This document shows, one piece after another, positions 1-64,000 of a DNA stretch of 64,000 bases (positions are counted from its first letter, which is position 1; every line of letters starts with the position of its first letter). The notes below the pieces were generated by a model. It was not told the origin of the DNA and did not search any database. It saw only the letters and a program-made list of their open reading frames with translations. The position numbers were made by a program, and so were the translations under genes. The DNA is taken from contig PNOF01000006.1 in NCBI GenBank assembly GCA_013824645.1, forward strand, positions 6,029 through 70,028. Direction: 5' to 3'. This DNA comes from Syntrophus sp. (in: bacteria). Its GTDB lineage: Bacteria > Desulfobacterota > Syntrophorhabdia > Syntrophorhabdales > Syntrophorhabdaceae.

Positions 1-1718
1 TCACCCTTAATTTCGTGCGGGAAGCCAACGACTGCTGACTCTGCAACTGCTGCTGTATATGAGTTGAGTGACGCTTCAACTTCAGCGGTACCCATTCTGT
101 GACCGGATACGTTAACGACGTCATCGATACGGCCCATGAGTCTGAAATAGCCGTCTTCATCCTTTATCGCGCCGTCGCCGGAGAAGTAGAAACCGGGCTG
201 CTGAATAAAATAGGTGTTGAAGAATCTTTCCGGCTCGCCAAAAACGCCTCGCATCATACCAGGCCATGACTGTGCGATACAGAGCTCACCCTGTTCGTTC
301 ACAGGTGCGTCTACTGCCGGCTGACTTGCATCTGATCTTGACTGCAGGGCGCGGGCATGAACGCCAAAGAACGGCAGTGTTGCATAGCTTGGTTTTGTCG
401 GCCATGCGCCGGGAAGCGGTGTAATGAGAATGCCACCTGTTTCAGTCTGCCACCAAGTGTCAGCTATGGGGCATCTCTCTCCGCCCACGTACTTGTGATA
501 CCAGAGCCATGCTTCGGGATTGATGGGCTCACCGACTGAACCTAAGAGTCTCAGGGAGGATAGATCTCTTCCCTGCGGCCACTTCTCACCATCCTTCATG
601 AGTGCACGGATAGCGGTTGGTGCGGTATAGAAGGTGGTAACTTTGAACTTCTCAACAATTGCCCAGAACCTGTCCGGATTCGGGAAGGTAGGCACGGACT
701 CGAAGACGACTGAGGTTGCACCGTTACACATAGGTCCGTAAACGATGTAGGAGTGACCTGTTACCCAGCCAATGTCTGCGGTACAGAAGAAGATATCTTT
801 ATCTTTGTAGTCAAAAATGTATTTGAATGTAGAATAGACATAGGTCATGTAACCGCCGGTTGTATGGAGCACGCCCTTCGGTTTGCCTGTGGAACCAGAA
901 GTATAGAGGATAAACAACGGATCTTCTGCGTCCATCTGCTCTGCGGGACAATCTGCAGTAATATCGGCAGCTGCGATCTCATCTTCAAACCAGGTGTCTC
1001 TTCCGGCTTTCATTGGCACGTCATAATTATCAAGTCTCTTTACGACGACTACTTTATCAACGGTACAGCCCAGTGCTGCGGCCTGATCGCAAGCAATGTC
1101 TGCATTTGCCTTGGAGCTGACATTTTTACCTGAACGCCAGTAGCCGTTTGCAGTAATGAGCACCTTTGCGCCGGCATCGATGATCCTGTCACGGAGGGCC
1201 TCAGCAGAGAAACCGCCGAAAACGATTGTATGGACAGCACCAATTCTTGCGCATGCGAGCATAGCAACGGGAAGCTGCCAGATCATAGGAAGATAAATGG
1301 CAACTCTGTCGCCTTTACGTACGCCTTTTTTCTTCAGGACATTGGCGAATTTCGATACTAACGTCAACATTTCTTTATAGGTAAGTTTTACTACATCATC
1401 TTCCGGCTCGCCCTGAAACAGAATGGCAACTTTGTCGCCCTTTCCTTTTTCAATCTGAGCATCAAGGCAGTTATAGGCGATATTGGTTTTGCCACCAATA
1501 AACCATTCAACTTCGCCCTTGGAAAAGTCTTCTCTGTTTACTTTAAGCCATTTTTTGAACCAGGTAAGTTCTGATGCGATGCCGCCCCAAAATGTTTCCG
1601 GATCCTGAATTGACTGCTGCCACATCTTTTCATACTGTTCTCTGCTACTTACATATGCCTGCTCGACAAATTCCGCTGGTGGGTAATACTTGTTGTTTTC
1701 TTCTTTAATTACTGCCAT
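1..1718 (-). CDS. acs: acetyl-CoA synthetase (AMP-forming), C-terminus cut off by window edge
   Basis: The minus-strand frame is open from ATG (1718-1716, AGGAGGA 6 nt upstream) to base 1. It is absent from the ORF track because no stop lies in the window. Own translation MAVIKEENNKYYPPAEFVEQAYVSSREQYEKMWQQSIQDPETFW...EWFIGGKTNIAYNCLD...VAIYLPMIWQLPVAMLACARIGAVHTIVFGGFSAEALRDRI matches the conserved Acs N-terminus and AMP-binding core. 572 codons are present. Confidence 0.9.
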   Translation of the reverse strand, partial: MAVIKEENNKYYPPAEFVEQAYVSSREQYEKMWQQSIQDPETFWGGIASELTWFKKWLKVNREDFSKGEVEWFIGGKTNIAYNCLDAQIEKGKGDKVAILFQGEPEDDVVKLTYKEMLTLVSKFANVLKKKGVRKGDRVAIYLPMIWQLPVAMLACARIGAVHTIVFGGFSAEALRDRIIDAGAKVLITANGYWRSGKNVSSKANADIACDQAAALGCTVDKVVVVKRLDNYDVPMKAGRDTWFEDEIAAADITADCPAEQMDAEDPLFILYTSGSTGKPKGVLHTTGGYMTYVYSTFKYIFDYKDKDIFFCTADIGWVTGHSYIVYGPMCNGATSVVFESVPTFPNPDRFWAIVEKFKVTTFYTAPTAIRALMKDGEKWPQGRDLSSLRLLGSVGEPINPEAWLWYHKYVGGERCPIADTWWQTETGGILITPLPGAWPTKPSYATLPFFGVHARALQSRSDASQPAVDAPVNEQGELCIAQSWPGMMRGVFGEPERFFNTYFIQQPGFYFSGDGAIKDEDGYFRLMGRIDDVVNVSGHRMGTAEVEASLNSYTAAVAESAVVGFPHEIKG

Positions 1719-1931
1719 ACCTTATCCTCCTGGGTTTAATATTTGATTGACTATTAATATCCTTTTTGCTCAAACAAATTATATTAAACGCCTGCGGTAA
1801 AGTTGTCAACAAAATTATGTTAATATTTTCACAATATAGTTTACTTTGGGGTCTGCTTTGTACTAAATTAGCTGTTGATGATTTACAATCAATCTTTCAT
1901 AACATTTTGCAAAAACTAAGGAGGGTTTATC

Positions 1932-2516
1932 ATGATAAACGATTCCAAAATAGAACAGGCCCTGCAAAAACTGGTAGAAGGCAATAAACGGTATTTTTCG
2001 TCAAAACAGTCCCATCCTAATCAGGACATGGAACGCCGCAAAGAAGTTTCAAAGGGTCAGAAGCCCTTTGCTGTTATCGTAGGTTGTTCCGATTCCCGAA
2101 TCCCCCCGGAGATCATTTTTGACCAGGGGCTCGGCGATCTTTTTGTTATCCGTGTTGCCGGTAATATTGTCGATGATGTGGCCTTAGGCAGTATTGAATA
2201 TGCTGTTGGCCATCTCGGTTCACAACTCGTTGTCGTCCTCGGCCATTCCAAATGCGGCGCCGTCACGGCAACCGTCCAGGGTGGTGAAGTACACGGCCAT
2301 ATCGGAAGTATTGTGAAAGCAATCATGCCTGCGGTAGAGAGGGCAAAGGCAGAAACAGGTGATCTCACTGACAACAGCATCAAAGCCAATGCGTTGCTTG
2401 TTGCAGATCAGATAAAATCATCCCAGCCTATCCTGTCTGAAATGGTACGCAACGGCAAAATAGAAGTCGTCAGTGCCTATTACGACATAGACAGCGGGGA
2501 AGTAACAATATTGTGA
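1932..2516 (+). CDS. beta-class carbonic anhydrase
   Basis: 194 aa with GGAGGG upstream. Carries the beta-CA zinc-site blocks CSDSRIPPEIIFDQGLGDLFVIRVAGN and GHSKCGAV. Confidence 0.9.
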   Translation: MINDSKIEQALQKLVEGNKRYFSSKQSHPNQDMERRKEVSKGQKPFAVIVGCSDSRIPPEIIFDQGLGDLFVIRVAGNIVDDVALGSIEYAVGHLGSQLVVVLGHSKCGAVTATVQGGEVHGHIGSIVKAIMPAVERAKAETGDLTDNSIKANALLVADQIKSSQPILSEMVRNGKIEVVSAYYDIDSGEVTIL

Positions 2517-2572
2517 AGAAAGGTTAAAGGTAGAAGGCTAAAGGTTACGATTCGCGATTCACGATTTCCGGT

Positions 2573-3355
2573 TCACGGCTTTATTGGGCGTCTCACAAAC
2601 CATTTCAGTGCCATGCCCAGCGCTACCATGCTGAGACTCAAAATCTGTCCCATGCTGAGAAGACCGAAGAAGTAGCCAAGCTGGCTGTCGGGTTCCCTGA
2701 ATAACTCGCAGAAGCTCCTGAACACGCCGTAGAGTATCAAAAAGAGCGCAAAGACATCCCCTTCATGTTTCTTTCTGTCTTTATATATCCAGAGGATGAT
2801 AAAGAGCACAATACCTTCAAAAAACATTTCATATAATTGCGACGGGTGTCGCGGCGCACTGCCCCCATCAGGAAAAACCATCGCCCAGGGGACTGTTGAG
2901 GTCTTCCCGAAGAGTTCACCATTAATAAAATTCCCAAGTCTGCCAAATCCTATCCCGATGGGACAGGTAGGAACAAAAAGGTCTACAGTCGCAAAAAAGT
3001 TGAGTTTTTTTCTTTTTATTACGATATAACCGGCAACAAAGGTCCCGATAAGCCCTCCATGAAAGGACATGCCCCCGTGCCATATTGCAAATGCATCGAG
3101 GGGGTTCTCAAGATAGAAGGGGAGGTTGTAAAACAAAACATATCCAAACCGTGCCCCAATGATAAGCCCCACAATGAGATAGAAGAAGAGATCGTCAATG
3201 ATCTCACGGTCAAATTCGAGTTTTTTTTTCTTCATCTGGTGCACGACAAGAAGATACGAAGAAACAAAACCAAAGACATACATGAGACCATACCATCTCA
3301 TGGCAAAGGGACCTATCTTAAAGATTACCGGATCGATATGAGGAAACTGAAGCAT
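2573..3355 (-). CDS. lgt: prolipoprotein diacylglyceryl transferase
   Basis: 260 aa polytopic protein. Lgt signature blocks are RWYGLMYVFGF, WHGGMSFHGG and GRLGNFINGELFG. Confidence 0.9.
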   Translation of the reverse strand: MLQFPHIDPVIFKIGPFAMRWYGLMYVFGFVSSYLLVVHQMKKKKLEFDREIIDDLFFYLIVGLIIGARFGYVLFYNLPFYLENPLDAFAIWHGGMSFHGGLIGTFVAGYIVIKRKKLNFFATVDLFVPTCPIGIGFGRLGNFINGELFGKTSTVPWAMVFPDGGSAPRHPSQLYEMFFEGIVLFIILWIYKDRKKHEGDVFALFLILYGVFRSFCELFREPDSQLGYFFGLLSMGQILSLSMVALGMALKWFVRRPIKP

Positions 3356-3454
3356 AATAAATCCTGTTGTGTGTCTTAAATTTTATATGCCGAAGCAATT
3401 GTTATCTGGTTTTACTTAACACCTAAAACCTGACACCTGAAACCGCTTTTATTT

Positions 3455-4075
3455 TTATATACTATTTTCCCTGATTAATTCCCATACATCTTTTGCATCT
3501 TTGAAGACCAGACCCTGCAAGCCGAAACTTTTCGCGGCCTCGACATACTCCGGGATATCATCAATATAGAGCACTTCCTCTCTTGTGACATCCTTATTTT
3601 TCTCAAAAATTACATCATATATCTTCTGTTTCGGTTTTTTTGCACCTATTTCGTAAGAAAGTATCCACTCGTCAAGGGAGTGGACTATGGGATACCGCTC
3701 CATAATATAAGAGAAGTGAAGCTTGTTCGTGTTGCTCAACAGGAAAATGGGGTACCCCTGTCTTTTCAAAAAAAGAATTAACTCATTCACTTCAGCATTC
3801 TCCGCGAATATTAAGTTCCAGATGTCCTTAAATTCTTCAAAATCCAGGTCAAGTTTATATCGTTCCCTCAATCTGGCAAAAAAATCTATGGACGACATAA
3901 GGCCTTCTTCATAGGGATTCACAAGACCAAGATCCCTATCAAACATAAACCGGAACATGTCCGCAGGGGTAAAACGGTCCTGAATCCTTGAGACTTCATG
4001 GAGTTTCACGGCAATCTGTCTGTGCTCGAAGGGAAGGATAACATTGCCAAGGTCAAAGACAAAGAGCTTAATCAT
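3455..4075 (-). CDS. HAD-superfamily hydrolase (subfamily IA-like)
   Basis: 206 aa. HAD motif I FVFDLGNV, motif II LLSNTN, and motif IV YIDDI near the C-terminus. Overlaps the upstream gene by 8 nt, suggesting translational coupling. Confidence 0.75.
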   Translation of the reverse strand: MIKLFVFDLGNVILPFEHRQIAVKLHEVSRIQDRFTPADMFRFMFDRDLGLVNPYEEGLMSSIDFFARLRERYKLDLDFEEFKDIWNLIFAENAEVNELILFLKRQGYPIFLLSNTNKLHFSYIMERYPIVHSLDEWILSYEIGAKKPKQKIYDVIFEKNKDVTREEVLYIDDIPEYVEAAKSFGLQGLVFKDAKDVWELIRENSI

Positions 4076-4727
4076 AGGGAAATACCTTTACGGGATGCAG
4101 CGGCGCAAAGACTGCCTGGGGATCTTTTAAATGCTGCCAGCCGGTAATATGGGCGAACTGCTTGCCGCTGTAGTACCGCATTAATACGTTGATTTTCCGG
4201 CTTATATAGCGGTCACGAATGTGCATTTCTTCCGTATAGGGAGTCATCTCTATCCCGGCATCGAAAAAAAGCCTTGCCATAGCCCTTTCGTTACTGCCAA
4301 CCTGCCCGTCATATGTTCCGACAACGTTTCTAATATTCTCTTCGCTGAATAATTCGTCTATCTTTCTGAGATTCATATAGGAAAAAAAATCTATATCAAC
4401 AGGGTAGAGTACTGCACTGTTGCCGATACAATAGCGTGAGGCCGCTTCATACTCGCCGGGAAGATCAATAAAAGCATACAAAAATGATAGCGCTTCTTCG
4501 TTATATGCCTCCCGGTTTTGTCTCATCTTCTCCAGCACACTTTCAACCTGCTTTCGGTACATGAGACCCTTTTCCTTTCTAAATATAAGTCCGTATTGCG
4601 AAAATTCAATCGTAATAACATCGGGCCTTATTTCATTGAGCCATCTTTCTACGATTTGACCGTTGTTTTTATCCCGGTGGATCACCCCCAGCATATAGAA
4701 TGTTTTCTCATCGGCTAAAGGGAGCAT
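4068..4727 (-). CDS. conserved hypothetical protein, weakly TraB/GumN-like
   Basis: 219 aa uninterrupted ORF in a coding-dense minus-strand run. N-terminal LGVIHRD and C-terminal HITGWQHL loosely recall the GxxH ... GxxHL pattern of TraB/GumN proteins. The family assignment is tentative. Confidence 0.45.
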   Translation of the reverse strand: MLPLADEKTFYMLGVIHRDKNNGQIVERWLNEIRPDVITIEFSQYGLIFRKEKGLMYRKQVESVLEKMRQNREAYNEEALSFLYAFIDLPGEYEAASRYCIGNSAVLYPVDIDFFSYMNLRKIDELFSEENIRNVVGTYDGQVGSNERAMARLFFDAGIEMTPYTEEMHIRDRYISRKINVLMRYYSGKQFAHITGWQHLKDPQAVFAPLHPVKVFPYD

Positions 4728-4899
4728 ACTTAATTGTTATTTATGCATACATGAAAACTTCTTTTCAAGAGATATTTTTAAGCGTAACAATATATGTAAT
4801 CCCCTTTGCGCTCATTAGAAGTTGTAGGCCTCCTGATTTCTTGTCTGTTTTTTGTTGTCAATTTTATAAACATATAATAAAATAGGCTGCTATTCGACA

Positions 4900-5886
4900 A
4901 TGAAAATAATATTGAAAATATTGATCATTCTTTCTTTTTGCCTGTCAGGAGGCATCGTTTGCGCCGCCGACATGGTCGTTGGCGGAGAAACGACCTATGT
5001 TGTGCAAAAAGGAGATAATCTTCAACTCGTCGGCGCCAGACATGGCGTTTTTTGGAAAGCAATCGCTGCTAATAATAACCTTGATATCAAGCAGCCCCTT
5101 ACAGAGGGAACCATTATCAAGCTCAACACAAGAAGAATCGTTCCACGGGTCGTAGATGATGGTATTATCATTAATATACCGGACAGGACCCTTTACCTCT
5201 TTAAGGGCGGCAACCTCACCTCTTTTCCTGTTGGCCTTGGACTTCTGGCAAAAACAGAAATTTCAGACTGGAGGACACCAACAGGCAAATTCCATATCGT
5301 CAGTAAGAGAAAAGATCCCACATGGTACGTGCCGGAATCAATTCAGCTGGAAAACGCAATGAAAGGAAAGGAAGTGGAAGAGTCGGTGCCGCCGGGACCT
5401 AAAAATCCATTAGGCAAGTATGCCATTGAAACATCACTTCCCGGTCTTCTCATCCATGCAACAATCTGGCCAGCCAGTGTTTACCGATATATGAGCCATG
5501 GATGTATCCGTGTGCTCCCCGAACAGATGGAACAGCTCTATCCTATGGTTGATATAAAAACCAAAGGGGAGATCATTTATGAGCCTGTCAAACTTGCCGT
5601 TACCGATAACGGGAGGGTCTATCTCGAGGTAAGGACCGATGTGTACAAAAAACATTCGTCGATAAGAGAATACGTAAAAAAAACCATTGAAACCCGGGGT
5701 ATCTCTGACAAAGTAGACTGGCAGAAGATCGACAAACTCATTAAAAACGAAACCGGAGTAGCAGAAGATGTAACGTTGCAACCGACCACACAGGCCACGA
5801 TCTTTGCAGGCAAGAACGGAGATATGAGCCTTGCCCAGAAAATCATCTCATTTTTCAAGAACCGTTTCAAAAAACTGACATCTTAA
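4900..5886 (+). CDS. LysM domain-containing L,D-transpeptidase (YkuD family)
   Basis: 328 aa with a signal peptide (MKIILKILIILSFCLSGGIVCA). LysM-like segment YVVQKGDNLQLVGARHGV...IAANNNL. YkuD catalytic motif HATIWP...SHGCIRV. Confidence 0.85.
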   Translation: MKIILKILIILSFCLSGGIVCAADMVVGGETTYVVQKGDNLQLVGARHGVFWKAIAANNNLDIKQPLTEGTIIKLNTRRIVPRVVDDGIIINIPDRTLYLFKGGNLTSFPVGLGLLAKTEISDWRTPTGKFHIVSKRKDPTWYVPESIQLENAMKGKEVEESVPPGPKNPLGKYAIETSLPGLLIHATIWPASVYRYMSHGCIRVLPEQMEQLYPMVDIKTKGEIIYEPVKLAVTDNGRVYLEVRTDVYKKHSSIREYVKKTIETRGISDKVDWQKIDKLIKNETGVAEDVTLQPTTQATIFAGKNGDMSLAQKIISFFKNRFKKLTS

Positions 5887-6017
5887 TATGAGAAAAGGCA
5901 TTCAAAACGCATTACTGTCGCCGGATTCACGATTCGGGTTTTGTTGTTCCATCCTACCCCACGTCCCTTAGAGTTTCTCTTTTTAAGAAATCAAGATTTC
6001 ACGATTGCCGGATAGTC

Positions 6018-6299
6018 CTATTTTACGGAAATAACTTCACGGCAATTTGTCAGACAGCGGGCATAGCGGTGTTCTTCCTGTTCAACCTTATCCTGGTAAG
6101 TAAATCTGTCTCCTGTTTTTGAAAAGACCTTATTCAAAATTGCCATTTTCTCTGAATGTTCTTTAAGACATTCTTTCTGGCACTGTGGTTCGTCACCCCG
6201 TTTTCCTCCGTTTTGTGTTTCGGAATGTACAATCGAGGTGCTACATAAAGAGGCTACGAAAAGACCGATGAGTGTTCCCGTGAGGACAATATTTTTCAT
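6018..6299 (-). CDS. small secreted Cys-containing hypothetical protein
   Basis: 93 aa with an N-terminal signal peptide (MKNIVLTGTLIGLFVASLCS). No family recognised. Confidence 0.5.
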   Translation of the reverse strand: MKNIVLTGTLIGLFVASLCSTSIVHSETQNGGKRGDEPQCQKECLKEHSEKMAILNKVFSKTGDRFTYQDKVEQEEHRYARCLTNCREVISVK

Positions 6300-6455
6300 G
6301 ACACCTTATATTAGTGTACAGCAGTAGAGCTAAATTATGTGTCAAAATAGCGCTATAGAGTATAAAAAGTTCATAAAGATAAGCGATTCAAAAAAATTGT
6401 GACCCTTGCACAATCGGTGTTTTGAACAATAGATATAGTCATTTTTTCAGTGATT

Positions 6456-8438
6456 TCAGGAGCCCATATCCACCCTTATAGGCATGATAATGGTAGGGAT
6501 ACCTTCCCATTGGAGACGGCGCTGGATAGCATAAGCTGTCTGGTTGTGAAGGAGCCTGTCCGTGAAGGTCTCCCGGTGGAAGACAAGTTGTCCTGTAAAA
6601 ACGGTAGATCTGGGATAGTCCTGCATAATGGAACGGCAAAGGTCAACCGCAGCGTCTATGACATCTGCCGATGCCTCCATGCGATAGTCCGCAGGGAAAC
6701 CATGCCGCCTCGTGACCTTTACATATTTTTGAAGGCCTTCTTCGGTAGACAATCTCAGGCCATCCATGGCGTCAGCGCCCTTGAATGAGCCTGAATCGAC
6801 TTCGGCAACGGATACGAAAATGAAATTGCGATAGAGATTGGGAAAGTAACGGACAATAGAGAGCAGGGTATGGAGGCCCAGGCTGTTGAAACCGGTAACC
6901 AGAAGGATTGCCGTCTGGTCTGTTTTGCGAAGAGGTTCATTATTAGCCTCTTCGTGAGCCGGGATATTCATGAGCAGCTCATCAAGACGCCGCAGACTTT
7001 CTTTAACTTTCCCGTAGTGCCTCCTGATGACATAACAAAGGCCGATTGCAGAAGAGGTGATGAGCAACGTCACCCATCCCCCTTCAGTGAACTTCTCGTA
7101 AACCGTAATGGCAAGGATGGTGATACACAAGACAAAGCCGATGAGATGCACCAGCAGGTGGCGTTTCCATTTTTCTATTCTTGATCTGTTCCGGATAAAA
7201 TAACGGGCCATACCAAACTGTGAGAGAGAGAAGGTGAGAAAAACGTTAATGGAATACATAATCACCAGCGCTGAAATGGATCCATGTGTATAGAAGAGGA
7301 GGAGTATCGCAGCAATACCCATGAGCACGACCCCATTCTGCATGGTAAGCCGTTCGGAAAGTGACGCAAAACGCCGGGGAAACCAGGAATCAATGGCCAT
7401 ATTAGACATGACCCTGGGGCCATCAATAAATCCCGCCTGGGCTCCAACGAGGAGTAGCGCTCCTTCTGAGAGGATTGTCACCAGGGCCAACGTATTGCCC
7501 AGGGGCCAGTGGCCGAACATACTGGTCGCCAGGATGGCATTCAATGTTTTTCCGGGAACAGGCACGACCTTCCACAGAAGGTAACAAATGAAAAGACCGC
7601 CAGCCGTTAAGGCAAGAGACGAAGCCATATATGCCATCGTCCGTTTTCCCGTCTGTACCTTTGGCTCTCTCATTATCTGGAGCCCATTGGAGACTGCCTC
7701 TATTCCCGTATAGGTACCTGCTCCCAGGGAATAGGCCCGTAAAAAAAGGGCGAGAATACCGAGAAAACCGATCGTTGCAAGGTCATGCTGCATATTTCCA
7801 TGGATCTCTCTCGCTACAGGAGCAAGCTGTGAGGTGTGGCTCAGTATGCCGTAACCGAGAAGGACCATGTGGGTTGCCACAAAAACCATAAAAATAGGGG
7901 CCAGAAACAGGACAGATTCTTTTACTCCCCGCATGTTAAGAACTACGAGCATAACGATGAGAAACGCGACAAAACCTATTTTGTATACGTGAAAATTCAT
8001 AGGCAGAAAACTGAAGAGCGCATCGGCGCAGGAGACAAGCGAAACGGTAATGGTCAGCATATAATCCACGAGGAGAGCACAGCCTGATATTACCCCTGCG
8101 CCCTCACTAATAGTATGAGTAGCCACAATATACCCGCCGCCGCCATGAGGGAAGTGTTCAATAATACGGGAATAGGAATAGGAGATGATAAGAACCGTAA
8201 AAGCTGTTGCGAGGGCCAGAAAAACACCAAGGTATACATGAGAGCCTATGGCGCGGAATGCCTCCTCGGGGCCGTAAGATGATGAAGAAAGCCCGTCAGC
8301 ACCAAGCCCTATCCAGGCAAGAATTGGAATTAAACTCAGCTTATGGAAGAGCGATGAGTCTTTTATGTCCTTTGGTCTCCCTATGAGGGCATGACGGACC
8401 TTTGTGAGGAAGGACTCACCCTCCGGTTTTTCAGTCAA
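6456..8438 (-). CDS. kimA: KimA-family K+/H+ symporter (APC fold plus cytoplasmic C-domain)
   Basis: 660 aa with a TTG start and AAGGAG 7 nt upstream. Blocks LIGRPKD, GADGLSSSSYGPEE, GGGGYIV, LLVDYMLT, LNMRGVKES, TGIEAVSNG and C-terminal HNQTAY..RRLQW run parallel to B. subtilis KimA (YdaO) as I remember it. Confidence 0.8.
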   Translation of the reverse strand: MTEKPEGESFLTKVRHALIGRPKDIKDSSLFHKLSLIPILAWIGLGADGLSSSSYGPEEAFRAIGSHVYLGVFLALATAFTVLIISYSYSRIIEHFPHGGGGYIVATHTISEGAGVISGCALLVDYMLTITVSLVSCADALFSFLPMNFHVYKIGFVAFLIVMLVVLNMRGVKESVLFLAPIFMVFVATHMVLLGYGILSHTSQLAPVAREIHGNMQHDLATIGFLGILALFLRAYSLGAGTYTGIEAVSNGLQIMREPKVQTGKRTMAYMASSLALTAGGLFICYLLWKVVPVPGKTLNAILATSMFGHWPLGNTLALVTILSEGALLLVGAQAGFIDGPRVMSNMAIDSWFPRRFASLSERLTMQNGVVLMGIAAILLLFYTHGSISALVIMYSINVFLTFSLSQFGMARYFIRNRSRIEKWKRHLLVHLIGFVLCITILAITVYEKFTEGGWVTLLITSSAIGLCYVIRRHYGKVKESLRRLDELLMNIPAHEEANNEPLRKTDQTAILLVTGFNSLGLHTLLSIVRYFPNLYRNFIFVSVAEVDSGSFKGADAMDGLRLSTEEGLQKYVKVTRRHGFPADYRMEASADVIDAAVDLCRSIMQDYPRSTVFTGQLVFHRETFTDRLLHNQTAYAIQRRLQWEGIPTIIMPIRVDMGS

Positions 8439-8729
8439 TAGTAACTCCTTATTGCCCTGGCAGATATTCTTCCCGGTATGTGTATTCGAGTTCTGTCAGG
8501 CAAGCAGAAAAAACCCTCTCAGGCTTTAGTGGTCCTAAAGCGCATAGTCCTGCGACCTTTTTGAGGACTATGGTGATTCGTTTCCGTCGTTTAGTTTAGA
8601 CCAGTACGCCTAAAATAGGCGTCAAGATATCTCTCCAGGACATAAATATAATGTAAAGATAGAGCCATTAAAGATACAAGGAGGAGGTTGGGAGGGCATT
8701 TTGCCGGTTACCGCAGATGCGGAAATGGC

Positions 8730-9422
8730 TTATTCCCCGGAAATAAACCGATAACCCACACCCGCCTCCGTCATGATGTAGCGAGGCTGAGTGGGATTCT
8801 TTTCTATCTTCCGGCGCAACTGACCGATGTAAACACGAAGATAGTGTGTTTCTCCTTGATAGTTAGGACCCCAGACGGTCCGCAGGAGCTGGCCGTGAGT
8901 AATGACACGTCCCGAATGGAGGGCCAGGTATTTGAGGATTTCATACTCCGTAGGGGTCAGCTTCACTTCCTGTCCCTGAAGCAGAACAATGCGCCGCGCC
9001 AGGTCTATGGTCAAATCAGGAAATACCAAAACAGGTTCATCTTCGGATTTGGCGAAATGTTTGATAGCGACACGGATCCTGGCGAGTAGCTCTCCCATAC
9101 TGAAGGGTTTTGTAAGATAATCATCGGCGCCTGCATCAAGGGCATTGATCTTGTCGTTCTCTCTTTCCCGGACGGAGAGGACTATAATGGGGACCTGTGT
9201 CCATTCCCTGAGACGGGAGATAACTTCCATACCATCCAGATCGGGGAGACCCAGATCGAGGACCACGAGGTCAGGGTGAAAGATCGATGCCTGGTTCAGC
9301 CCTTCCTTCCCGGAAGAGGCCTCAGCCAATGAATATCCGTGAGCACTTAGAGCTACATTAAGCATGCGACGAATCTGGTGCTCATCATCGATAACAAGAA
9401 TTCTTGCGCCTTCAGGGGCCAC
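8730..9422 (-). CDS. kdpE: OmpR-family response regulator, KdpE-like
   Basis: 230 aa. The receiver domain has ILVIDDE...DLVVLDLGLPDLDG...LSVR..E.DKI.ALDAGADDYLTKPF, followed by a winged-helix C-terminus (YLRVYIGQLRRKIE). This is the KdpE pattern. Overlaps the kinase gene by 11 nt. Confidence 0.8.
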   Translation of the reverse strand: MAPEGARILVIDDEHQIRRMLNVALSAHGYSLAEASSGKEGLNQASIFHPDLVVLDLGLPDLDGMEVISRLREWTQVPIIVLSVRERENDKINALDAGADDYLTKPFSMGELLARIRVAIKHFAKSEDEPVLVFPDLTIDLARRIVLLQGQEVKLTPTEYEILKYLALHSGRVITHGQLLRTVWGPNYQGETHYLRVYIGQLRRKIEKNPTQPRYIMTEAGVGYRFISGE

Positions 9423-11025
9423 TATTTTCCTCCCGTTCTATCGGAACACTATTCGGTTGATCACCTTCAATGGGCAGTGTGAAAATAAATCTGTTTCCGG
9501 TTTCCGCCAGAGGTCCCGGCTCTGCCCATATTTTTCCACCATGGGCTTCAATAATACCCTTGCAAATTGAAAGGCCCAATCCTGTTCCTGTCATGTGTTT
9601 TGAAGAGTGCAGGCGATAAAACTTGTCGAAAATCCGAAGATGATCACCGGCAGGAATAGGAGAACCAGAATCTCCAATCTCTACCCTCAGTTCCCCTTGG
9701 GTTATTGAAACCGTAATGGAGATATTGCTCTCAGGGGGAGAGTATTTCGTTGCATTTTCAAGAAGGTTGATCAATACCTGCTCGATCAATGAAAAATCAA
9801 CCCTGATCAACTGGACCTCCGTGGGGACCTCTATGTACAAACGGTCTTCTGGCAACATGTCCCGGACCTCCTTAAGCGCCACGCCAACAATATCAGAGAT
9901 GTCGCACCATTCCCGGTTCGGCTCCAGTATGCCGCTTTCCAGACGGGCCATATCGAGGAGATTTGCTACAAAACGGTTCATACGAAGAGCGCCCTCCCGT
10001 ATCGTTCCAAGGAGGGTCGTCCTTGACTCGGCATTGTAGAGGTCGCCTGCAGATAAAAGTTCAGTGACAGCACCCGTTATAGATGCCAGAGGGGTCCTCA
10101 AATCGTGTGAAACAGAATTGAGTAAGGCCCGGTGAAGCTTTTCCGATTCGGCAAGCCATTTTGCCTGCTCCGCCTCTATGGCAAGGTGCATACGGGTAAT
10201 GGCCAGAGCCGTGAGATTCGCAAGGGCCTCCAGATCTTTGTGCTCTTCTTCTGAGAAAACCTGCCGGGAAGCAGGCTGTAAAACCAGGACGGCCAGGCAG
10301 GTCTCTCTGTTATGAACAGGGATGAAGAGGCGGTCAATACCGTCCCCCCTATCGTTTCTGCTGACCGCAACCTGTCGCAGTTCAAAGACCCATTGTAATA
10401 GGTCCCTCTCTCTTTCAGTGAGCGAAAAGTCCTCCGTTGTCGAGTAAGCGCTGCTTACCGGAAGGGCCTCGTGTGGTCCGGGCATAAAAAGAGCAACATC
10501 TCTTTTCGTGCTCTGTGCAACGGTTTTTACCACTGTCTGCAGGACCCGACTCAAGTCGGTTTCGGCTGTGATCTTGTCGCTGAGAGAATAGAGGGCTGCT
10601 GTTCTTCGCTCCCGTTCCCGGGATGCTTCCGCCTGGGAACGTAACCTCGCAGCAAGTGTCCCCGTCACAAAGGCCACAACCAAAAAGACCCCAAAGCTGA
10701 AAAGATGGCGGACATCACCGACAGTAAAACTCATGACAGGAGGCACAAAGAAAAAGTCAAAACAAAGCATGCCGAGAACTGACGCAGTGAGAGAGGGCCA
10801 CAATCCCCACCGCACAGCGCTTATAAGCACCGGCAGAAGATAAAGAAGGGCTACATCTATGAGATCAAAAGCAGGTCTTAGGCCTGTAATTATGGCTGTA
10901 ACAATGAAAATGGCGACCATCGTCCACAGGTACGGCGCCAGAACCTTGAAAAGAGAGCGCGATGTGTGGTTGTTTTTGTTTCTCTTTGAATGTACGTATC
11001 TTGCCTCTATCGGTTCAGCGCTCAT
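9412..11025 (-). CDS. kdpD: KdpD-like sensor histidine kinase lacking the N-terminal KdpD/Usp sensor half
   Basis: 537 aa. Starts directly with the 4-TM DUF4118-like segment (LAPYLWTMVAIFIV...), then a GAF-like region, HisKA (LLNSVSHDLRTPL) and HATPase_c (DSGSPIP...GTGLGLSICKGI). Confidence 0.8.
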   Translation of the reverse strand: MSAEPIEARYVHSKRNKNNHTSRSLFKVLAPYLWTMVAIFIVTAIITGLRPAFDLIDVALLYLLPVLISAVRWGLWPSLTASVLGMLCFDFFFVPPVMSFTVGDVRHLFSFGVFLVVAFVTGTLAARLRSQAEASRERERRTAALYSLSDKITAETDLSRVLQTVVKTVAQSTKRDVALFMPGPHEALPVSSAYSTTEDFSLTERERDLLQWVFELRQVAVSRNDRGDGIDRLFIPVHNRETCLAVLVLQPASRQVFSEEEHKDLEALANLTALAITRMHLAIEAEQAKWLAESEKLHRALLNSVSHDLRTPLASITGAVTELLSAGDLYNAESRTTLLGTIREGALRMNRFVANLLDMARLESGILEPNREWCDISDIVGVALKEVRDMLPEDRLYIEVPTEVQLIRVDFSLIEQVLINLLENATKYSPPESNISITVSITQGELRVEIGDSGSPIPAGDHLRIFDKFYRLHSSKHMTGTGLGLSICKGIIEAHGGKIWAEPGPLAETGNRFIFTLPIEGDQPNSVPIEREENSGP

Positions 11026-11992
11026 CGGTTAAATGTCCATACATTAACTCTTTACCATTGCCATCCGGCTTCTCCTCGTTCACGCCTTCACCGCTCACCG
11101 TGGTCAAGTTCTTCTGTTGTTCCCAAAAAAGACTGTCGAGCCTTAATCTATGCACAATCTCCGGTTCATCGGGGTTGACAAGCTTCACATATAACTCAGG
11201 GGGTCCCTTGGGAGGCATTGAGACGATCCAGCTTGCGAGGGTCCGTATTTTACCGGGCAAAGCACCCACCCTCCACAACGCTCCACCTGCTCCACCATTC
11301 GTGTCATTGCTAAAACGTATGAAATCCTTCAGCGTGAAGGGGGTGGCCTGTTCGGTCATAAGCTGGTTAATGCGATTAAGCCTCATGAAACTGCTGCTGC
11401 TCAACCGCTCATTGGCCCTGAAAAGTTTATTATCGGTATAGTGGTTGGTAAAAGCAAGGACGCCTTTTTCTTTCGTTGTCACCGATATTTTGCCGCCTGG
11501 CGCTACCTCAATAGAAGCAACACTTGAGGCATCGCCTATAATGTAGATGGCGGGATGGCTCTTTCGAAAAATATCCCTCTCGGCAAGAAGGCTCTTCACC
11601 GAATCAAAGGAGGTTAAAAGCCTCTCGGTCAGGTCTTCGGTCGCCACATGGCGTTTTTTCGCGGGGACGCTATTTGCTGACGCATTGACAACAACGAGCC
11701 CTTTTTCATTAATGCCCGCCGTCACATACCCGTCAGCCTCAATATCAAAGATGCCGAAAAAACCAAAACCCTTCTCGGGAAAAACCGCCTTCAATATGGT
11801 ATAAAGGTGAGGCAGGTTATCCCTGTTCTTTGCAATGATACTCCCTTTCTCCTTGACACTCTCCCCTGTCGCCGCCCAGATAGTGCATGCATGGGCCGAT
11901 GAAAAAAAGGCGAAACTGAATAATATGAACGTTGGAAAGAATAGATAATTTCTTATTTTTTTCACCTCTGATGTCCCCTTCCAGTATACCAT
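11015..11992 (-). CDS. secreted Ntn-hydrolase (C45 peptidase / choloylglycine-hydrolase-like)
   Basis: 325 aa. The signal peptide ends ...FSSAHA and is directly followed by CTIWAA, the N-terminal nucleophile Cys typical of this superfamily. Overlaps the kdpD-like start by 11 nt. Confidence 0.7.
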   Translation of the reverse strand: MVYWKGTSEVKKIRNYLFFPTFILFSFAFFSSAHACTIWAATGESVKEKGSIIAKNRDNLPHLYTILKAVFPEKGFGFFGIFDIEADGYVTAGINEKGLVVVNASANSVPAKKRHVATEDLTERLLTSFDSVKSLLAERDIFRKSHPAIYIIGDASSVASIEVAPGGKISVTTKEKGVLAFTNHYTDNKLFRANERLSSSSFMRLNRINQLMTEQATPFTLKDFIRFSNDTNGGAGGALWRVGALPGKIRTLASWIVSMPPKGPPELYVKLVNPDEPEIVHRLRLDSLFWEQQKNLTTVSGEGVNEEKPDGNGKELMYGHLTDER

Positions 11993-12130
11993 AATTCCCC
12001 GATCAGCTTCCTGATACTTTTTTTGTGGCAGGCCAATGGCATGGACACATACTCAACACAAAAAATGCGGTGCAGTGGAGCACAAAATTATCTGTTGCTA
12101 TGATATCCGATATCTCTTACAATTAATATT

Positions 12131-13846
12131 ATGTCAAAAAAGGACCCGGATGCCCATCTTGGAGACCTTCTGCTTGAGCAGCGTCTCGTCACCAGGGAAC
12201 AGCTCGATAAGGCCCTTGAGGCCCAGCAGAACGACGGGGGGCGTCTTGGCGAAGTGCTTGTCAGGAAGGGACTCATCAGTGAAGACAATGTAGCTTTTGC
12301 CCTTTCCGAACAGTTTAATGTACCCCTCTTGTCATCCAAAACAGGGGGTATCCAACCCGCTGAAGGCCAGCACCTGGAAAAACTTATATCAAAACAATTC
12401 GCGCTGCGCAACACCATGATACCTCTATCGCGGGATGGGAATACCCTCACCTGTGTTATGTTCGATCCCCTCGATTTTATGCTCATCGATGAACTTCGTA
12501 AGATAACGCGTTTGGAAATTATTCCCGTCGTTGCAACAAAATCAGACATTGTGAAGGCCATTGAAGAATTCTACGGCGGCCTCGAGATGACCAAAAAAGA
12601 AACCGGCAAACATCATACTATAGGCAAGGTTGACCTCAAGGCTGGCGAGAATGGCGAGGAATCGCTCAGTATCGACAATATTATTACCCGTGCAACAGCA
12701 GCTCCCGTCGTAAAACTTGTTGACCTCATGCTCTGGCAGGCCATTAACAAACGGGCCTCGGACATCCACATTGAACCCTTTGAAGACCGTTTTTCTTTGA
12801 GATACCGCGTGGACGGAAAGCTTTATGAAATAACGCCCCCGCCAAAACACCTTTATCTGCCTATAGTTTCCCGTATTAAAATCCTTGCTAAGCTGGACAT
12901 CGCAGAGCGACGGCTTCCCCAGGACGGCGCATTCATGGTAAAGCTTGAAGACCGGAGCATTGATCTTCGGGTATCCGTTATTCCCACGATCTATGGCGAA
13001 AAGGTCGTCATGAGAATTCTCGACAGAAGCGGCGTTCTCATGGAACTGGGTGATATGGGTTTCGAACCCGATGATCTTGAAAAATTGAGGAAAGCCATAC
13101 TCAGCCCATACGGCCTTGTATTTCTCACAGGACCTACCGGTAGCGGCAAATCGACAACCCTTTATGCGATCCTTCAGGAAATTAAGTCTTCGGAAAAAAA
13201 TATCCTCACCGTAGAAGACCCCGTTGAGTACAGGCTCGACGGAATCAACCAGGTCCAGGTAAAACCCGAGATCGGCCTCACCTTTGCCAATGCCCTGAGA
13301 AGCTTTCTCCGTCAGGACCCCGACATCATGCTCGTCGGTGAAGTGAGAGACCTGGAAACTGCCGAGATATGTGTCCGTTCCGCATTGACAGGACATCTTG
13401 TAATGAGTACACTCCATACCAACGACGCTCCATCCGCCGTGACAAGGCTCATCGATATCGGTTTGGAGTCATATTTGCTGGCCCCGACGCTCCTCGTTGT
13501 TGTCGGACAGCGGCTCGTACGGAGACTCTGCCCCGAATGTAAAGAAGCATACAAGCCTACCCTTAAGGAACTGGGAAATGTCCGACTCAATGCCGATGTC
13601 ATCTACAAACCGGTAGGTTGTCCTGTCTGCGGGAATACGGGGTATAAAGGAAGAATTCTCATCGCCGAGGTAATGCCCACTTCACAGGAGATAAAGGAAA
13701 CAATGGCCCGTGGCGTGTCCTACCACCAGATGCGCGACCTCGCCAGAAAGCTCGGTATGACAACCCTCTACGAATCGGGCTTGAAAAAGGTGGAACAGGG
13801 CATCACGAGCTTGGAAGAAGTCCTCTCAGTCACACTTGGCATTTAA
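12131..13846 (+). CDS. GspE/PilB/MshE-family secretion ATPase with MshEN-type N-domain
   Basis: 571 aa. Walker A GPTGSGKSTT, Asp box, Walker B ILVGEVRD, His box TGHLVMSTLHTN, tetracysteine CPECK...CPVCGNTG. The N-terminus has two 24-residue RLGxxLLxxGLI....L...L..Q repeats. Confidence 0.9.
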   Translation: MSKKDPDAHLGDLLLEQRLVTREQLDKALEAQQNDGGRLGEVLVRKGLISEDNVAFALSEQFNVPLLSSKTGGIQPAEGQHLEKLISKQFALRNTMIPLSRDGNTLTCVMFDPLDFMLIDELRKITRLEIIPVVATKSDIVKAIEEFYGGLEMTKKETGKHHTIGKVDLKAGENGEESLSIDNIITRATAAPVVKLVDLMLWQAINKRASDIHIEPFEDRFSLRYRVDGKLYEITPPPKHLYLPIVSRIKILAKLDIAERRLPQDGAFMVKLEDRSIDLRVSVIPTIYGEKVVMRILDRSGVLMELGDMGFEPDDLEKLRKAILSPYGLVFLTGPTGSGKSTTLYAILQEIKSSEKNILTVEDPVEYRLDGINQVQVKPEIGLTFANALRSFLRQDPDIMLVGEVRDLETAEICVRSALTGHLVMSTLHTNDAPSAVTRLIDIGLESYLLAPTLLVVVGQRLVRRLCPECKEAYKPTLKELGNVRLNADVIYKPVGCPVCGNTGYKGRILIAEVMPTSQEIKETMARGVSYHQMRDLARKLGMTTLYESGLKKVEQGITSLEEVLSVTLGI

Positions 13847-13919
13847 ATTATCGCACATCTTACATGATCAACACATTTTTAGTTCATTGTTGTCCCTTTT
13901 AGCGTATAATTAAGGAGAA

Positions 13920-14468
13920 ATGTTTAGAAAGAGGAAAAGAAGGAATAATACAGCAAACGGACCTCGTACAGACTCTCCGCCGTCAGCTCCTACAACTAAT
14001 TCCTCTGCCCCTCCTCCCACCACTGTCGGAGTCCATCGTGAAATAAAGGCCCCTCCCCCTTTGACTGACGCTTTTAAAGGCGCCATCGAGAAGGCGGCCG
14101 ACAGGGCAAAAAGCGAACTGGCTTCTCAGGGAAAGCTAAAGTCAACAGCGTTTTTTGTGCATGCAGACGGTACAATGAAGATGGTATCCCTCTTACTCAG
14201 GGATGCGCATCAGAAAGAAGCCCTTATCCGGAGAATACGGGAGAAGGTATTAGCAGAGAAAGCTTTTGCCGTTATGACACTAACCGAAATCAACCATGAG
14301 CGACAAGGTATGGTGCTGTCAGGAATTACCCTTGGTGCGAGGGCCTCAGCCCGTGTAGACTATATTTATGATAACCAGACAAAGACCGTTACTTCATGGA
14401 AGATAAGTTGGCTCAACCAGCCCGTTCAGAATGTCTTCCTTGACGGTATTTTCGACAAGACAAATTAA
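13920..14468 (+). CDS. hypothetical protein with basic/Pro-rich N-terminus
   Basis: 182 aa ORF with AAGGAG upstream. No family recognised. Confidence 0.5.
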   Translation: MFRKRKRRNNTANGPRTDSPPSAPTTNSSAPPPTTVGVHREIKAPPPLTDAFKGAIEKAADRAKSELASQGKLKSTAFFVHADGTMKMVSLLLRDAHQKEALIRRIREKVLAEKAFAVMTLTEINHERQGMVLSGITLGARASARVDYIYDNQTKTVTSWKISWLNQPVQNVFLDGIFDKTN

Positions 14469-14658
14469 AAGCTTCGTTAGAATAAACCCTGTTTTTACCT
14501 TCCCGAAAATAATCTGCGGCAAGACCCCCATGGGGATTCATTCATAATAAAGTCATCTTAATTTATCTAAGAGTAGCGGTTTGAAGGTAATCGAGTAACC
14601 CTAATAAATCTTTCTATTCCCGTTCGGGCCTGCGGTTTTGTTGGGAAGATTCTGAGGG

Positions 14659-15600
14659 TTACATTGCCCGTTGTGTCGCTCCAATATTCCCGTTGGTATT
14701 TTGCAGACCAAGTTCTGCAAGGCTTCCCTGGAAATGCGTCCGGAGTCTCTTTACGATCCTGATTTCTACCTGTCTTACCCGTTCCCGTGAAATCCGGCAG
14801 CTGTCTCCTATCTCCTGAAGTGACATCGGTTCGTCTGCTACAACACGGTTGTTGAATATATATAGGTCTCTGTCGTCCAGTGTGGCCTTGAACTTTTTCA
14901 ACTTTTTTGAAAATATCACCGATTCATACCGTGCGGAAACTATCTCCTCAACATCATCGTCAGAGCTCATTCTATCCATAAGTGTCTCATCACTTCCTTC
15001 ATATATAGGGACATCAAGGGCTATGTCTGTATGGGAAAGCCTTTTCTCCATATCCTCCACTTCCCATTCTTTCAGGCCAAAATTGCTTGCAAGGAGTTTT
15101 GGTGTGGGATCAATCCCCAAGGACTCAAGTCTCCGTTTTTCACTATTTAATCCATAGAAAAGTTTTCTCTGAGCTTGAGTAGTCCCTGTCTTGACAAGAC
15201 TCCAGGAATCCATGAGGAACTTCAGGATATAGGCCTTGATCCATAATGCCGCATAACTGGAGAATTTTGTCCCTTTATAAGGATTATACTTCTTTACCGC
15301 ATGAAGGAGGCCAACATTGCCTTCCTGTATGAGATCGAGGGTGTTGTGGTATGTGTTGTGATATCTCATGGCGATTTTGACTACAATCTTGAGATTTGAC
15401 ACGGTAAGCTTCTGGGCTGCATCCATATCCTGATGATCGAAGACAAGCCGGGATATCTTCTGTTCTTCTTCCCTCGTTAATACCGGATACCTCCGTATCT
15501 CGGCAAGGTATTTTTTAAATGGGTCAAACTGAAGGGATAAATCCTTGCCTTCAGTTGATTCTGGCTCTTTAACGTCGTAATAATTTGTCCTCTCCAACAT
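14659..15600 (-). CDS. rpoH: RNA polymerase sigma-32 (heat-shock sigma factor)
   Basis: 313 aa. Region 2 has NLKIVVKIAMRY...DLIQEGNVGLLHAVKKYNP...FSSYAALWIKAYI, followed by the RpoH-box-like QAQRKLFYGL, and region 4 has SLQEIGDSCRISRERVRQVE. Confidence 0.85.
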   Translation of the reverse strand: MLERTNYYDVKEPESTEGKDLSLQFDPFKKYLAEIRRYPVLTREEEQKISRLVFDHQDMDAAQKLTVSNLKIVVKIAMRYHNTYHNTLDLIQEGNVGLLHAVKKYNPYKGTKFSSYAALWIKAYILKFLMDSWSLVKTGTTQAQRKLFYGLNSEKRRLESLGIDPTPKLLASNFGLKEWEVEDMEKRLSHTDIALDVPIYEGSDETLMDRMSSDDDVEEIVSARYESVIFSKKLKKFKATLDDRDLYIFNNRVVADEPMSLQEIGDSCRISRERVRQVEIRIVKRLRTHFQGSLAELGLQNTNGNIGATQRAM

Positions 15601-16090
15601 ATTGACATCCCTCCCATAATTTTGGTTTTATTAATAGTCGAAGAAAGGACAGTTTCATTTTGTTCATCATTTTACACCTCCGTGTACGGTACAAACAACA
15701 AGCTGTCCTGACTTACCAACATAGGCCCGATGTTATAACTTCCTTATTTATAATACGGTAAACGCTCTCTCGTGTATGTCACAGAACCATCAATTATTTT
15801 GTAGCGCTTTCGCCGGCGCGTCTGTCGTCATTTTTGCTACAGTGATTGGACCGGTAGGAAACAAGAACTGCAAAGATATACAGCCCATTGCTTGGTGCTG
15901 ATATCGTAGATGGTCGGTAATTAAAACTAGGAATGAGGGGCAGTTTTTATAGGGGTTTTATCAGAACATAGTCCTGAACCTATTCGCACGAGTACAAGTG
16001 CCACCTGCTCGACAGCAATTACCATTGGAAGTGTAGCGTGTGAGTCTGTAGCAAAAAAACAACAGCTCAGGAAAACATCAAGTACTGGTA

Positions 16091-16156
16091 TATCAACGCT
16101 CGGCATAAGCGGGAGTGGCCCAGCAGGGACACGATCCGCTTATGCCGTTGTTAGGT
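16091..16156 (-). repeat. attC-like recombination site (minus-strand orientation)
   Basis: Read on the minus strand: ACCTAAC (a perfect RYYYAAC inverse core that contains the ORF stop codon), a 12-bp perfect stem GGCATAAGCGG.../...CCGCTTATGCC around a 23-nt loop, a 3-4 nt asymmetric spacer, then GTTGATA. Confidence 0.55.
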
Positions 16157-16774
16157 CCTCTTTCCAAACGCCTTGCCAATCCTTTTGATAATATAGTTGA
16201 GATTCAGCCCGATGCCGAAGATGTTGGGCTTCAACTCCAAAGCTTCTGTGTCGTCAACCGATAACCCGCTTTTCCGGCCCTCGGATTTGCTCCCAACATA
16301 GGTTTTCAATCGGGGGATAACGTTATGAAGATCAGAGTAATTGACAATCTCGTCCCTAGTATCACCATAGATACGGTCGAGCAGTGGGCGCATTGTTTCG
16401 TCTCGGAGGTCCTTTACGATATGGTCGTTTTTAAACTGCACGCATGTTTGTTCGTGGTAGTCACTTCTTTCGACCATTTGAGAGATAATCTCCACATGGG
16501 CTTCCGTAACGCCTGAAGGGATTTCGCTTAACAGGTGGTGGTAGTCGCCCAAGAAACGCGCGAACAGGTCGCCGGAGAATAGTATGAAGTCCAACACTTC
16601 ATCGGCATGGTCTAACTTTTCTCCATTCGCCACGACCTGCAACCTATAGTCTTCAAGTTTGCGGCACAGTTCCTGTGTAGATTCCTTCCATTCCGACAAA
16701 TGCTGGCAAATATCTTCAAGAGGAACACCTGTGTAATCAGTGCCACATCGATATGCCGATCTCACTCTTGTCAT
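16151..16774 (-). CDS. hypothetical protein carried on a putative gene cassette
   Basis: 207 aa, the only ORF in the 2-kb rpoH-purB gap. Mostly helical and acidic, with a short Gly/hydrophobic C-terminal tail LKPNIFGIGLNLNYIIKRIGKAFGKR. No family recognised. Confidence 0.6.
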   Translation of the reverse strand: MTRVRSAYRCGTDYTGVPLEDICQHLSEWKESTQELCRKLEDYRLQVVANGEKLDHADEVLDFILFSGDLFARFLGDYHHLLSEIPSGVTEAHVEIISQMVERSDYHEQTCVQFKNDHIVKDLRDETMRPLLDRIYGDTRDEIVNYSDLHNVIPRLKTYVGSKSEGRKSGLSVDDTEALELKPNIFGIGLNLNYIIKRIGKAFGKRT

Positions 16775-17336
16775 CGTCCATCCTGACCTAACATTTAATA
16801 TGCCAACATATCTTTTTCCTCGTAAATCCTATAACAGTTAGGAATAAGCAAGAAATAAGGATAAAGGCATTGCCTAATATTATCAAGTTGTTCCATTTTC
16901 AACAGACCATACTTAAACGGGTTTTACCAATAATAAACAGCAAAAACCAAATATGGTTTTTTATGGGATAATGTGCAAAAAGCCACGCCTCATTAACCCA
17001 AGGCTTAACTGGACAATCTTCTTTATCCCATGCTTCATACATTTCTAGTGAGATTCCCCCTCGCTGAATCTATTTTCCCGCAATTATGATTTGATTTCAA
17101 GAGAAATAATGTGGTGATTATAGCTCCACGTTCGCTTTGTGTAATACCAGCGAATGTTGGTAGAAATCTTCACGGCTTAGAAAGACCTGCCTGTTGCGTC
17201 TTACTGGAAGATGCATGTTGCCGCCAACACACTCTCGGATGTATTGCAAGACATGAAGCTTCGCTCCGCGAAGCGCAAGCCAATTGAATACTCCTTGACT
17301 ATTCCGAAATTCCCGGTCGGGAATTTCGGGTGGAGT

Positions 17337-17474
17337 GGCCGCTGGCTTGGAGGGGAAAGAGTCAGATGCGATGGGCTGACGTGGCTCGTTGACCGAGGGC
17401 TATACTTATGTATGCCCGAGGACACGAGGCGCGGCAGCGCGCGCATATGGACTTTCCCCTCCAAGCCAGCGGCC
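17337..17474. repeat. 138-bp element bounded by 23-bp perfect inverted repeats (nature unknown)
   Basis: GGCCGCTGGCTTGGAGGGGAAAG (17337-17359) is the exact reverse complement of 17452-17474. The 92-nt GC-rich interior has further small stems. It is preceded by perfect hairpins at 17258-17274 and 17304-17329. Confidence 0.85.
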
Positions 17475-17572
17475 GAACACCATACAAGAACTCAACGCAA
17501 GTAAATAAGGTTAAAAGAACGCTATTCTCGAATTGACAATAAACCTGTCATCAGGTTATAAATAAACCTGTT

Positions 17573-18868
17573 ATGATCGAACGATATACTCTACAGAGAA
17601 TGGCCCGCATCTGGACAGACGAAAACAGGTTCCAGAAATGGCTCGACATTGAAGTTGCCATCTGCGAAGCCTACGGAAAGCTCTCTCTCATTCCCGAAGA
17701 AGACCTGAAGATCATCAAAGCTGAAGCCCGCTTTGATGTGCAGAAGATCCTTGTGATCGAAAAACGTACAAAACACGACGTGGTAGCCTTCATCGAATGC
17801 GTCTCCGAATTCGTCGGACCTTCGGCAAAATACATCCACATGGGTGTCACCTCCTCGGATATTCTCGATACGTCCTTTGCCTGTCAGTTGAATGAAGCCT
17901 CGGACATTTTAATCGAAGACATCAAAGCCCTCATGGGTGTTCTCAAAGAACGCGCCATGCAATACAAAACAACTCCGGCCATCGGCAGGACCCACGGCAT
18001 TCACGCGGAACCGGTCACATTCGGCCTCAAGATAACCCACTTCTATGATGAAATGCGACGGAACCTTGAACGCATGGAAGCTGCCAAAGAGCGTGTTCGT
18101 CACGGCAAAATATCAGGCGCTGTTGGCACCTATGCCCATGTGCCCCCCTCTGTTGAAGAATACGTCTGCGACAAACTGGGACTGAAAGCCGCTCCGATAT
18201 CATCGCAGATTATCCCCCGTGATTACTACGCGGAGTTTTTTACGACCATCGCCATCATCGGTTCATCAATTGAAAAGATGTCCATGGAAATAAGGAACCT
18301 CCAGAGGACCGAGGTGAGTGAGGCGGAAGAGTTTTTCCAGAAAGGTCAGACAGGTTCTTCAGCCATGCCTCACAAGAGAAACCCCATCGCATCGGAAAAC
18401 CTCTGCGGTCTCGCGCGGCTCCTTCACGGATACGCTATGTCCTCGCTGGAAAATGTACCTCTCTGGCATGAGCGCGATATCAGCCACTCATCCGTTGAAA
18501 GGATCATAGCGCCGGACGCGACGATCGTCCTCGACTATATGCTCGAACGGGTAAAGAACCTCTATGGCAACCTCATCGTCTATCCGGAAAAGATGCTGGA
18601 AAATATGAACATGTCCCGTGGGCTTTATCATTCTGAAGCGATACTGCTGGCACTCATCAAAAAGGGTCTCACACGCCTTGAAGCATACAAACTCACACAG
18701 GGTGTCGCCATGCGGTGCTATGAAAATCACCTCGATTTCGTTGCGGAACTGAAGAAAGATGAGGCATTGCGGCAATATTTAAACGAAGCGGAAATTGAAA
18801 GCACCTGCACCAATGAACACTACTTCCAGCACATCGACACAATCTACAAACGCGTCTACGGCAACTGA
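17573..18868 (+). CDS. purB: adenylosuccinate lyase
   Basis: 431 aa. MIERYTL..M..IW..E...Q.WLDIE N-terminus, fumarate-lyase signature GSSAMPHKRNP, and typical PurB length. Confidence 0.95.
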   Translation: MIERYTLQRMARIWTDENRFQKWLDIEVAICEAYGKLSLIPEEDLKIIKAEARFDVQKILVIEKRTKHDVVAFIECVSEFVGPSAKYIHMGVTSSDILDTSFACQLNEASDILIEDIKALMGVLKERAMQYKTTPAIGRTHGIHAEPVTFGLKITHFYDEMRRNLERMEAAKERVRHGKISGAVGTYAHVPPSVEEYVCDKLGLKAAPISSQIIPRDYYAEFFTTIAIIGSSIEKMSMEIRNLQRTEVSEAEEFFQKGQTGSSAMPHKRNPIASENLCGLARLLHGYAMSSLENVPLWHERDISHSSVERIIAPDATIVLDYMLERVKNLYGNLIVYPEKMLENMNMSRGLYHSEAILLALIKKGLTRLEAYKLTQGVAMRCYENHLDFVAELKKDEALRQYLNEAEIESTCTNEHYFQHIDTIYKRVYGN

Positions 18869-18925
18869 TCCTAATTCGCATTCAACTTTGAACTTATTCC
18901 AATTTGCCATCATAATGATTCTACG

Positions 18926-19130
18926 CGGAAGGGGGAAGCGGTTTCTTGTGGCGGATATCGAGGACGGATTGGGTCCCTGCCGATGAACCGAAGCGGGTCT
19001 GCGGCCAGGCCGCGTTAAGGCCAATTCTCGCTGTCTGAGCCCAGGGCGAGTTCGAGAATTGAGCGTAGGTGAATCGTTTGCAGGGTAATCCGCACACAGT
19101 GGGAGCAAAAGAAATTGTTTCCCTCTTCCG
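18926..19130 (+). ncRNA. candidate ~205-nt structured RNA (rod-like, unknown family)
   Basis: 18926-18947 pairs with 19109-19130 as a 22-bp helix containing four G-U pairs. These would be C-A mismatches on the other strand, so the plus strand is favoured. Further nested helices are GCGGAT/ATCCGC, CCCTGC/GCAGGG, CGAT/ATCG and AATTCTCG/CGAGAATT. The region is GC-rich compared with its flanks. Confidence 0.35.
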
Positions 19131-19169
19131 TATCAACTTGAAAGCAAAATGGAATTACCCCAAGTGGGG

Positions 19170-19487
19170 CTAACAGGCAATTTGTATATACTTCATGCGT
19201 AAATCATAGAGTATACTTTCTATCAAACGGTCTTCTTCTTCGGTAAGATTGCCCTTTGTTTTCTCTTTCAACATCTCAATAATACCTATAGTCTGTTTCG
19301 CAAGGGGTATATTGGTGCTTTTTTCATTCTTCAAAGGATCCGGCAATTCCCCAAGACATACTATGGCAGACGTTGACAGTGAGAGGAGAAAGGTCGAAAA
19401 CGCCAAGGTAGTAGTATAAATATCTTCCTCACAGGTATTTGAAGCTGTATTATTTTCGCTGTTCTTCATCTCTTCGTTATCTTCCAT
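19170..19487 (-). CDS. DUF1844 domain protein
   Basis: 105 aa. The block FSTFLLSLSTSAIVCLGELPDP......PLAKQTIGIIEMLKEKTKGNLTEEE.RLIESILYDLRMKY matches the DUF1844 pattern as I remember it. Confidence 0.75.
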   Translation of the reverse strand: MEDNEEMKNSENNTASNTCEEDIYTTTLAFSTFLLSLSTSAIVCLGELPDPLKNEKSTNIPLAKQTIGIIEMLKEKTKGNLTEEEDRLIESILYDLRMKYIQIAC

Positions 19488-19496
19488 AGTAACCCC

Positions 19497-20882
19497 CTAA
19501 AGTAGAGTATCCAGTTTCACCGGTAAAAAGAAGAGGCTTTCGTTCCTTTTCACCTGATAGAGAATATAATTCCTTTTCAGCCCTTCTACCATAAAGGAAT
19601 CGAAATCTTTATTATCCTTTATACTGTTGTTGTTGATTTTTACAATGACATCACCGCTCTTAAGACCCGATTTTTCGGCGATACCGTTGCTAAAGACCTT
19701 CGTTACCACCACCCCTTCTTTGTCTCTGAGCTTATACTTTAATTTCGGATACCCTTTTATGTTGGCTATTCTCATACCACAGAGCACTTCGTCGATAGGA
19801 AGAGGGGTGAACTTCTCCAGATCGACGGCATCGATATTGACGATATATTTTTTCGCTCCCCGCACAATTTTGAGCTGCATAATGTCCCCTTTTATACTTC
19901 GCAGGACGCTCTGCAGCTTCGTTCCTTCCCGAATTGTCTTCTTATTCAGCTCCGTGATCCGGTCACCTGTTTTGATACCATATTGAATGGCCGGGCTCCC
20001 CGGAATGATCTTGTTCACATTAAGAAAGTAACCTCTTTCGTCCTTTCTCTTTTCCATAAAAAGTCCGAGGATAGGCCTTCTGGGGCTGCTTTCGAGAAAC
20101 TCGGAAAGCATGCCTATAACATCGTCCATAGGGATAGCAAACCCTATACCCTTTCCTTCACCATAGATGGCCGTTACAATCCCCAGAGGATTTCCTTCGC
20201 TATCGAGCAACAGCCCTCCGCTGTTTCCCGGGTTGATTGCCGCATCAGTCTGGATGAGATTTGCATAGACTTTGTTATCGATCCGCAGATTTCTCCCGAT
20301 TGCGCTGACAACGCCTGCCGTGACAGAGCTTGCCAATCCATAAGGATTACCAATGACAATGGCCTTTTCACCGACAAAAACACTTTTCTTTTTCCCCATT
20401 GTTAAATAGGGGAAATCAGTTTTATTTGAAATTATTTTCAAAAGCGCGATATCGAATTCAGGATCACTGCCGAGTACATGAGCTTCGTATTCCTTACCAT
20501 TAATAAATTTCACCCGGATATTAATTGCCCTTGCAATGAGGTGTTCATTGGTCACAATAATGCCTTTTGGGTCAAGGACAACACCGGAGCCGATATTTTC
20601 AACAAGCTCTCCTGTCTCCTCCTCTCCGGCAAAATACCGTTTAAAAAAAGAGGGTTTTTTCTCATCACCCGGCGTTGTCGACATTTCTTCTGTTTTGATA
20701 TTTACAATGGCCTTGCTCGCCATATCAACAACCTTCACCACCGGATCTTCGGCAGCATTGGCTGTAAGCGGCATTACAGAGGGGACGATGGACGATAAAA
20801 AACATAGGATGCACAAAAGATACCGCATGTGTGCGGTAACAACATTGGTCTGATGGACGAATGTCCGGTGAGGTCTTCCCAT
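19497..20882 (-). CDS. HtrA/DegP-family periplasmic serine protease with two PDZ domains
   Basis: 461 aa. Catalytic triad context TNEHL, DIALLKI and GNSGGLLLD, followed by two PDZ-like segments. The true start may be the internal MRYLLCILCF signal peptide (ATG at 20828). Confidence 0.9.
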   Translation of the reverse strand: MGRPHRTFVHQTNVVTAHMRYLLCILCFLSSIVPSVMPLTANAAEDPVVKVVDMASKAIVNIKTEEMSTTPGDEKKPSFFKRYFAGEEETGELVENIGSGVVLDPKGIIVTNEHLIARAINIRVKFINGKEYEAHVLGSDPEFDIALLKIISNKTDFPYLTMGKKKSVFVGEKAIVIGNPYGLASSVTAGVVSAIGRNLRIDNKVYANLIQTDAAINPGNSGGLLLDSEGNPLGIVTAIYGEGKGIGFAIPMDDVIGMLSEFLESSPRRPILGLFMEKRKDERGYFLNVNKIIPGSPAIQYGIKTGDRITELNKKTIREGTKLQSVLRSIKGDIMQLKIVRGAKKYIVNIDAVDLEKFTPLPIDEVLCGMRIANIKGYPKLKYKLRDKEGVVVTKVFSNGIAEKSGLKSGDVIVKINNNSIKDNKDFDSFMVEGLKRNYILYQVKRNESLFFLPVKLDTLL

Positions 20883-20909
20883 GGAGTGTTTTTTAATACC
20901 AGTCTTCCT

Positions 20910-22139
20910 TTACTTTTTCCTCTTCTTTATAACCTTTATTACAGCATCGAGGATAGTCTGGGCAATCTCATCTTTGCTCATTTTCGGCACTTCTTTCGAA
21001 ACCCCTGATTTTTCAATAATAGTCACTTCATTATCGTCGGCGCCAAAGCCGATTCCCGCTTTTGCTACGTTGTTGGCGATAATAAGGTCAAGATTTTTCT
21101 TCTTCAGTTTTTCTACCGCATGCTCGAGAATGTTGTCTGTTTCCGCGGCAAAACCAACGAGGATCCTATCCTCTTTGACCTTGCCAAGCTCACCGATAAT
21201 GTCCGGGTTCTTTTCGAGCTCCAGCATGAGGTAGTTACTGTCACCTTTCTTCTTGATCTTCTGGCAGGCTTCGTTCCTGCATTTAAAATCCGCAACAGCG
21301 GCGGTCTTGATAATGACGGTAGCCCTTTTATAGTGTTCCATTACAGCATCTCTCATATCACATGCAGTGGTTACCTGTATCATAGGTATATCGGTCCGGG
21401 GCAGTTGAAGAGCAGTCGGGCCGGTAATCAGCATTACCTCTGCGCCGCGTCTACGGGCAATTTTCGCGATAGCGTACCCCATCTTGCCGGAAGACTTGTT
21501 GGTAATACATCGAACCGGATCGATGTATTCCGTGGTGGGACCGGCGGTAATAAGTATCCTCTCGCCTGCAAGATCCTTCACGGCAAAGATATCCTCTATA
21601 TTTTCCATGATCTCTTCAATGGTGGGGAGCCTGCCCTTTCCTTCGGTACCGCATGCAAGATCGCCGCTTGCCGGTTCCATCATCTTGTATCCAGCGTCTT
21701 TCAGTTTCTGGGTATTGGCTTGTACCATGGGGCTTCCCCACATCTTTGTATTCATGGAGGGAACAAAAAACACCGGCACTGTTGTGGCCATAACCATTGT
21801 TGTAAGAAAATCATCAGCGATGCCGTTGGCAACCTTTCCGATAATGTTCGCCGTGGCTGGCGCGATAACAAGCAGGTCGGCAATGTCAGAGAGTGTTATA
21901 TGGCCTATTTTTGAACCGGTAAAGAGTTCAAACATTTCGTGAATCACGGTATTACCAGAAACCGTCTGAAACGTAAGAGGCGTTACAAATTCCATGGCGT
22001 TCTTCGTCATAACAACGTGCACGTTGGCCCCTCGTCTCGAAAGACCCCGTACGAGTTCCACTGTTTTATAAGCCGCAATCCCGCCGGTAACCCCAACGAT
22101 AATCTCTTTATTCTTCAGCATCGTAAATCGTTTTTCCAT
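20910..22139 (-). CDS. coaBC: bifunctional phosphopantothenoylcysteine decarboxylase / phosphopantothenate-cysteine ligase
   Basis: 409 aa. The N-terminal flavoprotein half has GVTGGIAAYK and PATANIIGK. The C-terminal CoaB half has ITAGPT.E.IDPVR.ITN.SSGKMG and AAAVADF. Confidence 0.95.
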   Translation of the reverse strand: MEKRFTMLKNKEIIVGVTGGIAAYKTVELVRGLSRRGANVHVVMTKNAMEFVTPLTFQTVSGNTVIHEMFELFTGSKIGHITLSDIADLLVIAPATANIIGKVANGIADDFLTTMVMATTVPVFFVPSMNTKMWGSPMVQANTQKLKDAGYKMMEPASGDLACGTEGKGRLPTIEEIMENIEDIFAVKDLAGERILITAGPTTEYIDPVRCITNKSSGKMGYAIAKIARRRGAEVMLITGPTALQLPRTDIPMIQVTTACDMRDAVMEHYKRATVIIKTAAVADFKCRNEACQKIKKKGDSNYLMLELEKNPDIIGELGKVKEDRILVGFAAETDNILEHAVEKLKKKNLDLIIANNVAKAGIGFGADDNEVTIIEKSGVSKEVPKMSKDEIAQTILDAVIKVIKKRKK

Positions 22140-22147
22140 ATACCCTC

Positions 22148-23359
22148 TCAGACGTTCAGACCGAGTCTTCTGATAAACCTGGTGAAGAGGTTTGCCTTCG
22201 GCACATAAACAGGTGAAACAATGTTCACCTTCCCGATCACCTCATTATCAAGTTTGATTATCATCTCACCCAACTTCTGCCCTTCACGTATCTCACCTGT
22301 CACCTTCTCCGGAATAAGCATTTCCTTTTTCACAGTGCCTTTTTTATCAACTGACATGGGGTACAGGAAATTGCTCTCAGCTATCCCTTTCATCTTTCTG
22401 TATTTCCCGTCAACAAGAAAAATATCTTTATCGATGACCTCGCCCTTCTTCACAACATTCAATATTTTATACTGAGCAAAGGCTTTTTTCAACTTTTCCA
22501 TAACAACATTATCACGTATTTTACCTGTGGGACTTCCCATGACAACCACAATAAAGCGCAGTTCTCCCCTCTTTGCCGTTGAAACAATATTGAACCCGGA
22601 CTCATGGTAATAGCCCGTCTTTAAACCATCGGCCCCGGGGAATTTCGTAAGCAATTTGTCGGTATTGGTGAGGACAAACTTCCCGTCCCTGAAACTGTCT
22701 GTTTTCGTTGAGGTCCACTCAAGGAGCTTGGGATATTTCAAGAGTTCCCGGGCAAGTATAACAAGATCGTTGCAGGATGTCAGGTCCTCTTTTTCTCCTT
22801 TGCCCGGAGGGAGGCCGTGGACGGAATGGTATTCCGTATCAACAAGGCCCAGCATCTTTGCCTTTTCATTCATAAGCCGGACCATCTCATCGATACTGCC
22901 GGTAATATGCTCGCTTATGGCATATGCCGCGTCGTTTGCCGAATGGATCATCATTGCTTTCATAAGCTCGTCAAGAGTAAAGATCTCGCCTTCTTTGAGA
23001 TAGACCTGACTTCCGCCTATCCTTGCCGCTTCCTTCGAAACAGTAATCTTATCAGTCAATTTGATCGCGCCGGTGGCCAGCTTTTCCATGACAACGTCAG
23101 CTACCATAAGTTTTGTAATGCTTGCAGGCGGTCTCTTTACGTTCGCGTTCTCGCCTTCCAAGACCTTACCGGTACCTGCCTCTACAACGATATACGCCTT
23201 GTATGGCAATGCTGATTCCTTGACTCGCCTCTCCGTTGAAGAGTTTTTCGCCGGTTCAGTTTTTTTCTTCTCTACCCTTCGTGCCTCTGTAATAGTCGCC
23301 CAGGAGAGGAGTACAAGGACAATAATGCATAGTTTTTTCATAGTGCTCACTTTCTTCAT
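22148..23359 (-). CDS. D-alanyl-D-alanine carboxypeptidase (PBP5/S11 family)
   Basis: 403 aa with a signal peptide. Carries SxxK (PASITKLM), SxN (HSANDAA) and KTG (LKTGYY) motifs and a PBP5 C-terminal domain. Confidence 0.85.
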   Translation of the reverse strand: MKKVSTMKKLCIIVLVLLSWATITEARRVEKKKTEPAKNSSTERRVKESALPYKAYIVVEAGTGKVLEGENANVKRPPASITKLMVADVVMEKLATGAIKLTDKITVSKEAARIGGSQVYLKEGEIFTLDELMKAMMIHSANDAAYAISEHITGSIDEMVRLMNEKAKMLGLVDTEYHSVHGLPPGKGEKEDLTSCNDLVILARELLKYPKLLEWTSTKTDSFRDGKFVLTNTDKLLTKFPGADGLKTGYYHESGFNIVSTAKRGELRFIVVVMGSPTGKIRDNVVMEKLKKAFAQYKILNVVKKGEVIDKDIFLVDGKYRKMKGIAESNFLYPMSVDKKGTVKKEMLIPEKVTGEIREGQKLGEMIIKLDNEVIGKVNIVSPVYVPKANLFTRFIRRLGLNV

Positions 23360-23363
23360 TAAT

Positions 23364-24125
23364 TTATTTACTCATTTTATCCATAAAGACCTTTAGCAGG
23401 TCTATAGGTATGGGGAAGATAATCGTTGAATTCTTCTCCGTTGAAATCTCGATGAGGGTCTGCAAATATCGTAGCTGTAGAGCCATAGGGTTTCTGGACA
23501 GCACATCGGAGGCTTCCGCAAGCTTTCCCGATGCCTGGAATTCACCTTCCGCGCTGATAATCTTCGCCCTTCTTTCACGTTCCGCTTCTGCCTGACGGGC
23601 AATGGCCCTCTGCATTTCCTGCGGGAGATCAACGTTTTTCACTTCCACATTGGATACCTTTATCCCCCAGGATTCTGTATGCGTATCAAGTATCTCCTGG
23701 AGCTTCTCGTTGAGCTGTTCCCTGTGAGAAAGAAGATCGTCGAGTTCGGCCTGACCGAGGACACTCCGAAGTGTTGTCTGTGCAAGCTGACTTGTGGCAT
23801 AAAGAAAATTCTCCACGTCGATAATGGCTTTTAGGGGATCGACGACCCTGAAATAGACAACAGCGTTCACCTTAATGGACACGTTATCCTTGGTAATAAC
23901 ATCCTGCGGGGGTATATCGAGGACAACAGTTCTGAGGCTCACCTTAACCATCTTGTCGATAATGGGGATAAGGATGATAAGCCCCGGACCCTTGGGAGCG
24001 CCGAGGACCCTGCCGAGCCTGAATATAACACCTCTTTCATATTCATTTAAAATCTTGATGGCACTGGCAAGAAAGAATACGATTAAGACTGCAATAAATA
24101 CATACGCCGGGAACATTGAGAACAT
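23364..24125 (-). CDS. SPFH/band-7 (stomatin-like) membrane protein
   Basis: 253 aa with an N-terminal TM segment. SPFH core is [10 protein letters not shown]...[11 protein letters not shown].......VYFRV.DP, followed by a coiled A/E-rich tail. Confidence 0.9.
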
Positions 24126-24127
24126 AA

Positions 24128-25447
24128 TTACCCTCCTTTTTTCTTCACAATTACAACGAGCTTCTCCACGTTTACAACGATTACTTCTTCGCCAACACTG
24201 ACGGGCTCATCACTTTTCGCATTCCATAACTCTCCATGAACAGAAACCTTACCTTTTTCCAATATATCTGTTTTTGCAACACCTGTCTCACCAGCAAGTC
24301 CCTCCATACCCGTTCTTACCTTTGATAGCTGGGCCCTTACGGCATAAGCGAGAATAACAAAAACAAAAAGACCTGAAGCTGCCGCAACGATAAGTATTGT
24401 TTTCCATGAAATTGAAAGCACGCTTGAGGGTACGTCAATAAGCATAACAGAACCAACGACAATTGACGCGATACCGGCAATCCCTAAAAGCCCATGGCTT
24501 ATGATTTTCAGTTCAAGAATAAAGAAAACAATGCCGAGTAGTATAAGCGCCAGTCCCGCAAAGCTGATGGGTATTGTTTGAAAGGCGTAAAGGGCAAGAA
24601 TCAAAGAGACGCTGCCGACAACTCCGGGAAAAATGGCGCCAGGACTGTACAGCTCGAAAAGTATCCCGTAAATGCCGGCCATCATGAGAAGATAGGCCAC
24701 ATTGGGGTCGCTTACGTAAGAGAGGAACTTATACTTGAAAGTCATAGGGATTTCAACGCTCTTTATGCCTCTGGTCTTCAGGACCACTTTGCCGGACTTC
24801 GTTTCAACAGTCTTACCGTCTATTTTAGCCAGAAGTTCATCAGTGTTATCGGCAATAACATCGATGACATTTTTCCCAAGGGCGTCTTTTGCCGTGATAG
24901 AAGCGCTTTCTGTTACCGCCTTCGCGGCCCACTCCACATTTCTCCCCTTTTTCATGGCAATGCTTCGTGAATAGGCCTCAGCATCCTGGAGGACCTTCTT
25001 CATCATTACCTTGTCCGGCTGTTCTTTGCCGATTGATACCGGGTGGGCAGCTCCGACATTGGTACCGGGCGCCATGGCGGCCACATGTGACGCCATGAGA
25101 ATGATACTCCCAGCTGAAGCCGCACGAGCTCCCGATGGAGAGACATAGACGATGACAGGAACCTGGGCGTCCATGATATTTTTTACAATATCCCTCATGG
25201 ATGTATCGAGACCGCCGGGGGTATCGAGGAGGATCATGAGGGCTTCGCCGCCTTTCTCTCTCGTCTTTTCAATTGATTCTTTTATAAAACCGGCAACGGG
25301 CGGGTTTATGGCTCCATTAATTGTAATGGAATAAACATCTTTTGCCTGTGTCAATGACGGGATGAAAAAAAATAGTATCAAAAACCCGAAAAGAAGAAAA
25401 CTTTTTTTTGTATGCTTCTTTATCAGTTTTTGACAGAAACGCTTCAT
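24128..25447 (-). CDS. NfeD-family membrane-bound ClpP-class serine protease
   Basis: 439 aa. ClpP-like N-domain (LDTPGG...[14 protein letters not shown]), four TM segments and a C-terminal OB-fold NfeD domain. Shows the classical pairing with the downstream SPFH gene. Confidence 0.85.
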
Positions 25448-25932
25448 TTATGGGAAAATTTCTCCTTGAGGCTAAGCTCCACAACCTCGGGCACAAATAC
25501 CGCCACTGATCCGTTAAAAGCTGCCACCTCTTTAATTGTCCTTGAGCTTACAAAAAAATAGTCCTTGCTCGTCATCATAAAAAGGGTATCCATCTCAGGA
25601 TTCAGGTTCCTGTTCATGGATGCCATCTGAAACTCATACTCGAAATCACTCATAGCCCGAAGCCCCCGAATTACAAAGGGTGCATCCACCTTCTTCACGT
25701 AATCAACGAGAAGACCGTCAAAGCTGTCAACGATAACTTTGTCATCTTTATTTATAGATCCCCGGATCAACTCTTTCCTCTCTTGCACGGTAAAAAGGGT
25801 TTTCTTTTCAATGTTATTTGCAATGGCAACAATAACCGTATCAAAAAGCTCCAGACCGCGGTGGAGGATATCCAGGTGCCCGAATGTAATAGGATCAAAA
25901 CTCCCCGGATAAACAGCCACTTTACCTTTCAT
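25444..25932 (-). CDS. coaD: phosphopantetheine adenylyltransferase
   Basis: 162 aa. AVYPGSFDPITFGHLDI and the ISST-like segment (FVSSRTIKE). Confidence 0.95.
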   Translation of the reverse strand: MKGKVAVYPGSFDPITFGHLDILHRGLELFDTVIVAIANNIEKKTLFTVQERKELIRGSINKDDKVIVDSFDGLLVDYVKKVDAPFVIRGLRAMSDFEYEFQMASMNRNLNPEMDTLFMMTSKDYFFVSSRTIKEVAAFNGSVAVFVPEVVELSLKEKFSHK

Positions 25933-26531
25933 TAAAACCCCCTTGTTGTCGACTCAATGTTGAGTATCATAATGGTTGTATCACCATACCTTTTAGTCTT
26001 TACGGGAACTATTTTCTGAAAATCCGGAAAAGCAATTGTTTCTCGTTTCGAGTATTCCATGATCATCATGGTATCTCTTCCGTAAATTACATTTTTTTCC
26101 AATATGATCATTATCTCTGTAAGGTAACCCTTCTCGTAGGGCGGATCCATAAAAATTATATCATAGAGAGCGCCCTTGCTGCAGAGAAAAGGGACTGCAT
26201 ATCTTACATCCATATCAAGGACTTGGCAATAACTATTTAGTGACAGGGCTTCAAGGTTATCCTGGAGGATCGTCACCCTCTTTGGATCGTTCTCCACACA
26301 CGTTGCCGATGCAGCTCCCCTGCTCAGGGCTTCTATGGAAAATGACCCCGAGCCGGCAAAGAGATCAAGGATATGTTTTTCTTCCACATCGCCTATGATG
26401 TTAAAGAGCGCTTCCCGTACCTTTGATGATGTATAGCGGGCATCATTGCCGGGAGCAATACCGATGGCTCTATTTCTGAGACTTCCGCCTGTGATCCTCA
26501 GATTATTCATGGCAACATCTTTCTTCTTCAT
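25932..26531 (-). CDS. rsmD: 16S rRNA (guanine966-N2)-methyltransferase
   Basis: LRITGGSLRNR, LDLFAGSGSFSIEALSRGA and DPPY motifs. Start placed at the internal ATG (26531-26529) that forms an ATGA overlap with the upstream stop. The longer track ORF (to 26594) would overlap the ArsA-like gene by 67 nt. Confidence 0.85.
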   Translation of the reverse strand: MKKKDVAMNNLRITGGSLRNRAIGIAPGNDARYTSSKVREALFNIIGDVEEKHILDLFAGSGSFSIEALSRGAASATCVENDPKRVTILQDNLEALSLNSYCQVLDMDVRYAVPFLCSKGALYDIIFMDPPYEKGYLTEIMIILEKNVIYGRDTMMIMEYSKRETIAFPDFQKIVPVKTKRYGDTTIMILNIESTTRGF

Positions 26532-27472
26532 GGAAATAGAGACCGGGAAACTTCCATGATTCTTTCTACCCCTTTTATTTCGTAAGGAGCACAATAAAGA
26601 ACCATTAGGTTTTTACCTTTATAGGTATTTTCCAGGAGATTTATATAATGTGATTGCATTGTTCTTCGTATCCGGTGAAATTCACAATCGCTGTCCTTTA
26701 CCACATTATTGATAATAATATTTTCTACCTTTAATTGATTATCCTCCAGTTCACAAATAACCCTTTCGGTGAGCTTTACCCCGAGGGCTTCAGGGATCGT
26801 CACAATGAGGTACTTTACCATCATGGGATTTCTGATGAAGGCAACAATCCTTTCAGCAAGTGACTCCCAGTTCGCTATAATTTCAAGGAGCGTTTTCTTT
26901 GATTCGTTGAGTTTCACCGCCTCTTTTATCTTTTCCAGATAGCTATAGATATTCATATAAAACTTTGTTGCCGCCTCCATATGGGAAAGAAAAAGCTCCG
27001 GCAGTTTCAGAAGGCGTAGTGTATGGCCTGCCGGCGCCGTATCCCAGACAACAACATCATATGTTTTCCCCTCCACAAGTTCCATAATAAAATTGAGCAT
27101 ATATTCTTCTTCGATACCCGGCGCCGACCCGATATAATCCACAAAATCATAATCAACATCTGCAAATGAAGAAACTACATCATAAATCTCAGGGCCGAAC
27201 CGTTTTTTCCAGCGCTTGAGAATAATCTCTGATGATACTTCAAGGGCATATAATTCGTATTGATCGTGAATTCTGACTTCTCTGTCGCCAACCTCTTTTT
27301 CGAAAATGTCTGAGAGCGACGGCGCCGGATCACTGGAAATGACAAGTACCTTTCTTTTATCCATGGCAAGTTTGAGCGCAATGGCGGCAGCACAGGTCGT
27401 CTTTCCGACACCTCCTTTTCCGCCGATCATGATAAGCTTTACGTGGTCATCTTCAATGCCTGCAAGGCCCAT
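26528..27472 (-). CDS. ArsA/GET3-family P-loop ATPase
   Basis: 314 aa. Deviant Walker A GGKGGVGKTTCAAAIA, and DTAPAGHTLRLL (switch II / A-loop region typical of ArsA/Get3). Confidence 0.8.
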   Translation of the reverse strand: MGLAGIEDDHVKLIMIGGKGGVGKTTCAAAIALKLAMDKRKVLVISSDPAPSLSDIFEKEVGDREVRIHDQYELYALEVSSEIILKRWKKRFGPEIYDVVSSFADVDYDFVDYIGSAPGIEEEYMLNFIMELVEGKTYDVVVWDTAPAGHTLRLLKLPELFLSHMEAATKFYMNIYSYLEKIKEAVKLNESKKTLLEIIANWESLAERIVAFIRNPMMVKYLIVTIPEALGVKLTERVICELEDNQLKVENIIINNVVKDSDCEFHRIRRTMQSHYINLLENTYKGKNLMVLYCAPYEIKGVERIMEVSRSLFP

Positions 27473-27728
27473 AGGTCACCTATCATATCATTTCATGTGT
27501 TAAAAAGCGATTCCTACCAGGTTATTCCAATTCTCAATCTGATAGTTCCTCGCAGCTCTGCTGTAGGGAGGTTCATTCAACCGTGCATTTACGTGAGAAA
27601 ACATTTTATTGACGTATGAGAATGGACATGAGACCTGTTTTTTCATTTACTGATCGATTAGACTTTAGACTTGTTATTTTTTCTCTCTCTGCCGATAATA
27701 ATAGAGATGCTCAGCAAGGATCAGCAAC

Positions 27729-27992
27729 ATGGGTGAATCAATATCTCAAGACGATCTCAATGCGCTCTTCGGTGAACTGTCATTAGAGACAAAAGAGACA
27801 CCTGCGCAAAAGATCGACAACACGGATGAATCAATATCTCAAGACGATCTCAATGCGCTCTTCGGTGAACTGTCATTAGGAACCAAGGAGATGCCTGTGC
27901 AAGAGACAAAAAGTGTCGAGAGTGCCGGTGGGAGTGAAAATCTCTCGCAGGACCAGATCGACGCACTCCTTGAAGAACTCCTCAACGGCTGA
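27729..27992 (+). CDS. small acidic protein with three SQD(D/Q)(L/I)(N/D)AL(F/L) peptide motifs
   Basis: 87 aa: MGESISQDDLNALFGELSL...DESISQDDLNALFGELSL...NLSQDQIDALLEELLNG. Coding is supported by the in-frame 93-nt repeat period and an ATG preceded by AAGGA. Confidence 0.6.
   Translation: MGESISQDDLNALFGELSLETKETPAQKIDNTDESISQDDLNALFGELSLGTKEMPVQETKSVESAGGSENLSQDQIDALLEELLNG
27734..27879 (+). repeat. two perfect 53-nt direct repeats, 93-nt period, inside the small ORF
   Basis: 27734-27786 and 27827-27879 are identical (TGAATCAATATCTCAAGACGATCTCAATGCGCTCTTCGGTGAACTGTCATTAG). Confidence 0.95.
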
Positions 27993-28094
27993 CGGTGCTG
28001 ATATCGCTTCGCTGTCCTTCATATAATTCTTATTTCAACGGAAATGACGCGAGGTGTTCGAGAACGTAATAAAGCTTTCAGATGCTCAGCGTCT

Positions 28095-29207
28095 TTAATC
28101 TGCGCCTTTTGTCTTCCCTGTCAGTTCATCCATTAATGCTTTGACATTGGTCAGTTGCCTGATCCGGTAACCGTTGGTTCCGACTGTATAAAGGGGGGCC
28201 TCTGTTTCAGGATTATATCCGCAAGAACTAAGAAGACCGTTGCAGATGCAGAAACTGCCGCCATCATCAATTTTTGCTTTGCATTGCGTGAAGTTTCCTT
28301 CCCTGTCTTTTGTCAGGACATATCCTTTATCACAGTGGGGTTTTCTCTTCCTTGCGAGAATACTCTGATACATGGGCGATTCTTTTATGACCATAAAGGG
28401 GAGGCCACAGGGTGAACCCGGGTTCTGTGTAGCAAAAATATCATCCTTGCCGGCACCGATGACCGCCTGTTTGTAGGCATCGGTGGCACTGCATTCTTCG
28501 GTAACAAGAAAACGGGTGCCCATCTGTACCGCGTCGGCCCCCATCCGAAGAAATGTAACGATATCCTCGTGCGAATATATTCCCCCGGCAACAATAACGG
28601 GAAAATCACCATACTGCACAGCCATTTCCTTTACAGGGGGAAGCAGGTTCTCAAGTTTATTGGATTCGAGAGAGATGTCTTCCAGTTTAAATCCCAGGTG
28701 ACCACCGGCAAGGGGTCCCTCAAGGACAACGGCATCAGGCCTGTAGTGTGCCCGTTCCCACTTTTTACATATAAGCTCCAACGCCCGCGCTGAAGAAACA
28801 ATGGGAATAAGGGCAGTATCACCGGGGTCCTTGATAAGCGGCAGGCTAAGCGGCAGTCCAGCGCCGGATATAATCACGTCAGCCCCTGCATCAATAGCGG
28901 CCCTTACCGAATCTTCGTATGTCTTTATCAGGGCAACCATGATATTGATGCCTGATATGCCGCCTTTTGCCTTCGCAAGCAAAATCTCTTCGTAAACCGC
29001 TTCATAGATAGTAAGTTTTTTATTGTTTCGTTTCGAGACAACCCTGTCAAGGGCTGCGCTCGATACAATACCGACACCACCTTGTTCTGCAACAGCACTG
29101 GCAAGTGGAGACAAGGAAACCCCGACACCCATACCACCCTGAATAATGGGCACCTCTATCTTTTTTCCTTTAATAACCAGGGGGGGTAATGCCTGTTCGG
29201 TGTTCAT
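28095..29207 (-). CDS. nitronate monooxygenase / NAD(P)H-dependent flavin oxidoreductase (NMO/FabK-like)
   Basis: IIQGGMGVGVS, GGVGIVSS and GAGLPL...AGGHLG blocks. Start set at the internal ATG (29207, MNTEQ...), because the longer track ORF would overlap the upstream helicase gene by 140 nt. Confidence 0.8.
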   Translation of the reverse strand: MNTEQALPPLVIKGKKIEVPIIQGGMGVGVSLSPLASAVAEQGGVGIVSSAALDRVVSKRNNKKLTIYEAVYEEILLAKAKGGISGINIMVALIKTYEDSVRAAIDAGADVIISGAGLPLSLPLIKDPGDTALIPIVSSARALELICKKWERAHYRPDAVVLEGPLAGGHLGFKLEDISLESNKLENLLPPVKEMAVQYGDFPVIVAGGIYSHEDIVTFLRMGADAVQMGTRFLVTEECSATDAYKQAVIGAGKDDIFATQNPGSPCGLPFMVIKESPMYQSILARKRKPHCDKGYVLTKDREGNFTQCKAKIDDGGSFCICNGLLSSCGYNPETEAPLYTVGTNGYRIRQLTNVKALMDELTGKTKGAD

Positions 29208-29208
29208 T

Positions 29209-30630
29209 CTAATACCTCTTTTTACCCGTAAAGGTCCTGCTGGTTTTTTGCTTGTGCTTTCTGCGGTCATGGAAACGATCTTCTTTTTGCCGATAATCTT
29301 CCTGAAACTCTTTGAGCTGAGGATATTCCTGACCGCCCCCCTCATCATCCATAGCCATTTTCAGCAGGGCTGCTGCGATATCGAGAGTAGCGTAATCTTC
29401 CTTCAAAAGGGATTCAACAATCTGTACATACCGTTCCGTATTGCCTTTATCAATAATAGCTCTCACCTTGTCGAGAAGGGTTGTCGTCTTTACTTCCTCT
29501 ACATCGATAAGCGTCGGTATGGATCTTCGGGGAATCTTTATTGAAGCATAGGCTTCTATATCCCTCAACTTATAGAGCTCTCTCCCTACAACAAAGGTAA
29601 AGGCAAGTCCATTTTTGCCGGCACGGGCAGTTCGTCCGATACGGTGGACGTAATACTCCTCGTCCTGGGGAATATCGTAGTTAAAGACAGCCTCAATATT
29701 TTCCACATCAATCCCTCGTGCAGCTACATCGGTCGCCACAAGTATTTCCGAGGCATTCCTCTTGAATTTGTCCATGGCATGGTTTCTCTGCTGCTGTGTC
29801 ATATCTCCGTGAAGCCCTAAAGCGGGGTAGCCGCGCGCCTCGAGATGCATGACAACCTCATCAACTCTCCTTTTCATATTGCAGAAAATAAGCGAAGATT
29901 TGAGCCCGTAAAGATCAATAAGCCTACAGAGGACATCAAGCTTTATGCCCTCTTTCACCTCAAGGTAATACTGCTCAACATTAGGCACAGTTAATTGCTT
30001 GTGGACAACCTTTATCAGTTCAGGGTTTCTCTGATATCTCCGGGTAAGGTCAAGAATAGGTCTCGGCATGGTAGCCGAGAAAAGGAGCGTCTGTCTCTCT
30101 TTGGGGGTTTTCTGAAGGATTATTTCCACATCATCGATGAAACCCATGTTGAGCATTTCATCGGCTTCATCGAGGACAACGGTCTTGACGCTGTCAAGCT
30201 TCAAGGTACCTCTGTTTATATGGTCGATAGTACGGCCCGGTGTGCCTATCATGATGTGGGCGCCGCTTTTGAGGACCCGTATCTGCCTGTCTATGGGCTG
30301 CCCTCCGTATACTGCTAATATAACGACATCTTTCTTAAATTTAAGAACCCTCTTCATCTCCTCTGCAACCTGAATTGCCAATTCCCGTGTGGGACACAAA
30401 ACGATAGCCTGCAACTTTTTTATTTTAGGTTGGATCGATTCCAGAATGGGAAGTCCAAAAGCAAGCGTCTTTCCTGTGCCTGTCTGTGCCTGTCCTATAA
30501 TGTCTTTTCCCTCGAGGATGGGTGGGATCGCCTGCGCCTGGATAGGAGTCATTTCTTCAAACCCTATGTCCTGAATCGCCCTGAGCAGGTCTTTTGATAT
30601 TGCAAGATCTTCAAACTTCTCTGTTGCCAT
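29209..30630 (-). CDS. deaD: DEAD-box ATP-dependent RNA helicase (DeaD/CsdA-like)
   Basis: 473 aa. Q motif F..L......L.A......MTPIQ, motif I AQTGTGKT, PTRELA, DEAD (VLDEADEM), SAT, HGDM.Q..R, and a C-terminal DeaD-type extension. Confidence 0.9.
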   Translation of the reverse strand: MATEKFEDLAISKDLLRAIQDIGFEEMTPIQAQAIPPILEGKDIIGQAQTGTGKTLAFGLPILESIQPKIKKLQAIVLCPTRELAIQVAEEMKRVLKFKKDVVILAVYGGQPIDRQIRVLKSGAHIMIGTPGRTIDHINRGTLKLDSVKTVVLDEADEMLNMGFIDDVEIILQKTPKERQTLLFSATMPRPILDLTRRYQRNPELIKVVHKQLTVPNVEQYYLEVKEGIKLDVLCRLIDLYGLKSSLIFCNMKRRVDEVVMHLEARGYPALGLHGDMTQQQRNHAMDKFKRNASEILVATDVAARGIDVENIEAVFNYDIPQDEEYYVHRIGRTARAGKNGLAFTFVVGRELYKLRDIEAYASIKIPRRSIPTLIDVEEVKTTTLLDKVRAIIDKGNTERYVQIVESLLKEDYATLDIAAALLKMAMDDEGGGQEYPQLKEFQEDYRQKEDRFHDRRKHKQKTSRTFTGKKRY

Positions 30631-31084
30631 AATTATTCCTTTGTCTATTTAGTTGTAGCCGTGAATCAGTTTATACGCAATAATAAAATGTAATGGATTG
30701 GTAAAGCTGATAAATTGACAACACGACTTGCTACTATAACATATAGTTACCCAATATTGCAAAGATAACATTAGGTTTTGTCCTTTTCTCTCAAAAAAGT
30801 AATGCATAACAATGGAAAATAAGAAGCACTGGTCATACCTTTGACCTTTCCGGAAAGTGTGGAATTTTATTTTCTGCGTTGCAAGAGGAATTGACGACAT
30901 TTTTGTCGACACGGGACATGTCATTCGACATTTTTACCCGGAAATCATACTGTTTGAAGGGACAATTTACAAATATGATGAACTATTACAATGAGTTACA
31001 TATATCTTGATCAATGGCACGAGTATTGCTTTTCTTATTTCTATGAACAGATTGAATACGAAAAACAATGTCGGGAGGTTGAAG

Positions 31085-31519
31085 ATGAAAAAGATATTAG
31101 TAATAGTGATGGTTTTGATGATCGGAATTATGTTCGTCAACCCTACGCTGGGCTACAGCAATGCCTGGGATCGTGGCCGCGGCGATGCGAGACGAGGGGT
31201 AGTCAATAATTACAATCACTATGACCGGCAGCCTGCCCGATATGATAGATCACGCAATAATAACGACGGGTTGCTTATCGCAGGAATAGCTCTTGGCGGT
31301 ATTGCCCTCGGCGCAATCCTCGGCAGCGCCATGTCACAGCCGAGAACGGTAAACACCCAACAGGCCGTTTACAATGACCCCGTCTATTCACAACCAGTAG
31401 CATACGGAGCAACCTATAATGAAGATACTCCTCCAGGACAGTGGGTTATGGCCCCAGGTCAATGGGTAAACGGTCAATGGGTAGCGGCCCACAAAGTATG
31501 GGTACCAGTCAACCCGTAA
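31085..31519 (+). CDS. small exported/membrane protein with glycine-zipper segment
   Basis: Start chosen at MKKILVIV... with GGGAGG upstream. Contains a signal peptide, GIALGGIALGAILGSA and a C-terminal GQWV repeat. Confidence 0.55.
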   Translation: MKKILVIVMVLMIGIMFVNPTLGYSNAWDRGRGDARRGVVNNYNHYDRQPARYDRSRNNNDGLLIAGIALGGIALGAILGSAMSQPRTVNTQQAVYNDPVYSQPVAYGATYNEDTPPGQWVMAPGQWVNGQWVAAHKVWVPVNP

Positions 31520-31544
31520 GAACAAACAAGATATCTGTAAACCA

Positions 31545-31578
31545 CAGCCCCGATAAACACCATCGGGGCTTTTTTATT
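31545..31578 (+). terminator. rho-independent terminator
   Basis: CAGCCCCGAT (31545-31554) pairs with ATCGGGGCT (31562-31570) and is followed by TTTTTATT. Confidence 0.7.
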
Positions 31579-31752
31579 GATAGTTAATTGAAAGATACTT
31601 CTTCGATAATAAGACCACCATTTTTTCTAATACTGGGTATTTTGTGTCCAGCCAACGGCTTGGAGAAAAGCGTCTCTGCGCGCCCTTTCGTGGAATGATG
31701 CTATGTTTGAAACGGTAATCGTTGCAATAGACAGAATTAGGGAGAAATCCTC

Positions 31753-32070
31753 CTATCCAACAGCGTCCAGGCCTTTTTTCTGCACAAGTGATAGCAATTT
31801 AAGGGAAGGTCCCCGTGGGTGTTTTTCGCCTCTTTCCCATTGGCTTATCAGACTGACAGTCACATTAAGATAACTTGCAAAAACTGCCTGACTAACACCG
31901 GCTTTTTTTCTCAATTGGACTATTTCTTCAGGGGAAAGTTCTTCTACGGGTGTTAGGCATGACGCGTCAAAGTCGCGCATCGTCTTTGCATCTACCAATC
32001 CGATTCTATGGAGCCCTACCGCCGTTTCGTGTACTGCTGCCAGTGCATCAGTTCGATATTTCTTTTTCAT
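31753..32070 (-). CDS. HTH (Xre-type) antitoxin partnered with a RelE/HigB-superfamily toxin
   Basis: 105 aa. LSPEEIVQLRKKAGVSQAVFASYLNVTVSLISQWERGEKHPRGPSLKLL is the typical antitoxin HTH of this TA family. ATGA overlap with the toxin reading frame. Confidence 0.8.
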   Translation of the reverse strand: MKKKYRTDALAAVHETAVGLHRIGLVDAKTMRDFDASCLTPVEELSPEEIVQLRKKAGVSQAVFASYLNVTVSLISQWERGEKHPRGPSLKLLSLVQKKGLDAVG

Positions 32071-32436
32071 GGGTGTACCTCCTCCACTTCCCCGGATTGC
32101 TGTGCTTTGGTCAAATCCTCATTGCTGAAACCTAAATAAATATGTGCCAATCTACGATAGACGTCCAGTTCTATTGGGCTCAGGTTAGACTTTGCATTTT
32201 TAGGAAATCCATATAAAAACACCGATAGAGATCCAACACGATATGCAATAATTGTCCTGTAGCCACCTCGTTTGCCCTGGCCAATACGGGCAACACGCTT
32301 CTTAATGAGCTCTTTCCCTAACGCTCCATCGGCCCAATCCTTGCTCGATTTCACGTATTGCATTCATTAGCATCTCGTCATTAATATGCTCTTTCCGGGC
32401 AAAGCGTGCAAACCAATTGGTTTTGAATATCCGCAC
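32067..32436 (-). pseudogene. RelE/ParE-superfamily toxin gene interrupted by a 1-nt frameshift
   Basis: The N-terminal part VRIFKTNWFARFARKEHINDEMLMNAIREIEQGL (GTG 32436, GGAGG upstream) is in one frame. The remainder ADGALGKELIKKRVARIGQGKRGGYRTIIAY...FLYGFPKN... is in another. The switch lies at the CCC run at 32333-32335. Confidence 0.75.
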
Positions 32437-32776
32437 CTGACCTCCAGAATCAATATTGTTATATTATAGCACTCGGTGCTATAAAACAAAAGTTTTATTG
32501 TTGTCACAAACCTTCCTGAAAGCGAGTTTTGCAGTAAGGTTTTCTTTGTGAAGATTACCAACGGTAATCGTGGACAAAATATCCATAAAAAACCAACCAT
32601 CACTTTTGATGATATTACCGACTAAAAACCATATTCAAGGAAAAGGATGTTTTTATTATCCTATAATTTCAATAAATTTCACTATTGCTTTATTTATAAT
32701 GCAACGATATCATATTGAAAAGTAGAAATTTACCAACTTGGTATATTAAATGTTAGAACCGAAGGAGAAGAGGTAT

Positions 32777-33121
32777 ATGCAAGAAAACTCTGAGCAGATG
32801 CTTAATAAAATAGTTTCGAAATTCGATACAGATGAAGAGCTCGTGGTCAGTTCGGCGTATGGTGATGGCGGCACTACTCTTCTCTTCCCAAGGCTCATAC
32901 GGGCTGCAATGAGCCAGTGGGAGGACGGTGGCGCAACGGTATCACGCTATGCAATATGGGCCAATACGGTCAGAGACCATATTTCTGCTGCTATACATCT
33001 AATAGAAAACTGTGAAACAAATGATGGGTGCCGCTTATTGATAGCTGCTCATAATAGCTTGAGTGCATTTTCTGAGATTCAGAAGCGGCTTGACCCATCA
33101 AACAAAGTAATAGAGGTATAA
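32777..33121 (+). CDS. hypothetical protein (first gene of a two-gene cassette)
   Basis: 114 aa from MQENSEQ... with AAGGAG upstream. The track ORF starts 27 nt earlier, at an ATG that overlaps the GTTAGAA core site. No family recognised. Confidence 0.55.
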   Translation: MQENSEQMLNKIVSKFDTDEELVVSSAYGDGGTTLLFPRLIRAAMSQWEDGGATVSRYAIWANTVRDHISAAIHLIENCETNDGCRLLIAAHNSLSAFSEIQKRLDPSNKVIEV

Positions 33122-33122
33122 C

Positions 33123-33515
33123 TTGGACAGGCTTGTTAATATGGGATTTAAGCATGTCGGTGTCTGGAAGTTGAGCGGTGAGAAAATCCTTTATAATCTA
33201 GAATTATGCTCCAACCTAAAGAACGTATTGTATGCTTTCATATGTGATAAGTCAGTTTTGTACATAGGCAAAACCACACAGCAATTGAAGAAAAGAATGT
33301 ACGGCTATCAAAATCCAGGTCCAACACAATCGACAAACATAAAAGGCAATGGTCTTATTAGAAAGCTAGTCACTTCAGGCAAAGAAGTCGAGATACTTGC
33401 ACTACCAGACAATGGCTTGCTCTATTACGGTGGTTTTCACGTAAACCTTGCAGCGGGGCTTGAAGATAGTATCGTCTCTACAATTAAGCCTCCTTGGAAC
33501 AAGATGGGAATTTAA
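33123..33515 (+). CDS. minimal GIY-YIG nuclease-domain protein
   Basis: 130 aa (TTG start with GAGG upstream; alternative ATG at 33141). VLYAF...VLYIGKT...LKKRMYGY...GLEDSIV...PPWNK reproduces the GIY / YIG / R / E / N pattern. Confidence 0.75.
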   Translation: MDRLVNMGFKHVGVWKLSGEKILYNLELCSNLKNVLYAFICDKSVLYIGKTTQQLKKRMYGYQNPGPTQSTNIKGNGLIRKLVTSGKEVEILALPDNGLLYYGGFHVNLAAGLEDSIVSTIKPPWNKMGI

Positions 33516-33579
33516 GTTCTAATGCTCGGCTTGCAGCGAATCCGCGCGATGCGCGTCTCGCTGAAGCCGAGCATTATAC
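33516..33579 (+). repeat. attC-like site A
   Basis: Starts 1 nt after the GIY-YIG stop codon. 33520-33532 pairs with 33564-33576 and 33534-33539 with 33558-33563, giving a 19-bp stem with a single bulged G at 33533. Outer boxes are GTTCTAAT ... ATTATAC. Confidence 0.6.
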
Positions 33580-33590
33580 CAGGAGGACAA

Positions 33591-34187
33591 ATGAAGACGG
33601 TAGCGGTATTCGTTGTACTGGCACTTCTAAGTGTGTGTCCCACTTTTGCTGCAAGTAAAGGTGAAATAGCTCCGAAAAGCACTTACAAACAAATAGGAGC
33701 CACATTGCTTTCACCAAGTGAAGCGGGTTGGTATTTAGCACAATCAACTGCCTATGGGATAGCCTTTGGCAGGCAGTACGGCAGCAAAAATGAAACCGCT
33801 ATTGCCAATACAGTCATTTTCAAAGTCGATGGTTTTGAAGAAGACAAAGCGTTTCTTGATTACATTGTGAGCGAACGAGAAAAACAAGATGACAAAACAA
33901 GATTCAAGATATTGGACACAAAGAACGAACATGTGAGCTTCAAGGGCTCATCCTGTCTGAAGTATCGGGCGCTTTCAGAAGACCATAAGAGCCAAGGAAT
34001 CAATTCAGCGGATTTTCAGTACTTGAAGACGTTTGGTTACATTTGCCGCCATCCTTCAAACCGAGTCATTGCGTTTCAGATGGAAATCTCACACAGAGGC
34101 AAAGATAAAGCGTTTCCAGAAGCGTTGCTTTCGGCGGGCGAGGAGTTCTTCAATAATATTCAGTTCAATGATCAGGGACTGAAATAG
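33591..34187 (+). CDS. secreted hypothetical protein
   Basis: 198 aa from MKTVAVFVVLALLSVCPTFAAS (signal peptide) with AGGAGG upstream. No family recognised. Confidence 0.6.
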   Translation: MKTVAVFVVLALLSVCPTFAASKGEIAPKSTYKQIGATLLSPSEAGWYLAQSTAYGIAFGRQYGSKNETAIANTVIFKVDGFEEDKAFLDYIVSEREKQDDKTRFKILDTKNEHVSFKGSSCLKYRALSEDHKSQGINSADFQYLKTFGYICRHPSNRVIAFQMEISHRGKDKAFPEALLSAGEEFFNNIQFNDQGLK

Positions 34188-34192
34188 TATAA

Positions 34193-34254
34193 GGTATAAC
34201 CAATGCGTGCAGCAAATCGGCGTGAAACGCCTCTTGCTGACGCCAGCGTTATGC
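34193..34254 (+). repeat. attC-like site B
   Basis: GGTATAAC / GTTATGC outer helix, 4x4 unpaired spacer, then a 10-bp helix GCGT[G]CAGCAA / TTGCTGACGC with bulged G 34209, and an apical GGCG-TGAAA-CGCC hairpin. This is the canonical R-box / spacer / L-box / variable-loop layout. Confidence 0.65.
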
Positions 34255-34294
34255 GATGAACATAAGAGCTGTATGTAGCCATACTTGGTGCCAT

Positions 34295-34332
34295 ACATTA
34301 GTATTGCTACTAATGTATAAGTTTGGTATAGT
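34295..34332 (+). promoter_or_regulatory. putative brnTA promoter with overlapping 9-bp palindromic operator
   Basis: TTGCTA (34304-34309), 17-nt spacer, TATAGT (34327-34332). The perfect palindrome ACATTAGTA-TTGC-TACTAATGT (34295-34316) covers the -35. The first ATG (34339) lies 6 nt after the -10. Confidence 0.5.
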
Positions 34333-34338
34333 GTGTTA

Positions 34339-34626
34339 ATGAGAAAAGCAACCTTCGAATGGGATGAGGAAAAGGACAAGGAAAACCAGACCAAACATGG
34401 TATTTCTTTTCTGACTGCACAACGGGCTTTTCTTGATCCCCACCGTATTATCGCTGAAGACATTACCCATAGTAGCGAAGAAGGCCGGTATTACTGCATG
34501 GGACGTGTAGGTGAAGGTATTTTGACTGTCAGGTTTACATACCGTGGTAACATTATTCGAATTTATGGCGCAGGTTACTGGAGAAAAGGAAGGAAAATTT
34601 ATGAAGACCAAAACAAAATACACTGA
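34339..34626 (+). CDS. brnT: BrnT-family (DUF497) toxin
   Basis: FEWDEEKD.EN..KHGISF..A..AF.DP........HS..E.RY..(I)G......L.V.FT.RG..IRI..A is the BrnT pattern. Start taken at the ATG rather than the track GTG at 34333. Confidence 0.85.
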   Translation: MRKATFEWDEEKDKENQTKHGISFLTAQRAFLDPHRIIAEDITHSSEEGRYYCMGRVGEGILTVRFTYRGNIIRIYGAGYWRKGRKIYEDQNKIH

Positions 34627-34840
34627 AGAACCCATGGGCGATCTGAAGGTCGTCAAAGACTTTCTCCCCCCACCAGATCAGTTGGTGCTGAGGGAAGACA
34701 ATATTAAGGTAACCATATCCTTGAAGAAATCGAGTATCACCTTTTTCAAAGAACAAGCAAAGAAGCAGAAGACTTCTTACCAGAAGATGATAAGAGAGGT
34801 AGTGGACTGGTATGCTTCGCATTATCAAAAGAACGCATAA
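34601..34840 (+). CDS. brnA: BrnA-family antitoxin
   Basis: 79 aa from MKTKTKY. DFLPPPDQLVLRE..IKVTISL.KSSI.FFK..AKK...SYQKMIREVV..Y matches BrnA. Overlaps the brnT end by 26 nt. Confidence 0.75.
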   Translation: MKTKTKYTEEPMGDLKVVKDFLPPPDQLVLREDNIKVTISLKKSSITFFKEQAKKQKTSYQKMIREVVDWYASHYQKNA

Positions 34841-34888
34841 CCCGACGGTGCAGCCAATAGCCCGCTACGCGGGCTCTTTTTGTTATTT
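34834..34888 (+). repeat. degenerate attC-like site C (last in array)
   Basis: CGCATAAC overlaps the brnA stop codon. It shares TAAC-(7 nt)-TGCAGC.AAT with A and B and ends GTTATTT, but the right-hand L arm is missing. Only a 7-bp hairpin AGCCCGC-TAC-GCGGGCT followed by a T-run remains. Confidence 0.4.
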
Positions 34889-35123
34889 GCTTTTACCAAT
34901 CCATTGCTTGATAGAGGAGACCTGTTGCCGAAAGGAATATCGGAGGATTTATCATACCCATCTTAGCGAAGGTGATCGTGTCCGAAGGACCGGTGCGCAG
35001 GCTTGAACATCAGCGCATATGCTCCCTTGCGCATCGAGGGAGTTAAGCTATTAGATGGGTCAGAAATCCGTAGTAATGAGTGGAGGGAATGGGTCTCCTC
35101 TATCAAAACAACCATGATTCAAT

Positions 35124-36716
35124 TCATCTGCATCTTTCAGAAATATCAAGAAGTGCTTTTTTGTCTTTTTCCGTCTCGCGGGTAGCGACGAAGGCGGGGG
35201 TGGTGAATGCGTTCAGCGCATCTGTGACTGAAAGTACCCCTTCGGCAGAATCCTTTCTTCCCGTGAAGGGAAATATGTCCGGGGTCCTCTGACACTTGCA
35301 GTTGATATTTACCCTGCTCACCTGGTGGATAAGGACATTTATACAATGTGCCATCAGATCGGGGTCTCTACCGAAGATACTTGCCTGCTGGCCGTAATTG
35401 GACTCCACCGTGTAGCGCAAAGGTTCTTCTATGTCATCGTAGGAAACAATGGGAACAACAGGGCCGAATTGTTCTTCGTGATATATTCTCATCTGCGGAT
35501 TTACAGGATAAAGAATTGTCGGGTGGAAGAAGGTCCCCTCTGCCGTACCGCCTCCATTATTGACAATCCGGGCGTCATATTTCAGGGCATCCTTTATCAG
35601 GCCCGATAGATATGACGTTTTATCGGGCTCTACGAGGGGCGTTATGAATACATTCTTTTCCCAGGGCATCCCGCAGATGAGCCGCGACGCTTCTTCAGTA
35701 AAACGCTTCACAAAAACTTCTGCGATACTTCTGTGGACAAAGAATATCTTCAGCGCGGCGCACCGCTGGCCATTGAAGGCAAAGGCCCCCATAACAGATT
35801 CTTTTATGGCGACATCGAGGTCCGCATCGGGTAATATTATGGCCGGGTTTTTCGCCTCCAGACCGAGTACGCTCCGCAGTCGGTGCTGTTTCGGATGGAG
35901 CCTCTTCAGTGAAGAAGCGACACTGCTTGTGCCCACAAAGGCAAACAGATCGACCATGCCAGACGACATAAGCGGGGGGATAATCTGCTGCCCATCACCA
36001 AATACAATATTTACAACCCCTTCAGGAAAAGCATCCCGAAATACCCGAAGAAGAGGGCCAAACAAGAGCGCCCCGAATCTGGGCGGTTTAAAAATAACCG
36101 TATTCCCGGTGAGAAGCGCCGGTGCAATGGCGGTGAATGTTTCATATAAAGGGTAATTAAAGGGACCCATACAGAGTGCGACGCCGAGGGGGACCTTTTT
36201 CATTCTCCCTACTATTCCCTGTTCGCAGCTCAGTTTGAAAACAGCACGTTCCTGTTTTTTCAGGACCTTTATCGTATCCCTGATATAGACTATGGTACGG
36301 TCAAACTCTTTCAGCGAATCACCATAGGGTTTCCCTATTTCCCACATCAGTATTTTTGCAATATCTTCCCTTTTGTCCTTCATCCCCGACAAAAAGACTT
36401 CAAAGCATTTGATCCTCTCCTCGGCAGGCATAGCGGGCCAGCGTCCTTTCCCATTGTCAAAGGCTCTCCGCGACGCGTTAAGCGCCTCCATGGACTCAAC
36501 TTCGGTAAGGAGGGGATAGCCACCAATGATCTGAGGGGTTAATACTGAAGCAGTGCGTGTGCACACCGGAGAAAAGACTTCCCGGAAAAGACCCTCCCAG
36601 GTCCTCAAGGTTCCTCCTATCAGGTATTCTTTGAGCATAATGGGGTTTTCCAGAGCAAATTGTCTTGGTATATCTTTTGTTTCTGGAAAAAACGAATCCG
36701 TCCTCTTCTTTATCAT
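35124..36716 (-). CDS. NAD(P)-dependent aldehyde dehydrogenase family protein (GapN-like)
   Basis: 530 aa. ALDH blocks FKPP, LGLEAKNPAII (ELGGK-type Glu region), FAFNGQRCAALK (catalytic Cys) and EEQFGPV. Confidence 0.85.
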   Translation of the reverse strand: MIKKRTDSFFPETKDIPRQFALENPIMLKEYLIGGTLRTWEGLFREVFSPVCTRTASVLTPQIIGGYPLLTEVESMEALNASRRAFDNGKGRWPAMPAEERIKCFEVFLSGMKDKREDIAKILMWEIGKPYGDSLKEFDRTIVYIRDTIKVLKKQERAVFKLSCEQGIVGRMKKVPLGVALCMGPFNYPLYETFTAIAPALLTGNTVIFKPPRFGALLFGPLLRVFRDAFPEGVVNIVFGDGQQIIPPLMSSGMVDLFAFVGTSSVASSLKRLHPKQHRLRSVLGLEAKNPAIILPDADLDVAIKESVMGAFAFNGQRCAALKIFFVHRSIAEVFVKRFTEEASRLICGMPWEKNVFITPLVEPDKTSYLSGLIKDALKYDARIVNNGGGTAEGTFFHPTILYPVNPQMRIYHEEQFGPVVPIVSYDDIEEPLRYTVESNYGQQASIFGRDPDLMAHCINVLIHQVSRVNINCKCQRTPDIFPFTGRKDSAEGVLSVTDALNAFTTPAFVATRETEKDKKALLDISERCR

Positions 36717-36919
36717 CTTCAGATATTCCTCATATGGCCTGTTGTGGCATAACGATACAAAAACCCCTAATTATATAGAAAAAAGCCCCCGATGTCATCA
36801 ACCTTTCATAAAGAATTCAGCCCCTGCTCTTTCAGGACAGAGGCTGAATATATTGCGACAATCTTGCGTAGTCCTCATCCGTAAACTCATGATAAGGCTA
36901 TCAGTTTTCGAATCGGAAA

Positions 36920-38497
36920 CTAGCGTAATTTAAAACGCTGTATCTTCCCCGTTGAGCTCTTCGGAAGTTCCTTGATAAATTCTACCCAGCGGGGGTATTT
37001 GTACTTGGCCACATGGTCCAGCACCCACTGCTGTATTTCCTTTCCCAGGTCTTCTGAGGGTTCTTGCCCCTCGTTGAGTACGACCCATGCCTTGGGCTTC
37101 ACGAGGCCCTTTTCATCGTTCTTTGCCGTTACGGCTACTTCAAAAACAGCCGCATGGCCCATAATACAGTTTTCAACTTCAACAGGAGATACCCAGATAC
37201 CGCCCACTTTCAGCATATCGTCACCACGACCGGCGCACCAGTAGTAGCCGTCTTGATCAACATAGTATTTGTCGCCCGTGTTGATCCATTCACCCTGCAT
37301 GGTAGCCATCGTCTTTTCCCTTTTTTTCCAGTACTGCTGGGCGGCGCTTCCACCCTTTACCAGGAGCATGCCGATTTCTCCCTCAGGCACATCCTGACCA
37401 TTATCATCAATAAGTTTCAATTCATAACCAGGGACGGCCTTCCCTGTAGAACCCGCCTTCACTTCGCCAGGCCGGTTGCAGATAAAGATATGAAGCAGTT
37501 CAGTGGTGCCGATGCCGTCAATAATTTCAACACCGAAACGTTCTTTCCAACGGATATAGATATCAGGAGGCAGCGCCTCGCCTGCGGAGACGCAAAGGCG
37601 GACAGATTTAAATTCGTGGTCTCCCTTCGGGTCAGGTTTTGTACCATTTTCTTTATCCTGCTTTTCCTTATACTCCAGCATCTGGCCGTATAATGTGGGG
37701 ATTCCAAAGTACACGGTGACGCCATATTTGGCAATATACTGGAAAACACTCTCAGGCTTAGGTGGGCCCGCATTGAGCACTACCGAAGCGCCTACGCCAA
37801 AGGGGAGATAATTGCTGTTACCAAGACCGTAGGCAAAGAAGAGTCTCGCCGATGAATAGAGTATATCTTTTTCCGTCAGTTTTAAAACGCCCTTTCCAAA
37901 ACCCTCTAAGGACGCTACCATGTCATGCTCTGAATGGATGGCGCCCTTTGGCGCTCCTGTCGACCCTGAGCTGTAGAGCCACAGGGCAACGTCATCTTTG
38001 GTTGTAAACTCAGTCTTGATGGTCTCCGGTGCATGTCTGTACATCTGTTTGAAGGGCAATAAGGCGCCATCTTCCTCTGAGATAACGATAAGATCACGAA
38101 GGTAGAGAAGATCACCGGTGATCTTCGTGACAAGAGGAAGGAGCGAGTCTGAAATAACGAGTACCCGCGCCCGGCTGTCATTCAAATAATACTCGTAGTC
38201 GGCAGGGGTAAGCATGGTATTTATGGGAATCGGCACTGCCCCTATTTTGATGGAACCCCAAAACACCGCATAGAACTGCGGTACATCAAGCATGAGTATC
38301 ATGACACGATCATCGATATGCACCCCGAGTTCGCGCAATCCGTTGGCATTCTTGTTAATCATCTTCTGTAAGTTTTTATAGGTATAGTTTCTTAAATCCG
38401 TATATACCGCTACCTTGTCGCCTCTACCCTCACGGACATTCCGGTCGATAAAATAATCCGCTGCATTGAAAAATTCTGCTGAGCCACCGTGAATCAT
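36920..38497 (-). CDS. benzoate-CoA ligase-family AMP-forming acyl-CoA ligase
   Basis: 525 aa with AAGGAGGAG upstream. N-terminal FNAADYFIDRNVREGRGDKVA, AMP-binding YSSGSTGAPKG, YFGIPT, TGD.Y..D.DGY....GR.DDMLKVGG.WVSP, and C-terminal GKIQRFKLR. Confidence 0.8.
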   Translation of the reverse strand: MIHGGSAEFFNAADYFIDRNVREGRGDKVAVYTDLRNYTYKNLQKMINKNANGLRELGVHIDDRVMILMLDVPQFYAVFWGSIKIGAVPIPINTMLTPADYEYYLNDSRARVLVISDSLLPLVTKITGDLLYLRDLIVISEEDGALLPFKQMYRHAPETIKTEFTTKDDVALWLYSSGSTGAPKGAIHSEHDMVASLEGFGKGVLKLTEKDILYSSARLFFAYGLGNSNYLPFGVGASVVLNAGPPKPESVFQYIAKYGVTVYFGIPTLYGQMLEYKEKQDKENGTKPDPKGDHEFKSVRLCVSAGEALPPDIYIRWKERFGVEIIDGIGTTELLHIFICNRPGEVKAGSTGKAVPGYELKLIDDNGQDVPEGEIGMLLVKGGSAAQQYWKKREKTMATMQGEWINTGDKYYVDQDGYYWCAGRGDDMLKVGGIWVSPVEVENCIMGHAAVFEVAVTAKNDEKGLVKPKAWVVLNEGQEPSEDLGKEIQQWVLDHVAKYKYPRWVEFIKELPKSSTGKIQRFKLR

Positions 38498-38574
38498 ATC
38501 TCCTCCTTACATTGTACTCTTGGTTTAACGTTGCATATGAGCGCTTCCATGAACTTTTACGCAGCACTTTAATT

Positions 38575-39759
38575 TTAACACTGTACATATTCGATATTCA
38601 AGAGTTTTCCCATCTTTATAAGCTTTTCCGCAAGGAGCTTGACAATGATCTCCCTGGGGTAAATCCCCATTTGTCTGAATATGCTGGTCTGATGCCCTGT
38701 ATTCACTGCCCCGCCGATAATAAAGTTTATCACATCAGAACTGTGGAACAATTTGTACAGATCAGCCACAGAAGATTGCGACTCAATATTTCGAGCATCT
38801 TCCTCAATTATATTATACACTTGATTTAACGTAAGAGCACCTTCAGTGGTGTAATCGATCCCCTCAATCTCATACGAAGGCGGCTTGTGAAAAGCCTGCG
38901 AAACTTCCATTATTTTCACCGGCACCCCCAGATAACGCCCAACCATCTCTGCCGTAGAGGAACCGCAGACCACTTTGAGCCCTTTCATCTCCATAAAACG
39001 GCGAACAGTTTCTCCATCCTTCTTCTTGTTTTCCGGTGGGCCTGTAAGAATATTCAGGGTCCTTGCCTCCCTGCAGGTGAGCACAAGACAGGTCGTATCA
39101 TCACCCAGAGACGTTCCTGAGATTGCCCTCACTTTTGCGAGGACTTTCGCCGGCATATCGGCAACAGTTGTCCCCTGGGTCAGACAGCCGTTCATAAAAT
39201 CGCAGGCGCCCTCTATGCCCCAGCCAAGACGGTACTGGTGGCCAAGACCTGCCTGGCTGACGCCGTCGCTGACCATGGCAATGCCATCGCCATAATCAAG
39301 CAGGCAATTGACTTCCGAGATCATTTCGAGACCCATAGGGAAAGCTCTCTGTATCGGTAAGTAGGCCGCCAGACGGTTGTTGATAAAAACAGGAGCAGGT
39401 ATCTCATAGGAGATAACGGTGGCATGACCGCTGTTCAATACCCGGCATACGGAAAAGGCCGCGAAAGGAATGTCTCTGGTCCTCGCTTCATGCATTGTAT
39501 CAACAAGCTTCTCACAGGCCTCTCTCAGGGTAAAACCGAGACGGATAAGCTCCATGAGTCGCGAGGCACACATGACCGCCGCGACACGGGCCTTGATACC
39601 TGTGCCGATTCCATCGGCCACAATAGCCGTGGTAGCCTCAGCGGTACGCTCCACGAGAATGTAGTCACCACAGATACCATCCGGTTTTTTCGGACCCTGG
39701 GCGAAATAGATCTCGATGTACTTCCTGGGGTCATCGGGTTTCGGGTTCATCGCCCTCAC
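38575..39759 (-). CDS. SpoIIE/PP2C-family serine phosphatase
   Basis: 394 aa. CGDYILVER...IVADGIGTGIKA...MVSDGV...GDDTTCLVL is the SpoIIE-type metal-binding pattern, followed by a ~130-aa extra C-domain. Overlaps the hydS end by 29 nt (the start may be the ATG at 39750). Confidence 0.75.
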   Translation of the reverse strand: MRAMNPKPDDPRKYIEIYFAQGPKKPDGICGDYILVERTAEATTAIVADGIGTGIKARVAAVMCASRLMELIRLGFTLREACEKLVDTMHEARTRDIPFAAFSVCRVLNSGHATVISYEIPAPVFINNRLAAYLPIQRAFPMGLEMISEVNCLLDYGDGIAMVSDGVSQAGLGHQYRLGWGIEGACDFMNGCLTQGTTVADMPAKVLAKVRAISGTSLGDDTTCLVLTCREARTLNILTGPPENKKKDGETVRRFMEMKGLKVVCGSSTAEMVGRYLGVPVKIMEVSQAFHKPPSYEIEGIDYTTEGALTLNQVYNIIEEDARNIESQSSVADLYKLFHSSDVINFIIGGAVNTGHQTSIFRQMGIYPREIIVKLLAEKLIKMGKLLNIEYVQC

Positions 39760-41458
39760 TTAAGGTCATCAGTTTTCTTACCAGCTCTTCACCCCTGGCA
39801 GTACTTTCACCGAGAAACTGGGCAATAGTTTGCGCCATTTTCAGTTGGTGTTCCAGAAGCTCACTCGCCTGGGCAACGGTCTGGGAACGTATCTCTTTGA
39901 GCTGTTTCTGCTGTTCTTCCTGACTGGTAATATTTATAAAGATGCCTACAATCTGACGTTCGTCTTTGAGCATGTAAAAGAGTTCCCTGGTAAGGAGATT
40001 GTAGTGGCGGTGCGAAACGGTAATATCAAGAGTCTCAGTGATACCGGATATAAGTTTTTCGAAGGGCGCCGGGTCCATCAGATAGGAAACATGTCTACCA
40101 AGTACGGCATCAGTACAGGAGAAGAACCGTTTGAAAGCAGGGCTCATGGCTAAAATGTTCAATTCCTCATCGACAATGATGACACCATTGGGTGTTGTAT
40201 TGAAAATCTGGTCTGTTCTGCGCTCTGCAAGCCTCCTCATATAGGGTATGCACATCTCGGGTTCTGCCATTCCCTGAACCACGGCAATAGCCTTCTCGCG
40301 ACAACTGTCATATCCGCAAGCACCGCAGTTGAGCTGCTGCTGGGGATCTGCTTTTCCTGTTTTTTCAAGTACTTGCAATATCTCTTCTTCCGTTACTGTA
40401 CTGATAATATCTTTTCTTTGAAAGACTGCGCGGAAGAGACCTTCGTCTTCTACTTCGGGCGCCACATAGGCATCAATCTTTTCGTTGTCGTATTCGATGA
40501 TATCTTTCCGTCTTTCAAAGAGGTTAGTTTCCTTATTGATCCCCGGTCCGTTGATACAGCCCTGACTGCAAAAAAGCGGCTCTATCAGCGAATAAGGCGA
40601 TCCAGTCCCGACATCATCGAAAAGGGCCCGCACGTTTTCAATACTATCCACGCGGACTTGTTTCAATTCAAATCCATCATCATCAAATCCGGCTGTCTTT
40701 ATCATGGCGCCCGGCAGCGGATACAACTGGGCACAGTGCACCGGCTTCTCATCAAGATCACCTTCCTCGCAGTTGGAAAGATGAATCCCTTTTTGTTCAA
40801 GCCATATCATCAATTCCCCGAAGGTAAGCACACAATCCACCGATCCTGCTATATCCGGTCTGTATAGTTCCGTTTTTTTAGCAACACAGGGACCTATGAA
40901 GACAACTTTTGTATTACTCCCAAGTTTTTTCTTTAACATTCTCCCATGGGCCACCATAGGGGACACAATAGGGAGAAGGTTATCAACAAGTTCCGGCCGG
41001 TATTTTTCAATATAATGGACGAGGGCCGGACAGGCTGTACCAATATAGGTTTTTGACGGATCTTTTTCCACAAGTCTTTTGGCATGGATCGAGACCTGGT
41101 AAGCCCCCTGGGATGTCTGCCCTACATACCGGAAACCCAGCGCCCGTAAAGCTGATGCAAGACGTGTCCGTTCCCATTTGGTAAAAACTGCGGCAAAAGA
41201 AGGGGCAAGGCTTGCGGCAACATAAGCGCCTTCGTCGATAAATTGCTGAGCAACATCAATATCATGACGAAAGGTTTTGGCCTGCTGGGGACACTCACGA
41301 ATACAGGTCCCACAGGCAATACAGCGTTTTTCGTCTACATAGGCTTGTCCTTTATCCATACGGATGGCCTTCACGGGACAACTTCTCAGGCACCGGTAGC
41401 AATCTCTGCAGCGGGCTGTAAGGGTAAAGACAATCTGATGCAGTCCCCTGTCAACCAT
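39731..41458 (-). CDS. hydS: sensory-type [FeFe]-hydrogenase-like protein with C-terminal PAS domain (HydS-like)
   Basis: Two ferredoxin-type CxxCxxCxxxCP motifs. The H-cluster domain has altered motifs GTACPALV / IGPCVAKK / EPLFCSQGCINGPG, then a Cys-rich linker CGACGYDSC and a PAS segment (FNTTPNGVIIVDEELNILAMSPAF). Start set at ATG 41458 (GGGAGAG upstream). Confidence 0.85.
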   Translation of the reverse strand: MVDRGLHQIVFTLTARCRDCYRCLRSCPVKAIRMDKGQAYVDEKRCIACGTCIRECPQQAKTFRHDIDVAQQFIDEGAYVAASLAPSFAAVFTKWERTRLASALRALGFRYVGQTSQGAYQVSIHAKRLVEKDPSKTYIGTACPALVHYIEKYRPELVDNLLPIVSPMVAHGRMLKKKLGSNTKVVFIGPCVAKKTELYRPDIAGSVDCVLTFGELMIWLEQKGIHLSNCEEGDLDEKPVHCAQLYPLPGAMIKTAGFDDDGFELKQVRVDSIENVRALFDDVGTGSPYSLIEPLFCSQGCINGPGINKETNLFERRKDIIEYDNEKIDAYVAPEVEDEGLFRAVFQRKDIISTVTEEEILQVLEKTGKADPQQQLNCGACGYDSCREKAIAVVQGMAEPEMCIPYMRRLAERRTDQIFNTTPNGVIIVDEELNILAMSPAFKRFFSCTDAVLGRHVSYLMDPAPFEKLISGITETLDITVSHRHYNLLTRELFYMLKDERQIVGIFINITSQEEQQKQLKEIRSQTVAQASELLEHQLKMAQTIAQFLGESTARGEELVRKLMTLSEGDEPETR

Positions 41459-43487
41459 GGTCTCTCCCTTCGCTTTGCAAAAATCCTCCTGTCTCTCTCT
41501 CGATTGCTTCCTGGGCCATTTCAACGGTACATCCATCAATTATATTCTCTCCCACTCTGATAACAGGCCCTTTGTCACACTTCTCAAAACAGAATGACGC
41601 GCTTACATCGACAATGCTGCCCAAATCACGGACTTTGATGTATTCCAGGATGTTATGAAGAAGTCTTTGAGAACCTTTCAGAAAACAGCCGGTGCCGAAG
41701 CAGACATTCACTTCAACGCTGTGCTCCCCGGAAGAGGGACTCAGCATCATGCCTTCATCGGTAATTCGCTTCCTTGTATGGTAACTCGTATGAAGGAGCT
41801 TATGGGCCTTATCGCCGCCTACCTCGCCGAGGACCTTACTATAAAGCTCCGTGATATAAGGATTATCCTGTGACTTATGAAGCTGGAGCATGCGGTCGTT
41901 TTCGTAAATACCTTTTGTTCTTTTGCGCATTGCCTCCATATTGGCAAATACGGGTTGTCCTGCCCCGCCGACGCAACCCCCGGGGCATGCCATAACCTCA
42001 ACAAAGTCATAGTGTGCCTCACCGGACTTCACCTTTTCAATGAGTTTACGAGCATTGCCGAGGCCGCTTACCACGGCAAGGGAAAACTCGCGGCCATTGA
42101 CGGTAAGACTCGCTTCGCGGATACCCTCTTCACCACGAACACTGGTAAATTCATAATTTTCTCTTTTCTGGCCCGTCAGTTTTTCCGTAAGATACCTTAA
42201 GACCGCTTCGCTTACCCCTCCGGAATTCCCGAAGATGACACCTGCTCCCGTTTTAAACCCGAAGGGCAGATGGAACGATTCCGGCTCCAGTTCCCTGAAA
42301 TGAAGTCCCGCCTCTTCGATCATACGACCCAGTTCCTGGGTAGTGAGGACATGGTCTACATCGCTGATCCCGTCTCGGGTAAATTCAGGCCGCTTTGCTT
42401 CGAACTTTTTTGCCGTGCAGGGCATAATGGAGACAACTACGATATCTTCCCTTTCCATTCCAAGATCAGAGGCTAAAATCTCCTTTGCGAGAGCGCCGAA
42501 CATCTGTTGCGGAGAACGGCACGTTGAGAGGTGACGAATATATTCAGGATAATACTGCTCCACAAACTTCACCCATGCCGGACAGCAGGAGGTGAACTGG
42601 GGGATATTATTGTTGTTCTCGATTCGCTTAACAAATTCATTACTCTCCTCCAGAACGGTGAGATCTGCCGTAAAGGATGTATCGAAGACCTTGTCAAAGC
42701 CAAGCGCGCGCAGAGCCGCTACAATCTGACCCGACATGGTCACACCGGGTTCCAGCCCGAAAACCTCTCCTAATGCAACCCGAACTGCCGGAGCAATCTG
42801 GGCAACAACAACCTTCCGGGGATTATGTAGGGCCTTCCAGACTTGGTCCACTTCCGGTTTTGGTGTAAGAGCGCCGGTAGGACAAACACGGGCGCATTGA
42901 CCACAGTTGACACATTCCACCTCGTTCAAATCCTTGCCGAAGGAGGGTATAACCATCGTCTGAGCCCCTCTGTAGGCAAAATCTATAGCGCCCACAGATT
43001 GTATTTCGGAGCATATCCGCACACAATCGCCACAGAGAGTACATTTGTTTGCGTCACGGACAAGTGAAGGGGAAGAATCATCAATGGGAAGGTCTCTGGC
43101 CTGGCTCTTGAAACGGACCTTCGTAATACCGAGACGCCGCGCAAGGGCCTGTAGTTGACAGGTAGCGCTTTTCGGACAGGTTGGGCACGTCTGGCTATGG
43201 TTGGCCAAAAGGAGTTCCACGATGATCTTTCGCATATCGCGGATTTCTTCCGTATTGGTTTTCACCTTCATCCAGGAGGCAGGCGTAGTGGAGCATGCCG
43301 AAACAAGGCCGATACCGTCCACCTCTACCATACAAAGACGGCAGGCACCGTAGACACTTAGCTCTGAATGATAACAGAAGGTGGGGAGGTCGATTTTAGC
43401 CTTCCTGATAATCTCCAGCAGGTTTTTTTCGTTATCAATAGGGATTTCATTATTATCAATAGTAATGTAAAGACTCTCTTTCATCAC
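41451..43487 (-). CDS. hydA: [FeFe]-hydrogenase catalytic subunit with C-terminal thioredoxin-like [2Fe-2S] domain
   Basis: 678 aa. NuoG-like N-terminus (2Fe-2S, His-ligated 4Fe-4S, 2x ferredoxin). Canonical H-cluster motifs FTSCCPAWV, MPCTAKKFE and EVMACPGGCVGGAGQP. The C-terminal CFGTGC...FCFEKC domain resembles Thermotoga-type HydA. Confidence 0.9.
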   Translation of the reverse strand: MMKESLYITIDNNEIPIDNEKNLLEIIRKAKIDLPTFCYHSELSVYGACRLCMVEVDGIGLVSACSTTPASWMKVKTNTEEIRDMRKIIVELLLANHSQTCPTCPKSATCQLQALARRLGITKVRFKSQARDLPIDDSSPSLVRDANKCTLCGDCVRICSEIQSVGAIDFAYRGAQTMVIPSFGKDLNEVECVNCGQCARVCPTGALTPKPEVDQVWKALHNPRKVVVAQIAPAVRVALGEVFGLEPGVTMSGQIVAALRALGFDKVFDTSFTADLTVLEESNEFVKRIENNNNIPQFTSCCPAWVKFVEQYYPEYIRHLSTCRSPQQMFGALAKEILASDLGMEREDIVVVSIMPCTAKKFEAKRPEFTRDGISDVDHVLTTQELGRMIEEAGLHFRELEPESFHLPFGFKTGAGVIFGNSGGVSEAVLRYLTEKLTGQKRENYEFTSVRGEEGIREASLTVNGREFSLAVVSGLGNARKLIEKVKSGEAHYDFVEVMACPGGCVGGAGQPVFANMEAMRKRTKGIYENDRMLQLHKSQDNPYITELYSKVLGEVGGDKAHKLLHTSYHTRKRITDEGMMLSPSSGEHSVEVNVCFGTGCFLKGSQRLLHNILEYIKVRDLGSIVDVSASFCFEKCDKGPVIRVGENIIDGCTVEMAQEAIERETGGFLQSEGRDHG

Positions 43488-45379
43488 TTGCCTCCTTTTA
43501 TGGCCTCAAACCTACAGGATACAACACAGTTGCCGCATTTCGTGCAGAGTTTTTCGTCAATATGGTACGGTTTTCCTTTCTCACCGGTAATAGCTGAAAC
43601 AGGGCATTTCTTTGCGCAAAGCATGCAGCCTGTACAGAGTGTCTCGTCAATATGGAACCTTGTCAGGGCTTTACATTTGCCTGTGGGGCAGTATTTGTCC
43701 TTCACGTGGGCTTCATATTCGTCACGAAAATGTCTGAGCGTGGAAAGGACCGGATTGGGCGCTGTCTTCCCAAGACCGCAGAGGGAACCTTTCTGCACGG
43801 CATAAGCTAAGTCCTGGAGGATTGTAAGCGTGTTTTCATCGGCCCTGCCCTCAATGATATCATCAAGGAGCAGCAGCATCTGTTTTGTGCCTTCGCGACA
43901 GAGGACACACTTACCACAGGATTCACTCTGGGTGAATTGCATGAAAAACCTGGCGATACTCACCATACAGGTGTTTTTATTCAATACCACAAGGCCTCCG
44001 GAACCAACCATGGCACCCACCTTCTTCACGGAATCAAAATCTATGGGGAGATCGAGATGATCTGCTGTAAGGCATCCTCCTGAGGGCCCTCCGATTTGAA
44101 CAGCCTTGAAACCGTTGTTTAGGGGCTTCCCGGCATCAGAAGTGATGCCACCGGCAACATCGAATACAATCTGGCGCAGTGTCGTCCCCAATGACATCTC
44201 AACAAGACCCGCATTCGCCACGTGACCTGTGACTGCAAAGGTCTTTGTGCCCGGAGAGTCCGCTGTACCCATTTCCCGGTATTTATTAATACCAACAGAA
44301 AGAATGAGCGGTATTGTTGATAAGGTTTCGACATTGTTGATGACTGTTGGCTTACCCCAGAGACCGCTTTGCACAGGATAAGGCGGCTTCGGTGACGGCA
44401 TGCCCCGTTTCCCCTCGATGGAGGCTATTAAAGCCGTCTCTTCTCCGCATACAAAGGCGCCTGCGCCTTCCATGACCTTGAGATCAAAAGTGTAGTCAGA
44501 GCCGAAAATATGCTTTCCCAGGACACCGAGCTTATATGCATCATCTATTGCCTTGCGCACCCGTTTCACTGCAAGGGGGTATTCTGCACGGACATAAACA
44601 TACCCTTCATCTGCCTCAATAGCCATGGCTGCAATAATCATCCCCTCAATGACGCTGTGGGGGTTCCCTTCCATGATGCCCATATCCATAAAAGCGCCCG
44701 GATCACCCTCATCACCATTACAGATGATATACTTTTTCTCATTCTTCTGCTCTCTTGCAAGGTCCCATTTTTTTCCCGTAGGGAAACCGCCGCCGCCTCT
44801 GCCCCGTAAACCTGAAGCAATTATTAAACGGCATATGTCTTCTGACGTCATTTCAAGACAGGCCTGCGCGCCGGAAATGTACCCTCCCTCGGCAATATAT
44901 TCCCGTATATCTTCAGGATCAATACGCCCGCACTTATCAAGAACAAACCGACGTTGTTTCTGATAAAAGGGCATCTCCTGGGCTCCGGAGCAGAGTTTTT
45001 TTGTTCCCGGTTCAATGTAGAGGAGCCGGTGGAGGAGTTCCCCTTTCTTCAGGGTTGTCTCCACAATATCTTTTACATCATCGGCTTTGACCTTTGTATA
45101 GAGTATCCCCTCCGGCAATATCGTCACCAGCGGGCCTATCTGGCAAAAACCCTGACATCCGCTTTTTGATGCAGAGGCCCTGCCATTTTCCTCTTTCAAC
45201 TCCGTAGCAACGGCAAGTTTTGATTCGGCAATGGACTTTAAAAATTCTTCGTATACCTTCATGGACCCATTCACCAGACATCCCGTTCCGGCGCACACGA
45301 TGACCCTGTTTGTTGCGACAGCCTGTTGCTTATGAAAATCTTCTCCTATCTTATTCAATCCTGCTAGAGTCAGATTCAT
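43484..45379 (-). CDS. hydB: NuoF-like flavoprotein subunit of NADH-dependent hydrogenase
   Basis: N-terminal Cys-complete 2Fe-2S domain (VCAGTGC...GCQGFCQIGP), GLRGRGGGGFPTG, SCGKCVLCREGT, and C-terminal 2x[4Fe-4S] (CTGCMLCAKKCP, CTKCGNCVVSC). Start set at ATG 45379 (GGGAGG 6 nt upstream). ATGA overlap with hydA. Confidence 0.9.
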   Translation of the reverse strand: MNLTLAGLNKIGEDFHKQQAVATNRVIVCAGTGCLVNGSMKVYEEFLKSIAESKLAVATELKEENGRASASKSGCQGFCQIGPLVTILPEGILYTKVKADDVKDIVETTLKKGELLHRLLYIEPGTKKLCSGAQEMPFYQKQRRFVLDKCGRIDPEDIREYIAEGGYISGAQACLEMTSEDICRLIIASGLRGRGGGGFPTGKKWDLAREQKNEKKYIICNGDEGDPGAFMDMGIMEGNPHSVIEGMIIAAMAIEADEGYVYVRAEYPLAVKRVRKAIDDAYKLGVLGKHIFGSDYTFDLKVMEGAGAFVCGEETALIASIEGKRGMPSPKPPYPVQSGLWGKPTVINNVETLSTIPLILSVGINKYREMGTADSPGTKTFAVTGHVANAGLVEMSLGTTLRQIVFDVAGGITSDAGKPLNNGFKAVQIGGPSGGCLTADHLDLPIDFDSVKKVGAMVGSGGLVVLNKNTCMVSIARFFMQFTQSESCGKCVLCREGTKQMLLLLDDIIEGRADENTLTILQDLAYAVQKGSLCGLGKTAPNPVLSTLRHFRDEYEAHVKDKYCPTGKCKALTRFHIDETLCTGCMLCAKKCPVSAITGEKGKPYHIDEKLCTKCGNCVVSCRFEAIKGGK

Positions 45380-45860
45380 ATTGCGCCTCCCTGGTAATAA
45401 TTTCATCAATAATAGCCGCCGCACGCTGTGAAGTGACTTGGCCGAAGACTTCCTCGTTTATGACCATGGCCGGGGCAAGGCCGCAGGCGCCGAGACAGTT
45501 GACGGTCTCTAAGGTAAAAAGCATATCATCACTTGTTTCCCGTCCATCACCAAGGTTGAGCTTATCGGAGAGCGTTTTATAGAGTCCCATAGACCCTTTC
45601 ACGTGACAGGCAGTTCCATTGCAGATTCTGATAAGATATTTCCCCTTAGGCTTAAGGGTAAAAAGGGAATAAAAAGTAGCAACCCCAAAAACTCTTGCCG
45701 GTGGAATCCCTAATGAGGTAGCAACGAAGGTGAGGATTTCCTCGGGCAGATAACGGTATTCTGCCTGTACGGCCTGTAGGATCGGGATTAAGCGCGAAGG
45801 ATTCCTTCCATTCCGGTCCACAATTTCGCAAACCCTTTCAAATTTTCTCATTGTTTCCAT
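45351..45860 (-). CDS. hydC: NuoE-like [2Fe-2S] subunit
   Basis: LIPILQAVQ..Y.YLP, ICNGTACHVKG and CLGACGLAPAMVIN. The start is uncertain (ATG 45860 or TTG 45869). Confidence 0.85.
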   Translation of the reverse strand: METMRKFERVCEIVDRNGRNPSRLIPILQAVQAEYRYLPEEILTFVATSLGIPPARVFGVATFYSLFTLKPKGKYLIRICNGTACHVKGSMGLYKTLSDKLNLGDGRETSDDMLFTLETVNCLGACGLAPAMVINEEVFGQVTSQRAAAIIDEIITREAQYESDSSRIE

Positions 45861-45874
45861 TCTCGTCAATCTCC

Positions 45875-46543
45875 TTATACTTTGGCCTTTATTATCAGGG
45901 CCAGTTTCTTTGATAGGACAACAAGCGACGAAGCAAGGTTTTCATGCTGAACAATAATTCCTGCCGGGGCAATGACCTTTATAGGGGAAAAATTCCAGAT
46001 AGCCTGAATCCCGGCTTGTACCATATTATCGGCCAATTCCTGTGCTGCATAAGCAGGGACAGTCAGTATACCGATTTTAATACCCATCCGCCGGATCATA
46101 TCGGACAGCTTTTTTACATGAAAGATCGTCTTGCCGCATATTTCCGTTCCCACTTTGCTTTCATCAGCATCAAAAGCGGCGATAATGTTGAGGCCATACT
46201 CCCTGAAACCTTGATATCCAAGCAGGGCCGCTCCCAGATTGCCGGTGCCTACCAGATAAGCGTCTGTGGTATTGTTCCAGCCAAGAAACTCTTCGATAGT
46301 ACCCACAAGTTCCGCCACACTGTAACCCAGCTTTGGTCTGCCCACAGCATCGGTAATTGCCAGATCCTTTCTCACCTGAATGGGGAGCATATTGAGATCG
46401 TTGCCTATTTTCGTACAGGAGATATATTCCGTCTGTTTTTCATCATGCATCTTTTTCAGATATTGATAGTAGACAGGCAGTCTCCTGAGGGTAGGTTCGG
46501 GTATGGGTTTTGTGGGCTGAATCGTTTTCTCGTCTATATTCAT
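45875..46543 (-). CDS. rex: redox-sensing transcriptional repressor Rex
   Basis: 222 aa. IPEPTLRRLPVYYQYL, winged-helix ISCTKIGNDL and Rossmann VGTGNLGAALLGY. Confidence 0.9.
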   Translation of the reverse strand: MNIDEKTIQPTKPIPEPTLRRLPVYYQYLKKMHDEKQTEYISCTKIGNDLNMLPIQVRKDLAITDAVGRPKLGYSVAELVGTIEEFLGWNNTTDAYLVGTGNLGAALLGYQGFREYGLNIIAAFDADESKVGTEICGKTIFHVKKLSDMIRRMGIKIGILTVPAYAAQELADNMVQAGIQAIWNFSPIKVIAPAGIIVQHENLASSLVVLSKKLALIIKAKV

Positions 46544-46580
46544 CTTCGGGCAACCCCCTCTGTAATAGATATTTTTTTAT

Positions 46581-46610
46581 AGATAATTTTATATCGATAT
46601 AAAATTATCT
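46581..46610. promoter_or_regulatory. 30-bp perfect palindrome in the divergent hydrogenase promoter region
   Basis: AGATAATTTTATATC|GATATAAAATTATCT, 38 nt upstream of the rex start codon. The palindrome is certain; a regulatory role is inferred only. Confidence 0.4.
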
Positions 46611-46852
46611 AATTAAAATTATTTTGTCAACATTTTTTTACATTTACATTCTTTGACATTATAAACAAAATACTCTATATTGAAAATTGTGATATATGCT
46701 TTCCCCCGAAGTTATCAAGGGTTGATTCAATTGTGCTGTGAAATGGGACAGGAGGGCCGTGAAAGGACATTGCATTCATCGAGCAACGACCACCGAAAGT
46801 CATCCTATGGCACAGAAAAAACAAAAAAAAGACGAAAGAACGGGCTGACGCT

Positions 46853-47218
46853 ATGAAATTAAAAGAAGTGCAGCAAATTCTCGATGCAGAAGTACTCTGC
46901 GGGGAAGATTGTCTTGAACGTGAGGTCACAACGTGCTTTGCCTGCGATCTTATCAGTGAAATGCTTCTTTATGTAAAACCGCAATCCCTCCTCATTACAT
47001 CGCTTATCAACGCACACGTCATTCACACCGCTCAGGTAATGGACGCAAGCGGTGTTATTTTTGTAGGTGGAAAAAAACCGGATGAAGGGGTCATCAGAAA
47101 CAGCGCAATGAACAATGTCCCACTCCTCACCACTCCACATCCCATATTCGAATGCTGTGGGTTGCTCTTCACAAATGGTATCGAAGGTGACAAAAAAAAC
47201 CCTCTCGGTAGGGACTAA
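46853..47218 (+). CDS. DRTGG-domain protein
   Basis: 121 aa. ACDLISEML......LLITSL.N..VI.TA...D..GVIFVGGK.P and PLLTT blocks, as in DRTGG proteins that precede hydrogenase regulators in Firmicutes clusters. Confidence 0.7.
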   Translation: MKLKEVQQILDAEVLCGEDCLEREVTTCFACDLISEMLLYVKPQSLLITSLINAHVIHTAQVMDASGVIFVGGKKPDEGVIRNSAMNNVPLLTTPHPIFECCGLLFTNGIEGDKKNPLGRD

Positions 47219-47221
47219 CTT

Positions 47222-47683
47222 GTGGTAGACAGTTTACAATATACCCCACAGATTACACTGGAATTCCCTATCGGTGAAAAAGATTTCTTCATGGCTGGAG
47301 AATCCGCATCCCGGGTAAAGAAAACCTTGCAGCAATTGGGCCTCAAACAGGACATCATCCGGAGGGTTGCTATTATTATTTATGAGGCCGCCATGAATGT
47401 TGCAATTCACGCGAGTCACGGACTCCTTACCGTCCATATCGATCCTGAATCAATCTCTATCCAGACAGACGATAAAGGGGTCGGAATACCCGACATTGAA
47501 CTGGCCATGCGGGAGGGCTATTCAACTGCCCCCTATGAAGCACAGGAAATGGGCTTTGGAGCAGGTATGGGACTTCCCAACATGAAACAATGTTCAGATG
47601 AATTAAGTCTTGATACAAAAGTCGGTAAAGGAACTACCCTCAAGGCAAAGGTGTATTTTATTTCTAAAGAACATCCGGGGTAA
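47222..47683 (+). CDS. GHKL-type ATPase / RsbW-like serine protein kinase
   Basis: 153 aa, GTG start. N-box EAAMNVAIHA, G1 DKGVGIPD and G2 GFGAGMGLPNM. Confidence 0.75.
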   Translation: MVDSLQYTPQITLEFPIGEKDFFMAGESASRVKKTLQQLGLKQDIIRRVAIIIYEAAMNVAIHASHGLLTVHIDPESISIQTDDKGVGIPDIELAMREGYSTAPYEAQEMGFGAGMGLPNMKQCSDELSLDTKVGKGTTLKAKVYFISKEHPG

Positions 47684-47694
47684 GGTAGGTACAT

Positions 47695-49059
47695 ATGCCT
47701 CAATACTTTCATTCAGTGACGCTTGACGTTGATAAATGTAAAGGATGCACCAATTGCATCAAGCGGTGCCCCATGGAGGCAATCCGCGTCCACGATGGAA
47801 AGGCAACGATCATGGAGGAGCGCTGTATCGATTGTGGCGAGTGCATCAGATGCTGCCCCAACCATGCAAAAATAGCTCTTACGGATACTATTAAAAAACT
47901 TTCTGAATATAAATATAATATTGCCCTTCCTGCCCCATCCTTTTTCGCACAGTTCAAAGAAAATGAAAATATCAACGACATTCTAAAAGCCTTTCTCCGC
48001 ATAGGGTTCGACGAAGTCTTTGAAGTTGCCCTTGCCGCTGAAATTGTCGCATACATTGTTCACCGGCAGCTCGCAAATAAAAAACTGAAAAAACCCCTCT
48101 TTTCTTCGGCATGCCCGGCTGTGCTCAGGCTTATGCAGATCAAATTCCCCGATCTCCTTAGACAGGTCACCCATGTCCTTACCCCCATGGAAGTGGCAGC
48201 AAGAATCGCAAAAGTTGAAGCGGCAAAAAAAACAAATATCGCCTATGATGATATCGGGGCTTTCTTCATTTCACCCTGCGCTGCAAAAGTGACAGAAATG
48301 AAACAACCCATGACAACAAAACATTCCGCTGTCAACGGTGTCATCGGCGCAAATCTCATATATAAGGATATCGTTAAAAATCTCGGCAAGGGATTGGCCA
48401 ACAACAAAAAGGATAACGAAGATTCGGAAGAGCTTCACAAAGCAACAAAAAACGGAATGGCCTGGGGGTATCTGACAGGAGAATCCAAAAATATCGATTT
48501 CGGTACAACGCTGGCGGTCAGTGAAATTCATAATGTCATCAGTCTCCTTGAGGAAATAGAACGGGGAGAGCTGAAAAATGTCGACTTCATTGAACTGCAG
48601 GCCTGTACTGCCGGATGTGTCGGGGGGCCGCTTAATATTCAGAACAACTTTGTGGGCAGGGTGCATCTGAGAAATTTAATCGGACAATGTGGAGCCAAAC
48701 CGGCTCATTATGCCGAGAAAGAACTCCTTACTATGTACGAAAAGGGACATTTTGAATCCACGGAGCCGATAAGACCCAATGCTATTATGACCCTTGACAA
48801 AGACGTGTCGAAGGCACTCATCAAGATGGAACACCTCGACCAGCTCACGGATGAGCTTCCCGGACTCGATTGCGGCGCTTGCGGCTCTCCGAACTGCAGG
48901 GCTCTCGCTGAAGACATCATCCGTGGCATTGCCTTTGAGACGGACTGTGTTATAAAACTTCGTGACAGGGTAAAAACACTCGCTGAAGAGATATTTGAAC
49001 TGGCACGTATTATTCCGCCTGCAATGGCAGATAATTCGAAAAAGGAAAAGAAAAAGTAA
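47695..49059 (+). CDS. sensory-type [FeFe]-hydrogenase-like protein without PAS (second HydS-like)
   Basis: 454 aa. Two CxxCxxCxxxCP motifs, altered H-cluster motifs SSACPAV / ISPCAAKV / LQACTAGCVGGP, and a C-terminal CGACGSPNCRALAEDI Fe-S motif. Confidence 0.8.
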   Translation: MPQYFHSVTLDVDKCKGCTNCIKRCPMEAIRVHDGKATIMEERCIDCGECIRCCPNHAKIALTDTIKKLSEYKYNIALPAPSFFAQFKENENINDILKAFLRIGFDEVFEVALAAEIVAYIVHRQLANKKLKKPLFSSACPAVLRLMQIKFPDLLRQVTHVLTPMEVAARIAKVEAAKKTNIAYDDIGAFFISPCAAKVTEMKQPMTTKHSAVNGVIGANLIYKDIVKNLGKGLANNKKDNEDSEELHKATKNGMAWGYLTGESKNIDFGTTLAVSEIHNVISLLEEIERGELKNVDFIELQACTAGCVGGPLNIQNNFVGRVHLRNLIGQCGAKPAHYAEKELLTMYEKGHFESTEPIRPNAIMTLDKDVSKALIKMEHLDQLTDELPGLDCGACGSPNCRALAEDIIRGIAFETDCVIKLRDRVKTLAEEIFELARIIPPAMADNSKKEKKK

Positions 49060-49108
49060 GGTTCTATTATAAAAAGCAGCCTATTTGAAAAAATATGGGG
49101 AGGACAGT

Positions 49109-49447
49109 ATGACAATAGCTCAATTAGTCAATGCCCTTGGTCTCGAAGTTCTCACAGGCGACATCAATATGAACAGGGAAATAAAAGCCGGTTATACATC
49201 GGACCTGCTCTCTGACGCCATCGCGAATATCGAAGAGGATTCTGTCTGGATTACTATTCAGAGACATATTAATATCCTCGGTGTGGCAAAGCTGAAAGAT
49301 GCGGCAGCCATTATTATCCCCCGCAACCTCCAGCTTGAAGAAAACGTTATAGAAAAAGCACGTGAGGAGGATATCGCCATTCTGCGATGCCCCCAATCAG
49401 CTTTTGAGATTTCAGGACTACTTTATAATATATTGACAAGAGGTTAA
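49109..49447 (+). CDS. DRTGG-domain protein (second copy)
   Basis: Start at ATG 49109 (GGGGAGG 6 nt upstream). YTSDLLSD...WITIQ.H.NILGVA......AIIIPR....E.VI.KA.EE.IAIL. Confidence 0.7.
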   Translation: MTIAQLVNALGLEVLTGDINMNREIKAGYTSDLLSDAIANIEEDSVWITIQRHINILGVAKLKDAAAIIIPRNLQLEENVIEKAREEDIAILRCPQSAFEISGLLYNILTRG

Positions 49448-49453
49448 TATAGG

Positions 49454-50185
49454 GTGGGGGATTTTTCCTGCGATCTTCATATCCACTCAACATTGTCGCC
49501 TTGCGGCAGCTTGGAAATGTCTCCAAATAAGATCGTTGAAAAAGCTGTCGAGATTGGTCTTCATGTCATTGCAATTACCGATCACAATATGACGGAGAAT
49601 AGCTTCTATGTCCGTGAAGCAGCAAAGAAATATGGTCTTATTGTTCTGTGCGGAATGGAACTGCAGACCCGTGAGGAAATACATCTCATCACGGTTTTTG
49701 ATGATTTTGAGGTTGCCCTTGACTTCCAACAAAGGATCTATCGTCTTTTACCTGACGTCAAAAATGATCCTGAATACTTCGGAGATCAGGTTATTGTTGA
49801 CACAAAGGATGAAATCCTCCATAGCGAGGAAAGACTCCTTTTAAACTCCGTAGAAATCTCTATCGAGGATGCTGTAAGCTGGGTCAAATCACATGGTGGG
49901 CTGGCAATCCCAGCGCATATCGACAGCCCGACCTACAGTATCATCAGCCAGCTTGGCTTTGTGCCGGACAATATCCCCTTTGATGCACTTGAGGTGCGGA
50001 ATATTGAAAAAGCAAAGGACCTTTTGCCTCTTATTATGTTAAAAAACATCCCCTTTGTGAGCTTTTCCGATGCCCACTACATCGCAGATGTAGGGCGGAG
50101 AAAAACCCAATTACACATGGAGAAACCCGATTGTCAGGAAATAGGTCAGGCGCTAAAGGCCCTCGGAGCAGAAAGACATGATTAG
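49454..50185 (+). CDS. PHP-domain metal-dependent phosphoesterase
   Basis: 243 aa. DLHIHSTLSPCG, AITDHN, the H...E region and AHID / SDAH motifs. Confidence 0.8.
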   Translation: MGDFSCDLHIHSTLSPCGSLEMSPNKIVEKAVEIGLHVIAITDHNMTENSFYVREAAKKYGLIVLCGMELQTREEIHLITVFDDFEVALDFQQRIYRLLPDVKNDPEYFGDQVIVDTKDEILHSEERLLLNSVEISIEDAVSWVKSHGGLAIPAHIDSPTYSIISQLGFVPDNIPFDALEVRNIEKAKDLLPLIMLKNIPFVSFSDAHYIADVGRRKTQLHMEKPDCQEIGQALKALGAERHD

Positions 50186-50215
50186 AAGACTAATATCAGT
50201 TACCGGTAATTGCTT

Positions 50216-50761
50216 ATGATGGATGAAATTTCTTCCCATATCATGGATATTGCCGCCAATGCCATAACGGCAAAGGCAAAGCATATCGAAATTTCCATCA
50301 TGGTAGACACAAAAAAATCTCTCACAACATTATTTTTCAAAGACGATGGGATTGGGATGAACGATGAAATGGTCAAAAAGGTCCAGGACCCTTTTTTCTC
50401 AACAAAAACAGGAAAAAAAGTAGGTCTCGGCATCCCACTTTTAAAAGGCACTGCAGAAACGACAGGAGGAACTTTCTCTCTGACGAGTGAGCTCGGCAAG
50501 GGAGTGGAGATACAGGCCTCTTTCCGCCTCAATCACCCCGATCTTCCGCCTATCGGCAAACTGAAAGATACCATCCTGGTCCTTGTAGTGGGAAACCCGG
50601 AAATTGATTTCGCCTTTAGATATGCTGTTGATAAAAGTGAATTTATATTCGATACAACAATTATCAAAGGTCTCCTCGATGGGGTGCCCGTTAACCATCC
50701 GGAGGTAGTGAATTTCATCATGAATTATCTTGACGAGCATCTGCAAAATCAGATAGATTAG
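50216..50761 (+). CDS. GHKL ATPase-domain protein (second copy)
   Basis: DIAANAI (N-box-like), DDGIGM (G1), FFSTK......GLGIPLLK (G2), GGTF.L.SE.GKG. The track ORF starts at TTG 50210. Confidence 0.7.
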   Translation: MMDEISSHIMDIAANAITAKAKHIEISIMVDTKKSLTTLFFKDDGIGMNDEMVKKVQDPFFSTKTGKKVGLGIPLLKGTAETTGGTFSLTSELGKGVEIQASFRLNHPDLPPIGKLKDTILVLVVGNPEIDFAFRYAVDKSEFIFDTTIIKGLLDGVPVNHPEVVNFIMNYLDEHLQNQID

Positions 50762-50788
50762 AGGTTCAGTCAAAAAGGAGGGCTCTCC

Positions 50789-51148
50789 ATGAATTTAGAA
50801 GAACTCAAAAAAATCAGGGAAAAAGCACAAAAAGATGTTGAGTTGAGACAGAAAGGGTCGAGGATACGTATTGTCGTCGGTATGGGCACAAGCGGCATCG
50901 CCGCAGGCGCCAGGGACGTGTTGAAAGCATTCGTCGAAGAGATCAGCCGGAGAAATTTAAACGACGTTATCGTTACCCAGACAGGGGAGCGGGGCCTCGC
51001 CTCACAGGAACCCATGGTTGAGGTATTCGAGGAAGGAAAACCTGTCGTGGTCTATGGAAATATAACTGTTGAAAAAGCAAAACGGCTCATCGCTGAACAC
51101 GTGGTAAACGGCAACCCGGTCTCTGAATACGCAATTGAAGTAATGTAA
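50789..51148 (+). CDS. HydD-like thioredoxin-fold protein lacking all four [2Fe-2S] cysteines
   Basis: 119 aa. IRIVVGMGTSGIAAGA...VTQTGERGLASQEPMVEV aligns with the C...C ... C...C pattern kept in the NuoF-GltD N-terminus (VLVCAGAACVSSG...ETGCIGSCDLGP), but has G, S, E and A at the ligand positions. Confidence 0.7.
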   Translation: MNLEELKKIREKAQKDVELRQKGSRIRIVVGMGTSGIAAGARDVLKAFVEEISRRNLNDVIVTQTGERGLASQEPMVEVFEEGKPVVVYGNITVEKAKRLIAEHVVNGNPVSEYAIEVM

Positions 51149-51163
51149 AGGAGGTTATCTTCC

Positions 51164-51622
51164 GTGGATAAAGAGGCAATCCTAAAAAAATTCAAACCGA
51201 CTCTCGATAATATATTGTATATTCTCCATGATCTCCAGGATGAAAATCCCCAGCATTATCTCAGCAAGGATGACATAAAGGTGTGTGCTGATTATCTTAA
51301 TATTCCCTATAGCTATACACATAGTGTTGCAAGTTTTTATACCATGTTCAGCATGAAACCGAGGGGCCGCAATATCATTCGCCTCTGTGACTCTCCCCCC
51401 TGCCATTTAATGGGATCAAAATCACTTCTTGACTATCTGCAGCGCACACTGAAGGTAACGACCGGTGAAACAACCAAAGACGGTATATTCACCCTGGAGT
51501 TGACGAGCTGCCTCGGAGCATGCGGGGTTGCACCGGCCATGATGGTTAATAACGAAATGTTCGGCAATCTTACACCGGAAAAGGTTGACACCATCTTGGA
51601 TAAGAGGAGAAAAGAACTATGA
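51164..51622 (+). CDS. NuoE-like [2Fe-2S] subunit
   Basis: 152 aa, GTG start. LCDSPPCHLMG and CLGACGVAPAMMVN. Confidence 0.85.
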   Translation: MDKEAILKKFKPTLDNILYILHDLQDENPQHYLSKDDIKVCADYLNIPYSYTHSVASFYTMFSMKPRGRNIIRLCDSPPCHLMGSKSLLDYLQRTLKVTTGETTKDGIFTLELTSCLGACGVAPAMMVNNEMFGNLTPEKVDTILDKRRKEL

Positions 51623-53199
51623 ACCGCGTAAGAAACCATGTACTGATAAGTATCGACGCAGGTACTATTATGGCAGGGGCCCGCGCAGTCGAAAAAGCCC
51701 TTACAGAGGAGATTGTAAGGCAGGGACTTTCCGATGAAATTACCGTTCTGGAAACAGGGAGCATCGGAGCAACCGGTCAGGGAGTCATCATAGTCGTGTA
51801 TCCCGAAGGCGTCTATTACGGAAACGTAACCGTTCAGGATATACCGCAACTTGTCGAAGAACACCTTCTGAAGGGACGCCTGGTGAAAAGGCTCCTCCTC
51901 TCGGAACTGCCGAAACAGCATGTTGTTACCAAAGAGAAGACAGGTCTCCTGAAAGAACAGCCCCGAATCGTACTCCGCAACAGTGGTATCATCGACCCTG
52001 AAAATATCGACGAATATATCGCACGGGAAGGGTATGAAGCTATCGGAAAGGCCTTTTCCCTCAAGCCGGAAGGTGTCATTGAGGAAATAAAAAAATCAGG
52101 ACTCATAGGCCGTGGAGGGGCAGGATTCCCAACAGCCATGAAATGGGGTTTTGCCCATAATGCCCCCGGTGATCAAAAATATATCATTTGTAACGCCGAC
52201 GAGGGAGAGCCGGGCACTTTCAAGGACAGACTTATTCTTGAAGGAGATCCCCATAAACTAATTGAGGGAATGATAATAGCTGGCTATGCTATTGGAGCAA
52301 CAAAAGGTTTTATATACATACGAGGTGAATACTCGCTCTCTATCGAACGCCTTGAGAAGGCCATTGCTCAGGCCCGTCAGTATGAGCTTCTTGGCGACAA
52401 TATTCTTGAGAGCGGTTTTTCCTTTGATCTTTCTGTTATGAAGGGCGCCGGTGCTTATGTCTGCGGTGAAGAAACGGCACTCATAGAATCCCTGGAAGGA
52501 AAAAGGGGCCATCCACGCCTTAAACCCCCTTTCCCAGCCATAGCAGGACTCTGGCACAAACCGACTGTTGTCAATAACGTGGAGACATTGGCTAACATAC
52601 CGGAAATTATCTGGCGCGGCGCCACATGGTACAGGGGGTACGGAACCGAAAAGTGTCCTGGTACAAAAGTCTACACGATTATCGGCAATGTGGCGACACC
52701 GGGAATCATCGAAGCGGAAATGGGGACCACGCTCCGCGATATTATTTATGAATATGCCGGCGGTATCAAGGAAGGCAAAAAATTCAAATGCGCCCTCGTT
52801 GGCGGAGCAGCAGGCGCTTTTCTTGGTCCTGACATGCTTGATGTCCAGATGGATTTCGCCAACCTGAAAGAATACGCAGCAGTACTCGGCTCCGGGGCAA
52901 TTCTTGTCATGGATGAAGATGCTGATATTGTTGATATGCTGCAAAGCGTCCTCCATTTTTTCAAACACGAATCCTGCGGTCACTGCGTGCCCTGCAGGCT
53001 CGGTACTGCCCAGCTTGTAAAGGTTATTGACCGCATCGCGGCTTCAAAAGGAATAAAAGAAGATATCGAAAAACTGTCCAATATTTCCGATGTTATGCGG
53101 GACACATCATTCTGTCCGCTGGGACAGTCACTCTGTCTTCCCATCTCCAGCGCATTAAAATACTTTCATGATGAGGTCTATGCCCGGATTCCATTATAA
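51619..53199 (+). CDS. NuoF-like flavoprotein subunit, short form
   Basis: 526 aa. GLIGRGGAGFPT, NADEGEPGTFKD and SCGHCVPCRLGT. The N-terminal thioredoxin-like domain has no Cys (LISIDAGTIMAG...ETGSIGATGQG). There is no C-terminal 2x[4Fe-4S] domain. ATGA overlap with the upstream gene. Confidence 0.85.
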   Translation: MNRVRNHVLISIDAGTIMAGARAVEKALTEEIVRQGLSDEITVLETGSIGATGQGVIIVVYPEGVYYGNVTVQDIPQLVEEHLLKGRLVKRLLLSELPKQHVVTKEKTGLLKEQPRIVLRNSGIIDPENIDEYIAREGYEAIGKAFSLKPEGVIEEIKKSGLIGRGGAGFPTAMKWGFAHNAPGDQKYIICNADEGEPGTFKDRLILEGDPHKLIEGMIIAGYAIGATKGFIYIRGEYSLSIERLEKAIAQARQYELLGDNILESGFSFDLSVMKGAGAYVCGEETALIESLEGKRGHPRLKPPFPAIAGLWHKPTVVNNVETLANIPEIIWRGATWYRGYGTEKCPGTKVYTIIGNVATPGIIEAEMGTTLRDIIYEYAGGIKEGKKFKCALVGGAAGAFLGPDMLDVQMDFANLKEYAAVLGSGAILVMDEDADIVDMLQSVLHFFKHESCGHCVPCRLGTAQLVKVIDRIAASKGIKEDIEKLSNISDVMRDTSFCPLGQSLCLPISSALKYFHDEVYARIPL

Positions 53200-53237
53200 G
53201 GATCAAAACACCCCTTAAGGAGGTTAAGTTCCGGTAA

Positions 53238-55007
53238 ATGATTAAGACGAAAATAAATAATGTTGATGTGGAGACGCCGGAAGGAACCAGTATCCTCTGG
53301 GCCGCACGAAAGGCTGGCTTCAACATCCCCACACTCTGTCAACATCCCGATCTTGTTCCCGGAGGACAATGCGGGATTTGTGTCGTTGAAATCGAAGGTG
53401 TACCGGGGCTGAAACGGTCCTGCATGACACCTGTCGGAGAGGGATTTACAGTCCGCACCCATACGCAGAGGGTCATGACCGTAAGAAAACAGCTCGTGGA
53501 ACTCATCCTCTCCAATCATGACACCGACTGCCTTACCTGCATAAAAAATAACAGCTGTGAATTGCAAAAGCTTGCCGCAACACTGGGGGTTGATACCCTG
53601 GAATATCCAAAATTCGAGGAAAAGCTGCCCATCGACAAAACCAGCGTTTCCATTGTGCGCGACCCTAACAAATGCATCCTCTGCGGGAGATGTACCCAGG
53701 TATGTTCCGATATCCAGACAGTAAATGCCCTGGCGATAAACAACAGGGGATGCGACACGGTCATCACAACCGCCTTCGATGCCGGTCTCGGAAACAGTGT
53801 CTGTATCAACTGCGGTCAATGCGTTGTGCATTGCCCCGTTGGCGCCCTCTACGAAAACAGTCAGATTGAGCAGGTCTGGGAAGCGCTCCACGACCCCGAT
53901 AAATTTGTCGTCGTTCAGGAAGCCCCTGCAGTAAGGGTCATGCTCGGCGAGGAATTCGGCATGCCTCCAGGTTCCCTTGTAAGCGGCAAGATGCACGCTG
54001 CCTTGCGCCGGCTCAACTTCGATGCTGTCCTTGATACCAATTTCGCCGCCGACCTTACCATTATGGAAGAAGGCACAGAACTCCTATCAAGACTTACATC
54101 GGGCAAGAACCTGCCTCTTATCACGAGTTGCAGCCCCGGATGGATCAAGTTTATGGAGACCTTCTATCATGACATGATCCCCCATATGTCGACAGCCAAA
54201 TCACCACAGCAGATGTTCGGTACTCTCTCAAAAACATATTACGCACAACAGAAAGGTATTCCGCCTGAAAAGATCGTTTCCGTGTCTATTATGCCATGCA
54301 CGGCAAAGAAATTCGAGTGTCAGCGGCCGGAAATGAACATAAGTGGATATCAGGATGTGGACTACGTACTCACCACCCGTGAGATCGGCCGTATGATGAG
54401 AGAAGCCGGGATCGATCTCAAAGAAATGCCCGACGAACCCGCCGATGACATAATGGGCGATTACACCGGAGCGGGCACCATTTTCGGCGCCACAGGCGGC
54501 GTCATGGAAGCAGCCATCAGGTCAGCCTATTTCCTCGTCACCGGGCGGGAACTCGAAAATCTTGATGTTATTCCGGTAAGAGGCTTAAAGGGCATCAAAG
54601 AGGCTGAGATCGATATTGACGGCACAAAAGTAAAGGTTGCCGTTGCGCACAGTTGTGGAAAAGCAAGGGAACTTATGGATAAGGTCGCAGCACAGCTTGA
54701 AAAAGACGGAAAATGTGAATATCAGTTTATTGAAGTCATGGCCTGTCCCGGCGGATGCGTCGGCGGCGGCGGTCAATCATGGGGCAGCAATATGGCAAAG
54801 AGGGCTCGTAGGGGCGAATCACTCTACGAAGAAGATAAATTAATGCCTCACCGGCGGTCTCACGAAAACCCTTCTGTCCAGGCCGTATATGAGAAATTCC
54901 TGGGGAAACCGAACTCGGAAAAATCCCATAAACTTCTCCATACACACTATTATAAAAGGAGTACTGTTGACGGTAAGGTTTTACCGGAAAACAAAATATC
55001 AGAGTAA
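53238..55007 (+). CDS. hydA: [FeFe]-hydrogenase catalytic subunit, paralog 2
   Basis: 589 aa. NuoG-like N-terminus and 2x ferredoxin motifs. H-cluster motifs ITSCSPGW (not TSCCP), MPCTAKKFE and EVMACPGGCVGGGGQ. Confidence 0.9.
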   Translation: MIKTKINNVDVETPEGTSILWAARKAGFNIPTLCQHPDLVPGGQCGICVVEIEGVPGLKRSCMTPVGEGFTVRTHTQRVMTVRKQLVELILSNHDTDCLTCIKNNSCELQKLAATLGVDTLEYPKFEEKLPIDKTSVSIVRDPNKCILCGRCTQVCSDIQTVNALAINNRGCDTVITTAFDAGLGNSVCINCGQCVVHCPVGALYENSQIEQVWEALHDPDKFVVVQEAPAVRVMLGEEFGMPPGSLVSGKMHAALRRLNFDAVLDTNFAADLTIMEEGTELLSRLTSGKNLPLITSCSPGWIKFMETFYHDMIPHMSTAKSPQQMFGTLSKTYYAQQKGIPPEKIVSVSIMPCTAKKFECQRPEMNISGYQDVDYVLTTREIGRMMREAGIDLKEMPDEPADDIMGDYTGAGTIFGATGGVMEAAIRSAYFLVTGRELENLDVIPVRGLKGIKEAEIDIDGTKVKVAVAHSCGKARELMDKVAAQLEKDGKCEYQFIEVMACPGGCVGGGGQSWGSNMAKRARRGESLYEEDKLMPHRRSHENPSVQAVYEKFLGKPNSEKSHKLLHTHYYKRSTVDGKVLPENKISE

Positions 55008-55039
55008 ACGCATCGCATATGAAATAAGGGAGGAAGAAG

Positions 55040-55537
55040 ATGGCCGCCGAAAATCAATGTAACTGTGTCCAGACACAGGAAGAAGATCTCTACCCGAGAC
55101 TGAATGAGATCATTGGTGAACATAAAGGAAAACCGGAAGACCTCATAATGGTACTCCATAAAGCACAGAACCTTTTCGGTTATTTACCGAAAAAGGTACA
55201 GGAAATGGTCGCCGAAGGCTTAAATATGTCCATCAATGAGGTATATGGCGTCATTACCTTTTATAATTTCTTCTCCACGGTCCCGCAGGGAAAGCACAGC
55301 GTAAAGGTCTGTCTGGGGACAGCCTGTTATGTTCGTGGGTCCCAGAAGGTCCTTGAGAAAACAGAGAAAGCACTGGGTATCAAGGTTGGTGGAACAACAG
55401 ATGACAGAAGATACTCCCTTGGTGTGGTCCGCTGTATCGGGGCATGTGGTCTCGCCCCTGCCATGCTGGTCGATGAAGATGTCTATGGTCGTGTAAAAAC
55501 AACAAATGCCATGGAAATAATAGAAAAGTACGAGTAA
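55040..55537 (+). CDS. NuoE-like [2Fe-2S] subunit (third copy)
   Basis: 165 aa. VCLGTACYVRG and CIGACGLAPAMLVD. Confidence 0.85.
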   Translation: MAAENQCNCVQTQEEDLYPRLNEIIGEHKGKPEDLIMVLHKAQNLFGYLPKKVQEMVAEGLNMSINEVYGVITFYNFFSTVPQGKHSVKVCLGTACYVRGSQKVLEKTEKALGIKVGGTTDDRRYSLGVVRCIGACGLAPAMLVDEDVYGRVKTTNAMEIIEKYE

Positions 55538-55552
55538 GGAGGGTCAAACACA

Positions 55553-58500
55553 ATGGATGTATCGCGCGCGCACGTCTTGGTTTGTGCTGGAGCTGCATGT
55601 GTCTCTTCCGGTTGCCGCGACATAAGAGATGCAGTTGTTAATAACATACTGGAAAAGGGATTGCAGAATGAGGTAAAGGTTATCGAAACCGGCTGCATCG
55701 GTTCCTGCGACCTGGGCCCTCTGGTCCTCATCTACCCTGAAGGCGTACTCTATCAGAAATTAACGCCGGCTGATGCTGAAGAGATTGTGGCAGAACACCT
55801 GCTGAAGGGGAGAATTGTAGATAGGCTCCTTTATAAAGAACCTGTCAGCGAAAAGGCAATCCCCTCCCTGAAAGAGATGGATTTCTTTAAGAGTCAGGTA
55901 AAGATCGTCCTTCGCAACTGTGGTGTCATCAACCCTCTCAACATTGAAGAATATATCGGTCGTGACGGCTACCTGGGCCTTGGAAAATCTCTCACGGAAA
56001 TGACCCGTGAGCAGGTCATTGATGAAGTCCTCAAATCGGGACTCCGTGGACGGGGCGGCGGCGGGTTTCCTACCGGCATTAAATGGAAGTTTGCCCACCA
56101 GTCACCTGGCGATGTGAAATATGTGGTCTGTAATGCCGATGAAGGCGACCCCGGCGCATTCATGGATAGAAGCGTTCTCGAAGGCGATCCGCACAGCGTC
56201 ATCGAGGCTATGGCCATTGCAGCATACGCAATCGGAGCGCAGCAGGGCTACATTTATGTCCGCGCCGAATATCCCCTCGCAATAGAACGGCTCAACTGGG
56301 CCATCGGTCAGGCACGGGAATATAAATTATTAGGAAAAAATATCCTCGATAAGGGGTTCAATTTTGATCTCGAGATCAGGATCGGCGCAGGAGCATTCGT
56401 CTGCGGTGAAGAAACAGCGCTCATGATGTCCATTGAAGGAAAGAGGGGTGAACCGAGACCAAGGCCTCCTTTCCCGGTTGTAAAGGGTCTTTTCAATGTG
56501 CCGACACTACTCAACAACGTTGAAACCTATGCCAATATACCCGCCATCATCGTTAATGGCGCCGCTTGGTATGCCCAATACGGGACAGAAAAAAGTAAGG
56601 GAACAAAAGTCTTTGCCCTCGCCGGAGCTGTCAATAATACCGGTCTCGTGGAAGTACCCATGGGGACACCACTGGGAGATATCGTCTTTAATATCGGCGG
56701 CGGCATCAAGGACGGAAAGAAATATAAGGCGGCACAGCTCGGTGGACCATCGGGCGGTTGTATTCCCATTCAGCACATCAATGTGCCCGTGGATTACGAA
56801 TCGGTTGCCGAACTAGGCGCCATTGTAGGATCAGGCGGCCTCATCGTAGCCGATGAAGACACCTGTATGGTAGATTTTGCCCGTTTCTTCCTCGATTTTA
56901 TCCAGCATGAGTCTTGCGGTAAATGCCCTCCCTGCCGCATCGGCACGAAGAGGATGCTTGAAATACTGAAACGGATTACCCGGGGAGACGGAAAACCAAC
57001 GGATATCGACGATCTTATCGAACTCTCTACCCGTATTAAGGACTCGGCCCTATGCGGTCTTGGCCAGACAGCGCCCAATCCGGTACTCTCTACCTTGAAA
57101 TTTTTCAGGAACGAATATATAGAACATATCGAAGATAAACACTGTAGCGCCGGTGTTTGCAGCGCCCTATTTGACGCGCCGTGTCAGAACGCATGCCCGA
57201 CAGACCAGAACGCCTGGGGCTATGTAACCCTTATCAGCGAAGGAAGATTCAAAGAAGCGATTGCCCTTATCAAGGAAGCTAATCCCTTCCCGGCTGTTCT
57301 CGGACGTGTCTGTGTACACCCCTGTGAGGCGAAATGCCGCCGGGGCCAGATTGACGAGCCTGTCGGTATCTGCGCATTGAAACGGTTTGTCGCGGATACG
57401 GACATGAATTCCTTCCCTCCATACCGGCCCCCTGTCGAACAACCGAAAGACAAGAAAGTGGCCGTTATCGGCGCCGGTCCCGCAGGCCTTTCCGGTGCTT
57501 ACTTCCTTGCTCTCAAGGGATATAAAGTAACTGTTTTCGAAGCATTACCGGTAGCAGGCGGCATGCTCGCCGTAGGAATCCCCGATTATCGTTTGCCGAA
57601 AGTGATCCTTAATACAGAAGTAAAAGCCATTACCGATCTTGGCGTGGAAATTAAATATAACATACGTCTCGGAAAAGATATTACAACAGGAAAGCTCTTT
57701 ACCGAAGGGTACAGTGCTATCCTTATGGCAACAGGCGCCCACCAGGGCCAAAAACTTGGCATTCCTGGCGAGCAGTCAGGCGGCGTTATCGATGGCGTTA
57801 CCTTCCTCCGGAATGTTAACCTAAAAGAGACAACAAAGGTTGAAGGGAAAGTGGTCGTTATCGGTGGTGGCAATGTGGCAATAGATGCGGCACGTTCAGC
57901 GCTCAGACTTGGCGCTGACGAAGTTTCCATTCTCTACAGAAGACAAAAAAACGACATGCCCGCATACAAGGAAGAAATTGAGGATGCTGAAAAAGAAGGC
58001 ATCAAAATCCATACCCTTGTTGCCCCCAACAAGATTGTCACAAAAGACGAAAAGGCAATAGGCATCGAGTGTATCCGCATGAAACTGGGAAAATTCGACA
58101 AAGGCGGTCGCCGTATCCCCGAGCCGGTAAACAATTCCGATTTTATTATCAATGCCGACATGGTTATTGCAGCCATCGGTCAGAGCCCTGATCTGTCCCA
58201 TCTGGACGGGAATGGCATTAAGGTTTCTAAAAACGGCACCATTGAAGCAAACGTAAAAACCCTTGCAACGGATATGGACGGAATCTTTGCTGCAGGTGAT
58301 GCTGTGCGCGGTCCCGCCACAGCCGTTGAAGCTGTCGCAGATGGGAAAAATGCTGCCCTGACAATCGACAAATTCCTGGGCGGTGAAGGGCAACCGATGA
58401 ACGCGTTCCGCGATGAGCTTTTACAACTACTGGTCACCTACAACGAAACTGAGTACCAGAAAGAAAGGGCCAAGGTCGAAATGCCCCATCTTCCTGTGAC

Positions 58501-58606
58501 AAAACGAAACATGAATTTTAACGAAGTTGTTCTCGGTTATTCGGCCAACGCTGCCGTAGAAGAGGCAAAGCGATGCCTGCACTGTTATTTGCGTGAAAGC
58601 GAGTAA
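55553..58606 (+). CDS. NuoF-like flavoprotein fused to a GltD/NfnB-like FAD/NAD(P)H oxidoreductase
   Basis: 1017 aa. Cys-complete 2Fe-2S N-domain, GLRGRGGGGFPTG and SCGKCPPCRIGT. It then has a GltD-type Fe-S region (CQNACP...VCVHPCEAKCRR), GAGPAGLSGAYFLA (FAD), VIGGGNVAIDAA (NAD(P)H) and a GD motif AAGD. Confidence 0.85.
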   Translation: MDVSRAHVLVCAGAACVSSGCRDIRDAVVNNILEKGLQNEVKVIETGCIGSCDLGPLVLIYPEGVLYQKLTPADAEEIVAEHLLKGRIVDRLLYKEPVSEKAIPSLKEMDFFKSQVKIVLRNCGVINPLNIEEYIGRDGYLGLGKSLTEMTREQVIDEVLKSGLRGRGGGGFPTGIKWKFAHQSPGDVKYVVCNADEGDPGAFMDRSVLEGDPHSVIEAMAIAAYAIGAQQGYIYVRAEYPLAIERLNWAIGQAREYKLLGKNILDKGFNFDLEIRIGAGAFVCGEETALMMSIEGKRGEPRPRPPFPVVKGLFNVPTLLNNVETYANIPAIIVNGAAWYAQYGTEKSKGTKVFALAGAVNNTGLVEVPMGTPLGDIVFNIGGGIKDGKKYKAAQLGGPSGGCIPIQHINVPVDYESVAELGAIVGSGGLIVADEDTCMVDFARFFLDFIQHESCGKCPPCRIGTKRMLEILKRITRGDGKPTDIDDLIELSTRIKDSALCGLGQTAPNPVLSTLKFFRNEYIEHIEDKHCSAGVCSALFDAPCQNACPTDQNAWGYVTLISEGRFKEAIALIKEANPFPAVLGRVCVHPCEAKCRRGQIDEPVGICALKRFVADTDMNSFPPYRPPVEQPKDKKVAVIGAGPAGLSGAYFLALKGYKVTVFEALPVAGGMLAVGIPDYRLPKVILNTEVKAITDLGVEIKYNIRLGKDITTGKLFTEGYSAILMATGAHQGQKLGIPGEQSGGVIDGVTFLRNVNLKETTKVEGKVVVIGGGNVAIDAARSALRLGADEVSILYRRQKNDMPAYKEEIEDAEKEGIKIHTLVAPNKIVTKDEKAIGIECIRMKLGKFDKGGRRIPEPVNNSDFIINADMVIAAIGQSPDLSHLDGNGIKVSKNGTIEANVKTLATDMDGIFAAGDAVRGPATAVEAVADGKNAALTIDKFLGGEGQPMNAFRDELLQLLVTYNETEYQKERAKVEMPHLPVTKRNMNFNEVVLGYSANAAVEEAKRCLHCYLRESE

Positions 58607-58639
58607 CATCCCTTCATGGGCCGACAAGGAGCGTGAGCT

Positions 58640-60364
58640 ATGATGATAAGCTTGACCATAGACGGTCGTAAAATAGAGGCCGAGCAAGACACAACTATTC
58701 TTGACGCTGCCAGAGAGGCAAAAATACATATACCGACGCTGTGCTACCTCCCGGAGGTCCAGGCCATAGGCGCCTGCAGAGTCTGTCTCGTGGAAATAGA
58801 AGGTAACCGCGTGTTGCAGGCATCCTGCATCTTACCGGTCAGTCCGGGTCTTGTGGTCCTTACAAATACGGAACGGGTGAGAAAAGCACGGAGGTTTGCC
58901 GTTGAGATGCTCCTCTCCAACCATCCCTTTGAGTGTCTTACCTGCGCCCGAAACCTCAACTGCGAACTCCAGAGTCTCGCCACGGATCTTTGTGTCCGGG
59001 ACATCCGTTTTACCGGTGATAAGAGCGAAGGCCGTATTGATGAGTCTTCCCCCTCTATCAGACGGGACCAGAACAAATGTATCCTCTGCCGCAGATGTGT
59101 TACCGTCTGTCAGGAAATACAGAGTGTCACCGCCCTGCATTTACAGGGAAGAGGTTTTGGCACGCGGGTTGAGCCGGCATTCGACAGAGACATAAATGAT
59201 GTGGCCTGTACAAACTGCGGACAGTGTTCCCTTGTCTGTCCCGTGGGCGCCATCACTGAAAAGGAATACATTAAGGAAGTATGGGATGCCATCAATGACC
59301 CCACAAAATTTACCGTTATCCAAGATGCCCCTGCAGTCAGGGTTGCCCTTGGTGAAGAATTCGGCTATCCTCCCGGTACACTGGTAACGGGAAAAATGCT
59401 TGCAGCAGCCCGGAAACTCGGTTTCGACCGAATCTTCGATACAAACTTCGCGGCAGACCTGACAATCCTCGAGGAGGGCAGTGAACTTTTACAAAGGGTA
59501 AAAGAAGGCGGTATACTCCCCCTTATCACGAGCTGCAGCCCCGGATGGATCAAGTTTATTGAACATTTTTATCCCGAAATGCTCCCCAACCTCTCTACCT
59601 GCAAATCTCCGCATCAGATGCTGGGAGCCCTCACGAAAACCTATTATGCCAAGAAAATGGGTATTGATCCCAAGGATATGATTGTTGTCTCTGTCATGCC
59701 CTGCACGGCAAAAAAATTCGAGTGTCAGAGACCTGAGATGAGGTCCAGCGGATATCAGGATGTTGACTATGTGCTCACCACACGGGAACTTGCAAAGATG
59801 ATAAAACAGGCTGGCATCGATTTTGAAAACCTTGATGACGGCAGCTATGATGACCCCATGGGCGAATACACCGGCGCTGCAACGATTTTCGGCGCCACAG
59901 GCGGCGTCATGGAAGCTGCCCTCCGTACAGCCTATGAAGTGGCAACAGGTAAAACCCTTGAAAGTGTTGAATTCACCGCTGTCCGGGGCCTCGAAGGCAT
60001 AAAGGAAGCGGTCATTCCCATTGAAGGCATAGGCGATGTCCGCATCGCAGTATCGCACGGTCTCGGTAATGCACGAAAGCTCCTCGAGAGGGTAAAGGAA
60101 GGCAAAGAGCAGTATCACTTCATTGAGATCATGGCCTGTCCCGGCGGATGTGTCGGAGGCGGCGGCCAGCCCTTCCCTGTTAATAATGATGTGAGAACAC
60201 GGAGAGCACAGGCGCTCTACGCGGAAGATTGTTCCCTCACCTTGAGAAAATCTCACGAAAGCCCATCAGTCAAAAAACTTTACGAAGAATTTCTCGGAGC
60301 GCCGCTTGGTGAAAAATCACATCACCTACTCCACACGAAGTACACACCGCGGAGCAGGTTCTGA
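58640..60364 (+). CDS. hydA: [FeFe]-hydrogenase catalytic subunit, paralog 3
   Basis: 574 aa, collinear with paralog 2 (for example VMPCTAKKFECQRPEM, GYQDVDYVLTTRE, IFGATGGVMEAA). Again has ITSCSPGW, plus EIMACPGGCVGGGGQP. Confidence 0.9.
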   Translation: MMISLTIDGRKIEAEQDTTILDAAREAKIHIPTLCYLPEVQAIGACRVCLVEIEGNRVLQASCILPVSPGLVVLTNTERVRKARRFAVEMLLSNHPFECLTCARNLNCELQSLATDLCVRDIRFTGDKSEGRIDESSPSIRRDQNKCILCRRCVTVCQEIQSVTALHLQGRGFGTRVEPAFDRDINDVACTNCGQCSLVCPVGAITEKEYIKEVWDAINDPTKFTVIQDAPAVRVALGEEFGYPPGTLVTGKMLAAARKLGFDRIFDTNFAADLTILEEGSELLQRVKEGGILPLITSCSPGWIKFIEHFYPEMLPNLSTCKSPHQMLGALTKTYYAKKMGIDPKDMIVVSVMPCTAKKFECQRPEMRSSGYQDVDYVLTTRELAKMIKQAGIDFENLDDGSYDDPMGEYTGAATIFGATGGVMEAALRTAYEVATGKTLESVEFTAVRGLEGIKEAVIPIEGIGDVRIAVSHGLGNARKLLERVKEGKEQYHFIEIMACPGGCVGGGGQPFPVNNDVRTRRAQALYAEDCSLTLRKSHESPSVKKLYEEFLGAPLGEKSHHLLHTKYTPRSRF

Positions 60365-60644
60365 TACTAAACCTGCTCTAATAGTGGAACGTTTTACGAA
60401 GCAGTTGGCTATGTCAATTTAATTTTGTTCCTTTTGGCTGGCTAACCTCGGTCCCTCTTCTAGTAAGCTAATCTATAGTCTGAGATGGAATTACCTTGAC
60501 ACTAAACGCCCCAAATAATAGTATTTAATAAATTGATATTTATCTATTAATTTTTTATCGGAAACTCAATGACACATGAAAGTGTCGGGCGTCATCATAT
60601 AACGGCTCAAGGTGACGTGTGACGTTGGCCCCTGAAAGAAAAAT

Positions 60645-63600
60645 ATGGAGCACAACCTGAATAACTTGCTTCAGAAAGTCACGGTCAGCTTAGCAGCATA
60701 CCTCGAAAAGGTGCTGCCGCCCCTCTTTGAAGATTGGTGGAAGCAAGCTGTCCTCGATAGTCTATCGTTCCAGCAAAAACGGCGTCTGGAACAACGTAAG
60801 ATAAGTTCACTTGGTGCATTAGATCTTGCTGCACTGCTTCGGGTGCTCGACCAGAACTGGTATCAGATATCCACCAGACTGGATCTGACATCGGAAGCAC
60901 GTCACTTTGTCAAAGAAATGCAAACGGTACGCAATCGGTGGGCACATGCAACCACGGAAGGGGTTCCAGCCGAGGATGTATACCGTGATCTGGATACTCT
61001 GCAACGCTTTGCTTTGGTCATCGACACCGATGAGACCTTTCTTCAAGAAATTCGGACAGCAAAAGCTGCGATCCTCTCGCAGGAAAGACAATCATCTTTA
61101 CAGGACAGTCCCGTTGAACAGACTCCTTCTCAGATCAGCAAAGATAAAGGTTTTGAGTTTAAGCCTGGCCAGATTGTTTCTCTCAGATCGAATCCTGCCA
61201 TCCGAGGCGCCGTTGTATCAGTCCAGTCGGGGGAAGAGGAGAATCGCTACATCGTTTTTCTTAATAATGAGACGCAAACATATTATACCTCTCAACTTGA
61301 GGCTTACCGCGAACAAAATACAGCCGCACAGTTTTTGGGCCGTGACCAGTTTCAGGGATATCTTACCGCTCTGCAGATTCGACATCCAGGATTATCAACG
61401 CTTTATTCGCTCAATGCTGCCCGCATTGATTTCATACCCTATCAGTTCCGGCCGGTCCTGAAGTTCATCAGGTCCGACCGACCCCGATTACTCATCGCCG
61501 ACGGCGTGGGCGTTGGAAAGACCATCGAAGCGGGACTTATTCTTCGTGAGCTGCAGGCAAGACGCGACATTCGTTCTGTCCTTATCATATGCCCCCGTCC
61601 ACTGGTCATCGAACAAAAATGGCAGAATGAGATGAAACGATTTGAAGAACGTTTTACCCATCTCGACGGCCGCGGTCTGCGTTACTGTATCGACGAGACG
61701 GATAAGGATGGAGTATGGCCCGAACAGTACCGCAAAGTGATAGTCCCCTTTTCTCTCTTCGACGAAACTCTCCTGTATGGAAACACGGGGAAAGGCAAGA
61801 AGGCCCACAGAAAGGGATTGTTGGGCCTGGATCCACCGCCACGCTTTGATCTTGTTATCGTCGATGAAGCGCACCACGTCAGAAATCAGGATACGTACAG
61901 TCACAAGGCAGTGAGATATTTCTGCGACCATGCTGAAGCAGTTCTCTTTCTCACGGCAACACCTATACAGCTGGGTAGTAAGGACCTCTTCGTCCTACTC
62001 AATATCCTCCGTCCTGATCTCGTCATCGATCAAGAAAGTTTTGAACATATGGCTGAGCCGAACCGGTTCATTAATGAGGCAGTTGGCCTTGCGCGGGCGC
62101 AGGAACCTCACTGGACTGCGAGAGCGATGGAAACTCTTGATTCTGCTGCCGATACCTCTTGGGGCCGGGCCATTCTCAGAAACAATCCGGAGTTTCTTAG
62201 GATACGAAACAGACTTGTTGATAACAACGTTACGCTGGAAGAACGTGTCCAGGTAATCACTGAACTTGAAAATATGAATACCTTTGCCGGAATTATCAGC
62301 AGGACCAGAAGACGCGATATCGGAAATTTCACGCTGAGAAAACCTGAAACCGTCGTTGTGGACTTCACACCGTCCCAAAGAGAACTTCATGATGAATTAC
62401 TGCGAGTACAGGCCGAGATATTCGCCAGAATTCACGGAGATGTGAACGTCAAATTTATGATGACGACCATTAGACGTCAGGCGGCGAGTTGTCTTTTCGG
62501 GCTTGCACCATTTATCGAAGATATCCTCAACCGGCACCTCGATGAATTGGCATGGGAAGAAGCTGATGAAACGGGGCAGGCACCCCAGGGTGATATCGCT
62601 GATATCATCAAATCAAGCATAGTCGCCGTCCTTGAAAAAGCGAAGAGACTCGACCCAGCCGATCCGAAGCTTGAATCCCTCCGAAAAATCATAAGAGATA
62701 AGGTAGCGCTTCCCAACAATAAGCTCATGCTTTTCAGCAGCTTTAGGCATACGCTCCACTATCTCCACAGACATCTTGTCGTCGACGGATTCCGTGTTGC
62801 CATGGTTCATGGAGGAACGCCCGATGAAGACCGAAGAGAGCTGCGCCGCCGGTTCGAGTTGAAAAGAGAGGATGACGATGCTTTGGATGTACTGCTCTTT
62901 TCTGAAATAGGCTGTGAAGGTCTCGATTACCAGTTCTGCGACTGCATCGTCAACTATGACCTGCCGTGGAACCCCATGCGTGTCGAACAACGGATAGGCC
63001 GTATCGACCGTAATGGCCAGAAGAGCGAAAGTGTTGCCATCTATAACCTCATAACACCTGACACTGTTGATGCCGACATCTACGAGCGTTGTCTGGTGCG
63101 CATCGGTGTATTCAATAACGCCCTCGGAGGCAGCGAAGAAATACTCGGGGAGATTACCAGAGAAATAAAAGATATCGCTGAGAATTTTACTCTCAAGGAA
63201 GACGAACGTAAGATAAAGTTCCAGCAATTAGCCGACAATAAAATCAGGTTAATACAAGAGCAAGAAGTGCTGGAACAGCGCCAACTCGAACTATTCGGCA
63301 TCCACCTACCTGAAGAGAGAATGAAAAAGGAAATTGAAGAAGCGTCGAGCTTCTGGTTGACCCCGGCGTCCATTCACCGGCTTGTAGCTCTCTATCTGCA
63401 GCAGGCCTGTGGCAGAGAACAGGAATATATTCTCGGCGAAAAGGTTCTAAAAACACTGCGTCTTTCTCAGGATGCCAGAGGGGTGCTTCTGAAGGACTTT
63501 CAAGAGCTGCCCCGGCAGCATACATCCATGTGGCGTGACTGGGAAAACTGGCTCAAGGGCGCGAATCCTCACCAACTTGTTACCTTCGAATCAGAATGTG

Positions 63601-64000
63601 CCGTCGAGCACCCGGAGGCATTCTTTATTATGCCCTTGCACCCTTTAGCAAAACAGGCAGCAAATGCGCTGCGAACGGAAAAACACGCGGTCGCGAATTT
63701 GCGGGTGACAAGCAATGTAGTGCCGGTAGGGACTTATGATTTTGCTATCTATCAGTGGCAGCTTCACGGGGTAAAAGAGGACTTGATAATGAAGCCTGTC
63801 GCGTCTTCAGAAACGCTTGCACCCCATCTTGCACGTCTTCTTGAAAAAGCCGAAGATGCCGGAAAGGATGGAATTAACAAAAGTGCTGATTATTCGGCCT
63901 GGGATAAGCTTGATGCCGATCACTACAAACTCTGGCTGAAGGCCCGCGAAGCGCATAGGTTAAAGACCCGGAAGCTTGTTGAATACCGCCGGGAAAGCCT
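60645..64000 (+). CDS. large SNF2-family helicase with N-terminal Swt1-like HEPN domain, 3' end outside window
   Basis: The frame is open from ATG 60645 to the window edge (absent from the ORF track for that reason). Own translation gives HEPN motif VRNRWAH (aa 95-101), SNF2 motif I [15 protein letters not shown], motif II [18 protein letters not shown], and helicase-C [15 protein letters not shown]...[23 protein letters not shown]. Confidence 0.85.
   Translation, partial: [1118 protein letters not shown]

Follow-up and report, generated by a model that had tools for sequence, protein, structure and literature searches.

Integron gene cassettes have been described from complete integrons, in which an intI gene adjoins an attI site and a cassette array, and from CALINs, recognised by a cluster of two or more attC sites and by the lack of intI in the vicinity (4 kb in IntegronFinder). 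[quoted passage not shown] At its 5' end, a linearised cassette would carry the 6-7 distal nt of the R' box that belongs to it. The window, by which is meant the whole 64-kb stretch of DNA that was analysed, comes from an uncultured Syntrophus genome and contains a three-cassette array that is an element of a known kind, a CALIN, partly decayed. It is very probable that positions 32753-34882 represent three integron gene cassettes without intI, and that a single fourth cassette at 16.1 kb represents a SALIN. The arrangement of a complete integron, with intI beside attI and an array, does not occur within the window: tblastn with two IntI proteins gave no match at E<=1 over the 64 kb, in agreement with an earlier note on this DNA that had seen no tyrosine recombinase, and no intI remnant was found in the 64 kb or beside either of the two leader sequences discussed below. 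Sites A and B of the array lie 677 bp apart, with the degenerate site C another 641 bp downstream, and since there is no integron integrase within about 29 kb on either side of 32753-34882 the array is classed as a CALIN.

An attC crossover at G|TT delimits each of the three units, all of which lie on the + strand. Cassette 1 (32753-33573, 821 bp) contains an orphan ORF (32777-33121) and an ORF with weak GIY-YIG likeness by Pfam (33141-33515); cassette 2 (33574-34248, 675 bp) encodes a secreted orphan protein (33591-34187); and cassette 3 (34249-34882, 634 bp) encodes a BrnT toxin (34339-34626) and a BrnA-like antitoxin (34601-34840), both assigned by Pfam, and has a promoter-like site of its own at 34304-34332 (promoter scan). 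These sizes are those given in the earlier note, whose quoted strings are likewise all present at the coordinates it gave them. The cassettes hold mostly orphan ORFs and TA pairs. As that note had suggested, single units were sought elsewhere with breakpoints at G|TT, and all three were found, at 82-89% DNA identity and with homology breaking exactly at the predicted junctions in every case. Unit 1 recurs in L098 (1369-2158, 88.7% identical to window positions 32751-33542), where it is preceded by an attC of the same family ending ...TTGTG|TTAGAAC; unit 2 recurs in L081 (2316-2996, 83.7% identical to 33574-34251), flanked on each side by other neighbours; and unit 3 recurs both in L241 (2739-3330, 83.8% identical to 34247-34841) and in L231 (2438-3031, 82% identical), where it is the first cassette beside intI. 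At this exact locus, the closest genome, and the only close one, L001, differs over the whole slot from 31579 to 35122, with unrelated DNA between flanks that are 85-88% identical.

The three palindromes of the array, A (33517-33579), B (34194-34254) and C (34835-34888), all on the + strand, lie directly 3' of stop codons, and their common layout, TAAY-N(7-8)-TGCAGCNAAT, indeed occurs three times in 64 kb, at these sites only. The proposal that all three are attC sites stands for A and B, both of which match the covariance model described below, and needs correction for C, an attC that is decayed and has its L' arm deleted. Site B possesses canonical architecture, with R'' GTATAAC, a 4x4 unpaired spacer, an L box with a bulge, an apical hairpin and R' G|TTATGC, and folding recovered the textbook structure that had been read from its letters, including the 10-bp inner helix with one bulged G and the apical hairpin (z = -3.3). 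The 19-bp stem described for site A was likewise recovered on folding, its single bulged G lying on the coding strand (-26.9 kcal/mol, z = -6.8); its spacer is fully paired and its RYYYAAC/GTTRRRY boxes form a compensated, non-canonical core (R'' ...TAAT, R' A|TT). The homologue of site A in L098 has the canonical TAAC...G|TT. A compensated core like TAAT...ATTA is tolerated when both partners share the first base (PMC2811028), and the A|TT core of site A is predicted to recombine poorly with G|TT partners. Site C retains R'', L'', the apical hairpin and a GTT, with the R' G at 34882, and it lacks the L''/L' stem because a deletion, seen by comparison with the intact sites of L231 and L241, has removed about 9 nt of its L' arm. 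Its only fold is a GC hairpin of 7 bp with a T-run behind it (z = -0.9), and it resembles an intrinsic terminator, which a terminator scan flags at 34859-34875 plus TTTTT; no such T-run is present at A or B.

Further evidence that A and B are attC sites comes from a family of related sites. Covariance model R1, built from 101 metagenome sites with no window sequence among them, finds both on the coding strand only, with 40.5 bits (E 3e-11) for A and 67.6 bits (E 5e-21) for B on the + strand against 15 and 17 bits on the - strand, and gives site C only 12.2 bits (E 0.48). The covariance-model check that had been suggested for the window is therefore positive for A and B with this family model, which is not that of IntegronFinder; a search of Rfam, which has no attC family, returned no match. 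In the alignment of the 101 sites 94.6% of cells are paired and double changes occur in 8 pairs, with a covariation score of 0.308 as compared to 0.093 in shuffles (0 of 500 reach 0.308) and at most 0.05 with partners slid. The AAC of R'' was fixed by the search pattern and its partner GTT was not, and 114 of 128 sites nevertheless have a GTT 7-8 nt past the pattern, as compared to about 12% expected by chance. Other pairs outside the pattern also covary, such as pair 14-56 (AU 42, GC 30, CG 18), and site B differs from the L081 site by a compensated A-T to G-C change. Covariation across the family sites thus places the attC stem structure under selection. Family sites are 60-68 nt long, with an apical hairpin that varies in sequence and length, and share with site B a spacer of 4x4 unpaired nucleotides, the usual length being 5-6 nt per arm. 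[quoted passage not shown] A bottom-strand C occurs naturally in attC_dfrA1, and T-N6-C sites are efficient (PMC3053210). The bottom-strand arrangement of the family fits both the EHB geometry of PMC5027507 and the efficient T-N6-C sites of PMC3053210.

The earlier note had also observed that the 7 nt to the right of each crossover are the reverse complement of the left box of the next site downstream. All three matches are exact: TTAGAAC (32753-32759) complements GTTCTAA (33516-33522), TTATACC (33574-33580) complements GGTATAA (34193-34199), and TTATGCG (34249-34255) complements CGCATAA (34834-34840), and each ends at exactly 7 nt, the 8th base being mismatched in 3/3. Transfer of the distal 6-7 nt of a cassette's own R' box to its 5' end would explain this complementarity across boundaries, and the rule as the earlier note had stated it, namely that the 5' end of a cassette holds the distal portion of that cassette's core, applies family-wide. 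At least 4 of 5 variable positions match in 48 of 69 adjacent site pairs (70%), as compared to 8% of random pairs, and a match this good to a site's own box is seen in only 8 of 164 sites. Full matches are rare at random: all 5 variable positions match in 1.4% of 5000 random pairings of family sites, so that three such matches out of three in the window would arise by chance at about 3e-6. Because the complementarity is strand-symmetric it cannot orient the array, and orientation was taken instead from bulge position, the strand preference of the model and the homology breakpoints.

The attC family is linked to IntI by association in the arrays of L139 and L231, where family sites, and in L231 the BrnTA cassette, sit in complete integrons whose integrases score 368 and 407.6 bits, respectively, against TIGR02249 (cut-off 265). 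In L139 the chain runs from attI through five cassettes to a family site, and fragments of intI are found in L117, L104 and L111. The central proposal of the earlier note, an integrase-less cassette array with (G/A)|TT crossovers, is thus upheld by the covariance model, by covariation, by the breakpoints, by an IntI-linked family and by the absence of intI from the window.

Upstream of cassette 1 lies an AT-rich, attI-like leader (32505-32752, + strand) that ends at the first crossover, G 32752 | TT 32753. The leader forms no hairpin on folding and has no R1 match, and its conserved blocks, CCATAAAAAACCA (32583-32595) and TTGGTATATTAAATG (32738-32752), are found at equal spacing in the leader of the lone cassette. 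In the core, 12/13 positions agree with the genuine attI of L231; position, lack of a hairpin, conservation between the two window loci and fit to the L231 core are all as in attI, and no intI adjoins. The lone cassette (16097-16791, - strand) consists of a 207-aa ORF (16151-16774) and an attC at 16157-16091 that scores 28.1 bits against R1 (E 9e-7), and it obeys the same rule, starting G|TTAGGTC with an exact 7-nt complement in its R'', GACCTAA(C). Its leader (16792-16966, - strand) ends TTGGCATATTAAATG|TT and has the CCATAAAAAACCA block about 160 nt upstream, so that the first junctions of the two loci have 18/19 nt in common plus a second block at 155-160 nt spacing.

On the other side of the array's leader is a type II TA module (31750-32504, - strand; Pfam) composed of an HTH_3 antitoxin (31753-32070), a RelE-family toxin and a promoter of about 70 nt, the toxin gene being frameshifted into two ORFs (32067-32363 and 32302-32436). 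In 13 other contexts (L208-L220), a T4SS element and an IS110 neighbour among them, homology to the module is confined to 31749/54-32502/21. TA homology crosses a junction that had been proposed at 31721 in L208, which has the same TA-leader-array architecture. Judged by these sequence limits, the RelE/HTH module is a separately mobile unit and not a cassette. A possible fourth unit at 31721-32752, flagged as weak when it was proposed, is ruled out as a cassette by the limits of TA homology together with the absence of an attC at 32699-32758, where there is no fold (z = 0.1) and no R1 match even at E<=10.

Given the AT-rich, attI-like leader without a hairpin at its start, the array most likely goes back to an integron platform that lost its intI or became separated from it, and the frameshifted TA module now occupies the divergent position usual for intI. 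Site C without its L' arm, site A with its A|TT core and the frameshifted RelE gene suggest that the locus is decaying and probably inactive at present. Only site B looks fully competent, and any remaining mobility would need an integrase in trans.

A minority possibility that retains some weight is that no platform ever existed at these loci, and that the cassettes were placed in trans at secondary attG-type sites (GWT consensus) by an integrase encoded elsewhere. Insertion outside att sites is efficient and has been proposed as the source of small CALINs as well as SALINs (bioRxiv 10.1101/2022.09.11.507474), an intI pseudogene is absent from the vicinity of 95% of CALINs (PMC4889954), and the junctions in the window are AT-rich, with no IntI remnant beside either leader; yet the 18/19 nt and the distant second block common to the two first junctions extend far beyond a GWT preference, the core agrees at 12/13 positions with a genuine attI next to intI in L231, and L208 repeats the TA-leader-array architecture. 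Somewhat less likely again is that the leaders at 32505-32752 and 16966-16792 are live platforms for an integrase acting in trans, forming a 'distributed' integron with several attI and no intI in cis; if so, a TA module in the intI position, as in the window and L208, could stabilise the platform. Far less probable is movement of the modules by XerC/D on dif-like sites, as in the pdif modules of Acinetobacter, or by a HUH transposase. The pdif modules typically carry TA pairs, BrnT/BrnA and HigBA types among them, and the window has no integrase; however, the sites are imperfect hairpins of about 61-66 nt with RYYYAAC/GTTRRRY boxes, a spacer, a bulge and a variable loop rather than 28-bp XerC-spacer-XerD sites, the array sites share one orientation whereas pdif sites alternate, arrays of the family begin beside TIGR02249 integrases, and the loci examined show no linked HUH or Xer gene. 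That the palindromes are transcription terminators or REP-like repeats with chance 7-nt matches, as the position of A, B and C directly after stop codons, the stable hairpins of A and B and the T-run of the terminator-like C might suggest, is effectively refuted by the lack of a T-run at A and B, a motif confined to these sites in 64 kb, compensatory covariation over 101 sites, exact G|TT breakpoints for all three units, linkage of the family to TIGR02249 integrases and the rate of about 3e-6 for three 5/5 matches.

The array resembles described CALINs (PMC4889954) in having two or more attC sites on the same strand at a distance below 4 kb, a small array of three cassettes that carry mostly orphan ORFs and TA pairs, and neither intI nearby nor a recognisable intI pseudogene, and differs from them in that it still starts with an attI-like leader, has a truncated terminal site and contains one compensated A|TT core. 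The lone cassette (16791-16097), with one ORF, one attC and no integrase, corresponds to a SALIN, except that its upstream junction is attI-like and near-identical to that of the main array, unlike a generic attG (GWT). As compared to classical attC sites and the VCRs of Vibrio (PMC5027507, PMC3053210), the family has the same RYYYAAC/GTTRRRY boxes, variable terminal structure and L boxes with extrahelical bases opposite the cleaved AAC and a 6-bp stem between them, and its length of 61-68 nt falls within the classical 57-141. It departs from them in a bottom-strand L'' bulge that is C and not G, as in attC_dfrA1 and engineered T-N6-C sites, in a spacer that is likewise unpaired but has 4 rather than 5-6 nt per arm (and is fully paired in site A), and in an unusually conserved L box (TGCAGCSAAT...TCTSGCTGA). 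BrnTA, a promoter-bearing TA cassette, and the run of TA cassettes in L231 (BrnTA, VapBC, ParDE, PemK) are comparable to the TA cassettes of sedentary chromosomal integrons (bioRxiv 10.1101/2022.08.03.502626); the inverted RelE/HTH pair beside the window array, by contrast, is no cassette. The complete chromosomal integrons of L231 and L139 have the same attC family and cross-boundary rule, an AT-rich attI core, ...TATATTAA(T/A)TG|TTA, shared with the window leader and, in L231, the same BrnTA cassette in first place at 82% nucleotide identity; where they hold intI in the divergent position, the window has a TA module.

The three cassettes at 32753-34882 on the + strand form a true integron cassette array without an integrase, or CALIN, as the earlier note had proposed; this reading rests on covariance-model matches at two of the closing sites, on exact cassette breakpoints in other contigs, and on the linkage of the same attC family to IntI integrases. 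Unit 1 (32753-33573) carries an orphan ORF (32777-33121, +) and a weak Pfam match to GIY-YIG (33141-33515, +), unit 2 (33574-34248) a secreted orphan (33591-34187, +), and unit 3 (34249-34882) the Pfam-assigned BrnT (34339-34626, +) and small BrnA-like protein (34601-34840, +). The strings quoted by the earlier note are all present at their positions, and the complementarity across cassette boundaries that it called decisive consists of three exact matches, each ending at exactly 7 nt: the unit starts TTAGAAC (32753), TTATACC (33574) and TTATGCG (34249) are complementary to the left box of the next site, GTTCTAA (33516), GGTATAA (34193) and CGCATAA (34834), respectively. A pattern search of the whole 64 kb found the shared layout TAAY-N7-8-TGCAGCNAAT confined to these closing sites, A, B and C.

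Single-strand folding of the three palindromes turns site A (33517-33579) into a stem of 19 bp from which a single G bulges (z = -6.8) and site B (34194-34254) into an inner helix of 10 bp that has a single bulge and is topped by an apical hairpin (z = -3.3), and leaves site C (34835-34888) with only a terminator-like GC hairpin followed by a T-run (z = -0.9), also flagged by a terminator scan. R1 is a covariance model built from A1, an alignment of 101 distinct metagenome sites on an explicit attC-type structure, whose source sites exclude all window sequence. Searched with filters off, R1 matches site B at 67.6 bits (+, E 5e-21), site A at 40.5 bits (+, E 3e-11), and site C, as 34835-34898, at 12.2 bits (+, E 0.48); A and B hold as attC sites, and C is a truncated one that has lost the L' arm of its inner stem. 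R1 also matches a new site on the - strand (16091-16156; 28.1 bits, E 9e-7), and an Rfam scan of 30.5-36 kb returned nothing relevant. Because the complementarity rule is strand-symmetric, the reverse orientation of the array was considered; it is ruled out by the strand preference of R1 (- strand matches of 17.3 bits, E 0.007, at B and 15.1 bits, E 0.04, at A), by breakpoints that lie in R' and not R'', and by the divergent intI genes of contigs L139 and L231.

The attC family to which these sites belong is widespread and conserved in sequence, and its cargo consists of orphan genes and toxin-antitoxin (TA) pairs. The window itself belongs to a 70.8-kb contig of a Syntrophus sp. MAG, with locus tags C0399_02660 and C0399_02665. 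A metagenome scan with TAACN7TGCAGCSAATN{10,28}TCTSGCTGA found the family on at least 120 contigs, where by our own estimate chance would supply only a handful of matches to a pattern of such specificity. Among the matches listed, GTT, which is not part of the pattern, stands 7-8 nt past its end at 114 of 128 sites (chance about 12%), and at none of these 128 are the outer 4 nt of the two boxes fully complementary within one site. In A1, 94.6% of cells are paired, and the covariation score is 0.308; shuffles score 0.093, none of 500 attaining the observed value, and sliding the 3' partners leaves at most 0.05. Pairs left free by the pattern covary: 13-57 (GC 53, CG 31), 14-56 (AU 42, GC 30, CG 18, UA 4) and 21-50 (CG 67, GC 32, with just 2 unpaired). 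Searching 100 fetched loci with R1 yielded 185 sites, including many same-strand arrays of 6-9 sites (for example L121, L156, L151, L141 and L164), with a median unit of 719 bp. When the 5 variable nt after the G|TT crossover point of one site were compared with the complement of another site's outer box, 29 of 69 pairs with the adjacent downstream site agreed at 5/5 and 48 (70%) at 4/5 or better, as against 1 and 8 (5%) of 164 comparisons with a site's own outer box, and 68 (1.4%) and 396 (8%) of 5000 random site pairs. The observation is thus a general property of the attC family, and the mark that cassettes of an integron should bear after linearisation at G|TT.

All three units recur on other contigs with homology bounded at the predicted G|TT junctions. 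Unit 1 recurs in L098, where 1369-2158 is 88.7% identical to window 32751-33542, follows a family attC ending ...TTGTG|TTAGAAC, and closes in a canonical AATTCTAAC...G|TTAGG site; because this homologue has the canonical core, the change to TAAT/A|TT at window site A is derived, and it is compensated. The secreted orphan of unit 2 has an 86% identical homologue on L081, where by DNA comparison 2316-2996 is homologous to window 33574-34251. That homology starts exactly at TTATACC, preceded by G in L081 and A in the window, and stops at the G|TT of site B, with different neighbours on both sides; the inner helix of site B shows a compensated change, GCAGCAA/TTGCTG in the window versus GCAGCGA/TCGCTG in L081. 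The L081 locus is likewise an array, in which four small ORFs on one strand are each trailed by a site of the same family, and it obeys the 7-nt rule (TTAGAAG with CTTCTAA, TTATGTG with CACATAA). Around its more distant homologues (L082, L083, L085) the gene neighbourhoods of the secreted orphan look ordinary, and the palindromes there are only weak or of another kind. The BrnT of unit 3 has 86% identical homologues on L231-L239, where it lies in the first cassette, adjoining the integrase, and is followed by VapBC, ParDE and PemK cassettes. The BrnTA unit begins at G|TTATGC in three contexts, after site B in the window, after another attC in L241 and after attI in L231, and its terminal sites in L231 and L241 are intact, reading ...GCTCCGGCTGATTTTTTCG|TT; compared with these, site C of the window (...GGGCTCTTTTTG|TTATTTG) lacks the roughly 9 nt that made up the L' arm. 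The same BrnTA pair (82% nucleotide identity) is also found on L221-L230, one record of which is named Smithella sp., without attC or cassette boundaries and with homology only over the coding region (window 34345-34838), so the module apparently also persists outside integron cassettes.

Integrases accompany the family elsewhere. The L139 protein reaches 368 bits against the 'integron integrase' model TIGR02249, whose cut-off is 265, and its gene diverges from an array in which the complement rule links ...TTAATTACATTG|TTATGCA, by way of five cassettes, to a family site. Sites with a bulged C on the coding strand are mixed in this array with sites that bulge G, so the bulged base varies naturally inside a single integron. 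The L231 integrase (362 aa, 407.6 bits on TIGR02249) adjoins the BrnTA first cassette, and the intI genes of L117, L104 and L111 are disrupted or partial. Integrase remnants at L117 2598-4399 and L104 3784-7466 are co-directional with the cassettes, unlike the divergent genes of L139 and L231, and in L117 attI lies about 180 nt beyond the intI 3' end, a layout that in L117 and L104 resembles 'inverted integrase' integrons. The window itself lacks an integron integrase: tblastn with IntI proteins gave no match there at E<=1, and a sensitive tblastn for integrase remnants beside both leaders and right of site C gave only noise.

The fourth unit suggested at 31721-32752 does not stand. Homology of its TA pair covers only 31749/54-32502/21, the putative closing site (32699-32758) neither folds (z = 0.1) nor matches R1, and in L208 the homology runs through the 31721 junction to 31682, which rejects an inverted TA cassette. 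The HTH_3 antitoxin (31753-32070, -; Pfam) has 93-96% identical homologues in many contexts, among them a T4SS-bearing element (L209) and a site beside an IS110 transposase (L210). Judged from these alignments, the pair is a separately mobile module and not a cassette with the proposed boundaries. Its RelE-family toxin (32067-32436, -; Pfam) is split by a frameshift at 32302-32363 into two overlapping ORFs; homologues on other contigs are intact 122-aa genes, and the antitoxin is intact.

Between this module and unit 1 lies an AT-rich leader (32505-32752), whose last base adjoins the first crossover. The new site (16157-16091) closes a lone cassette, 16091-16966 on the - strand including its leader, with a 207-aa orphan ORF (16151-16774), a sigma-70-family gene downstream (14659-15600) and purB upstream (17573-18868). 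This unit opens with G|TTAGGTC and has GACCTAA(C) as R''. Both leaders appear attI-like, each without an adjacent integrase, because their junctions are nearly identical (TTGGCATATTAAATG|TTAG at the lone cassette and TTGGTATATTAAATG|TTAG at the main array, 18/19 nt), because CCATAAAAAACCA stands 155-160 nt upstream of the junction at both, because the genuine L231 attI ends ...CGTATATTAATTG|TTA, a 12/13 match to the leader core, and because L208 has the same TA-leader-array architecture. Elsewhere, junctions next to an integrase are AT-rich in the same way, and direct repeats often lie upstream of them. In about 240 fetched loci, the L208 TA flank was the only match to the leaders or to the sequences at the left and right edges. 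Two unrelated contigs, L081 (2225-2315) and L176 (about 1750-1819), have in common a leader of attI type that contains the direct repeats GGGATATAC(AGC) and has the end ...TAATT(AC)TTG|TTAT; in place of an integrase, L081 has a DEAD-box helicase upstream. The 780 nt of non-coding DNA that separate the lone-cassette leader from purB contain an imperfect palindrome of about 138 nt (17337-17474, 77% self-complementary), with mirror-image spurious ORFs on both strands.

The closest available genome, L001, an uncultured deltaproteobacterium with an 86% identical aldehyde dehydrogenase, is collinear with the window on both sides (85-88% DNA identity), and window 31579-35122 is replaced there by about 3.4 kb of unrelated DNA encoding an AraC-type fragment and a repeat-rich surface protein. 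No site of the family is present in L001. The slot is therefore variable, and the comparison resolves it only as a whole, with no single-cassette indels seen. Near it, at L001 15711-16661 (about window 30828-30885), a second indel places some 970 bp of extra DNA between the DEAD-box helicase and a small glycine-rich membrane protein gene, encoding a 316-aa ORF that looks alpha/beta-hydrolase-like. For the two flanking proteins, the aldehyde dehydrogenase and the DEAD-box helicase, searches for an identical protein returned no match. A structured element of about 210 nt (34895-35123) separates site C from the stop codon of the aldehyde dehydrogenase gene. A 22-nt inverted repeat closes it (34908-34929 pairing with 35085-35106, 86% complementary), and its minus-strand RNA fold reaches -79 kcal/mol (z = -4.5). 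Rfam has no match to the element, neither the window nor the fetched loci contain a second copy, and L001 lacks it.

The array is partly decayed, with site C truncated, the site A core altered and the adjacent RelE frameshifted. Any nucleotide is tolerated as first base of GTT if common to both partners, and recombination drops 10^3-10^4-fold when only one partner is changed (PMC2811028), on which basis poor recombination would be predicted between site A (A|TT) and the G|TT sites beside it. The locus is probably a snapshot of an integron platform decaying into fixed chromosomal genes: intI is gone, one attC has been truncated into what resembles a terminator, and a compensated core mutation should isolate another from its partners. 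Cassette boundaries and attC logic could be read correctly from raw sequence.

On the bottom strand, canonical attC sites have R' = RYYYAAC, a spacer of 5-6 nt and a length of 57-141 bp, with an extrahelical base in L'', most often G, and a conserved T as the outermost such base, the two separated by a 6-bp stem (PMC5027507). The window's family reads T-[TGGCTG]-C on that strand; natural attC_dfrA1 also has C at the L'' position, and T-N6-C sites are efficient substrates (PMC3053210). CALINs are defined by at least two attC sites with no nearby intI, 95% of them have no recognisable intI pseudogene, and intI loss, rearrangement and secondary-site insertion are among their proposed origins (PMC4889954). 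Single cassettes have been named SALINs, and integrases can also insert cassettes at genomic attG sites of GWT consensus (bioRxiv 10.1101/2022.09.11.507474). The lone cassette is a SALIN, 16 kb from the main array, and both start from attI-like leaders. CALIN and SALIN are well-known kinds, the only mildly unusual point being the paired, conserved attI-like leaders without a cis integrase, and the array, the SALIN and the leaders leave the current understanding of integrons unchanged.

Follow-up and report, generated by a model that had tools for sequence, protein, structure and literature searches.

Two tandem [FeFe]-hydrogenase units in a Syntrophus sp. operon, one built on a NuoF-GltD fusion: a candidate NAD(H)- and NADP(H)-linked hydrogenase

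The window analysed here is a stretch of 64,000 nucleotides of contig PNOF01000006.1 of Syntrophus sp. (assembly GCA_013824645.1), to which all coordinates refer. Its region 53238–60364 contains four ORFs on the plus strand, located 15–33 nt apart, and the ORF list and Pfam domains confirm the gene order HydA-NuoE-fusion-HydA given in the initial annotation. These genes fall in the 3' half of a plus-strand operon of about 13.5 kb (~46.85–60.36 kb). A better reading of the region is a pair of hydC-hydB-hydA units in tandem within this single long operon, namely unit 1 (HydC1-HydB1-HydA1, 51164–55007) and unit 2 (HydC2-fusion-HydA2, 55040–60364). The upstream part of the same operon (46853–51148, plus strand, intergenic gaps of 3–27 nt) encodes, according to Pfam and NCBIfam, a DRTGG protein (46853–47218), an HATPase_c_2 protein (47222–47683), a HydS-like sensory [FeFe]-hydrogenase homologue (47695–49059), a second DRTGG protein (49085–49447), a PHP phosphoesterase (49454–50185), a 'HisK-like' protein with HATPase_c only (50210–50761) and a 'HydD-like', thioredoxin-like protein of 119 aa lacking Cys (50789–51148). 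The HK, 119-aa, PHP and HydS genes are also found beside HydB genes in many related loci. A candidate promoter at 46653–46681 matches at 11 of 12 positions, and no convincing terminator was found between this site and position 60364.

A divergent, canonical operon occupies 41451–46543 on the minus strand. It encodes Rex (45875–46543) and HydC (45351–45869), both identified with Pfam, as well as a HydB (43484–45424; Pfam and alignment) with a C-terminal 2x[4Fe-4S] domain (Fer4 dicluster at residues 588–641) and a HydA (41451–43487; Pfam and translation) with the L1 motif TSCCPAW and a C-terminal [2Fe-2S] domain.

Unit 1 starts with HydC1 (51164–51622, plus strand), a NuoE-type protein of 152 aa with the C1 [2Fe-2S] cluster (Pfam 2Fe-2S_thioredx, 1e-46), in which all four cluster cysteines are present. 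Its gene overlaps by 4 nt with that of HydB1, or NuoF1 (51619–53199, plus strand), a NuoF-type protein of 526 aa with FMN and B1 cluster only. In an alignment with the fusion and the canonical HydB, HydB1 displays the motifs CNADEGEPGTFKDR and GAGAYVCGEE (with Tyr), has GGAAG in place of GGPSG, and carries EPGTFKD where the fusion carries DPGAFMD. The N-terminal cluster cysteines, the Zn-site residues and the C-terminal domain are absent. By every sequence mark HydB1 is thus predicted to be a non-bifurcating-type, NADH-only HydB, since its residues fit the criteria for such proteins (Losey 2020, PMC7311640; Schut 2022, PMC9304861). The upstream NuoE-NuoF set is present as initially annotated, but is not a mere spare copy.

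The catalytic subunit of unit 1 is HydA1 (589 aa, 53238–55007, plus strand; Pfam Fe_hyd_lg_C, 5e-98), which scores 852.6 bits against NCBIfam NF040763 (cut-off 765) and features the motifs L1 TSCSPGW (aa 296–302), L2 MPCTAKKFE and L3 EVMACPGGCVGGGG. Its partner is the upstream NuoE1-NuoF1 pair and not the fusion; in a related locus (L001), the HydA1 orthologue is likewise found downstream of a 526-aa non-bifurcating HydB. Unit 1 resembles an [FeFe]-hydrogenase of the kind found in Syntrophomonas wolfei, NADH-only and without bifurcation.

Unit 2 contains HydC2 (165 aa, 55040–55537, plus strand), the NuoE-type partner of the fusion with the C1 [2Fe-2S] cluster (Pfam thioredoxin-like [2Fe-2S], 1e-50; Cys91/96/132/136 present), the fusion itself and the catalytic subunit HydA2 (574 aa, 58640–60364, plus strand; Fe_hyd_lg_C, 2e-100). 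HydA2 is predicted to be catalytically competent: it passes NF040763 with 922.9 bits (cut-off 765), matches HydA1 of the active Acetobacterium woodii enzyme (7q4v_A) with 742 bits and shares with it an identical L1 motif (TSCSPGW, aa 297–303). HydA1 and HydA2 are collinear paralogues with 56% identity over 576 residues, and both comprise the Pfam domains Fe_hyd_lg_C, small-subunit domain, Fer2_4, NADH-G_4Fe-4S_3 and two Fer4. The two HydA genes do flank NuoE and the fusion, but they do not belong to one shared module. HydA1 follows its own NuoE1-NuoF1 pair, a HydA gene lies directly downstream of the fusion (E-F::GltD-HydA) in 20 other loci, and the two units occur in reversed order in locus L012. 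The partners of HydA2 are NuoE2 and the fusion.

The fusion is encoded by an uninterrupted ORF of 1017 aa (55553–58606, plus strand) with the Pfam domains 2Fe-2S_thioredx (3–81), Complex1_51K (160–330), SLBB, NADH_4Fe-4S (441–525), Fer4_20 (532–619) and Pyr_redox_2 (634–931). Conservation was assessed in 59 full-length fusions, comprising the protein of the window and 58 from 57 species-representative genome loci. Its HydB2 part (aa 1–540, 55553–57172), delimited by score and alignment, matches A. woodii HydB (7q4v_B, residues 4–545 of 599) with 795 bits. Ligands are present for the N-terminal thioredoxin-like [2Fe-2S] domain (Cys11/16/48/52) and for the B1 [4Fe-4S] cluster in the four-helix bundle after SLBB (Cys455/458/461/501), and Cys438/His525/Cys531/Cys536 are candidates for the Zn hinge, in line with the three Cys and one His of the HydB Zn site (PMC9499530). 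The B1 and Zn-site residues are kept in 59/59 fusions, while the N-terminal C11 and C16 are kept in only 39/59. F282, G397, G398, P399 and G401 are each found in all 59 and S400 in 54; Phe282 and GGPSG, bifurcation criteria of PMC7311640, were absent from the search patterns. A202 and M204 (criterion of PMC9304861) are conserved among the fusions as well, which is partly forced by the peptides used for the genome scan (CNADEGDP and GAFMDRSV). Judged from these residues, the fusion appears to keep the complete core of a bifurcation-type HydB, consisting of the N-terminal [2Fe-2S] domain, the FMN/NAD(H) domain with DPGAFMD, Phe282 and GGPSG, B1 and the Zn hinge. NuoF1 shows the opposite, non-bifurcating state at all of these marker positions in the alignment. 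Since both proteins are encoded in the same operon, the marks in the fusion are not simply phylogenetic inertia.

Homology of the fusion to A. woodii HydB stops just past the hinge, at about residue 543 of the fusion and residue 545 of 599 in HydB. A three-way alignment revealed that fusion and canonical HydB are homologous through the motif 'H..C....C.AL', after which the canonical HydB continues with two CxxCxxCxxxCP motifs and the fusion with the GltD module (aa 541–1017, 57173–58606, plus strand; delimited by PDB sequence search and conservation). The replacement of the C-terminal 2x[4Fe-4S] domain noted in the initial annotation thus holds. The module has ligands for two [4Fe-4S] clusters (Cys544/548/587/591/595/1008/1011 and Lys610), an FAD site (G640xG642xxG645, Arg680) and an NADP(H) site (GGGNVAxD at 771–778, Y795-R796-R797, M802-P803-A804). 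Both nucleotide sites and the cluster ligands are kept in 58–59 of the 59 fusions, which share 44–76% identity; the prediction that a single polypeptide binds FMN and FAD and has a second nucleotide site accordingly stands. Best PDB matches of the module are Csac NfnA (9bov_A, 441 bits), StnC (8oh5_C, 402 bits) and Thermotoga maritima NfnB (4ylf_B, 315 bits). It is circularly permuted relative to NfnB, whose N-terminal Cys pair forms the extreme C-terminus of the fusion (residues 977–1011 align to NfnB residues 8–42). Position 610 is Lys in 49/59 and His in 10/59 fusions and never Glu, in contrast to the Glu of NfnB; the roles of this Glu and of StnC K170 have been described (PMC10482914). Because it shares the circular permutation with StnC and NfnA and has Lys/His at the position of StnC K170, the module is classed as an Stn/NfnABC-type NADP(H)/FAD/2x[4Fe-4S] module, which by its sequence stands in place of the ferredoxin-binding 2x[4Fe-4S] domain. 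An AlphaFold model was poor (pLDDT 54, pTM 0.42).

The fusion arrangement is not rare. More than 100 protein clusters share the architecture, which was found across more than 10 phyla; the junction is kept in all 59 full-length fusions, from many phyla. Almost every related locus has a NuoE gene in front of the fusion. Hosts of the E-F::GltD-HydA order include Deltaproteobacteria, Firmicutes, Bacteroidales, Spirochaetes, Verrucomicrobiota, Omnitrophota, Armatimonadota and Nitrospiraceae. Elsewhere, the NuoE and NuoF::GltD pair partners formate-dehydrogenase-like and minimal NuoG-like subunits, and in loci L049 and L060 it lies beside minimal NuoG-N/HoxU-like partners of 236 aa. The HydDB rule 'GltD but not NuoF' shows that proteins of this kind were already seen, although they were placed together in group A3. 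In the open-access full-text literature, we found no characterised enzyme with the subunit set of unit 2.

For unit 2, the coupling of H2 to both NADH and NADPH suggested initially is still the best-supported reading. We consider it about an even chance that unit 2 is a HydABC-family hydrogenase in which NADP(H) replaces ferredoxin as the partner of NAD(H). H2/H+ turnover would take place at the H-cluster of HydA2, with the Fe-S chain of HydA passing electrons on to the B1-FMN-C1 site, where FMN would react with NAD(H). The branch normally ending at ferredoxin would lead to FAD and NADP(H) instead, the mobile ferredoxin-binding 2x[4Fe-4S] domain having been swapped, directly past the hinge, for the Stn/NfnL-type module. 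For this electron path we infer the net reaction NADH + NADPH + 2 H+ <-> 2 H2 + NAD+ + NADP+, in which NADP(H) would be the partner of lower potential in a possible energetic coupling. With in vivo values of ~-280 mV for NADH and ~-380 mV for NADPH (E' values quoted in PMC9304861), coupled oxidation was calculated to permit re-oxidation of NADH with H2 formation at H2 pressures of up to roughly 145 Pa, compared to a limit of ~3 Pa with NADH alone. The NADH/NADPH gap of only ~100 mV is small for a bifurcating system, and ferredoxin could still bind elsewhere; both points count against the coupled mechanism.

NADPH alone was calculated to support proton reduction up to ~7 kPa H2, so coupling to NADH is not thermodynamically required. 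Unit 2 may then simply be a hydrogenase that depends on NADPH, or accepts NAD(P)H promiscuously, and does not bifurcate; the GltD-FAD would add an NADPH entry or exit to an ordinary Fe-S chain, FMN would serve as relay or independent NADH site, and there would be no energetic coupling. This is rather unlikely, but has several points in its favour. NADPH enters Stn at the homologous FAD in a plain two-electron step, and this FAD was shown to be non-bifurcating (PMC10482914). Unit 2 lacks the B3/B4 domain, which binds ferredoxin and is the defining part of bifurcating members, the adjoining unit 1 is already of the non-bifurcating type, and metabolic reconstructions of syntrophs name an 'NADPH-dependent FeFe hydrogenase' (bioRxiv 10.1101/2021.07.06.451242). 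Against it, the NuoF core keeps the signatures separating bifurcating from NADH-only HydB in 54–59 of 59 copies, with Phe282, GGPSG, DPGAFMD, Zn hinge and C1 retained, although C11 and C16 are less conserved. There would be little reason for an FMN domain that only relays electrons to remain so constrained, and NuoF1 next door has lost all of these signatures.

The intact bifurcation-type core would also suit a four-substrate hybrid of hydrogenase and Stn-like transhydrogenase connecting H2, NAD(H), NADP(H) and ferredoxin, which we regard as improbable. Ferredoxin would dock at HydA, at the N-terminal HydB cluster or at the outer GltD cluster, as in NfnAB, where its proposed binding site lies close to the GltD-fold subunit's distal [4Fe-4S] cluster (PMC5861303). 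The pairs in L049 and L060 would need a third partner if they are more than a plain transhydrogenase, because without it NAD(H) and NADP(H) would be their only substrates. However, the operon contains neither a ferredoxin gene nor a ferredoxin-like domain, the deleted part is exactly B3/B4, this family's dedicated site for ferredoxin, and the FAD-proximal cluster ligand is Lys/His instead of the low-potential Glu of NfnB.

The GltD flavin as an alternative bifurcation site, replacing or supplementing the FMN site, had been offered as the other option and is now disfavoured as highly improbable. The module does belong to the fold family of NfnB/NfnL, whose FAD bifurcates, and R680, the equivalent of NfnL R201, is invariant; yet the non-bifurcating StnC FAD also has this Arg (PMC10482914), the module is closer to StnC/NfnA than to NfnB in score and permutation, the diagnostic Glu is replaced in 59/59 fusions, the bifurcation-type signatures all reside in the NuoF core, and Pfam and NCBIfam detected no NfnA/NfnS-type partner for the high-potential branch. 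An origin of the 1017-aa ORF from two genes joined by an assembly or frameshift error has a negligible probability, despite one Atribacteria MAG (L058) with split ORFs of 620 and 370 aa: the ORF is continuous, independent assemblies yield 59 full-length copies, the best 120 database matches are nearly all 1008–1033 aa long with the same Pfam set (five shorter entries are truncated), full-length members occur in the 50%-identity library (P0121, P0122, P0127, P0131, P0133, P0134), and the C-terminal Cys pair completing the GltD cluster is invariant.

Taken together, the fusion design is widespread in oxygen-free microbes. If unit 2 is a plain hydrogenase, the tandem units would act as two valves to H2, one for NADH and one for NADPH. 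If the coupled mechanism is true, it would allow disposal of NADH as H2 at higher H2 pressure (~145 Pa versus ~3 Pa).

The four open reading frames and the domain make-up proposed in the initial annotation were found to be correct in every detail, as judged by ORF coordinates and Pfam. On the plus strand, HydA1 (53238-55007, 589 aa) is followed by the NuoE-type protein HydC2 (55040-55537, 165 aa), the NuoF-GltD fusion (NuoF::GltD, 55553-58606, 1017 aa) and HydA2 (58640-60364, 574 aa). These genes end a run of thirteen co-directional genes (46853-60364) with intergenic gaps of -4 to 38 nt, arranged in the order DRTGG - HATPase_c_2 - HydS-like - DRTGG - PHP - HATPase - HydD-like - NuoE1 - NuoF1 - HydA1 - NuoE2 - NuoF::GltD - HydA2. 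No credible internal terminator was found in this operon, and a strong promoter-like site is located at 46653, inside the divergent intergenic region.

The two HydA genes had been described as flanking NuoE and the fusion within one module. The gene order stands, but the single module does not, and we read the region as two tandem hydCBA units: unit 1 with NuoE1, NuoF1 and HydA1 (51164-55007) and unit 2 with HydC2, the fusion and HydA2 (55040-60364). The unit that recurs in related loci is NuoE - [small genes] - NuoF::GltD - HydA, with a complete HydA immediately 3' of the fusion in at least 20 of them. A deltaproteobacterial MAG (locus L001, 76% identity) has an eight-gene order identical to that of the window, while a further related locus (L012) contains both units in reversed order. 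Because of this recurrent E-F-A unit and the gene orders of L001 and L012, HydA1 was assigned to NuoE1-NuoF1 and not to the fusion. In the window and in both of these loci, the fusion unit adjoins a complete short E-F-A unit of the non-bifurcating (non-BF) type.

Between the HATPase gene and NuoE1, a 119-aa protein is encoded (50789-51148), which shows the fold of thioredoxin-like [2Fe-2S] ferredoxins (1e-10, a weak NCBIfam match). The protein lacks any cysteine and is therefore unable to hold a cluster. Many related operons have a homologue located between the NuoE and HydB genes. By position, it is the counterpart of the Bfu-operon 'hydD', the product of which is placed outside the holoenzyme in the Bfu papers.

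Pfam places a thioredoxin-like [2Fe-2S] domain first in the fusion, followed by the FMN domain of NuoF, SLBB, the [4Fe-4S] bundle of NuoF, Fer4_20 and lastly a double Rossmann fold (Pyr_redox_2). The best 120 matches in a collection of 5.8 billion proteins, with 66-96% identity, share this Pfam set and, except for five truncated entries, are 1008-1033 aa long; their source names include Syntrophorhabdaceae, Syntrophobacterales, Syntrophus, Peptococcaceae and Desulfotomaculum. The nearest relatives with a source name are Syntrophorhabdaceae and Deltaproteobacteria MAGs at 82% identity, and further proteins are at 94%. A search of genomes for the fusion and its neighbours, as suggested in the initial annotation, returned homologues from many phyla with several types of partner. 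At least 600 stretches of species-representative genomes were matched, and the best 80 loci were examined, of which 57 contain 58 full-length fusions. The bacterial hosts of these fusions belong to Deltaproteobacteria, Firmicutes, Bacteroidales, Chloroflexota, Spirochaetes, Verrucomicrobiota, Acidobacteriota, Omnitrophota, Armatimonadota, Nitrospiraceae and Atribacteria; the fusion is also carried by two archaea, including a Lokiarchaeon. About a dozen full-length fusion clusters are present in the top 150 matches of a 50%-identity representative library, the total match counts of which carry little information as they mostly comprise ordinary NuoF and GltD proteins. The family is taxonomically broad, yet its sequence space is not huge.

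No NCBIfam equivalog model covers the fusion, the best scores being below the cut-offs. An AlphaFold2 model calculated from a 13-sequence alignment yielded a mean pLDDT of 54 and a pTM of 0.42, which is too low for structural conclusions. An Rfam scan of the window gave zero matches. In one of the related loci (L058), the fusion is broken into ORFs of 620 aa and 370 aa. Ten database proteins of ~635-665 aa (P0174, P0178, P0188, P0190, P0192, P0201, P0218, P0233, P0255, P0258) match the fusion only from residue ~400-420 on. They combine the NuoF four-helix [4Fe-4S] bundle with the GltD module but lack the FMN domain, and may represent an architecture of their own, related to that of the fusion, or an intermediate.

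A three-way alignment supports the earlier claim that the C-terminal 2x[4Fe-4S] domain of canonical HydB is swapped for the GltD module. The fusion and the canonical HydB encoded on the minus strand (43484-45424, 646 aa) are homologous up to the motif EH.(x)DK.C..G.C.AL, beyond which they part. The minus-strand HydB continues with two CxxCxxCxxxCP motifs and ends in its 2x[4Fe-4S] domain (Fer4 dicluster at residues 588-641), whereas the fusion continues with the 'APCQNACP…' of its GltD module. Residues 4 to 543 of the fusion match HydB of A. woodii (7q4v_B) up to residue 545/599 with 795 bits. The third protein, NuoF1 (526 aa), stops before the hinge.

Both the minus-strand HydB and the fusion have the N-terminal [2Fe-2S] cysteines (Cys11/16/48/52 in the fusion), the NADH-site signature DPGAFMD, Phe in the motif GAGA(F/Y)VCGEE (Phe282) and the SLBB motif GGPSG. 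Ligands of a Zn hinge are likewise present in both, those of the fusion being putatively assigned by homology as Cys438, His525, Cys531 and Cys536. NuoF1 lacks the N-terminal cysteines and the hinge ligands and shows EPGTFKD, Tyr and GGAAG at the corresponding positions. The B1 cluster is common to canonical HydB and the fusion (Cys455/458/461/501), and the four cluster cysteines are kept in all three NuoE/HydC proteins (Cys91/96/132/136 for site C1 of HydC2). The fusion has the published bifurcating (BF)-type residues (A202 and M204, Phe instead of Tyr, GGPSG; PMC7311640, PMC9304861), and unit 2 features B1, the Zn hinge (B2), the N-terminal [2Fe-2S] site B5 and C1 of BfuABC. The C-terminal ferredoxin-binding domain with sites B3/B4 is absent from unit 2, in which no Fer4 dicluster follows the hinge. 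As B3/B4 are absent and the homology to HydB ends at ~543, unit 2 was not filed as a canonical member of BfuABC.

Conservation was compared in 59 copies, comprising the fusion of the window and the 58 full-length homologues. B1 and Zn-site residues, Phe282, G397, G398, P399 and G401 are present in 59/59 and S400 in 54/59 copies; Phe282 and the GGPSG positions were outside the search patterns of the genome scan. A202 (59/59) and M204 (58/59) are similarly conserved, but count for less because they are part of one of the two search peptides. The N-terminal C11 and C16 are found in only 39/59 copies, a situation resembling that of StnB of S. ovata and NfnB of C. saccharolyticus, in which this site holds Zn.

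NuoF1 is in the non-BF state at every diagnostic position of Losey et al. 2020 (PMC7311640) and Schut et al. 2022 (PMC9304861). Beta-subunits of the non-bifurcating type are without the extra clusters and have non-BF residues near the NADH, FMN and SLBB sites (PMC7311640). Judged by these published sequence criteria, unit 1 would belong to the non-bifurcating NADH-dependent HydABC class, a comparison that applies to unit 1 only and not to the fusion. NuoF1 differs from that class in retaining a thioredoxin-like N-terminal domain, albeit Cys-less, and is overall nearest to Bfu-type HydB (594 bits to 7t2r_B).

In a PDB sequence search, the GltD module was most similar to NfnA of C. saccharolyticus (9bov_A, 441 bits), StnC of S. 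ovata (8oh5_C, 402 bits) and an archaeal NfnA (9n5u_A, 387 bits). Lower matches were obtained for T. maritima NfnB (4ylf_B, 315 bits), P. furiosus NfnL (5jca_L, 291 bits) and GltD (6s6s_G, 243 bits). The final ~40 residues of the fusion ('…NFNEVVLGYS…EEAKRCLHC') align to residues 8-42 of NfnB, therefore the module is circularly permuted, as in StnC and NfnA. This shared permutation suggests a single evolutionary origin of Stn-type and HydB-fused modules. The segment 'NF.EV.LGY…EA.RCLxC' (aa 977-1011, 58481-58585), which opens NfnB and provides two cluster cysteines, forms the extreme C-terminus here. Seven cysteines (544, 548, 587, 591, 595, 1008, 1011), the FAD motif GxGxxG and Arg680 are invariant in 59/59 fusions, and the NADPH motifs GGGN..D and YRR…MPA are kept in 58-59/59. 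At the position of the eighth cluster ligand, bifurcating NfnB has Glu, and StnC, the FAD of which was shown to be non-bifurcating (PMC10482914), has Lys170. The equivalent position is Lys610 in the fusion and is occupied by Lys in 49/59, His in 10/59 and Glu in 0/59 copies. The module thus has the features of the Stn type, namely NADPH and FAD motifs, 2x[4Fe-4S], the Lys ligand and the permuted Cys pair.

Both HydA proteins have the full Pfam set of group A [FeFe]-hydrogenases (Fe_hyd_lg_C with 5e-98 for HydA1 and 2e-100 for HydA2, plus the SSU domain), including the H-cluster motifs L1/L2/L3 and the N-terminal F-cluster domains of catalytic subunits. They are collinear paralogs, as previously proposed, with 56% identity from end to end. 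NF040763 ('NADH-dependent [FeFe] hydrogenase, group A6') gave 852.6 bits for HydA1 and 922.9 bits for HydA2 against a cut-off of 765, and the cut-off of TIGR02512 was also exceeded by both. L2 (MPCTAKKFE), L3 (E.MACPGGCVGGGG) and the F-cluster cysteines are intact in the two proteins. Compared to TSCCPxW, L1 reads TSCSPGW in HydA1 (aa 296-302, 54123-54143) and HydA2 (aa 297-303, 59528-59548), while HydA of the minus strand (41451-43487) has TSCCPAW. In a plain alignment, the Ser is found at the position of the cluster-ligating Cys300 of CpI. A loss of the H-cluster and an inactive HydA were considered and rejected, since the active and structurally solved HydA1 of A. woodii (7q4v_A), matched by HydA2 with 742 bits, has an identical L1. 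We regard TSCSPGW as a natural variant because it is common to A. woodii HydA1 and most HydA proteins beside Bfu-type HydB. A neighbour-joining tree of 41 HydA sequences showed no separation by HydB partner type. In the same tree, L001 was seen to contain one orthologue of HydA1 and one of HydA2, indicating that the duplication is older than that split.

Five Fe_hyd_lg_C genes lie within 21 kb on both strands (38575-51148 region), three of which code for catalytic HydA and two for sensory homologues of the HydS-like type. The latter (39731-41539, minus strand, 602 aa; 47695-49059, plus strand, 454 aa) feature a 'Putative Fe-S cluster' domain, and each adjoins phosphatase- or kinase-like genes, which are SpoIIE (38575-39759) or PHP, HATPase_c, HATPase_c_2 and two DRTGG genes. 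The canonical hydrogenase operon on the minus strand is headed by a Rex-type regulator (45875-46543). A search with the Rex operator consensus yielded 4 matches (3.75 expected), none of them in the promoter region. The minus-strand hydrogenase and sensor genes are immediately followed, on their own strand, by genes for an aldehyde dehydrogenase (35124-36716) and for an acyl-CoA ligase of the AMP-binding type (36920-38497), which may provide the substrate-oxidation context of the hydrogenases.

The pair of NuoE and NuoF::GltD is modular, with HydA as its partner in at least 22 loci. Elsewhere, it is found beside molybdopterin/formate-dehydrogenase-like subunits (Pfam-verified in L021, L007, L023 and L015), with hosts including Dehalococcoidia and Desulfobacterales, beside HoxU/NuoG-N-like proteins of 225-275 aa in at least about 13 loci (verified in L049 and L060), or beside NuoG-N and FAD-oxidoreductase proteins (L039, L032). 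In Promethearchaeota archaeon Loki_b31 (L049:10001-13770) as well as in L060, L021, L007 and L039, the pair occurs without any hydrogenase. The partner in the Lokiarchaeon and several Acidobacteriota is a HoxU/NuoG-N-like Fe-S protein of 236-237 aa. In three lineages far removed from each other (an uncultured bacterium, Verrucomicrobiota and Atribacteria), a short non-BF E-F pair follows the fusion, so that one HydA is present for two E-F pairs. The order NuoE - NuoF::GltD - NuoE - short non-BF NuoF - HydA was found with gaps of 0-50 nt in L027:8840-17279, L041:7894-15609 and L058:10294-17743, which hints that NADH-only and NADPH-bearing modules may serve, or assemble on, one HydA.

With HydABC/BfuABC (A. 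woodii 7q4v/8a5e, T. kivui 8a6t, T. maritima 7p5h), unit 2 shares the order hydC-hydB-hydA, the BF-type residues, B1, the Zn hinge, the N-terminal [2Fe-2S] site and C1 of HydC. In the Bfu family, ferredoxin binds at the C-terminal 2x[4Fe-4S] domain with B3/B4, and this domain is among the features that define the family (PMC9304861). HydABC/Bfu has this domain, whereas the fusion has an NADP(H)/FAD/2x[4Fe-4S] module of ~475 aa instead; unit 2 is HydABC/Bfu-like without one defining feature.

StnABC/NfnABC (S. ovata 8oh5, C. saccharolyticus 9bov, archaeal Nfn-Bfu 9n5u), which are ferredoxin-dependent NADH:NADP+ transhydrogenases, combine a HydBC-like core with a GltD/NfnL-like NADPH module, as is the case here, and unit 2 has their type of module, including the permutation and the Lys-type ligand. 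In these complexes, however, the module is part of a catalytically dead NuoG/Fdh-like A subunit, while here it is located at the C-terminus of the B subunit and a complete HydA serves as A subunit. Stn keeps B3/B4, uses ferredoxin and has no hydrogenase. An assignment of the cluster as a Stn transhydrogenase was thus rejected, given that StnC is a GltD-in-NuoG/Fdh fusion, StnB retains B3/B4 and a true HydA is encoded here.

The C-terminal module also has the fold, cofactor set and FAD and NADPH motifs of NfnAB (NfnSL)/GltD. It differs in the replacement of Glu by Lys/His, the position of the N-terminal segment at the C-terminus and the connection to NuoF, and no NfnA/S partner (FNR-like, [2Fe-2S] and FAD) was found in the operon. 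HytA-E/FdhA of C. autoethanogenum and Hnd of D. fructosovorans are, like unit 2, multimeric and related to HydABC, and have been tied to NADP(H) by assay or name (PMC6288185). In contrast to unit 2, they have the nucleotide at the NuoF/FMN site, ferredoxin as second partner and no FAD/GltD module.

The initial annotation had named no characterised enzyme with this subunit set, and in open-access full text we likewise found no description or characterisation of a NuoF-GltD HydB. In HydDB, the [FeFe] group A2, 'glutamate synthase-linked (putative)', is listed with an undetermined function (PMC5037454), and the group was still 'functionally uncharacterised' in 2026. Group A2 and the window have in common the genetic linkage of a group A HydA with a protein of the GltD type. 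The HydDB rule for A2 states that the protein directly downstream of HydA has GltD 'but not NuoF' (PMC5037454). Here, the GltD-bearing protein also contains NuoF, and its gene precedes hydA2 and is the second one after hydA1. The wording of the rule excludes the fusion type and places it in A3, indicating that such proteins had been met and pushed into that group; as hydA is last in the gene order, the downstream-gene rule is moreover inapplicable. The 2026 scheme examines two genes on either side, tests glutamate-synthase domains first and would name both HydA proteins 'A2'. The classification is ambiguous, being A3 by the former and A2 by the latter. Fusion-type genes are inconsistently labelled as 'NuoF', 'hydrogenase', 'FAD-dependent oxidoreductase' or 'HndC', the last for the automatically annotated homologue P0081. 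Neither the A2/A3 schemes of HydDB nor NCBI naming has a category for them.

In current models of the family, B1-FMN-C1 is the bifurcation site, and low-potential electrons exit via the mobile C1 domain to B3/B4 and ferredoxin (PMC11829005, PMC9499530). B3/B4 is the sole element removed in the fusion, and its replacement is at the identical covalent position, right after the Zn hinge. The two [4Fe-4S] clusters of the module would lead to FAD and NADP(H). Given the observed architecture, cofactor motifs, conservation and synteny, the most economical reading would be that NADP(H) substitutes for ferredoxin, and the predicted reaction would be NADH + NADPH + 2 H+ <-> 2 H2 + NAD+ + NADP+. With E' values of -280 mV (NADH) and -380 mV (NADPH) quoted in PMC9304861, equilibrium H2 was computed to be ~3 Pa for NADH alone, ~145 Pa for NADH + NADPH, ~7 kPa for NADPH alone and ~15 kPa for NADH + ferredoxin. 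H2 at 10-1000 Pa falls between the NADH and NADPH couples, which is the arrangement needed by a bifurcating or confurcating enzyme. We tentatively propose, at somewhat less than even confidence, that NuoE and NuoF::GltD form a general, phylum-spanning 'two-nucleotide' Bfu bifurcation core, in which NADP(H) replaces ferredoxin as the low-potential partner.

A plain NADPH-dependent hydrogenase would be thermodynamically sufficient for unit 2, but we consider it less likely than the coupled enzyme, as the BF-type residues are strictly retained in the fusion and lost in the neighbouring NuoF1. A hybrid enzyme that still involves ferredoxin is possible, particularly in view of the minimal-partner complexes elsewhere, although no ferredoxin site is evident. 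Both the Lys/His ligand and the Stn-type affinity of the module speak against bifurcation at the GltD flavin itself, the second option of the initial annotation. A frameshift or assembly artefact of two genes, also envisaged there, is excluded by the 120 best matches, the 59 full-length copies and the 50%-identity representatives.

Electron splitting at a single FMN in HydABC/Bfu is debated, and all current models give a central role to the mobile C-terminal ferredoxin domain. The fusion has lost exactly this domain and gained an NADP(H)/FAD port for two electrons, with the other BF-type features retained, and this swap is seen in many lineages with several catalytic partners. It is of relevance for research on electron bifurcation and syntrophy. 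If the enzyme couples NADH and NADPH to H2, ferredoxin would be unnecessary for bifurcation in this family, and a cleaner experimental system would be at hand because all substrates are soluble and optically trackable. If the proposed two-nucleotide core holds true, its combination with HydA would be the first hydrogenase confurcating NADH and NADPH with no need for ferredoxin, and combinations with formate-dehydrogenase-like or minimal partners would do likewise for formate or other couples. Unit 2 would then be the middle 'gear', using NADH + NADPH up to about 145 Pa, between NADH alone (to about 3 Pa) and NADH + ferredoxin (to about 15 kPa). It may be speculated that the three hydrogenases of the window, with H2-sensor-like HydS homologues beside both operons, cover three ranges of H2 pressure. 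A coupling of NADH and NADPH to H2 would account for the disposal of both nucleotides as H2 by syntrophs and fermenters when the H2 pressure is intermediate.
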